Shown: one piece after another, positions 1 through 32,000 of the stretch
Layout: the number at the start of each line of letters is the position of its first letter
Numbering within the stretch: the first letter of the stretch is position 1
Translations under genes and position numbers: made by a program
Source of the DNA: Ignicoccus pacificus DSM 13166
GTDB lineage: Archaea; Thermoproteota; Thermoprotei_A; Sulfolobales; Ignicoccaceae
Direction of reading: 5' to 3'
Assembly: GCA_025340205.1 (NCBI GenBank)
Contig: CP006868.1
Location: 1,140,001 to 1,172,000 of the forward strand
DNA length: 32,000 nt
Notes under the pieces: model-generated
Seen by the model: the letters and a program-made list of their open reading frames with translations, nothing else
Told to the model about the DNA's origin: nothing
Databases searched by the model: none

Positions 1-4
1 GATA

Positions 5-229
5 GTGAGTGTTAGAGACATAGGCTATCTAATACCTGATATAGTCAAGAGGCTAACGAAGTACATAGTGCTAATCAAAGGGGAACTCCCCCAGATCAAG
101 GGAACCGAGCTCATCAGAACGGTAGGCGACTTCGACGCCATAGCGATTGTGGAGGGAGACGAGGAGCTGTTCAAGTTAGTCGATAAGTTGAAGGATAACG
201 AGATAAAGATCTTGGTGGAGAGGCCTTGA
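5..229 (+). CDS. hypothetical protein, probably the 3' end of a gene that begins upstream of the window
   Basis: The frame is open back to base 2. The stop TGA (227-229) overlaps the TTG start of the next gene. No motif was recognised; the IRTVGDFDAIAIVEGDEELFKLV segment is vaguely RAM/ACT-like. Confidence 0.35.
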   Translation: MSVRDIGYLIPDIVKRLTKYIVLIKGELPQIKGTELIRTVGDFDAIAIVEGDEELFKLVDKLKDNEIKILVERP

Positions 230-822
230 GTAAGCTGGTCCCTTGGATAGCGAGCCCGGTTAAGGTGGTCGAGGAGGTAACCAAGCTGGCCCGGATAGGG
301 CCGGGGGACGTGGTTTACGACCTGGGCTCCGGGGATGGGAGGGTAATAGTGCTCACCTCCAAGCTAACCGGAGCTAGGGGAGTCGGAGTTGAGATAGATC
401 CAGCCTTGATAGTGATTTCTGAGGAAAAGGCGAAGGAATACGGGGTTCAAGACAAGGTCAAATTCCTGCAAAAAGACTTCAGAGAGGTAGACTTGAGCGA
501 GGCAACTGTTGTTTACTTGTACATATACTACAATGTAATAAAGGAATATCTATTGGAAAAGCTCGAGAACGAGCTCAAGCCGGGTACTAGAGTGGTCACG
601 CTGGAGATACCGGTGCCCGGCTGGATGCCGGTAGTGAAGAGGGGGGTGCAAGACGAAGCTGGAGTGGTGAGGACCTTGTACTTGTACATCAAGGGAATCT
701 CGGAGCCCAGCGCTTGGAAGAACGATGAAGCCAGCGACGAATGGATGGAGGAGTTCAGGAGAAGGCTCTGGGGGAATGTCAAGAAACCGTCACTGAAGGT
801 TGCAGATGACACAAGTGGTTGA
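226..822 (+). CDS. class I SAM-dependent methyltransferase (resembles the small archaeal protein-lysine methyltransferase aKMT family) with an acidic C-terminal extension
   Basis: SAM motif I is VVYDLGSGDGRVIV, followed by GVGVEID and the post-motif ATVVYLYI...LKPGTRVV. The protein is 198 aa and its start is coupled to the upstream stop. Confidence 0.75.
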   Translation: MSKLVPWIASPVKVVEEVTKLARIGPGDVVYDLGSGDGRVIVLTSKLTGARGVGVEIDPALIVISEEKAKEYGVQDKVKFLQKDFREVDLSEATVVYLYIYYNVIKEYLLEKLENELKPGTRVVTLEIPVPGWMPVVKRGVQDEAGVVRTLYLYIKGISEPSAWKNDEASDEWMEEFRRRLWGNVKKPSLKVADDTSG

Positions 823-1266
823 GGCTCCCACGAACTTTATCTTAGCTCCGCTATAGGGCTTGTCCGCAAATAAGCAGACCGCTTCCCTACCCCTTAGCAA
901 GTTCTGTTGTCCGGTGTAGACCTTTATTATCGTGTTGGTGGTAGGGGAGAGGATCTGTACCCCTCCTACCGTTCCCCCGGTCGGAGTGTATATTATCACG
1001 TAGATTAGGTAAGGTAAGCTAGTATTCCCGTATATTACCGGCTTGTCCGTGCTGAGGGCGCCGTCCTCATAGAGGGCCTTCGTCATGTTTATGCACGCTT
1101 GATAAGCTAAGGTGTCGTTCTTCAGGAGCTTTACGTCGTAGATGACCACCAGAGGCTGGGGACCCCCCTCTTGGGGAGGCCTCATGGCGGTCATGAGTAC
1201 AGCTATGGCAGCTGCTACTATTCCCATAAGAACCGCTACTTCGAGAGCAGCTAGGCCCCTGTGCAT
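790..1266 (-). CDS. archaeal type IV pilin-like protein (class III signal peptide)
   Basis: An internal ATG at 1266 gives MHRG|LAALEVAVLMGIVAAAIAVLM, i.e. a basic residue-Gly cleavage site, Glu at +5 and a hydrophobic helix. There are several N-x-S/T sequons. The longer ORF-track start (1413) would overlap the upstream gene by 160 nt. Confidence 0.55.
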   Translation of the reverse strand: MHRGLAALEVAVLMGIVAAAIAVLMTAMRPPQEGGPQPLVVIYDVKLLKNDTLAYQACINMTKALYEDGALSTDKPVIYGNTSLPYLIYVIIYTPTGGTVGGVQILSPTTNTIIKVYTGQQNLLRGREAVCLFADKPYSGAKIKFVGASTTCVICNLQ

Positions 1267-1856
1267 GATCTCACCGCCCAAACCGTCTCGGGTTGATTCG
1301 TCGTGGTGTTTATGTATGATACTTGACCTACGTAACAGAAAGCTATCTTCTCCGCCCCGTTCGGATAGACCACGTGGAGCTCGGCGAAGCCGTTGAAGGT
1401 TGGGTTGGGGCACGGGAGCGCGGGCTGTAAGTTATTCGGTTTGAAGATGTAGACGGTTACGTTGCCTTGTATTGTAGTGGTCAGGTATTGAGGTACGAAC
1501 TTACCTGTTATGACATAGAATATGGGGGCGCCGGAGCATACCATAGGTATTACTACATATGCGCTGTAAGTAGATGTCGGTAAGGTGGAGTAGCAGTACG
1601 TCGCGTTTGAGATCGACGAGTTTACGGTCAGGTCTATGTAAGTGGGGGTATTAGGATCCAAGCCGACTAAGTAATTGTCCATGCAATTAAGCATGGCCAT
1701 TGTGGCTTGGCTGACCGTGCCCATAGCTTCTATCCTCTTCTGGGCACTCACGCTGCTCCTCTGCCATTGGACGGCCATCCACGACAGAGCACCTAGCACC
1801 ACCAAGGCGAGAAGCATGGCGGCGTAGAGCTCGGCGGATCCCCTCAGTTTCTTCAA
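1251..1856 (-). CDS. archaeal type IV pilin-like protein (class III signal peptide)
   Basis: The N-terminus is MKKLRG|SAELYAAMLLALVVLGAL, followed by a Thr/Ser/Asn-rich beta-type body with N-x-S/T sequons. The gene starts 3 nt after the stop of the upstream ATPase gene. Confidence 0.6.
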   Translation of the reverse strand: MKKLRGSAELYAAMLLALVVLGALSWMAVQWQRSSVSAQKRIEAMGTVSQATMAMLNCMDNYLVGLDPNTPTYIDLTVNSSISNATYCYSTLPTSTYSAYVVIPMVCSGAPIFYVITGKFVPQYLTTTIQGNVTVYIFKPNNLQPALPCPNPTFNGFAELHVVYPNGAEKIAFCYVGQVSYINTTTNQPETVWAVRSCTGA

Positions 1857-1859
1857 GTC

Positions 1860-3227
1860 TCAGAGCCCTTTCGCGTGGGGCTCAAAGGGGTTAAATTGTT
1901 GGGAAGAGGACTCCACGTCCTCAGGCTTTAAACATTTTTCATTATTCAAACAAGCTATCATCACCTCTACCTCGTACTTCCTCGGAACGATTAGGGCCGC
2001 TTTCCTGAGCGTATTCTTCTTCACTTTCTCATATTCGCTGTCGCTCAGCTCGCTCCACTTGACCTCTACTACCAGAGCCCTCTTCTCCTTCTCGTTAAGA
2101 GCTACTACGTCCAGCTCTTCTCTTCCCTTTATGGCTCTCCCAACCTCGCTGAACCCCAGCTTAGAGTAGTTCTTGACAACCCATTCCCCTACCACTTCCT
2201 CCCAGACCTTGGGCACCAAAACCTCCAAGCACCTCGAGACCTCCTTTAACCCTTCCCCGAAGTTGAGCTCCAGGAGCTCCAAGTTTTCCTCAATGCATGA
2301 GTACCAGAACCTCAGGACGGGATCCGCTACCTCGTAGAGCGACCTCTTGGTAAACAAGACCTTCTCCTTTCTCACATATCCTAAGGTTTCCAGCGTGTTC
2401 AGTATTTTGCTCACGTGACCCTTATCCAAGCCCGTCACTTGGGAGATCTCGGTTATTCTGCGATATCCCTTGGCTAGGGCCGAGAGGACGGAGGAGTAGG
2501 AGCTGGGGTCTCTGAACTCCTCAGAGAGAAGCAAGTCCTTCTCATCTCTAAGGGGTCCTCCGAGGCCTAGGAAGTACTCCAAGGTCTCCTCAAGGCTTCT
2601 CCGAGCCAAGCAGAGGTAATAGGGAATTCCGCCGACCATAGAGTAGAGCTTGAGCCTCTCCTCAGCTTTCCAAGAAGGCATGAACTCCTTCAAGTGCTCG
2701 AAGGACAGAGGTTTGAGGTGAAGCCTCAAGGAGGTCCTCGCATATAGAGGAGATCCCCCTCCTAATACGCCTCTAACGAACACGCTCATGAGGCTGCTGG
2801 TCACAACCAGTATTACGTTTGTCTTTGGAAGAACGAGGTCTACGAACTCTTGCAGTTCGCTTAGAACCCTCGAATCCCCCCGGATCCAGAAGCCGAGCTC
2901 ATCAATTACTATTATTCCGTCTCCCATTCTTAAGGCTATTAGCTCCAAGAGGTCTCTCAAGCTCTCGAACTTAAGCCTAGCCAGCATAGGATCTCCTAGC
3001 TCCTTTGAGGCCTTCCTAGCGAGCTCGTTCAAGTTGGTTTCGTGTGTAGCTAGCTGGGAGTAGTAGTAAACCGCTTTCTTGTTTCCTATCCACTCCCTCA
3101 AGAGCCTAGTCTTCCCAACCCTTCTCCTTCCATACACTACAGCAAAAGAAGGAGGGGAGAGGGAGGAGAGGGCTCTGAGCTCTTCCTCCCTGTCCACGAA
3201 CTTTTGGAAACAAATTCGTTGAAACAA
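1860..3227 (-). CDS. archaeal ATPase family protein (Arch_ATPase/COG1672-type P-loop + wHTH + DUF234 nuclease-like C-terminus)
   Basis: It begins FVDREEELRAL and has Walker A GRRRVGKT and Walker B IIVIDELG. A wHTH is seen at ITEISQVTGLDKGHVSKILNTLETLGYV. The C-terminal ELDVVALNEKEKRALVVEVKW is the typical DUF234 E..D...E.K pattern. Confidence 0.75.
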   Translation of the reverse strand: MFQRICFQKFVDREEELRALSSLSPPSFAVVYGRRRVGKTRLLREWIGNKKAVYYYSQLATHETNLNELARKASKELGDPMLARLKFESLRDLLELIALRMGDGIIVIDELGFWIRGDSRVLSELQEFVDLVLPKTNVILVVTSSLMSVFVRGVLGGGSPLYARTSLRLHLKPLSFEHLKEFMPSWKAEERLKLYSMVGGIPYYLCLARRSLEETLEYFLGLGGPLRDEKDLLLSEEFRDPSSYSSVLSALAKGYRRITEISQVTGLDKGHVSKILNTLETLGYVRKEKVLFTKRSLYEVADPVLRFWYSCIEENLELLELNFGEGLKEVSRCLEVLVPKVWEEVVGEWVVKNYSKLGFSEVGRAIKGREELDVVALNEKEKRALVVEVKWSELSDSEYEKVKKNTLRKAALIVPRKYEVEVMIACLNNEKCLKPEDVESSSQQFNPFEPHAKGL

Positions 3228-3247
3228 GGGTATACTACCCTGGATTC

Positions 3248-3265
3248 GTTGAATCTAGATTCAAC
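3248..3265. repeat. perfect 18-bp palindrome GTTGAATCTAGATTCAAC between the CBS gene stop and the ATPase gene start
   Basis: Read directly from the sequence. The half-site-containing decamer ATTCGTTGAA recurs at 3214-3223 and 3244-3253. Confidence 0.6.
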
Positions 3266-3277
3266 TTTAAGTTAGCG

Positions 3278-3664
3278 CTAGGAGAATATGTTCTCAATAA
3301 TAGAAGCAGCCATCTTCATTACATCCATAACCGAGAGGAGCGCATAGGGTTCCTCCTTGTCGTTCAGGACGACTAGGTATAGGCTCTCGTGCTTCTTAAA
3401 TAAGAGTACAGCGTCTTTGATGTCTGCGTCGTGAAGGACTAAGGGAGGCTCTGTGTTGACGTACTCCTCCACAGCCTCGTCCAGCTCTCCCCTAGAAGCG
3501 GCGTCGAGCAGCTCGGTGTACCCGAAGACCCCTAAGAACTCGTCGTCCACGGTCTTTACCAGGAGCGCTAAGGAGTTGCTCTCGTCCATTAGCCTAGCCG
3601 CCTCCCTGACCGGAAGGCCGGGCAGAATCCAGGGAACCTCCCTCGCCAACTCGGAGACCTTCAA
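3278..3664 (-). CDS. CBS-domain pair protein
   Basis: The 128-aa protein has two CBS-like repeats (VREAARLMDESNSLALLV..., IKDAVLLFKKHESLYLVVLND...). Confidence 0.7.
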   Translation of the reverse strand: MKVSELAREVPWILPGLPVREAARLMDESNSLALLVKTVDDEFLGVFGYTELLDAASRGELDEAVEEYVNTEPPLVLHDADIKDAVLLFKKHESLYLVVLNDKEEPYALLSVMDVMKMAASIIENIFS

Positions 3665-3703
3665 GCAACCTCCCGCCTTCTCACCTATTCAGAGCACTTA
3701 AGC

Positions 3704-4417
3704 TTAGCACTCGTCGCCCATCATCTGATACCCTCTCTTCTCCAGCCTCAGGGAGGGTCCAGCGTAGCCCTCTATCCTGGAGGGGTTGGCTATTACCGAT
3801 AGCTCGTTCATAGCGTTCTTACCGATTAAGGTGACCCCGCTCTCCGCGACGGCCCTTATCGTCGAAAGGAGGGGGTGGTGGAACGCGGCCAACACCTTGA
3901 AGCCTCCGGATGCCAGAGCTTTAGCGGCGTCCCCGCTTATCCTGGCGCTTAGCAACGCCAAGGGGACGTTGCCTCCCGTCGAGGCCATGTAGCCGGCAAG
4001 CTTCAAGGCTAAGGCGTGTCTTGAGACATCCATCATCACTTTCTTCCTGACGTACCTTCCTTCCCACACGTAGGCGGCTCCTAGGTGAACCGCTAAGGGA
4101 CACTTCGACTTGGGAGCTATGGAGTATAGCTCTCTCAAGGCTTTTACTATCTCTTCCCATTCCACCTTGCCGTCCCTCACCCTTAGCTCCAAGGGTCCTA
4201 AGTCCTTCGCTTCAATCAATATTTCATCTCCGACTCTGATAGACCTAACGTCTAACAACTTGCCTTTCAAGGCTCCCAGGCCTATTGCTAAGTACTCCAA
4301 ATCGTTAGGTGAGGAGTAGATCTCGTAGACCTCTTCTCCGATCGCTACCCTTACCTTACTGTCTATAGTAATGGTGTAATCTCCCATTACTAGTGCGTGC
4401 TCTTTTACACACCTCAT
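3704..4417 (-). CDS. fdhD: FdhD/NarQ-family formate dehydrogenase accessory sulfurtransferase-like protein
   Basis: Motifs AVHLGAAY, DVSRHALALKLAGY and LSARISGDAAKALASGGFKVLAAFHHPLLSTIRAVAESGVTLIG match the FdhD layout. It is the last gene of the fdh operon, and its start ATG overlaps the upstream stop (ATGA). Confidence 0.65.
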   Translation of the reverse strand: MRCVKEHALVMGDYTITIDSKVRVAIGEEVYEIYSSPNDLEYLAIGLGALKGKLLDVRSIRVGDEILIEAKDLGPLELRVRDGKVEWEEIVKALRELYSIAPKSKCPLAVHLGAAYVWEGRYVRKKVMMDVSRHALALKLAGYMASTGGNVPLALLSARISGDAAKALASGGFKVLAAFHHPLLSTIRAVAESGVTLIGKNAMNELSVIANPSRIEGYAGPSLRLEKRGYQMMGDEC

Positions 4418-4551
4418 TTTTCCACCTTGAACTTCTCCCTTTTCTTCTTCCCCTTCCCTCTACATTTGGAAAGATCTTCATAGAACATCTCTTCCATCGC
4501 AAATAGGTCCTCCGGTTCCTCCACGTTGAAGTTCTCCCACTCGCTCATCAT
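4414..4551 (-). CDS. 45-aa micro-ORF, translationally coupled on both sides inside the fdh operon
   Basis: The product is MMSEWENFNVEEPEDLFAMEEMFYEDLSKCRGKGKKKREKFKVEK. Its ATG shares a base with the FdhE stop (TGATG at 4549-4553), and its TGA overlaps the FdhD ATG (ATGA at 4414-4417). Confidence 0.4.
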   Translation of the reverse strand: MMSEWENFNVEEPEDLFAMEEMFYEDLSKCRGKGKKKREKFKVEK

Positions 4552-5048
4552 CAAGCACCCATGTACCTCTTCAGAATCAACCAGTAGGCCTCTCGAGGAA
4601 TCCCGGGGTAGCTCTCCTCCTTCTCGTCCACGACTATCCAGTTGTGGCCACATTTGTCGCAGCCGTAGACCCTAATCCAGGGGGCGAAGAGGTCCCTCTT
4701 GAACCAAGTCTCCTCAGAAGAGCAATAGGGACACTTGACCCTATGGACCCTCCAAGTGGCTCCACACATCGGACACATCAGCCAGAGAGCCCCGTTCGAG
4801 TCCAAGTAGCCAAGGGGAGAGGGGCTTCCACAGACGGGACAGAAGCCGTCCCTAGGAACCTCTAACATATCGGGCCTCCTCTCCTTTACTAGTTTGGCCA
4901 AGACTTGCAAGGTCTTCCTCCTCACTAAGCTTTCATCCAGCTCACTGAACTTGGAAGCGACTTCCTCGAGCAGCTCCTTAACCGCCACGCTCTCTGCAAT
5001 TGGAACGTCGTCGTACCTTAACTTGCTTAGGGCGTCACTTCCTCTCAC
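4551..5048 (-). CDS. fdhE: FdhE-like formate dehydrogenase accessory protein (four CxxC pairs)
   Basis: The four pairs are CPVCGS, CPMCG, CPYCSS and CDKCGH, spaced as in a rubredoxin-like FdhE. It sits in the fdh operon and overlaps the gamma subunit stop by 14 nt. Confidence 0.6.
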   Translation of the reverse strand: MRGSDALSKLRYDDVPIAESVAVKELLEEVASKFSELDESLVRRKTLQVLAKLVKERRPDMLEVPRDGFCPVCGSPSPLGYLDSNGALWLMCPMCGATWRVHRVKCPYCSSEETWFKRDLFAPWIRVYGCDKCGHNWIVVDEKEESYPGIPREAYWLILKRYMGA

Positions 5049-5718
5049 TCCTCACCACCTCGTAGTATAGCGGATGATGTTCCTTGAGGTACTCCTCAGG
5101 GAGATCTCCGGTCCTAAACATAGCCGTGACCATAGGCCTATGCTCCGGTATGCCTATTGCGGCGTATATGTGAATTACCAATCCTATCATGAAGAGGGCA
5201 GCTCCTAAGGCGTGAAGCTCGTGTGCCACGGTTACTAGCTCCATTGAAGGTTTAAACCACATTATCAATCCAGTCACTATCATTACGGCTATTCCTATTA
5301 TTACGAACCAAGTCCAAGCTATCTGGCCTATGTTATACTTGTCGAACGGAACCCTCTTCTTGTGGACGTAGTAGTCAAGGAGCTTTCTCACTTCCCTTCC
5401 GACGTTCTTTGGCCATATCCTCCACTTCTTCGCCCTAGGCACCTCGGCGAAGAACACCACTGCTGATATCGCAATTAGTACTATCGCGGCCAGTCGGTGC
5501 AACCACCTGGCTACTTCCAGTCCCAAGCTGTTGACGTTTCCCCCTATGAAGAGTGCGACGGGGTAGCCTAGGACGTAGGCTACCCAACCGAATAAGTCCT
5601 TGGAGAAGAAAGGTAGGCCGGTGAAGAGCAAGAGGCCTACCACGTGGATCAAGTGCTTATGGGCCCAGATCTGGACCTCGCTGAACACCCTAACTCTACT
5701 CACCTTTAACACCTCCAT
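5035..5718 (-). CDS. fdnI: formate dehydrogenase gamma subunit-like membrane cytochrome b
   Basis: There are about 4-5 predicted TM helices with conserved His residues (HKHLIH, LHRLAA, HELHALG, HIYAA). It lies immediately downstream of the Fe-S subunit. Confidence 0.6.
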   Translation of the reverse strand: MEVLKVSRVRVFSEVQIWAHKHLIHVVGLLLFTGLPFFSKDLFGWVAYVLGYPVALFIGGNVNSLGLEVARWLHRLAAIVLIAISAVVFFAEVPRAKKWRIWPKNVGREVRKLLDYYVHKKRVPFDKYNIGQIAWTWFVIIGIAVMIVTGLIMWFKPSMELVTVAHELHALGAALFMIGLVIHIYAAIGIPEHRPMVTAMFRTGDLPEEYLKEHHPLYYEVVRSERK

Positions 5719-5736
5719 AATTATTTAAAACAAAAT

Positions 5737-6489
5737 TCATTTGGACTCCTCCTTCTTAGCTCTCCAGTAGGCTGCGTGGAGCAAGCTGGCCAAGATAGCT
5801 AGGCCAGCCACTCCCACCCCGAACTCTCTGATCGCCGGGAGAGCGCCTTCCTTGGCCGCCGGAGACTCCGGTAGACCGAAGTACTTCGGATCCGTGAGCT
5901 TGCCCTTGAACTCCTTGGTGGCGTAGAGCCAGTGCGTTCCCCCGACGTTCGGAAGCCTCTCTCCGTAGATCTCGAATCCTTCACTCTTTAGCTTTTGAAT
6001 TACCTCATCCTTCTTCCCGAATACCAATGCTTGGGTCGGACAAGCCTCCACGCAAGCTGGGAGCTTTCCGTCCCTTATCCTGTCTATACACATCGTGCAC
6101 TTGTACACCTTCCCGCTGCCCTCATCATACTTGGGCACGTCGAAGGGACAAGCCTCCACGCAGTACTGGCAACCTATGCACTTCTCCGGCCTTACGTAAA
6201 CCGCCCCTTCCTCGGTCTTGGTCATAGCCCCGGTAGGACAAGCGGAGACGCAAGGGGGATCGTTGCAGTGCATGCACTGTTCCTTTAGCATTATCCACTT
6301 TACCTCTCCATCGAACACTTCCTTGAACTTGATTATGGTGAACGAGTCGGGGGTTAGCGATGGTGGATTGGTGAAGTCCGGAGAGAAGGAGGTCTTCTCC
6401 ACCGGCCTCTGGTTCCATATCTTGCAAGCGGTCTGGCAAGCTCTGCAGCCTATGCACCTATCGGGTATGAACACGCTCGCGTACTCCAT
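5737..6489 (-). CDS. fdnH: formate dehydrogenase iron-sulfur (beta) subunit, 4x[4Fe-4S] ferredoxin-type with C-terminal membrane anchor
   Basis: Cluster motifs are CIGCRACQTAC, CMHCNDPPCVSACP, CIGCQYCVEACP and CTMCIDR...CVEACP. The C-terminal TM segment is GVGVAGLAILASLLHAAYW. The ATG at 6489 shares a base with the alpha stop (TAATG); the ORF-track start at 6498 is the alternative. Confidence 0.85.
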   Translation of the reverse strand: MEYASVFIPDRCIGCRACQTACKIWNQRPVEKTSFSPDFTNPPSLTPDSFTIIKFKEVFDGEVKWIMLKEQCMHCNDPPCVSACPTGAMTKTEEGAVYVRPEKCIGCQYCVEACPFDVPKYDEGSGKVYKCTMCIDRIRDGKLPACVEACPTQALVFGKKDEVIQKLKSEGFEIYGERLPNVGGTHWLYATKEFKGKLTDPKYFGLPESPAAKEGALPAIREFGVGVAGLAILASLLHAAYWRAKKEESK

Positions 6490-9400
6490 TACAACCACCC
6501 TTCTTCTCTAATATTGGGAAGCTCAGCTTCCCTCTCAAAAACGTACTTGTCCTTTGGAGCCTTCCTAATCCATCCGAGGAAGACCTTGCTTTCCTGTATG
6601 GAAGTGATGATGTCGCCGACTTCCGGAGTAAGCAGGTTGGCCACCGAAGGGGTTCTGTGGGAGCCGGCGTAGCCAAAGGGCCAAGGTATGTTCACGTTGT
6701 AGACGGTCTCTCCGGCTATGTCTAGCTTCGGCATTCTGTGAGTAACCATAGCCCTTACGTAGATCTTCGCCCTAGCGGAGCCTATCTCCACTACGTCCCC
6801 GCTCTTTATGCCTAGTTCCTTCGCCAAGGGCTCCGGTATGTGAGCGAAGGGCTCCGGGACCAGCTCGGCTAGGTAGGGGTTGTTCCTACTCAGAGCCCCA
6901 GTGTGCCAGTGCTCCTCCAGCCTGTTGGTGGTGAGCACTATCGGTTTGGCGTCCTTCGGCATCTGCCTCTCAAGTTCTCCCAAGGTCAGAGCGATCTCAG
7001 CTCCGAGCTGAGGGAGCACCTTGGGAGGGAAGATGAACATCTTGTTGAACGGCTTTCTCCACGCTATCTGTGGATACTTCTTAGCTAGCTCTAAGCTGGG
7101 ACTCTCAGCTGGCTCGAAGTGCATTGGGTAATCCAGCGAGTAGGCGAGCGTAACTCCCTTTCTACCAATAGCGAACCACTCGCCGTACTTCTCGATGAAC
7201 TTCTTGACGCAAGGCCGGTAGTTATTGGGATCGTTCCCTACGCACGACGAGAACTCGCTTATGAAGGAGTCGTGGTATTCCTTCCACTCCTTCCAGTCTA
7301 CGTATTTCACCTTCTTGCCTTCAACTACTTTGGTTCCGACGAAGTACGGCTTCTTGAAGAGAGCCTTGCCCTTCTCTACAACTTCCGGATCGTAGTATAC
7401 GCTCTCTTGGACCGGGTACCTCACTCCCAGCTCTGAGAGCTTGACTACCTTGTAGCCGTTCTTGTTTATCAAAACTGTTATTCCTAAGCTCTTACCCTCT
7501 TTCATCAGCTCAGAGGGATTAGCGACTCCTCCGAAGAGGTCGGTCATTTGCTTTCCGTAAACCGTCCAAGCCCTCTTGTAGAACTTGCCCAAGTAGAAAT
7601 TATGACCAGGAACGAAGGCGGGCCTCAGCGTTCCAGTCTTGGAGTCTACTATCTCCCCGGTCTCTCCCGTTATCCTTACCCTTCTTCCGTCCAGGCTCTC
7701 GCCTACCGCATACTTGCCCTTAGGGAACTCCCAGTAGTCTTCCATACCAAAGGTCTTCTCTAAGGTCCAGAGGTTGTAGAGTATCCTCACGTTCTTGGGC
7801 CAGCTCCACCCCCAGTCCTTGTAGAGTCTCAGCGGAGTGTTGGTGTTGGGGTGCTTTAGCGCTCCCGAGTCGAGGAGGCCGTCGACCTCCTTGACGCTTC
7901 TTGGCTGAGCTACCCTCCTCTTGGCTAAGGGGTACATGTGGGCCCAGTCGTACATTCCGTTATAGAGATCAACTGCTGCGTCTATCTCTCTGTAAACTAT
8001 TCTCGGGTTGACCTCGGAGAAGTCCTCCCACTGGGAGGGGTAGGAGTAGTCCATGTAAGGTTCTATGGGCCTCTCGTACATCACTATCTTCTCCTTTGTA
8101 TAGGGATGTATTACCGTAACCTCCTCCTTGTTCTTTCCGGCCTCCTCGCTTGGGAGTCTGACTATTCCGTCTTGCCTCAGCCTCTCGTAGAGCTTCACCA
8201 TTATCCAAAGATCCGGTTTAGCGTCTCCGGGAGGTAGGGCAACCCTATCGCTCCACTGCAACCATCTGTTGCTGTTGGTTATACTTCCCTCCTTCTCGTA
8301 CTGAATGGCTCCGGGAAGTAATACGTCTGCGAACCAGGCTGTTTCGGTCTCGAAGACGTCTGCCAGCACTACCAGCTTCATCTTAGAGAGCGAGGCCCAA
8401 GTGAGCTTAGCGTTGGGATCGCTTACTGCAGGGTTTTCCGCAAATAGGAGTATTCCCTTGAGCACATCATCGACGAGCGTTCCCTTCACGTACGTTATTT
8501 CGTTGTAGCCTACGAAGAAGGGTAGATCGCTTATCACCTTGGAGTTCTCGTCCCAAGGCCTATCCTCTGGCTCGGTTCCCACGAAGGTTCCCATAGTCAG
8601 CTCGAACCTTCTCCAGTTCATGAACCACCAGGACCAGAGCAAGGCCTTTGAGTTGACCTCCAAGGAGCACTCGTTTCCGTTGCAAGAGCACTTGAGACCT
8701 AAGGCCTTGCAAGCGCTCTGAGAAGGTTTCCAGTTGAAGGCATCGGGAAAGCCTTGGAGCTTCCACTCCTGGTAAGCCCTTATCTGCTTGCTGTTTGAGG
8801 GAATCTTTATGTATCCTGGGAAGACGTGGGCTAAGATGCACATGTCCGTAGTACCTTGAACGTTGTTGTGACCTCTGTAGGGGTTGAGACCTCCTCCGGG
8901 GAAGCCCATGTTGCCTAAGGCAAGCTGAACTATCGCCGCCGCCCTTATGTTTTGTACTCCAGTCGTGTGCTGGGTGAGCCCCATCGCCCACTCGATGCTC
9001 GAGAACCTCTTGAAGTTGGTAGCGACCCCGCTGTTGTTAACGTAGAGCTCAGCGATCTTCTTGAGCTTATCTACGGGAACTCCAGTTATCTTCGAGACCT
9101 CGTTTGCATCGTATCTCTTCACCAATTCCTTAAACTCGTTTATTTCTTCCATATCGACGTTGGTCCTCTTAATATACTCCTTAAAGGCCTCTAACTGATC
9201 TATTTTCTTTTCGTAGAAGGCGTAATGAAGGATGTAGTAGAGAAGAGCTACGTCCGTTCCGGGCCTGTGGAAGGCGAACAGGTTCGCTTTAGCGGCCGTT
9301 CTCCCGAACTTCGGATCCACCACTACCAGCTTTAGAGTACCTCTCTCCTTGGACTCTATCACCGGCTTCATGGAGACGGGGTGGGCGTCGGCGGGGTTTC

Positions 9401-10187
9401 CACCGAGTATCAAGTAGACCGCTATGTAGCCTACGTCAGGGAAGCTCTGAGTCTGGGCGCCGAATCCTAAGGTGGCTGCCAAGCCAGCTACCGTGGAGGA
9501 GTGGCACCTCCTAGCGTCGTGGTCTATGTTGTTACTTCCGAAGAGCATTGACATTTTCCTTATGACGTAAGCTTCCTCGTTGAGTAGCTTTGCTCCTGCC
9601 ATTATCATTATCGGATACTTGTTGCCCTCGTAGAAGTAGCAACCAGCCTTGCTGTCGCACACCTTCCCGTCGTATTCATGGTAAGCCTTTACGTTACTTT
9701 CCTTCAAGAGCTCCTTCCACTTCTTGGAAATATAGGCAAAGGCTTCTTCCCAAGTTACCTCTTTCCAGACGGGCTTGAACTGCTTGAGGTAGTTATACAT
9801 CTCATCAGCGTCCTTCATCTCAATGAACTTCTTGTAGTCTGGCTTGGGATTAGTCCTTATCATGGGATTCTTTAGCCTAAGAGGGTTTTTGGACCCAAAC
9901 ATGGCTATCGAGGCTTTACCCTTTACACACAATTTCCCTCTGTTAAGAGGGTTATCGGGGTCTCCCTCTACGTCCAAGACGTCGTTGCCTTTTGTATAGA
10001 AGATCAAACCACATCCTACGCTGCACCACATGCATATGGACCTTCTCTCAACGGTCTTGCTCAGCTCCAAGGTACCTATACTTCCAAGGTCAACTTTCTC
10101 TTCAAAGGCCTCAGCCTTAGCTATAGCTGGAGCCAGAGCGGAGGCCCCCAACAACTTGAGGAACTGCCTTCGATTCGTGCCTTTCAC
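6489..10187 (-). CDS. fdnG: Tat-exported molybdopterin oxidoreductase, FdnG-like formate dehydrogenase catalytic subunit, Cys-type, unusually long (1232 aa)
   Basis: The twin-arginine signal is MKGTNRRQFLKLLGASALAPAIAKA and the N-terminal Fe-S motif is CMWCSVGC. The active-site stretch DHDARRCHSSTVAGLAATLGFGAQTQ parallels the ARV(U/C)HGP.VAGL motif of FdnG/FdhF, with Cys in place of Sec. Confidence 0.85.
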   Translation of the reverse strand: MKGTNRRQFLKLLGASALAPAIAKAEAFEEKVDLGSIGTLELSKTVERRSICMWCSVGCGLIFYTKGNDVLDVEGDPDNPLNRGKLCVKGKASIAMFGSKNPLRLKNPMIRTNPKPDYKKFIEMKDADEMYNYLKQFKPVWKEVTWEEAFAYISKKWKELLKESNVKAYHEYDGKVCDSKAGCYFYEGNKYPIMIMAGAKLLNEEAYVIRKMSMLFGSNNIDHDARRCHSSTVAGLAATLGFGAQTQSFPDVGYIAVYLILGGNPADAHPVSMKPVIESKERGTLKLVVVDPKFGRTAAKANLFAFHRPGTDVALLYYILHYAFYEKKIDQLEAFKEYIKRTNVDMEEINEFKELVKRYDANEVSKITGVPVDKLKKIAELYVNNSGVATNFKRFSSIEWAMGLTQHTTGVQNIRAAAIVQLALGNMGFPGGGLNPYRGHNNVQGTTDMCILAHVFPGYIKIPSNSKQIRAYQEWKLQGFPDAFNWKPSQSACKALGLKCSCNGNECSLEVNSKALLWSWWFMNWRRFELTMGTFVGTEPEDRPWDENSKVISDLPFFVGYNEITYVKGTLVDDVLKGILLFAENPAVSDPNAKLTWASLSKMKLVVLADVFETETAWFADVLLPGAIQYEKEGSITNSNRWLQWSDRVALPPGDAKPDLWIMVKLYERLRQDGIVRLPSEEAGKNKEEVTVIHPYTKEKIVMYERPIEPYMDYSYPSQWEDFSEVNPRIVYREIDAAVDLYNGMYDWAHMYPLAKRRVAQPRSVKEVDGLLDSGALKHPNTNTPLRLYKDWGWSWPKNVRILYNLWTLEKTFGMEDYWEFPKGKYAVGESLDGRRVRITGETGEIVDSKTGTLRPAFVPGHNFYLGKFYKRAWTVYGKQMTDLFGGVANPSELMKEGKSLGITVLINKNGYKVVKLSELGVRYPVQESVYYDPEVVEKGKALFKKPYFVGTKVVEGKKVKYVDWKEWKEYHDSFISEFSSCVGNDPNNYRPCVKKFIEKYGEWFAIGRKGVTLAYSLDYPMHFEPAESPSLELAKKYPQIAWRKPFNKMFIFPPKVLPQLGAEIALTLGELERQMPKDAKPIVLTTNRLEEHWHTGALSRNNPYLAELVPEPFAHIPEPLAKELGIKSGDVVEIGSARAKIYVRAMVTHRMPKLDIAGETVYNVNIPWPFGYAGSHRTPSVANLLTPEVGDIITSIQESKVFLGWIRKAPKDKYVFEREAELPNIREEGWL

Positions 10188-10408
10188 CGCTATATCTACG
10201 AAGAGGTGGATAATGTTGTCGTTGATGTAATTAACTCTGGCAAACTATTTGAAGAAACTCAGGAAACTTTCCATTTGATCAATTTAGTTACAAAACTTAT
10301 AAAAAGTATTTACCAACCGCACAGTAATCGTAGTAGTGGAAGGAAGAAATGACATTAAAAGCTAGAATTCTTATTCTCCAATAGGTCAATGTTTCTCTAA
10401 AGAACATA

Positions 10409-10957
10409 CTAGGCCTTGCACAGAGGGTTCCTCTCATCGCATTCCACTCCCATCCTCCTCAGCAAGTCCAACCCTATCACCGCCAAGAGACCTAGCGTGG
10501 GGAGGAAGTCCCTCGTGGAGAGGGCCTCGAGCGCGCTCCTGACCTCCTCTCCCGGCAAGTGGAAAAGAAGAGGATAGAACGCTATGACCTCCTCCGGGAG
10601 GGGCACGAAGGAGAAGGACCACTCTAAAAGACCAGAAGCTTGTTGCTTGAACACGCAGCACATGTCATCCAGGGAAGGGCTATCGGGCAACTTGCTCACG
10701 AAACTAGAGTACTTCTTCATGAACTCCTCGTCTTGCTTTATTCTCTTGAAGTTTTCCTTATAAACAAGCTTTATCATCTCCTTTTTCATCTGGACGTGCT
10801 CGGGCCTAGAGTTGAGCTCGCTCATAATTTCTTCGAGCCTTTCAGTTACCTTGACCAACTCTTCCCCTTTGTTGGAGAGGAACCTCTTGTGCGAGTTAAC
10901 AACGCTTCTGTATATGTTCATTAGAATAAGGTTGTAGGCCTTCTTGACGTAATCCAA
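10409..10957 (-). CDS. hypothetical all-helical protein
   Basis: A 182-aa ORF with reasonable coding composition. No motif was recognised, and a TorD-like chaperone role is speculation only. Confidence 0.45.
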   Translation of the reverse strand: MDYVKKAYNLILMNIYRSVVNSHKRFLSNKGEELVKVTERLEEIMSELNSRPEHVQMKKEMIKLVYKENFKRIKQDEEFMKKYSSFVSKLPDSPSLDDMCCVFKQQASGLLEWSFSFVPLPEEVIAFYPLLFHLPGEEVRSALEALSTRDFLPTLGLLAVIGLDLLRRMGVECDERNPLCKA

Positions 10958-11067
10958 TCTCCTTACCTTCTGCTTTGATGGTAGTGAGCTCTTAAGAGGC
11001 GTTAAGCCTTGTGATCGATGACGTTCAAGTCTAAAGAGCTAATCCGGATGGGATACCTGGGAACAAG

Positions 11068-12294
11068 ATGTCAACTATCTTGAAGATAGACCGCTTTGGA
11101 CCGATAGAGAACCTCGAGCTTGAGATAAGTAGGGGAACGTATGTGACTATCGGTCTCCCTAACAAGGGGAAAAGCTATTTGATGAAGCTATTGTTTTTGA
11201 TAACTAGGCTGCATCAATCCCCTGTCTTAGGGGGACCCGAGGACCCTGAGGGGGCCTTCAAATTCATGTTTAAGGAGCTGTACGGCGAAGAAGGAGTAAA
11301 ACTGTTCAACGCCTCGAAGTTTGAAATATACGGATACCTTTATAACTTAACATTTGAGGAAGGTCGAGTCGAAATAGAAGAGAAAGAAGTAGATCTCGTT
11401 CCAAGCTCATGTGAAGCTGGATCTCGGACTGAGGTGAACTTAACAGAAGCCTCGTTGGACGTTCTCTCTACTAGTAACTTAATTGCCGTGATGCCCCCTA
11501 GGAACGAGAAGGAAAGGTTAGCCCTCTTGGTGGGCGGCCTGATCGTCGGCACAAGCTACTGTGAGGTGGAGATGACCGTTCCTATATTCACCGGAAGGGG
11601 ATTCTCTAGAATGAAGGAGAAGGTTGACGTGGCACTCTTGCCCTTCAGCGTCTTCTTACCGCACGGTAGGTCCTTCGTAATAGAGCACTATTCCCTATCT
11701 CAAGAATATCCCATGGAGTTCTCCGGATACTTAAAGCTCTATCAGAGTATGAGGTATAGGTTAACCGTTTATCCTTGGCTAAAGGCGCTTGAACTGAACA
11801 AGGACAGACTTAGTGAAACACAGATAGTGAATAAGGTAATGAAAGAAGTGACCGGTGGATATGTTGAGGTTAAAAACGGCAAGCTTCTCTTCAAGGGAGT
11901 TAACTCTACCGTAATGGTCCACTCATCTGCGGACGCCGTCAAAGAACTAGTGGCTCTAGCTTCATCCGAGATCCTAGCTTCTTCTAATCCCTTCTCATAT
12001 CTGTTTATAGAGGAACCGGAGAACCAGCTGCATCCACGAGCTCAAGCGATCTTGGCTAAGACCCTCCCAAATATTGCAGAGGTGTTAATGTTTACTACTC
12101 ATAGCCCCTTTATGATAATAGGATCCTGTCTTAATAGTAAGAGAAGAGTCAGGTTTGTGTACCTAGGCAAAGAAGCAACGGTCCTAAGCTGTAAGGAAAT
12201 AATGAACGAGATTCCCGAGATCACAGAAGTTAGTCTTGAACAGCTAGAGGAGGTAGATAAGAATTGGAATATCATTACAAGCAAGGAAAATTAA
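11068..12294 (+). CDS. ABC-type / OLD-family-like (AAA_15/AAA_21-type) ATPase
   Basis: The N-terminus IDRFGPIENLELEI...IGLPNKGKSYLMKLL carries Walker A. The C-terminal YLFIEEPENQLHPRAQAILAKTL carries Walker B and the D-loop, and FTTHSPFMI is the H-loop. This is the hallmark arrangement of SMC/ABC-like ATPases found in defence systems. Confidence 0.75.
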   Translation: MSTILKIDRFGPIENLELEISRGTYVTIGLPNKGKSYLMKLLFLITRLHQSPVLGGPEDPEGAFKFMFKELYGEEGVKLFNASKFEIYGYLYNLTFEEGRVEIEEKEVDLVPSSCEAGSRTEVNLTEASLDVLSTSNLIAVMPPRNEKERLALLVGGLIVGTSYCEVEMTVPIFTGRGFSRMKEKVDVALLPFSVFLPHGRSFVIEHYSLSQEYPMEFSGYLKLYQSMRYRLTVYPWLKALELNKDRLSETQIVNKVMKEVTGGYVEVKNGKLLFKGVNSTVMVHSSADAVKELVALASSEILASSNPFSYLFIEEPENQLHPRAQAILAKTLPNIAEVLMFTTHSPFMIIGSCLNSKRRVRFVYLGKEATVLSCKEIMNEIPEITEVSLEQLEEVDKNWNIITSKEN

Positions 12295-12701
12295 ATGTTA
12301 AGTGCGATAATAACGAATTCAAAATATTGTCTGATGGTAGCTTGCTTATGGCCTATCACGTGGAGAAGTATTTTTACAAAGGCGGATCTCCTAGGTGCGA
12401 TTGTTTCTTCATTTTCTCATATAATGGTCGAAAGTTCCTATGTATAGCAATAGAGGCCGGCTCTCATGATCCCGAAGAAGTTAGTGAGAAATTCAAGTCC
12501 TTTGAGGGTTTCTTTAAAGGATGTATCTGCTCATGCGTAAACGGACCCCTTTCCTTAGTCAAGGCATTTGCCCCTTCAAGCGCTCTGGTTAATCTTCTGC
12601 AAACTAGACCGTCACTGTACACAGAGTACAAGAGAAAAAGGTATTGTCGTGTTTTTGAGAGAACTGAGAGTAAAGATAGAGGGCAAGAAAGTAAACGTTA
12701 G
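12264..12701 (+). CDS. small partner protein of the ATPase, unknown fold; possibly frameshifted and continuing to 12768
   Basis: It overlaps the ATPase 3' end by 31 nt (TTG start; the next ATG is at 12348). It contains RCDCFFIFSYNGRKFLCIAIEAGSHD. The +1-frame ORF 12568-12768 encodes a plausible beta-rich tail (GIVVFLRELRVKIEGKKVNVSVPIGNKVVDRTYNF), joinable at the A5 run near 12640. Confidence 0.4.
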   Translation: MEYHYKQGKLNVKCDNNEFKILSDGSLLMAYHVEKYFYKGGSPRCDCFFIFSYNGRKFLCIAIEAGSHDPEEVSEKFKSFEGFFKGCICSCVNGPLSLVKAFAPSSALVNLLQTRPSLYTEYKRKRYCRVFERTESKDRGQESKR

Positions 12702-12850
12702 CGTACCCATAGGAAACAAAGTGGTGGATCGGACGTACAACTTTAGGAACTTCTGCAAAAAGGCTTGAAGACTACTCTTAACCTCCTTCCTTTAAAAGTA
12801 CGTGTAAAGCCAGAAATTCGTTTGCTTGGTAGGCTGTTGTTTTGACCATC

Positions 12851-12857
12851 TTTAAAA
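12851..12857 (+). promoter_or_regulatory. TATA-like box TTTAAAA about 26 nt upstream of the ATG at 12880 (leaderless-type promoter)
   Basis: Both the sequence and the spacing fit an archaeal TATA-to-TSS distance. Confidence 0.4.
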
Positions 12858-12879
12858 GAACTGTTCAGAGAGTGAGAGC

Positions 12880-13206
12880 ATGAAGATGCAAAGGTTAGCA
12901 CAGATGGCAGAGGAGTACTGCGAGGAGTTCATCAAGACAAAGAAGGAGCGGGAGGAAGGAAAGGAGAAGATATACGCTGTAGAGAGATTAGCTCAGTTCC
13001 TAGCTCAAGCGCTGCTTGACTTTGCAGACATCTTAGCCACTCAAAAGCAAGGAAGGAAGTCGGAAAGTCATAAGGAATTAGCTAAGTTCCTAATATCCAA
13101 AATAGGTCATGAGGAGTTCTTGCTGGACTTAGCTGGGTTCAGAAACGTATTGATTCGCATGTACGTTGAACTGATGATGAACTGGAGAGGGAGATGGGTG
13201 AGGTGA
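12880..13206 (+). pseudogene. HEPN (DUF86/HepT-like) toxin gene, probably inactivated
   Basis: YAVERLAQFLAQALLDFADI ... LAGFRNVLIRMYVEL matches the DUF86 layout. The R-x4-H catalytic His is Arg here (CGC), and the tail (MMNWRGRWVR) appears out of frame relative to the expected ..DDEL.. continuation. Confidence 0.5.
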
Positions 13207-13522
13207 TAAGGAAGATGAAGGAGCTAGCTAGGGATGATCCATGCATCGATGAGGTAAAAGAGATAGTGAGGAAGGTTGTTAAGGAGTGGAAACTGAGGTG
13301 CATAGCCCTGATAGGCTCGCTAGCTAGGGAAGGACCGTGACAAAGACGTTGACTTAGTAATAAAGTTCGGGAGGGGGCGAAGTTGTTAGAGCTGGAGAGG
13401 CTTCAAGCGGAGTTAGAGGATGCTATCGGAAGCAAGGTAGATCTCTAGTGGTAATTGATTACGATGTGAATCCCATAATGGCGAAGACTATAGTCGATGA
13501 GGCCTTGCTGAATATATGGTGA
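13194..13522 (+). pseudogene. MNT-type nucleotidyltransferase antitoxin gene with at least three frame disruptions
   Basis: The pieces MGEVIRKMKELARDD...CIALIGSLAREGP*, DKDVDLVIKFGRG, GAKLLELERLQAELEDAIGSKVDL* and VVIDYDVNPIMAKTIVDEALLNIW* lie in three different frames. The GS..G and D.D nucleotidyltransferase motifs are present. Confidence 0.6.
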
Positions 13523-13730
13523 TAAAGAGAAGTTCGAGAGGGATCTGTCGATCTTGTACAAGAAGATCTTGGATGAGTACCGCTTAGCGCTGGGTAACGT
13601 AAGAAGCTTACCTCGAATGAATCATTAGGATCATTGTTCCTCCGGTGCCGACGTTTCGTAGTTGAGGTCATCGAGCGCTCTAAGAGTGTGTAGCAATAAC
13701 TTTTGCGGACGTGCTCCAGCATTAACGCAA
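13516..13730 (+). pseudogene. second HEPN (DUF86-like) gene remnant, frameshifted and 3'-truncated
   Basis: The ATG at 13516 overlaps the MNT stop (ATGGTGA), as in intact MNT-HEPN pairs. The DUF86-like pieces DKEKFERDLSILYKKILDEY..., ESLGSLFLRCRRFVVEVIERSK and AITFADVLQH are in different frames, and no RN..H motif remains. Coordinates are approximate. Confidence 0.45.
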
Positions 13731-13750
13731 GTACTACCTTGAATTAGTCT

Positions 13751-13990
13751 TCATAAGTCAACATACACTCTCCCTTGGCCTTATTATGTAGATAATCATC
13801 TTACTCTTTTCGTATTAGAAGAGGACTCTAATCTTTCCAACCCTCAAGTGGTAGTGATTCCTCTTCTCAGCCAGATCTCTCTATGCTAAGCCTCACGAAA
13901 GGGAAGTCCTCAAGTTGCTCTAACGCTTGTAGAATCCTTCTCCCTAGTAAGTGAATCTAAGGACTTCAGTTACTTCGAGGTCTTCCTAGT
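13751..13990 (-). pseudogene. RelE/ParE-family toxin gene remnant
   Basis: Minus-strand pieces RRILQALEQLEDFPF and RNHYHLRVGKIRVLF*YEKSKMIIYIIRPRESVYVDL* are interrupted by stops and frame changes. Coordinates are approximate. Confidence 0.5.
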
Positions 13991-14340
13991 TAGAGTTACC
14001 GAGCTCACGCTCGACATCCTCCGAGGCGACTAGCTCCAAGTTCTCCTTCTCTTTTTCGGACTCTTCAATTGCTTCCAGCTGGTCCAGAAGAGGTTCAAAC
14101 CTCGAAGAGACACTTCTCCAAGAGCCTCTTGATCTCCCGAAGCTCATCTTGGGTTAGCGATCCGAGTTCCCACACTAGGAAGTGTGCTGGAGTCCAAAAG
14201 CTCTCTGAAAACAACTTACTCGCTTTTCAGGTTGAGTTGATTTCCAGCAGCTCCGCACTCCCGAGCCAGTTGCTTCAGGGAAAGCGGGTTCCCGGCGTTT
14301 GGGCCCCCGCTCGTAAGCTGGGAGGAAATTGGGAGGAGGT
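13986..14340 (-). pseudogene. antitoxin gene remnant (HTH-like N-terminus plus acidic C-terminus) upstream of the RelE remnant
   Basis: Minus-strand pieces NPLSLKQLARECG..., LTQDELREIKRLLEK and FEPLLDQLEAIEESEKEKENLELVASEDVERELGNSN* lie in different frames. Coordinates are approximate. Confidence 0.4.
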
Positions 14341-14427
14341 TTGTTAAAATAAGTGGCTCAGCTACTCTCAATAGTGCTTGAGGAACGTTAAAGTGCTCAG
14401 AGTAGCAGAAAGATCTGGTAATGAAAG

Positions 14428-15504
14428 ATGAGGAAGGTGGCGATCTTACTACTCTTGTTACTCGCTTCGAAGTCGTTCGCTTTTTTGCTGTCGCGTCACT
14501 TGTGGACTTATAAGACTGGAAGCATAGTTGAAGGGCTGACGTTTTCCGATGATGGAAAACTTGGAGTGGTGTCGTATGATCATTGTATTTACATCCTTGA
14601 TCAAAAGGGGAACTTAATCATAAAGAAGTGTGGAAACAATGCCATGCTTGGCGCATCCTATTGCTGTGACAAGTTCGGATTTGTTAATGAAGATGGTAAC
14701 GCCTACATCTATGATCTCAAGAACGGAACTTGGAAGAAGGTATATGTGGGTTCTGATCACGCTCAAACGATCACAATGCTTCAAGATGGCTTCTTGGCTG
14801 GTAGTTTCAATGATAAGCTCGCCTACTTCACCTTTGATGGATTCAAAGGATGGGATGTGGAGGTAGATATCAGTGGAGCACCCACAGTCTACGGTGAGTA
14901 CGTCTACGTTCCAGGGTATTCTACACCTTCCTATTGTACTTATTGTAAGGGGGCATTGATTATTCTTAACATATCAAGTGGCGAGAGAGTTAGAATTATC
15001 ACATTCTCTGAAAATGTCAATAGTGCCCAAGTCTGTGACCATTACTTAGCTTTGGGAACCGCTCACCACGTTTATCTTTATAATATAAGCAATCCACTAA
15101 GTCCAAAGCTGTTGTGGAGCGTTGGGGGAATTGCAAGCAGTTGCACCTGGGACGTTTGTGGTGGAGCTATCGATATTGCCTTCTCGCCAGATTGCAAGTA
15201 CATACTGAGCGCCGATAATAATGATCACAAAATTCATATCTTTGACATTAAAGGAAACCAAGTGTTAGAGAGGAAGTTTGAGAGTCATGTTTGGTCAGTT
15301 GCTTGGTGGAGGGATAGGATAGCTATCGGATTATACAATGGTAAAGTTTACGTACTCAAGATTAAAGGATATATCCCATCCATCGCTACGGCTTGTCCTT
15401 GTACCACAACAGTTACCACCACGACCACGTTAACTACTACTGTAACGAAGACGATAACCAGAACGACTACGATTACTTATACTATCGCGATAACACAGAA
15501 GTAA
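14428..15504 (+). CDS. secreted beta-propeller (PQQ/WD40-like repeat) protein with C-terminal Thr-rich tract
   Basis: The signal peptide is MRKVAILLLLLLASKSFA. Repeat blades are seen at YILDQKGNLI, YIYDLKNGTW and HIFDIKGNQVL. The C-terminus is TTTVTTTTTLTTTVTKTITRTTTITYTIAI. Confidence 0.6.
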   Translation: MRKVAILLLLLLASKSFAFLLSRHLWTYKTGSIVEGLTFSDDGKLGVVSYDHCIYILDQKGNLIIKKCGNNAMLGASYCCDKFGFVNEDGNAYIYDLKNGTWKKVYVGSDHAQTITMLQDGFLAGSFNDKLAYFTFDGFKGWDVEVDISGAPTVYGEYVYVPGYSTPSYCTYCKGALIILNISSGERVRIITFSENVNSAQVCDHYLALGTAHHVYLYNISNPLSPKLLWSVGGIASSCTWDVCGGAIDIAFSPDCKYILSADNNDHKIHIFDIKGNQVLERKFESHVWSVAWWRDRIAIGLYNGKVYVLKIKGYIPSIATACPCTTTVTTTTTLTTTVTKTITRTTTITYTIAITQK

Positions 15505-15600
15505 ACCAAGTACCTACAATTATTCCCATAACTAACTAACTAACATAGCTTTCTGGTAAACTTTGATATAGAGCGGCCTAAACTTCATTTTAACGAAATG

Positions 15601-15608
15601 CTTGTGGA
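15601..15608. repeat. 8-bp target-site duplication CTTGTGGA (left copy) of IS copy A
   Basis: An identical octamer lies at 16393-16400, immediately outside the other IS end. Confidence 0.7.
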
Positions 15609-15689
15609 GGGACTGTCAACTCTTCGATATCGATCCATTTCATTAAAACTAATTACTCCTTTTGATAATACTAAATTGGAATTGTAATA

Positions 15690-16112
15690 ATGCCGCCAAA
15701 GGGACCAATGAAGCCAAAAGAAGTGATTAATGCATCAATATTGTTCTACATCTTAGGCCTATCCCTAAGGAAATCCTCGATAGCTATAAAGGAAATATTC
15801 AAGCTAAGGATATCTCATGAAACTATTAGGAAATATGTCAGGAAGTTCGGATTCAAGATGAGGAGATTAAATGAGAATCACTTCTCAAATGAAGTTCACC
15901 TAGATGATACAATGATAAAGTTAAATAGCTATTACGTTTACCTTTTTGTAGCTTTTGATGAAGCTAATAGAAATTATGCGCTAGTCTATTTAAGCAAAAG
16001 GAAGAGCTCTAAAGCGGTGAAGAGAGTAATTAAGAAGCTTAGGAGGTTAGGAATTAGGAGAATAATTACCGATGGTGCTAAGCAATACAACGTGATAAAG
16101 AACTGGGCTTGA
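15690..16112 (+). CDS. IS6-family DDE transposase, N-terminal part (HTH + first two catalytic Asp)
   Basis: HLDDTMIKL and YLFVAFDEANRNY carry the two Asp residues, followed by ITDGAKQY. The ORF ends at a TGA at 16110-16112. Confidence 0.7.
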   Translation: MPPKGPMKPKEVINASILFYILGLSLRKSSIAIKEIFKLRISHETIRKYVRKFGFKMRRLNENHFSNEVHLDDTMIKLNSYYVYLFVAFDEANRNYALVYLSKRKSSKAVKRVIKKLRRLGIRRIITDGAKQYNVIKNWA

Positions 16113-16369
16113 AACATCATGTAATCAAAGGCATAAAGAAGAGGGATTCTATTGAAGGAGCTATTGGGTACGTCATTAGAAGTATGATGAAATTTAATGT
16201 GAGCTTCTCAAACGTAATTTACTTGTTGTCTCCGATGTTAATAATAGAAGCAATAGCTTATGCGAGAAATTTCATCTTTAATGAGCTGGGAATAAATCAT
16301 AGGACGTACAATAAGTACGAGGGAAGTATAATGAGTATGATAAACTCAATAATTAATGGTACGGTATAG
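16109..16369 (+). CDS. IS6-family DDE transposase, C-terminal part (-1 frame)
   Basis: LKHHVIKGIKKRDSIEGAIGYVIRSM carries the catalytic Glu region. It overlaps the upstream part by 4 nt in the -1 frame. Confidence 0.65.
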   Translation: MKHHVIKGIKKRDSIEGAIGYVIRSMMKFNVSFSNVIYLLSPMLIIEAIAYARNFIFNELGINHRTYNKYEGSIMSMINSIINGTV

Positions 16370-16392
16370 TACCATCAAGAATTGACAGTCCC

Positions 16393-16400
16393 CTTGTGGA
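16393..16400. repeat. 8-bp target-site duplication CTTGTGGA (right copy) of IS copy A
   Basis: It matches 15601-15608. Confidence 0.7.
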
Positions 16401-16436
16401 GGAGCTATTATACAGCATAATATTATGTAAGAGGGG

Positions 16437-16610
16437 TTGGGAAAGTTGAGCAGGGCTACTAGGAGAGTGATAGAAGAGACAGAGCCCCTACCGGACGAAA
16501 AAGAGGCGATCGAGGAGTTCCTGAGCGGGAAAGCTGAAATTATCAGTCTAGAGGAGCTCCGGGAGCTCCTCAGTATGCCCCTCCACGAGGGCCTACGTAG
16601 GTTAGAGTGA
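16437..16610 (+). CDS. small acidic antitoxin-like ORF (about 55 aa, TTG start), convergent with relE
   Basis: The translation is ...RVIEETEPLPDEKEAIEEFLSGKAEIISLEELRELLSMPLHEGLRRLE*. It resembles short archaeal RelB-like antitoxins and the remnant at 13986-14130. It is below the ORF-track length cutoff, and only TTG starts (16437 or 16446) are available. Confidence 0.3.
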   Translation: MGKLSRATRRVIEETEPLPDEKEAIEEFLSGKAEIISLEELRELLSMPLHEGLRRLE

Positions 16611-16831
16611 TCACCTTGTTCTTTTCATAAACCACGTAAATCACTCTGTAGCTTCCAAGCCTCACCCTGTAAGTATTCTCATATCCCTTCATCTTTATTA
16701 TATCGAAGTTCTTGGGAATGGGGTTTTTCTCCGACTCTTCGATCAGTTGGTTCAGAAGTTCCTTGTAGGTCCTTGGGAGCAATAGAGCTCCCTTGGCCAC
16801 CCTCTTCGTCAGTTGATACCGTGTAACCCAT
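16570..16831 (-). pseudogene. relE: RelE-family toxin gene with an early 1-nt frame disruption
   Basis: The downstream frame gives ...LTKRVAKGALLLPRTYKELLNQLIEESEKNPIPKNFDIIKMKGYENTYRVRLGSYRVIYVVYEKNKVITLTYVGPRGGAY, a canonical RelE pattern. The only ATG (16831, preceded by GGAG) is in a different frame (MGYTVS...). An in-frame GTG at 16800 would give a truncated 76-aa product. Confidence 0.6.
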
Positions 16832-17074
16832 CTCCTCTCTCTCCGTATATTTTTTGTGGAATAAATTTAGAGGCCGGAAAGAGGTGGACGGAGGAGAACA
16901 GCACACAGAACTAAAATAGAACAGTGCAGGCTTGATAGATGGTGACACCATGGAGAAAGAGGGTAAAAAAGAGAAAAAGGATGAACGAGGACTCCCTATA
17001 ATTAAACGATACGCTATCAGCACACCAGCAAGGGACCCCTTCGAGAATAAAGACGAAGAAGAGGAAGCATAGCT

Positions 17075-18298
17075 CTATTTGAAAGTTAGCACTGCCCAGA
17101 GTACTTGAAAGAGAGTCAAAACGAAAAGATATATGTTAAGCATAAACTCTTGCAAGGACCTCGTTCTATCCAGCAACTCCGCCATTGACGAGATGAAGCT
17201 CCTAAGATATTCAATATCGTTTCGAAATGTCTCTATTACATCCATTATGCGAACGATCTCAGTCTTCAAATCATCCAGAGTATCTCTCGGTATCTCTAAA
17301 TCATCTATATAGCTGAGGTATTCTCTTACTTGTAACAGGTAATTTTGGAGGTTGTATATGATTGTAGTTGTTGAGTACAACAAATCATCCGCAAAATCTT
17401 TTACCATACTAAGCTTCATGCTAAGGGTCTTCGGTCTACCGGGGTGGAGAAGATTTAGAAGTACTGAGGCCTCGGATACCTTGAGGACCTCTCTTAGGTA
17501 ATAATTATCTATAGGACTCCATACTCTCATTTCAAATTCCGTCTTAAAGAAGCACGAAGGGGAGAACATTACATATTCTTTGAACCCTTTCCTCTCTGGA
17601 ATACATAGACAATCAAAGGTAAGCTCTTCAACCACATCTCTATGTTCAGGAGAGAGCGCTCCAAGAAACATGTTGTATTTAAGAGTACTGAAGAAGAGTA
17701 TATCTTCGACTATATAGTTATTAGAGGACCTCGGAGGAAGGAGAACGTATGTCGTCTTAAACAGTTTTCCATAGGAGTAGAGCAACTCTTCGATTATTTT
17801 GTCATTATATATTTTCCTATCAGTAGTAAAAAATATTGGAGTTCTTAGACGAAGCCTATACTCGGTCTCGACAGGTAACCAACTTCCTATCCTCTGGAAG
17901 TACGTTTTTTGATCACTAGCACGATCAGTATAGATAATAATTGAATAGGGAGAAAGGAGAGAGAGTGAAACTGCCTTTAGATTACCCCTCGCACATCGAA
18001 TAATTTCATTCATAGGAAGTGCTCCAACGCGGGTTACTTCATTCGCTATACTCGCCCTCAAATCCTTTGGAATTCTGCGCAAATCCTCATCTTTAACAAT
18101 ATCAAGTAAAGTATCAACATTAGTATATTCTAGCTCAAATTCTTTGCTTCTATTGCGTTCATAATCGCCTATTATCTTAACTTTTAGATTCATAATTTCA
18201 CATGAAGGAAAACAACTCAGAATTAATAGAGAATTCAAGCTCATGGGACTGTTAATCTTCCTTTCCGAACCATTCCATATAAAAGCAGCCGCGATCAT
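17075..18298 (-). CDS. unknown protein with coiled-coil C-terminal region and a single C-terminal TM helix (tail-anchored topology)
   Basis: The ORF is 407 aa, with alternative starts at 18244 and 18193 (MNLKVKIIGDYE). The C-terminus is ...LDRTRSLQEFMLNIYLFVLTLFQVLWAVLTFK*. GC is markedly lower than in the flanking host genes. No known motif was recognised. Confidence 0.55.
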   Translation of the reverse strand: MIAAAFIWNGSERKINSPMSLNSLLILSCFPSCEIMNLKVKIIGDYERNRSKEFELEYTNVDTLLDIVKDEDLRRIPKDLRASIANEVTRVGALPMNEIIRCARGNLKAVSLSLLSPYSIIIYTDRASDQKTYFQRIGSWLPVETEYRLRLRTPIFFTTDRKIYNDKIIEELLYSYGKLFKTTYVLLPPRSSNNYIVEDILFFSTLKYNMFLGALSPEHRDVVEELTFDCLCIPERKGFKEYVMFSPSCFFKTEFEMRVWSPIDNYYLREVLKVSEASVLLNLLHPGRPKTLSMKLSMVKDFADDLLYSTTTIIYNLQNYLLQVREYLSYIDDLEIPRDTLDDLKTEIVRIMDVIETFRNDIEYLRSFISSMAELLDRTRSLQEFMLNIYLFVLTLFQVLWAVLTFK

Positions 18299-18401
18299 GA
18301 GCTACCTCTTTCATCCTAGCAGTTTGTTGAAGAGTGATACCACGAATTCCCCGATGTTCTTCTAGTTCTCGTCCAGCTGCTTGCAGATGATAGTTACTTT
18401 T

Positions 18402-18626
18402 TCATGTTTGAACTTTGGAACGTATTGATCCTTGTATCCTTTGTGAAAGGTAAAAGATGACGTCGGAGCGGCTCCTAAGGCCTAGTTCTCGCTTGAGGTT
18501 CTTGAGGAGCTGATATGCTTCTTGTGAGAAGGGAACGTTCACGTATCTCCTTGAAGAGCTGCTAGTTAGTTGAGAGCTATCGCTCGAGCTCATGAGATCA
18601 CCTCGAGGAACCCATAGCTTTCCCAT
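18402..18626 (-). CDS. ribbon-helix-helix (CopG-like) DNA-binding protein
   Basis: RYVNVPFSQEAYQLLKNLKRELGLRSRSDVIFYLSQ fits the beta-strand/helix/helix RHH pattern. The likely start is the ATG at 18593. It lies upstream of, and co-directional with, the 407-aa gene. Confidence 0.55.
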   Translation of the reverse strand: MGKLWVPRGDLMSSSDSSQLTSSSSRRYVNVPFSQEAYQLLKNLKRELGLRSRSDVIFYLSQRIQGSIRSKVQT

Positions 18627-18750
18627 AGGATCATGGGAGACGTCTTGGAACTCGCTATAACTTTTCCGTGAATGTTATGAGAGAAATCGTTGAACTCTAA
18701 ATGAGTATTAAATGAAACTCTCAATGGGGGACTGTCAATTCTTGATGGTA

Positions 18751-19011
18751 CTATACCGTACCATTAATTATTGAGTTTATCATACTCATTATACTTCCCT
18801 CGTACTTATTGTACGTCCTATGATTTATTCCCAGCTCATTAAAGATGAAATTTCTCGCATAAGCTATTGCTTCTATTATTAACATCGGAGACAACAAGTA
18901 AATTACGTTTGAGAAGCTCACATTAAATTTCATCATACTTCTAATGACGTACCCAATAGCTCCTTCAATAGAATCCCTCTTCTTTATGCCTTTGATTACA
19001 TGATGTTTCAA
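18751..19011 (-). CDS. IS6-family transposase C-terminal part (copy B)
   Basis: The translation is identical to 16109-16369. Confidence 0.65.
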   Translation of the reverse strand: MKHHVIKGIKKRDSIEGAIGYVIRSMMKFNVSFSNVIYLLSPMLIIEAIAYARNFIFNELGINHRTYNKYEGSIMSMINSIINGTV

Positions 19012-19430
19012 GCCCAGTTCTTTATCACGTTGTATTGCTTAGCACCATCGGTAATTATTCTCCTAATTCCTAACCTCCTAAGCTTCTTAATTACTCTCTT
19101 CACCGCTTTAGAGCTCTTCCTTTTGCTTAAATAGACTAGCGCATAATTTCTATTAGCTTCATCAAAAGCTACAAAAAGGTAAACGTAATAGCTATTTAAC
19201 TTTATCATTGTATCATCTAGGTGAACTTCATTTGAGAAGTGATTCTCATTTAATCTCCTCATCTTGAATCCGAACTTCCTGACATATTTCCTAATAGTTT
19301 CATGAGATATCCTTAGCTTGAATATTTCCTTTATAGCTATCGAGGATTTCCTTAGGGATAGGCCTAAGATGTAGAACAATATTGATGCATTAATCACTTC
19401 TTTTGGCTTCATTGGTCCCTTTGGCGGCAT
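19008..19430 (-). CDS. IS6-family transposase N-terminal part (copy B)
   Basis: The translation is identical to 15690-16112. Confidence 0.7.
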   Translation of the reverse strand: MPPKGPMKPKEVINASILFYILGLSLRKSSIAIKEIFKLRISHETIRKYVRKFGFKMRRLNENHFSNEVHLDDTMIKLNSYYVYLFVAFDEANRNYALVYLSKRKSSKAVKRVIKKLRRLGIRRIITDGAKQYNVIKNWA

Positions 19431-19583
19431 TATTACAATTCCAATTTAGTATTATCAAAAGGAGTAATTAGTTTTAATGAAATGGATCGATATCGAAGAG
19501 TTGACAGTCCCAAAACGACTTAGCGGGCTTGACTTGGCCCTAAGAGTCATTACACGTTTATCATTTCTCCATCTGAAAGCCAA

Positions 19584-19919
19584 GTGGGTTGGACGCGAGC
19601 TCCTTGCATTTTTTTTTTTTTATCGCTTAAAATCCTCCTAAGACGGTATACTGTCTTGTCCCTCCTTGAGGAACTCCAAAGGAAGGCAAACGAGGAAAGG
19701 AAATACCCAAACGATCAAGAGTTCTTGGAAAGAAAGGCAATAGATGTTATCTATGAAATGCTCAAAGCTAAGGAACTACTCGAAAAGGGAGATACCAGAA
19801 ATGCAGCTGGCAAGGCCTTCCAAGCTTGGAAGGATCTGCTTTCATGCTTGATCTACTTGAACTTGGATAAGCTAGCTAAAGATGAGAAGGAGAAAGAGTG
19901 GTATCTCAAAAGGGAATAA
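19584..19919 (+). CDS. PaREP1-like (HEPN-superfamily helical) protein, N-terminal half
   Basis: AKELLEKGDTRNAAGKAFQAWKDLLSCL resembles the PaREP1 pattern (E.LLEKGD...AS.K.W.A). The first 24 codons of the ORF-track model run through the T13 tract and are unlikely to be coding. Confidence 0.4.
   Translation: MGWTRAPCIFFFLSLKILLRRYTVLSLLEELQRKANEERKYPNDQEFLERKAIDVIYEMLKAKELLEKGDTRNAAGKAFQAWKDLLSCLIYLNLDKLAKDEKEKEWYLKRE
19609..19621 (+). repeat. T13 homopolymer
   Basis: Read directly from the sequence. It lies between IS copy B and the PaREP1-like gene promoter. It could act as an oligo-T terminator for plus-strand read-through out of the IS, or as an indel hotspot. Confidence 0.5.
19626..19633 (+). 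promoter_or_regulatory. TATA-like box CTTAAAAT about 26 nt upstream of an in-frame TTG at 19656
   Basis: The spacing fits a leaderless start for the PaREP1-like gene. This would make the real ORF 19656-19919. Confidence 0.3.
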
Positions 19920-20200
19920 TGGTTCCAACTACCAAAATGCAGCCCTTGGCGTTGAAACTAGAGGAGCTAGGCTTCAAGGGGATCTCTTCTTGGAGTGATA
20001 AAGCTCTACTTCTCCACAACTACCAGTACAACGGACCGGATCCAGTCAACTACTACGGAGGGATCGTAAGCGAAGAGGTCGCAAAGGAGTACGTGAAGCT
20101 ATTGCTCAAGGCTACTAAGGATTACTTGGAGAGGTATGTTCTTCCTCATATCAAAGGGAAGAGCTTGGAGATGATAAGGGAAGGGCTGAAGCTGATTTAA
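19898..20200 (+). CDS. PaREP1-like protein, C-terminal half (-1 frame relative to the N-terminal half)
   Basis: SSWSDKALLLHNYQYNG ... VAKEYVKLLLKATKDYLE matches the second half of the family pattern (W..A..LH..FY). It overlaps the upstream ORF by 22 nt, with the frame change near the CAAAAGGG run at about 19908. Confidence 0.4.
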   Translation: MVSQKGIMVPTTKMQPLALKLEELGFKGISSWSDKALLLHNYQYNGPDPVNYYGGIVSEEVAKEYVKLLLKATKDYLERYVLPHIKGKSLEMIREGLKLI

Positions 20201-20210
20201 GGATAAAATC

Positions 20211-21644
20211 TCAGTACGTTTTCGCTAGCCTTACTATGACCTTCGCCTCCCTTCCACACGTTATGCACCTCTTCCCCTTCACCTTCGCGTCCTTGTCTAA
20301 AGGCATCCCCAGCACCCTTCCGACCTCTTCGTCCATCCTCAATCCACATTCCTTCCTTCCGCACCAGGGGACTTCCACAACCATCCTCTTCTCGACTAGC
20401 TCCTTCGCCTCCTCTAGGTCATCCGTCTGAACGATCCTTGACCTCATGAACTCCCATGCCTTTTCCTTGATATTGTTGAAGAACTCCTCGCTCATCTCCT
20501 TCAGCTTTTGATCTAGCTCCTCCCTCTTCACTTTGGTTCTCTTCCTTATGTCCCTCCTGGCTACGGTTAGCTCCCCTTCCAGCTCCCTCTTGCCTATCTC
20601 TATCCTGAAGGGAACTCCCTTCAGCTCCCACTCGTAGTACTTGTGTCCAGGGGTCTTGTCGTCCCTATCGTCTAGTACCACCCTCCATCCCTTCTCCTTT
20701 AACCCCTCGGTAATTTCCTTAGCTACTTCCCTCACCTTCTTGTCCAGTTCCTCGTCCTTCTGAGGTATTGGAATCACTACCACTTGGATCGGAGCGACCT
20801 TTGGAGGTAGCACTAGTCCCCTGTCGTCTCCGTGGACGGCTATCAAAGCGGCTATTATTCTGTCAGAAATTCCGTAGGAGGTCTGCCAAGCGTAGTCCAC
20901 CTCCTCGTCCTTCCTCTGGAACCTAACCTCGAAGGGTATGGTGAAGTTCTGGCCCAAGTGGTGAACCGTTCCTATCTGCAGAACCCTTCCGTCCGGCATT
21001 ACGGTGTCGAAGGCCACGGTGTAGAGGGCTCCCGCGAACCTGTCCCAAGAGGGCCTCATGTTTATCATATAAGGAATTCCCAATTCATCATAAATCCTCT
21101 TGTAGATCTCAATCGCTTCCTTGCATTGCTTGTCAGCGTCTTCAAAGCTTTCATGGGCGGTGTGGGCCTCCTTGAAGGTGCTTACCTCCCTCAGCCTTAT
21201 GAGGGGCCTAGTGGCCTTGGTCTCATAACGATAAACGGGAACTATTTGGTAAAGCTTCATTGGTAGTTGCTTGTAGCTGCTTATCCAGAAGCTCTCCATG
21301 TAGCTTATGGCCGTCTCGCTCGTTGGCCTCAGCGCCAAGGGTATGTCAAGCTCTTCATGACCTCCCTTGGTAACCCAGTAGACCTCTCCCTCGAATCCCC
21401 TTATGTGCTCAGTTTCCTTTTCGAGCAAGGTTTTGGGAATGAGTACGGGGAAGAGGACCTCCTCGTGGCCGGTCTCATCCAATATCCTTCGAACTATGTT
21501 GTCTAGAACTAATCTCCTCAGCTTGAAGCCGAAGGGCATCCAAACTCCCATTCCCTTAACGGGGTATCTTCCGTAGTCGTAGAGACCGCTCTCCCTTAGT
21601 ACTGTATCGTACCACTCGCTGAAGTTGCTCTTATCCAGCTTCAT
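20211..21644 (-). CDS. proS: prolyl-tRNA synthetase, archaeal/eukaryal type
   Basis: The 477-aa protein shows class II motifs ([55 protein letters not shown]), an anticodon-binding region, and a C-terminal Cys-containing domain ending ...RLAKTY. Confidence 0.9.
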
Positions 21645-21710
21645 CGTAATGCCCCGCTCTGGAAGGAAGGGAGAAGTTTTGAAGAATAGCTAGCAGATGT
21701 AAAGTCCTAA

Positions 21711-23216
21711 TTGGAAGAGCGAGGGGGTACAGCTGTGCAAGAGGTCACCTTACCGGAAATAGAATATGAGATAGTAAAGTTGCTATACGAGAAGGAAGAG
21801 ATGGACGTGGACGAGCTAGCGAAGCTCTTGGAAAGGAAAAGGGAGGACCTAATGAGGTACTTGGCAGAGCTCGAGCTGAAGAGGCTTATCGAGACGGTCC
21901 ACCTAACTCAGAGCTTCGGAGAGCTGAGCGAGAAGGGAAGAGCCTATTTGGAGAGACCTCTCCCAGAGGAGGTCTTGCTGGAAAGGCTTGAAGGAAAGGA
22001 AGTTCCCATGAAGGAGCTTAGGGAGGGCCTCAGCAAGGACGAGTTCTCCGCGGCATTGGGAAGACTGAAGAGGTTTGGAGTAATCGAAATAGTTAAGGGG
22101 AAGGCCAGGATAAAGGAAATACCGGAGAGCTTTAAGGAGTACGTTCAGAAGCTGAAGGCTTGCTTGAGGGACTTCTCCTCTCCTAAGCCTCTTGAAGGGA
22201 AGGAGGAGTGCTTCAAGCTTCTGAAGGAGAGAGGATTTATCAAAGTAGAAAAGAGGAAGAGGATAATAGTCAAGATAACGGAAAGAGCAAAGGAATTGAT
22301 GAGTAAGGGACTAATAAAGAAGGAGAACATAGTTACGAAGCTAACCCCTGAGCTCATCATTACCGGAAAGTGGAGGGAAGTAAAGCTAAAGAAGTTCGAC
22401 TTCAGCGTGGAGGTTCCAGCCAGGAGAGCTGCTAGAAGGCACCCCCTAATGGAGCTTTACGAGCAAGTGAGGGAGATACTGATCTCCATGGGGTTTGAGG
22501 AGGCTAGGGGCAACTTCGTGGAGCAGGCCCTCTGGAACTTCGACGTCCTCCTGGTACCTCAGTACCACCCAGCTAGGTATGAGACCGACGTATTCTACGT
22601 TGAGAACGCTAAGCTCCCGGAGCCTCCTAAGGACGTCATCGAGAGGACGAAGGAGGAGCACGAGAAGCTCTACCGCTACACTTGGAGGGCTGAGGAGGCT
22701 CTGAGGCTCTTGTTGAGGACCCACACCACCGCAGTATCCGCCAGGGAGATGTATAAGAGAAAGGGAGGTGAGTACAGGGTATTCTCATTAGATAGAGTCT
22801 TCAGGTCGGAGACTTTAGACCCAACCCACTCAATGGAGTTCCACCAGCTGGAGGGAATAGTCGTCGGGAAGAACGTTAAGTTCGACGACCTTCTGGGCTT
22901 CTTCGTGGAGTTCGCCAAGAAGATGGGGCTGGGAGAGGTGAAGTTCAAGCCCGCCTACTTCCCCTTCACGGAGCCTTCGGTGGAGGGCTTCATCAAGCAT
23001 CCCAAGCTGGGATGGGTGGAGGTCTTCCCCGGAGGAGTGTTCAGACCCGGCTTGCTAAGGGCTGTGGGAATAGATCCTAAGGAGTACAACGTTATAGCTT
23101 GGGGAATAGGTATAGACAGGTTAGCAATGCTGATGTTAGAACTGGACGACATAAGGGATCTCTACAGCAACAACTTGGCGGTAATTCACAAACAGAGACG
23201 ACCATTCTTATTATAA
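21711..23216 (+). CDS. pheS: phenylalanyl-tRNA synthetase alpha subunit
   Basis: There are N-terminal wHTH repeats. The catalytic core shows HPARYETDVFY, FRSETLDPTHSMEFHQLEGIV, FKPAYFPFTEPSVEG and GIGIDRLAML. Confidence 0.9.
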   Translation: MEERGGTAVQEVTLPEIEYEIVKLLYEKEEMDVDELAKLLERKREDLMRYLAELELKRLIETVHLTQSFGELSEKGRAYLERPLPEEVLLERLEGKEVPMKELREGLSKDEFSAALGRLKRFGVIEIVKGKARIKEIPESFKEYVQKLKACLRDFSSPKPLEGKEECFKLLKERGFIKVEKRKRIIVKITERAKELMSKGLIKKENIVTKLTPELIITGKWREVKLKKFDFSVEVPARRAARRHPLMELYEQVREILISMGFEEARGNFVEQALWNFDVLLVPQYHPARYETDVFYVENAKLPEPPKDVIERTKEEHEKLYRYTWRAEEALRLLLRTHTTAVSAREMYKRKGGEYRVFSLDRVFRSETLDPTHSMEFHQLEGIVVGKNVKFDDLLGFFVEFAKKMGLGEVKFKPAYFPFTEPSVEGFIKHPKLGWVEVFPGGVFRPGLLRAVGIDPKEYNVIAWGIGIDRLAMLMLELDDIRDLYSNNLAVIHKQRRPFLL

Positions 23217-23218
23217 AA
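23208..23218 (+). promoter_or_regulatory. TATA-like box TTATTATAAAA about 30 nt upstream of the ATG at 23248
   Basis: Based on sequence and spacing. It overlaps the last codons and stop of pheS. Confidence 0.3.
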
Positions 23219-23247
23219 CCCTACACGCCAGACCAAGCGGTCTGAGA

Positions 23248-24447
23248 ATGAGGGCGTGGTTACTCCTACTGGTCTTTGCGGTCTTGGCGCATTCCTCGAT
23301 AATTTCATATAGGGTATTGAACCTTTACGAGGGAAAGAGCTGCGCTTTTATCTTCAGGGTAGACGACGTAAATCCTTGCAAGAACGTGACCATAGGCCCC
23401 AACGGCTGGTACGATCCCTTCTTGGTCTCCAACTTAACGAGGGAGTACAAGATAAAGACGGTCTGGGGCGTGATAACTTCCGGAGGACCACACTACGCCG
23501 GAAAGGTATTGTCTTGTAGGTTTAGATGGAGGAATTATCTGAAGATGTTGAGCGACTTCGATGAAATAGCTTCCCATAGCAGATGGCACCTAACTCCTCA
23601 TAAGAGGAAGATCCTTAACTTAACCGAGGCCGACATCATAGGGAGCTATTACGATCTTGTGGATCAAGGACTTCATGTAATAACGTTCATATGGCCTTAC
23701 GGAGCCTTCAACGCTGAGCAAGCAAAAATAGCTCACGAGAAGTTCCTAATCCTGATGGGAACTTGGGCGGCAAACCCTCAGAAGATTTTGTGGACCTTGT
23801 TCAACGCGCCTAAGATCAGCGCTACGAGGGCTACCATAATGTTCGGAGGCAACGTGCCTCTATGGAAGATAAGGAAACCCCTAGAGAACTGCATAGCTCA
23901 CGGTGGTGCCGTAGTCCTCATCACCCATCCGCACAACACCGCTTTTAAGAGCCCACAAGTAGCGCGAGAGACGCTAACGAAAATCTTCAAACTGGTTAAC
24001 TCATTGAGGGACAAGCTTTGGATAACCACTCCAGGAGAGGTGTTCAGCTACCACGAGATAGCGGTTCACGCCAACCTCACCGAGGTAAGTCCGGATTCAT
24101 TGATCATAAGGGTAAACAACTTCACTTACTCAAATAGGCTGTTTAACGTACCAATAAGCTTGGAAGTAATTGTTACTTCGAGGCCTAAGGAGGTTCTGGT
24201 CAACGGGACCGAGCTTCCTCACGTAGAAAAGGCCTTTAGCGACATAGGGAACAAGAGCTCCCCCAACGTCGGCTGGCACTACTCCGGAGAGGGACCCTAT
24301 ACCATAACTATGGACGTGCTGGCGAAGCCGGGGAAGGTCTACTCGATAAGGATCCTCGAGGAGCCAAGTACTTCCCTCTATACTCCACTCATAGCTCTCC
24401 TAGCCCTACTGATGATACCATTAATAGAGAAGGTTAGGAGGAAATAG
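23248..24447 (+). CDS. secreted, C-terminally anchored polysaccharide deacetylase-like (CE4/NodB-type) protein
   Basis: The signal peptide is MRAWLLLLVFAVLAHSS. NodB-like motifs are FRVDDV, HSRWH and IWPYGAF. There are many N-x-S/T sequons, and the C-terminal TM segment is LYTPLIALLALLMIPLI. Confidence 0.5.
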   Translation: MRAWLLLLVFAVLAHSSIISYRVLNLYEGKSCAFIFRVDDVNPCKNVTIGPNGWYDPFLVSNLTREYKIKTVWGVITSGGPHYAGKVLSCRFRWRNYLKMLSDFDEIASHSRWHLTPHKRKILNLTEADIIGSYYDLVDQGLHVITFIWPYGAFNAEQAKIAHEKFLILMGTWAANPQKILWTLFNAPKISATRATIMFGGNVPLWKIRKPLENCIAHGGAVVLITHPHNTAFKSPQVARETLTKIFKLVNSLRDKLWITTPGEVFSYHEIAVHANLTEVSPDSLIIRVNNFTYSNRLFNVPISLEVIVTSRPKEVLVNGTELPHVEKAFSDIGNKSSPNVGWHYSGEGPYTITMDVLAKPGKVYSIRILEEPSTSLYTPLIALLALLMIPLIEKVRRK

Positions 24448-24476
24448 GAAGAAGAGGGACGTTCTTTGGGGTTAGC

Positions 24477-25058
24477 TTGAGAGCCCACGTTCCTCTAGGC
24501 TTCGACGTGACCGCTCCGATATCATGCCTCTCCTCCAGCATTCCGGAGATAGAGGAGGTGTTCATTTACGTTCCCCAGAACAAGAACCCCAAGTCGCAAG
24601 AGGCGATAAACGCTCTGATGAGCTACTTGAGGGCTGTGGGAAAGTCCGGAAAAGTGATCGAGGTAAATCCTTGTTCAAAGAAGACCATAATGGAGATGGC
24701 GTTGAACCTCTCTGACAGGAACCTAATCTGCGGGGGCTCCGGGTTTAGGGCCATAGGCATAGAGCTTACCTTGGCTTGCTTGTTCACGAAGAGCAACTGC
24801 TTGCTAAGGGTTTCCTTGGAGGCAGGAGGGCCTTGCTTGGAGATGGAGCTGAAGGAGCTCTGGGAAGGGGACTTGGGAAGGAACGAGGCGATAGCCTTGG
24901 CCTACGCTATAGTGAACGGCAAGGTCTCCCCCAGCGAGCTTGAGGAGCTGGGCATGGGAAGAAAGACCGCTTGGAGGGTATTAAACAACTTAATTGATAA
25001 AGGATACTTAGTAAAGGTTGAGAGAGGTAGGTATGCTCCGCGCGCTTCTTCAGAGTAA
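24477..25058 (+). CDS. Csa3-like regulator: CARF-like Rossmann N-domain + C-terminal winged HTH
   Basis: HVPLGFDVTAPISCL, EVFIYVPQNKNPKSQEAINALMSYL and LICGGSGFRAIGIEL parallel the Csa3 N-domain layout. The C-terminal wHTH is SPSELEELGMGRKTAWRVLNNLIDKGYLVKVERGRY. Confidence 0.55.
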   Translation: MRAHVPLGFDVTAPISCLSSSIPEIEEVFIYVPQNKNPKSQEAINALMSYLRAVGKSGKVIEVNPCSKKTIMEMALNLSDRNLICGGSGFRAIGIELTLACLFTKSNCLLRVSLEAGGPCLEMELKELWEGDLGRNEAIALAYAIVNGKVSPSELEELGMGRKTAWRVLNNLIDKGYLVKVERGRYAPRASSE

Positions 25059-25093
25059 TACCCCTTCCTTGGAGATATCGCGGGCTCTGGACC

Positions 25094-25576
25094 TTGAGGG
25101 TCGCGGTGGCCGCTTGCGGTTGTGAGGGACCGGAGGAGCTGGGGAAGAGAGTAGCCTTGGGAGCGAAGGAGCTGGGCTTGGAACTAGCTCTGGGAGGATG
25201 CTGGGGCCTCATGGGGTCCGTGGTGAGGAACGCCCTGAAGGAAGGGGTGGAGGTAACGGTCTTCCTGCCGGCCGGAGCCGAGTGCATCTACAACGCTAAG
25301 ATAATAAAAACCAACATGACTCCCAATATGAGGAGCGTGCTCTTGGTCACCTCCTCCGATGCCCTCCTCGCCCTAGGAGGGGGAGCGGGAACAGTAATGG
25401 AGGTTTTCATGGCTTACAGGGAGAGGAAGCCGGTGGCCCTAATCAAGGGATATGGTATGGACAGCGACAAGTACTTCGAGATCATGAAGGACGGGGTGGA
25501 CTCGAGGGGACTTTCTCCAGTCAAGGCCTTCGAGGACCCTCTGGAGGCCCTTAGGTGGTTGAGGGGAATGGTATGA
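25094..25576 (+). CDS. SLOG/LOG-superfamily protein (TIGR00725-like Rossmann-fold nucleotide-binding protein)
   Basis: RVAVAACG..., ALGGCWGLMGSVVRNALKEG and SSDALLALGGGAGTVMEVFMAYRERKPVAL match the GG.G.M ... GG.GT..E pattern of the LOG/TIGR00725 family. Confidence 0.65.
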   Translation: MRVAVAACGCEGPEELGKRVALGAKELGLELALGGCWGLMGSVVRNALKEGVEVTVFLPAGAECIYNAKIIKTNMTPNMRSVLLVTSSDALLALGGGAGTVMEVFMAYRERKPVALIKGYGMDSDKYFEIMKDGVDSRGLSPVKAFEDPLEALRWLRGMV

Positions 25577-26430
25577 GAATAAGGGTGGAGAGCGACGAGA
25601 TAAGGGCTTCCTTAGAGCTCGACCAAGTGAACGTGATCTATGGCCCTCCTTCCTCCGGCAAGACTACCCTCCTGAAGACCTTGTACCTAGCGCTTTCAAT
25701 GAAATATTCCGGGTGCTTGAAGCACAGAACAACGGCTATACTGCTCTCTCATTTAGTAGAGGGGATAAAGCACGATAAGTGTGAGCAAGGACAACTGATA
25801 AAGTGCGAGTTCGAGGTGCCGATAGATCTGATCAAGAACGCTGTAGACTCTACCTTAGCCTCCCTCTTCTCGCTACTTCAAGTACCTCCCGCTAACGTGT
25901 TCATAGAAGATGAGAACCCTTTGGATCTTTCTAAGAGAATAAAGGAGCTGTGCAACTTAAGGGTTAGGGTAGGCACGTTCTCTTTCATAACGATGAGGTG
26001 TGAAGGAAATAGCGTAAAGGGGACGTGGGCGTGGGACCAAAGCGAGGAGATTCCCTTCCCTCCTGATATCATAGCTGAGACCTTACTTCCCTCATCTGAG
26101 GTGGAGGTCACTTACTTGCCCTCCGGAAGGAGCGACTTAGTTAAGCTGAGGAAGGTGGAAGGCCCTCTCCACTTGAGCTGCTTTTCTGATACCTACGAGG
26201 CTGAGGGTAGCTCATTTGAAGTGGAGAGGGACGTTCTGAAACAGTCTCTTAAGCACGATTGGATACTAATAGAGAACTTCTGGGGAGATAAGTATTCCTT
26301 AGACTTACTCAAGGAATTCTTGAGGCAAGTGTTGGAGAAGGGAGCTAATGTCGTAATAGAGACGAGGGATGAGAGAGTGGTGGAAGCCGTAAGGGGAGTG
26401 GGGAGGATTCTCGAACTCCCCTTCAAATAG
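25573..26430 (+). CDS. degenerate ABC/AAA_15-like P-loop ATPase
   Basis: The ATG at 25573 overlaps the upstream stop (ATGA). It has Walker A VIYGPPSSGKTTLL, YLPSGRS, Walker B-like DWILIEN, and VVIETRDE in place of the H-loop. The motif order is the same as in the ATPase at 11068-12294. Confidence 0.6.
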   Translation: MRIRVESDEIRASLELDQVNVIYGPPSSGKTTLLKTLYLALSMKYSGCLKHRTTAILLSHLVEGIKHDKCEQGQLIKCEFEVPIDLIKNAVDSTLASLFSLLQVPPANVFIEDENPLDLSKRIKELCNLRVRVGTFSFITMRCEGNSVKGTWAWDQSEEIPFPPDIIAETLLPSSEVEVTYLPSGRSDLVKLRKVEGPLHLSCFSDTYEAEGSSFEVERDVLKQSLKHDWILIENFWGDKYSLDLLKEFLRQVLEKGANVVIETRDERVVEAVRGVGRILELPFK

Positions 26431-26443
26431 CTCGGAGGAGCTA

Positions 26444-27763
26444 ATGCTTTCAGCGGGCAGAGCTTTGGACCCTAAGGAGTACTATTCCAAACAAGAGGTA
26501 AGGGAGGAGATAGCGGACTTCTTGAAGAACAGGTGGGCCGCTGTAGAGGGGAGGATAGGGGAGGAGAAGCTCTTCGCCAGGTACTTGGACGGAGAACCTC
26601 TCTGGATAAGGGATCCGGAAGACGTGACCAAGGTCCTAGAGAGGTACCCTTGGGCGAGGACCTTCTATGGAACGATAAGCGTCTACGAGGACAAGCCCTT
26701 GGGAAAGCTGAAGGGAATTACCCTCTTCTGGGACCTCGACTGCGACTACGAAATAGAGCCTTGCTTGAAGGGGGCACAGCTGATCTCGGAGTTCCTTGAG
26801 AGGCACGGAGTTAAGCCTTGGGTTAAGTTCTCGGGAAGAGGTTTCCACGTGCATGTAAATGAGAACTGCTATCCTTGGGAGAGGGAGAGGGATCCGTTTG
26901 CCCTAGCTTTGCAAGTTGAAAGGTACGTGGTGAAGAGCCTTGAAAATAAGCTGAGGGAGCTGGAGCTTATGGGAATGAAGGTAGAGACCTTGGTAGATCC
27001 GGCCAGGGTCACCACCTCTCCCCTGAGCTTGCACAGGGAGCTGGACAGAGCAGCTGTAGCTATGAAGCCCGAGGCGCTCAAGGACTTTAACTTATCGTGG
27101 TCCGATCCGAACAACTTCAAGCACGACCCGGAGGCTTGGAGGACTTGCGAGGGGTCCCTAGAAGAGCTGGTTCAGAAGGCTAGGAGCTGGTCTCCTCCGA
27201 GACCCCAAAAGGCGGTGCATCCGGGGAGGTTCCCGGTGATGGCACTTCTCCAAGCGGCTAGGTATTACCTAATGACCGGAAACTTGGAGGAGGCCTTGAG
27301 CTTCGGCCTTAACAGAGCCATATTCTACGCTTGGCTCAAGTACCACTACAACCCGGGAAGGGCCAGAAGACCTAGGGGCTACAGCGAGGAGGAGCTGAGG
27401 AGGATAGAGAAGCTGACCCCGGTAGGCCCTCTCAAGGACAAGGCTCCTAGGAGCGAGGAGGGATGGTTCGAGATAGGCGGGCAAGTGCAGAGGCCGGAGG
27501 ACTTCATGAGACAAGTGGCCAAGAGGTTCGAGGAGTCCGGCATACCCTTTGATCTGGCTTGGGAGAAGGCTTTGGAGTACGTCTCCAAGTTCCCCGAGCA
27601 CGTGCTGAAGGATCCAAATCTCTTCTTCAAGTACGTCTACGAGCCAGTGAGGGACAACTTCCTGCTGGTGCTGAGGGGAGAGGCTAGGGCCAGTCTGCCG
27701 GCGATATACCAGAGGAGGGGAAGGACTTTGACCCTCGACAGGTTCTTCAAGAAAAGCAAATGA
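26444..27763 (+). CDS. archaeo-eukaryotic primase (AEP) superfamily, PriS-like primase-polymerase with long helical C-terminal extension
   Basis: AEP motif I is LFWDLDCD, motif II is KFSGRGFHVHV and motif III is LVDPARVTTSPLSLH. A GGAGG lies 6 nt upstream of the ATG. The protein is 439 aa. Confidence 0.7.
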   Translation: MLSAGRALDPKEYYSKQEVREEIADFLKNRWAAVEGRIGEEKLFARYLDGEPLWIRDPEDVTKVLERYPWARTFYGTISVYEDKPLGKLKGITLFWDLDCDYEIEPCLKGAQLISEFLERHGVKPWVKFSGRGFHVHVNENCYPWERERDPFALALQVERYVVKSLENKLRELELMGMKVETLVDPARVTTSPLSLHRELDRAAVAMKPEALKDFNLSWSDPNNFKHDPEAWRTCEGSLEELVQKARSWSPPRPQKAVHPGRFPVMALLQAARYYLMTGNLEEALSFGLNRAIFYAWLKYHYNPGRARRPRGYSEEELRRIEKLTPVGPLKDKAPRSEEGWFEIGGQVQRPEDFMRQVAKRFEESGIPFDLAWEKALEYVSKFPEHVLKDPNLFFKYVYEPVRDNFLLVLRGEARASLPAIYQRRGRTLTLDRFFKKSK

Positions 27764-27824
27764 GAAGCGACTTTTACGTTATTAGGAATGGACTCTGAGA
27801 AGCAAGCGGGGAAAGGGGTACGCA

Positions 27825-28745
27825 GTGCTACCGCTATTCAAGAGAAAGACGTGGATCGAGGAGCCCCTCAAGGACCCCCACGTCATCGGCTTCGGATCCA
27901 CCAAGGGAGGGGCCGGGAGGACGACTATGGCAATCGAGATTGGGAGCCTCATCGCTTTCATCAGCGAGAAGAGGACGGCCATCATCGATTGGGACGTGGT
28001 CAACCCCAGGCTCACCCAAAGGGCATATAAGAGCCTTCCCATGAGGGGCCAGACCCTCGTCAAGGTAATTACCGCTAAGAACTTCGAGAGGGCCCTCAAG
28101 AACGTCTCCCTCCACGAGGTCAGCTTGAGCCAGACCTCTAGGGTCTCCGTCTTCCCCGCCCTCAGCTATGAGGACATAGATAACGGCACAGTCGATGAGT
28201 ACTTCAACATGATGTATGAGAAGCCGGAGGAGTACATTAAGAGATGCAAAACCTTAATTAAATTCTTGAGGAACAGATATGAGTACATAATAAATGACTA
28301 TCCGGCGATAACTTGGGTGGCCCTGGGTCACTTAACCCTCTCAATAAACATGCTTAGGGTCACCGCTGGAAACCTGGTAATAGTGGTGGACTCCTCCCCG
28401 TGGAGCGCCGAGCTCCTCTCCTCGAAGCTGATCCTCCCTAAGATTCAAGACTTGGACATAGGGGCTTTGGTGGTAAACATGGTGAAGCCTTCAGCAGACG
28501 CCGTTAACTGGGCGAAGAGCGTCTTCAAACCAGTCTGCGAGAGGATAAGGGCCTCTAACTTCGTGATCCTCCCCTTCGACCCCACCTTCTACGATGCTGG
28601 AATTGGAAGGTTAAAGGACGTCATAAGCGTCTCCGTGAGTCCCGTTAAGTCCTACTCTAGGAGCGCCAGGTACCTTTACCCCCTTGTGGACAGGTTTCTT
28701 AAGAATGAGAACGTACCTAAGTGTTGGTACATAGGTCCTCAGTAG
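27825..28745 (+). CDS. ParA/MinD-superfamily ATPase with deviant Walker A carrying Arg instead of the P-loop Lys
   Basis: The Walker A reads GFGSTKGGAGRTTMA, so the signature Lys is present but GK[ST] is GRT (AGG codon at 27919-27921). A' is AIIDWD and Walker B is YEYIINDYP. Confidence 0.65.
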   Translation: MLPLFKRKTWIEEPLKDPHVIGFGSTKGGAGRTTMAIEIGSLIAFISEKRTAIIDWDVVNPRLTQRAYKSLPMRGQTLVKVITAKNFERALKNVSLHEVSLSQTSRVSVFPALSYEDIDNGTVDEYFNMMYEKPEEYIKRCKTLIKFLRNRYEYIINDYPAITWVALGHLTLSINMLRVTAGNLVIVVDSSPWSAELLSSKLILPKIQDLDIGALVVNMVKPSADAVNWAKSVFKPVCERIRASNFVILPFDPTFYDAGIGRLKDVISVSVSPVKSYSRSARYLYPLVDRFLKNENVPKCWYIGPQ

Positions 28746-28872
28746 CTTGTAGACTCAAGGGTAAGGAGGCTCAATAAGGCTCATGAGATTAGATGAGTGG
28801 TGAGCTGGTATTATCACCGCCGACGCGGCTTCGACACCGCATCTTCCGAGTAGGAGCGGCAAGAGCAAGGCT

Positions 28873-29457
28873 TTGAGCTACAGAGCCAAGGACATTAAGG
28901 AGTACGCGCGCAACAAGCTCATAGTGTACACCTTAGCGCAACAGAGCAAGGTCAGTGACGTAAACGACCTCATTGAGATATTCAAGAGATCGAAGGACTT
29001 GAGGAACAGCTACCACGACGTAAAGCCTTGCTTGGAGGCTGGGCTGCTGAAGTACCTAGGTGTAATAGCGTCCGGAGTGGACGACGGCTTGGCAGACGAA
29101 GTGGACGGGGAGAGGAAGGCCACAGAGACCGAGTGCGCTGAGAGGAGCTCCTCTTTTTATAGAGCCAGAGAGCTGATTGCAGAGAACTTGAAGGTCTTTG
29201 AGGAGAACTTCGACGTGCTCGAAGAGGAGCTGAGGAAGATATTCAATCCCAACAACTTGGTAACCAGCATAAAGATAAGCGAGGAGGTAGTAGCCCTAAT
29301 GAACAAGGTGGCGAAGCAAGGAAATCTGAAGAGGGGGCTGAAGTCTAGGGCTCTCAAGGCTCTCTTCGACGGCCTCAGCTCTGAGGACTTCGAGAACGCC
29401 ATTGTTGAGATCGCCATGAAAGACCTTGACGAGCTCAGGAAGGCTCCCAAGAAATAG
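28873..29457 (+). CDS. hypothetical protein, candidate DNA-binding partner of the ParA-like ATPase
   Basis: A 194-aa ORF with a TTG start. There is a possible N-terminal wHTH (IVYTLAQQSKVSDVNDLIEIF...LEAGLLKYLG) and a C-terminal RHH-like segment (TSIKISEEVVALMNKVAKQGNLKRGLKSRALKALF). These assignments are weak. Confidence 0.35.
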   Translation: MSYRAKDIKEYARNKLIVYTLAQQSKVSDVNDLIEIFKRSKDLRNSYHDVKPCLEAGLLKYLGVIASGVDDGLADEVDGERKATETECAERSSSFYRARELIAENLKVFEENFDVLEEELRKIFNPNNLVTSIKISEEVVALMNKVAKQGNLKRGLKSRALKALFDGLSSEDFENAIVEIAMKDLDELRKAPKK

Positions 29458-29459
29458 TT

Positions 29460-29828
29460 TTACTCCTTGTCCTTGAACTTTATCAAGTCCCACTCCTCGC
29501 CGGCTTCTATGAGCCAGCCGGCAAGTATCTGGGCCAGCCTCTTTCTGGCCTCCTCCGGGCTCTTTACCTCGTACCCGGCGTCCTTCAGCGCTTGGAGGGC
29601 CTTCTCGGGCTCTATCCTTTCCATGAACTTCTCCGTCAGCTTGTCCCAGAGCTCTCCGAGCTTCCCAGTGCTCAAGTCCTTTGCCTCCTTCACCAGCTCC
29701 TCGAAGTCCTGCCTGCTCAAGAAGGCCTTGTCGTACCACTCAGTTCCCTTCACCAGCTCTAGGTAGTATCTCAAAGGCTCGTAATCCTTTATCAGCTTCT
29801 TGGAAGCGAAGGTTGGCTTCCAGCTCAC
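29460..29828 (-). CDS. hypothetical helical protein
   Basis: A 122-aa ORF with good coding composition and no recognised motif. Confidence 0.5.
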   Translation of the reverse strand: MSWKPTFASKKLIKDYEPLRYYLELVKGTEWYDKAFLSRQDFEELVKEAKDLSTGKLGELWDKLTEKFMERIEPEKALQALKDAGYEVKSPEEARKRLAQILAGWLIEAGEEWDLIKFKDKE

Positions 29829-29923
29829 TGAACTCCCCGTTCCGACGCTCCCAATAGTCTAAAAGTGGGGGAGGAAGGTCACGCTCATAACTTGAAAGCT
29901 AGGAATACCTAACGGGTGTCCCC

Positions 29924-30754
29924 TTGAGGGTAACCATACTCTCCGACGTTTACGCGGGATTAGTTCCTCATTTAGTGAAAGGACTCCTAGCGGAGTACGG
30001 TTTCTCTGCGGTAGTTCAAGATGGGGACTTCCAGATACTATTCGACGCCGGACTAACCGGAACCGTTGCCTTGAGCAACGCCGAGAAGCTCGGAATAGAG
30101 ATAAGGCCTAACTTCATCGTAGTGAGTCACGGACACTTGGACCACACCGGAGGCCTCCCGAAGGTCTTGGAAAAGGTCAAGGCTCCAGTAATAGCCCATC
30201 CGGAGGCCTTCGAGCCCAAGTTCGCCATGATAGGAGGGAAGCTCTATGAGATAGGCTTCCCCATGCCTAGGCACAAGCTGGAGGAGATGACTAGGGTAAT
30301 AGCGACGAAGTCTCCCTTGCAGATAACCGACAGGATCTTCTTCTCTGGAGAGATACCGAGGAAGTGGGGTCCGACCCACTCCGGCTTGGTTTACAAGGTC
30401 GATCCGGAGAAGGGGGTAATCCAAGACTTGGTGAAGGACGACGCTGCCTTGTACATCAAGACTCCTAAGGGCCTCTTCGTGGTGACCGGCTGCGGTCACT
30501 CGGGAGTGGAGAACATAGTGGAGTACGGATTGGAGGTAACCAAGGAAAAGAAGCTTTACGGAATTTTGGGAGGCCTCCACTTGCTGGGAGCCACCGAGGA
30601 GAGGATGATCGAGGTAGCTAAGTACTTAGCTTCCAAGAATCCCGAAATAGTAGTGCCTACCCACTGCACCGGACAGAGAGCTCAGTACCTCTTAATGAAG
30701 GAGCTCGGAGATGCCTATCGCGAGGGAGGACCGGGGGTCTCCGTCGAGCTCTGA
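29924..30754 (+). CDS. MBL-fold metallo-hydrolase (COG1237-type, related to the MJ0301 family)
   Basis: LLAEYGFSAVVQDGDFQILFDAGL and VVSHGHLDHTGGL (H.H.DH motif) are present, followed by VVTGCGHSG and PTHCTG. Confidence 0.75.
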   Translation: MRVTILSDVYAGLVPHLVKGLLAEYGFSAVVQDGDFQILFDAGLTGTVALSNAEKLGIEIRPNFIVVSHGHLDHTGGLPKVLEKVKAPVIAHPEAFEPKFAMIGGKLYEIGFPMPRHKLEEMTRVIATKSPLQITDRIFFSGEIPRKWGPTHSGLVYKVDPEKGVIQDLVKDDAALYIKTPKGLFVVTGCGHSGVENIVEYGLEVTKEKKLYGILGGLHLLGATEERMIEVAKYLASKNPEIVVPTHCTGQRAQYLLMKELGDAYREGGPGVSVEL

Positions 30755-32000
30755 TCCCTAATTCTATCAATGAGAAATTTCTTCCTTTTGAGACAACCCT
30801 CAGCTTGCTCAGCCTGGGAACCAATATCCTGGGCCTCTCCCCCAAGTACATTCTCCAGATGTCGCTCACTACCACAGCGATCTCATCTCCCCTTCTGACC
30901 CAGAGGTAGGCGTAGGGCATCAAGAAGTACTGCTTCAAGGGAGAGCCCAGAAAGGTCACCTTGGAGGGGTCCTCCCTCGCCCACCTGGCGACCATGTTTT
31001 GAACTTCCGGGAGCTCTTCATCCCTTATCGCTAGCATTTGCTTCGAGTCCTTGAGGGGAGGGTGGACAACCTCCTTCCCCTTTATCGAGTCGAGGGGAAA
31101 GCTCAGCCTCCTCATAACCTTGGATCCCACCTCAACCACATCCTTCCCCTCAACGAGTTCACTTGAGAGAACGTTCAAGAACATCATGAGGGTTGGATCG
31201 ATCAAGACCGGAACCGCCTTTAAGTTCTCAGATCTTACCAAAGCTAACTTAATTTCAGTTATGTGGAAGAACACCTTCTTTCCCAATAGCTCCCAGTCGC
31301 CGAGCTCTACCGCTTTCTCCCAACCCTCCGGAACCCTCACAGCTTCAAACCTCCCCTCGGGGAAGGAGTACTCCCTCGCCAAGCCCTTCAGCTGGCTTAA
31401 ACTGTTTATCTTAGTAAAGAACAGCTTTACGTCTCTTCCCTTTGTATACCTTAAGACGATAGAAGTCCTCGGAGCTCCGAGCCTCTTGCAGAGCTTCTTC
31501 AAAATGTCGAGAACTTCCGAGGGCCACGTGGAGGGAGGCCACTCGGAGCAGTCCTTCACGATCTTTTCCATCTCCTTCGAGGGCACTAATTCCAGCTTTC
31601 CAAGAGTCCTCGCTATCCTTATCGAGTGATATCTAAGGATCTCCCCCTTTCCGAGCCTTCCGAACTTGTCGTTGGAGAGTATCAAGTTGAAGCCTTCCAA
31701 GTTATAGAATAAAAGCTCTATAGCCTCGTCGACCTCGTTGGATCCACTATCCCCATCAAGCTCTATAATTTCAGAAACCTTCATTTTCTCCTTTACTTCC
31801 TTCAGAAAAGGAACGCGGTTGTTCCTCTTAGAGTAAACTACTATGACCCTTCCGTACTTCCCGAGCTCTTCTAGGACTTGGAGAGCTGTTGAGGGATCCT
31901 CGATCGCGTTCAAGACGTTTGGGAGATCCACCAAGAAGTTTATCCTTACGCGCCCCCATAAGGAGATCAAGAACGAGCTCAAGGAGCTGCTAAAGCTCAC
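30657..32000 (-). CDS. NYN/LabA-like (PIN-related) domain protein with a large uncharacterised C-terminal region; the 5' end is at or beyond the window edge
   Basis: RVRINFLVDLPNVLNAIED ... GRVIVVYSK ... VDEAIELLFYNLEGFNLILSNDKFGRL fits the NYN layout (D..N ... D ... S.D..F). The frame is open to base 32000. The 3' end overlaps the convergent MBL gene by 98 nt. Confidence 0.5.
   Translation of the reverse strand: MSFSSSLSSFLISLWGRVRINFLVDLPNVLNAIEDPSTALQVLEELGKYGRVIVVYSKRNNRVPFLKEVKEKMKVSEIIELDGDSGSNEVDEAIELLFYNLEGFNLILSNDKFGRLGKGEILRYHSIRIARTLGKLELVPSKEMEKIVKDCSEWPPSTWPSEVLDILKKLCKRLGAPRTSIVLRYTKGRDVKLFFTKINSLSQLKGLAREYSFPEGRFEAVRVPEGWEKAVELGDWELLGKKVFFHITEIKLALVRSENLKAVPVLIDPTLMMFLNVLSSELVEGKDVVEVGSKVMRRLSFPLDSIKGKEVVHPPLKDSKQMLAIRDEELPEVQNMVARWAREDPSKVTFLGSPLKQYFLMPYAYLWVRRGDEIAVVVSDIWRMYLGERPRILVPRLSKLRVVSKGRNFSLIELGIRARRRPPVLPRDRHLRAPSLRGTELSVRCSG

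Follow-up and report, generated by a model that had tools for sequence, protein, structure and literature searches.

A divergent ABC ATPase gene and its overlapping, frame-disrupted neighbour in a low-GC island of Ignicoccus pacificus: a tentative two-gene conflict module

In the genome of Ignicoccus pacificus DSM 13166, the gene for a putative ABC ATPase is overlapped at its 3' end by a small open reading frame (ORF), and the question raised by this locus is whether the two represent a defence module composed of an ATPase and an effector or, rather, an ATPase gene followed by unrelated sequence. The window, i.e., the whole stretch of DNA analysed, comprises 32,000 nucleotides (contig CP006868.1, positions 1,140,001 to 1,172,000), and all coordinates given below refer to it. 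The first gene and its signature motifs are arranged as follows:

11068–12294, + strand: ATPase ORF with ATG start, 408 aa, intact (from translation)
11152–11175, + strand: Walker A motif, G29-LPNKGKS36, ATPase residues 29–36
11998–12036, + strand: Walker B and D-loop region, Y311-LFIEEPENQLHP323, within the ATPase ORF
12094–12108, + strand: H-loop, T343-THSP347, within the ATPase ORF

The sequence-only reading of this DNA had described a 408-aa ATPase featuring the Walker A, FIEEPE and TTHSP signatures, and this was confirmed by translation and motif alignment. The motif set is intact, consisting of a GxxxxGKS/T Walker A, LFIEE (residues 312–316) with the catalytic Glu, and THS (344–346), and when the protein was aligned to HEC-01A and HEC-02A, residues G34, K35, E316, P317, E318, H345 and S346 did not vary. 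The codon score of 0.34 per codon is typical of real genes. The proposed OLD/AAA_15-type affiliation was likewise borne out, since the Pfam models AAA_15 (2.5e-11, 44.3 bits against a gathering cut-off of 32.1) and AAA_21 (2.7e-7, 31.4 bits against a cut-off of 27) both matched above their cut-offs, their matches spanning residues 303–350 only, and defence ATPases were recovered from the PADLOC library. In total, 71 PADLOC ATPase models matched, the best being HEC-02A (7.1e-14), followed by AriA (2.4e-13), with PD-T4-4_A, GajA, Old and PtuA also among the best matches. The HEC-02A model (PDLC04214) aligned ATPase residues 241–383 with profile positions 165–317 out of 338, AriA being nearly equal, and a BLASTP comparison with the Dickeya HEC-02A (6e-8) covered residues 265–398, reaching past the H-loop into the C-terminal region. 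Since the scores for HEC-02A, AriA, PD-T4-4_A and GajA are too close, the ATPase is not assignable to one of these systems.

An affiliation with housekeeping ABC/SMC proteins had been named beforehand as the finding that would speak against a defence role; no match to such families (ABC_tran, SMC_N, transporter NBDs, RecN and RecF) was obtained in Pfam and NCBIfam at E ≤ 1. Searches of PDB chains (E ≤ 1) did not return any match, the homologue search in protein collections (about 5.8 billion proteins) returned the self match only, and no relatives were found in viral, metagenome, plasmid and phage DNA. The single-sequence AlphaFold2 model (pLDDT 34.9) was unusable. The ATPase is an extremely divergent member of the AAA_15/AAA_21 ABC ATPase clade, which is the source of the sensor/scaffold subunit in PARIS (AriA), HEC-02, Gabija, Septu and OLD-type systems.

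The second gene begins within the 3' end of the first, with the following features:

12264–12701, + strand: small ORF with TTG start, 145 aa, the product encoded by the sequence as given
12249–12254, + strand: SD-like GGAGGT, 9 nt 5' of the small-ORF TTG, within the 3' end of the ATPase gene
12264–12638, + strand: N-terminal 125 codons of the partner in frame 0, TTG start (from translation)

The overlap with the ATPase gene amounts to exactly 31 nt, and the small ORF includes RCDCFFIF...LCIAIEAGSHD, both as described beforehand. The + strand of the 32 kb contains 23 copies of GGAGGT, and similar motifs are located 5' of several other ORFs of the window; at this frequency, chance placement within the 5–12 nt spacing is below 1%. 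Based on the 31-nt overlap, the SD-like motif and the TTG start, the small gene is predicted to be translationally coupled to the ATPase gene. Its N-terminal part encodes seven cysteines (C14, C45, C47, C60, C87, C89 and C91), corresponding to 5.6% Cys (open off-frame segments average 1.26%), and frame 0 was the best of the three frames in codon score throughout 12264–12560. The codon score of this part (0.09–0.20 per codon) was above that of all eight open off-frame windows (8/8), but ranked only at the 6th percentile among in-frame windows of real genes, which counts against a real gene. Hence, the coding signal on which the sequence-only reading had made the small gene depend was detected, but is weak in the N-terminal part, and homologues were not found.

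In particular, the word-indexed search of the fused partner model against 5.8e9 proteins yielded neither a relative nor a self match, so that gene calling for that collection had passed over the small ORF. A full phmmer search of the 145-aa ORF against 1.84e9 representatives and a tblastn search of the partner against plasmids and phages were empty, and the partner was not found in scans of metagenome and viral contigs. No domain or structure match was obtained in Pfam, NCBIfam, PADLOC and the PDB, in line with the earlier impression that the protein carries no recognisable domain. The suggested comparison of folds did not succeed for the fused partner: the single-sequence AlphaFold2 model (pLDDT 39.8) was unusable, and its Foldseek matches to lipid-binding proteins (TM about 0.2) are meaningless.

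The 3' part of the small gene is characterised by a change of reading frame:

12635–12639, + strand: A5 run, the likeliest site of a one-base change from frame 0 to frame +1
12640–12768, + strand: C-terminal 42 codons of the partner plus stop in frame +1, encoding GIVVFLRELRVKIEGKKVNVSVPIGNKVVDRTYNFRNFCKKA

The frame-+1 ORF 12568–12768, which had been considered protein-like, is present, and its frame is open from 12559. The tail encoded there achieved a codon score of 0.495 per codon, which places it at the 60th percentile among in-frame windows of real genes and above 462 out of 462 open off-frame windows, while frame 0 over 12639–12698 scored −0.545 and is non-coding-like. The 145-aa reading accordingly ends in an out-of-frame tail, RYCRVFERTESKDRGQESKR, its last 20 codons being non-coding-like by codon score. 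The frame change is confined by stops to the interval 12559–12698, in which the A5 run, contained in AGAAAAAGG (12633–12641), and a T5 at 12652–12656 are the only homopolymers. A stop-free path of 502 nt with one frame change had a probability of 7.5e-4 in first-order Markov sequences of island composition. By codon statistics, the coding frame truly changes at this point: frame 0 is coding-like as far as the A5 run, and frame 1 strongly so beyond it. The earlier proposal of a one-base change fusing the two frames holds by codon statistics, whereas the fused length had to be corrected from about 168 aa: removal of one A joins 125 frame-0 codons to 42 frame-1 codons, giving 167 aa. The small gene may originally have encoded such a protein of about 167 aa, rich in cysteine and without recognisable relatives.

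As sequence marks, GIVVFLRELRVK and LYTEYKRK occur in the fused reading and RYCRVFERTESK in the 145-aa reading. A former fusion of the partner to the ATPase, considered as the tail lies in the frame of the ATPase, was rejected: two compensating shifts would be needed, and the SD-like motif indicates a separate start for the partner. The frame agreement was treated as a 1-in-3 coincidence.

Both genes are located in a low-GC island, with GC values of about 0.36–0.47 at roughly 9.5–20 kb compared to about 0.52 on both sides. The island contains a HepT-like gene (6e-8), a ParE-like toxin gene (5.5e-5), a split PaREP1 gene and two IS copies, so that the lower-GC region with toxin-antitoxin debris described beforehand was recovered. 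Signs of decay within the same 10 kb are the split PaREP1 gene, a split transposase and the short HepT-like gene, in which the His of the Rx4HxY motif is missing, whereas the flanking core genes are intact. The 1.5 kb adjoining the small ORF are gene debris, consisting of the truncated HepT-like gene and frame-hopping fragments. Upstream of the ATPase gene, a 182-aa helical ORF, not assigned to any family, lies in divergent orientation. The IS-flanked segment also carries an orphan ORF of 407 aa, for which paralogy with the ATPase was considered and rejected. A GTDB scan with the flanking molybdopterin oxidoreductase recovered only two Desulfurococcales MAG contigs (66% and 55% identity) with unrelated neighbours and no demonstrable empty site, and Rfam and tRNA scans of the window returned nothing.

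The tentatively preferred explanation, plausible but somewhat short of probable, is a two-gene conflict module of the PARIS/HEC-02 kind, consisting of an ATPase and an effector whose gene is now broken or mis-sequenced, in a horizontally acquired low-GC island. Gene 1 would encode the intact, divergent ABC ATPase and gene 2 the coupled, cysteine-rich partner of about 167 aa. A one-base indel, likeliest in the A5 run 12635–12639, would have moved the last 42 codons to the +1 frame, which would make gene 2 as sequenced a pseudogene or the source of a truncated 145-aa product; alternatively, within the same explanation, the extra A may be a sequencing error. If PARIS and HEC-02 are taken as analogues, the ATPase would keep the small effector bound until it senses a trigger derived from an invader, and would then use ATP to release or activate it. 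A physical and functional partnership of the two proteins, with the small one acting as effector, would be in accordance with this scheme. For the two-gene defence module put forward initially, the ATPase family, the coupling and the island thus speak in favour, the fold of the partner could not be provided, and a defence function is suggested by analogy only.

Among the competing explanations, it appears unlikely, but deserves consideration, that the gene is intact in the organism and the extra A is a homopolymer error of sequencing or assembly, which would leave a functional 167-aa partner and an active module. The frame change coincides exactly with one of the only two homopolymers in the permitted interval, the ATPase is intact, and the tail is still fully coding-like at 0.495 per codon, so that any inactivation, if real, must be very recent. 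However, a run of five A's would be short for a platform error, and every recognisable frame disruption of the 32 kb belongs to the island, the roughly 21 kb of core genes being free of them, although homopolymers are only about 1.5 times as dense in the island. With three events, this skew is weak evidence (P about 0.07). Moreover, the transposase split is identical in both IS copies and, hence, at least this split is not a random error. Far less credible is a regulatory role of the site, in which programmed +1 frameshifting or transcriptional slippage at AAA-AGG would produce 145-aa and 167-aa isoforms. Both frames are open across the A5 run, and tRNA-Lys on AAA (12636–12638, P site) can re-pair perfectly one base downstream. 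Yet AGG, the zero-frame codon that follows, is used more than any other for Arg (66% of Arg codons here), so that no hungry-codon pause is expected after AAA, and a run of five A's is too short for transcriptional slippage to be efficient; the commonness of AGG and the short A run make a programmed +1 frameshift unlikely. In addition, the zero-frame extension is non-coding-like by codon score, and no conserved relatives retaining the A5 site were found. The 'slip' of the sequence-only reading, understood as programmed recoding, is consequently not favoured, mutation or sequencing error being likelier. It is also improbable, to about the same degree as an intact gene with a sequencing error, that the ATPase gene stands alone as a solitary orphan AAA_15 gene, with the downstream 500 nt representing unrelated gene remains and the 145-aa ORF being fortuitous. 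Such a situation would fit the small ORF without homologues or gene call, the weak codon score of its N-terminal part and the gene debris in the neighbouring 1.5 kb. It would leave unexplained an open path far beyond chance length, a correctly spaced SD-like motif, frame 0 being best over the whole N-terminal part, a Cys enrichment unlike that of off-frame ORFs and the strong coding statistics of the tail.

The identity of the partner offers a further alternative. HEC-02 (Hma-embedded candidate 02) consists of the ABC ATPase HEC-02A and the NERD-like PD-(D/E)xK protein HEC-02B, a small effector encoded by an overlapping gene, with both genes being needed and the Dickeya HEC-02A being experimentally validated (bioRxiv 10.1101/2024.01.29.577857). 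The pair studied here might be a divergent archaeal HEC-02, with a NERD-like PD-(D/E)xK partner that lost its catalytic Lys (IEAGS compared to IEVKD), for which we see a slim chance. HEC-02A is the top PADLOC match of the ATPase, and HEC-02B has 169 aa, is encoded by a gene that overlaps that of its ATPase, and likewise goes undetected by the Pfam NERD model. By eye, a hairpin of a D46-strand and a strand-E64 is apparent in the partner, as well as VVFLRE in place of VVLHLE, and the mean global alignment score of the partner with HEC-02B members exceeded 299 out of 300 shuffles and 51 out of 52 real protein segments (z 3.1). In contrast, BLASTP of the partner against HEC-02B returned nothing, and PADLOC HEC-02B models did not match the partner at E ≤ 10. 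The hmmsearch --max score of HEC-02B against the partner was −2.0 bits, equalled by 655 out of 2000 shuffles, and hhalign against a 55-sequence HEC-02B profile gave a probability of 0.15% (0.08% in global mode, with other segments aligned). The partner lacks the invariant Lys, Trp and DYR motif of HEC-02B, the Lys position being Gly by eye, and two mutually exclusive by-eye alignments are possible. Global hhalign pairs the tail of the partner with the N-terminus of HEC-02B (EG..P..D.T.FRN.F), contradicting the by-eye core alignment, so neither is trusted. A HEC-02B/NERD identity of the partner was therefore rejected for want of statistical support, the global-alignment z of 3.1 being the only hint.

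As it stands, the locus is an orphan known from one genome, and its partner gene is broken; its practical value is that of an example of defence-island gene decay and of a candidate to be revisited with more Desulfurococcales genomes or better structure predictors. The scheme of an ABC ATPase sensor with a small effector is known mainly from bacteria and phages (PARIS, HEC-02, Gabija and Septu). A working module would extend it to hyperthermophilic Crenarchaeota (Thermoproteota) and would add an effector type missed by every current profile. In its boldest form, the 167-aa CxC ... C ... CxCxC protein would be an effector with a novel fold that possibly binds metal, or else a PD-(D/E)xK nuclease beyond recognition, acting under a PARIS/HEC-02-like ATPase in an undescribed archaeal, hyperthermophile-specific immune system. 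Such a system would work in vivo, and the frameshift would be either tolerated or an error of sequencing; we regard this as quite improbable.

Compared with known systems, the locus does not appear assignable to any named one. In a 2020 study by Krishnan, Burroughs and Aravind, which the HEC paper cites, conflict-system ABC ATPases were reportedly found to be paired with variable effector genes. The locus resembles these AbiEii-like AAA_21 systems in its small soluble ABC ATPase with variable inserts, the adjacent fast-evolving, putative effector gene and the mobile island also carrying toxin-antitoxin genes, but differs in that neither a middle component nor a recognised effector domain was identified here. 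With OLD, GajA and PtuA, the ATPase shares the FIEEPE..LHP Walker B and D-loop region, the THSP H-loop and AAA_15 membership, the matches covering only about 50 residues around Walker B. Unlike OLD and GajA, it has no TOPRIM match and ends 61 residues past the H-loop. A Gabija GajB helicase was not found in the island, the Septu PtuB HNH did not match the partner or its neighbours, and PtuA models matched the ATPase only at about 1e-6. PARIS consists of the AriA ABC ATPase and the AriB TOPRIM nuclease (PMC11464382, PMC10802264). It is the mechanistic template for sequester-and-release, shares the ATPase-then-effector order, and its AriA model matches the ATPase nearly as well as HEC-02A. However, AriB is a DUF4435/TOPRIM protein of about 35 kDa, whereas the partner has about 19 kDa and lacks the TOPRIM glutamate and DxD pair, and AriB, TOPRIM and DUF4435 were not matched by either partner reading or by neighbouring ORFs. 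Compared to HEC-02, the ATPase has 66 additional residues and its Insert 1 is much larger, the partner is frameshifted and lacks the (D/E/Q)xK lysine, and the host is archaeal; the likeness lies in a two-gene operon with the ATPase gene first and a partner of about 170 aa overlapping its end, with HEC-02A being the best library match of the ATPase and AriA scoring almost equally.

The low-GC island of the window (GC content of 0.36–0.47, extending from approximately 9.5 to 20.2 kb) is flanked by genes residing in sequence of approximately 0.52 GC. Near its left end, it carries an ABC ATPase gene and an overlapping small gene, referred to here as the partner:

11068..12294, plus strand: ATPase ORF, ATG start, 408 aa
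12249-12254, plus strand: GGAGGT, 9 nt before the TTG start of the small ORF
12264..12701, plus strand: small ORF, TTG start, 145 aa, overlapping the ATPase ORF by 31 nt
12568..12768, plus strand: third reading, in frame +1 relative to the small ORF

The ATPase is intact and falls within the conflict-system clade of ABC ATPases, apart from housekeeping ABC/SMC proteins; both the gene and its placement in this clade are regarded as almost certain. Curated Pfam cut-offs were exceeded for AAA_15 (2.5e-11) and AAA_21 (2.7e-7), with matches spanning residues 303–350 only. Moreover, 71 PADLOC models of defence-system ATPases matched the protein, the best being HEC-02A (7.1e-14, residues 241–383), followed by AriA (2.4e-13), PD-T4-4_A (1.3e-10), GajA (4.4e-10), and then Old and PtuA; these scores are too close for an assignment to one named system. 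NCBIfam yielded far sub-threshold matches only, with none to transporter, SMC, RecF or RecN models, and zero PDB chains were matched at E<=1. In a pairwise BLASTP comparison, the experimentally validated HEC-02A of Dickeya dianthicola (sequence from supplementary table 2, bioRxiv 10.1101/2024.01.29.577857) was aligned to residues 265–398 (6e-8), a match that runs past the H-loop and takes in part of the C-terminal region. When HEC-01A and HEC-02A were aligned with the window ATPase, G34 and K35 of Walker A, E316-P317-E318 and H345-S346 fell in invariant columns; the first insert is much longer in the window ATPase. The sequence-only reading would have failed had the ATPase grouped with housekeeping proteins, and it survived this check; all sequence details quoted in it were found in place. 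The ATPase is an orphan, being its own sole match among approximately 5.8 billion proteins (on a contig of 1,685,057 bp), and no relatives were detected when DNA of viruses, metagenomes, plasmids and phages was scanned.

The 500 nt downstream of the ATPase gene are coding now or were so formerly, as indicated by the open path, the codon log-odds and the GGAGGT motif. Removal of one A from the A5 run (12635–12639) joins 125 codons in frame 0 and a tail of 42 codons in frame +1 into a 167-aa protein, and a 502-nt stop-free path with a single frame change occurred in 7.5e-4 of random sequences carrying the dinucleotide make-up of the island. Codon log-odds, trained on the long genes of the window, switch frame at the A5 run, also in a sliding profile. 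The tail scored 0.495 per codon, which ranks at the 60th percentile among real in-frame windows and beats 462 of 462 open off-frame windows; frame 0 past the run scored −0.545, and frame +1 ahead of it was likewise non-coding-like. GGAGGT occurs just 23 times on the plus strand of the window, with similar motifs preceding several other ORFs. For the N-terminal 125 codons (12264–12638), frame 0 was best throughout, yet with values of 0.09–0.20 per codon (6th percentile of real genes), making this part less convincing as coding sequence than the tail. Its cysteine share of 5.6% (C14, C45, C47, C60, C87, C89 and C91, arranged as CxC ... C ... CxCxC, with a further one close to the N-terminus) matches that of the window's Fe-S subunit and exceeds that of all 42 long off-frame segments, which is not typical of a spurious ORF. 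This density, otherwise reached only by Fe-S subunits in the window, suggests a metal site or disulfides. Overall, the region probably is, or was, one gene of approximately 167 aa.

Stops in both frames limit the frame change to 12559–12698, where the A5 run at 12635 and a T5 run at 12652 are the only homopolymers. Since CGT, the codon needed if frame 0 continues past the A5 run, represents 1% of Arg codons, the A5 site is favoured. The one-base shift suggested earlier at this run was retained, although a programmed event is unlikely. Passing into the tail frame means that one base is skipped (+1), and the slippery AAA is followed by AGG, which accounts for more Arg codons here than any other (66%) and would not cause a slow-decoding pause. 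Five A's are too few for efficient transcriptional slippage.

The island holds other disrupted genes; its further contents and its two neighbours are as follows:

6489..10187, minus strand: TAT-signal molybdopterin oxidoreductase, left neighbour of the island
12880-13625: short HepT-like HEPN gene (108 aa) and fragments
15609-16393 and 18727-19511: IS copies in inverted orientation, 785 bp each, 100% identical
16570..16800, minus strand: ParE/RelE-like toxin in the IS cargo (Pfam ParE_toxin, 5.5e-5)
17075..18298, minus strand: 407-aa orphan ORF in the IS cargo, family match absent in Pfam and PHROGs
16394-18726: IS cargo, also containing small antitoxin-like ORFs
19584-20200: PaREP1-family gene, broken into two ORFs that overlap (Pfam profile positions 8–59 and 64–97)
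20211..21644, minus strand: prolyl-tRNA synthetase, right neighbour of the island

The PaREP1 split lies at a short A4G3 run (tctcAAAAGGGaat). In the HepT-like gene, the Rx4HxY motif reads RNVLIRMY (Arg in place of His), and the frame-hopping fragments following it hold, by eye, a nucleotidyltransferase-like 'IALIGSLAREG' that was not detected by Pfam; the region looks like decayed HEPN/MNT toxin–antitoxin genes in unusual order. The IS copies, featuring 16-nt terminal inverted repeats (GGGACTGTCAA[C/T]TCTT), form a composite-transposon-like unit with their 2.3 kb cargo. Their DDE_Tnp_IS240-type transposase is divided in the same way in each copy, with a 140-aa ORF in frame 0 and an 86-aa ORF in frame 2; the element was either broken before duplication or uses recoding. 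Since the long ORFs of the approximately 21 kb flanking core showed no evident split, the disruptions within the island favour genuine decay under relaxed selection. A sequencing error could also account for the frame change in the small gene, given that disruption events are few in all and that the island has 1.5 times more homopolymers.

Two further island ORFs were noted. Upstream of the ATPase gene, a divergent, apparently all-helical 182-aa ORF (10409–10957, minus strand) lies in the low-GC region and obtained chance-level matches only in Pfam, PADLOC, NCBIfam and PHROGs. The 358-aa protein encoded at 14428–15504, a possible secreted or surface glycoprotein, has a signal-like hydrophobic segment at its N-terminus, matches WD40/beta-propeller models weakly and ends in a threonine-rich tail (TTTVTTTTTLTTTVTKTITRTTTITYT).

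The partner, in all readings, was not recognised by Pfam, NCBIfam, PADLOC or PHROGs (the fused form up to E = 10), and PDB sequences gave chance matches only; since genuine HEC-02B itself was missed by the Pfam NERD model, these library results say little about the fold. No homologue was found in 5.8e9 proteins, in 1.84e9 representatives (full phmmer), or in DNA of plasmids, phages, metagenomes or viruses. Of the two features that the sequence-only reading asked of the small ORF, coding signal was seen and conservation was not. Its self match was also absent, indicating that the partner was not called as a gene in the source protein collection. Single-sequence AlphaFold2 models were unusable (pLDDT of 39.8 for the fused partner and 34.9 for the ATPase), and a Foldseek search run with the former gave meaningless matches.

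Because the best ATPase match was HEC-02A, the partner was examined as a diverged HEC-02B, a 169-aa NERD-like PD-(D/E)xK protein whose gene overlaps that of its own ATPase and which defence depends on (10.1101/2024.01.29.577857). By eye, the pattern is suggestive: a D46-led strand, a strand with E64-A-G at its end where HEC-02B has E-V-K, and VVFLRE compared with VVLHLE. The statistics gave this identity no support: BLASTP gave nothing, hhalign against a 55-member HEC-02B family profile a probability of 0.15%, and hmmsearch with filters off −2.0 bits, a score that 655 of 2000 shuffles also attained, while hhalign in global mode paired different segments. As a weak hint, the mean global alignment score exceeded 299 of 300 shuffles and 51 of 52 real protein segments. 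Separately, PADLOC-DB model PDLC04145, named HEC-02A (170 positions), matches the 169-aa Dickeya HEC-02 partner protein (1.2e-85), making the HEC-02 A/B naming inconsistent for that model.

Gene structures, ATPase family, coupling signals, frame switch and orphan status are established by the analysis. The preferred reading of the locus is a conflict module like PARIS and HEC-02, made up of an ATPase and an effector; the partnership, the effector activity of the smaller protein and the role in defence are inferred from the family's known systems (10.1101/2024.01.29.577857; PARIS, PMC11464382, PMC10802264). In such a module, the small effector, product of the overlapping gene downstream, would be held and controlled by the ABC ATPase, and released or activated once an invader is sensed; the presumed effector gene is frameshifted at present. 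We consider the functional partnership tentative, at slightly less than even chances, and current functionality of the locus, which is present in a single genome and probably decaying, unlikely. The layout is like that of HEC-02 and PARIS, but no NERD-like (D/E/Q)xK, TOPRIM or HNH domain was recognised in the partner, and an assignment of the locus to a named system is not warranted. A genuine module here would combine an ABC ATPase and an effector of unrecognised type in a hyperthermophilic archaeon.
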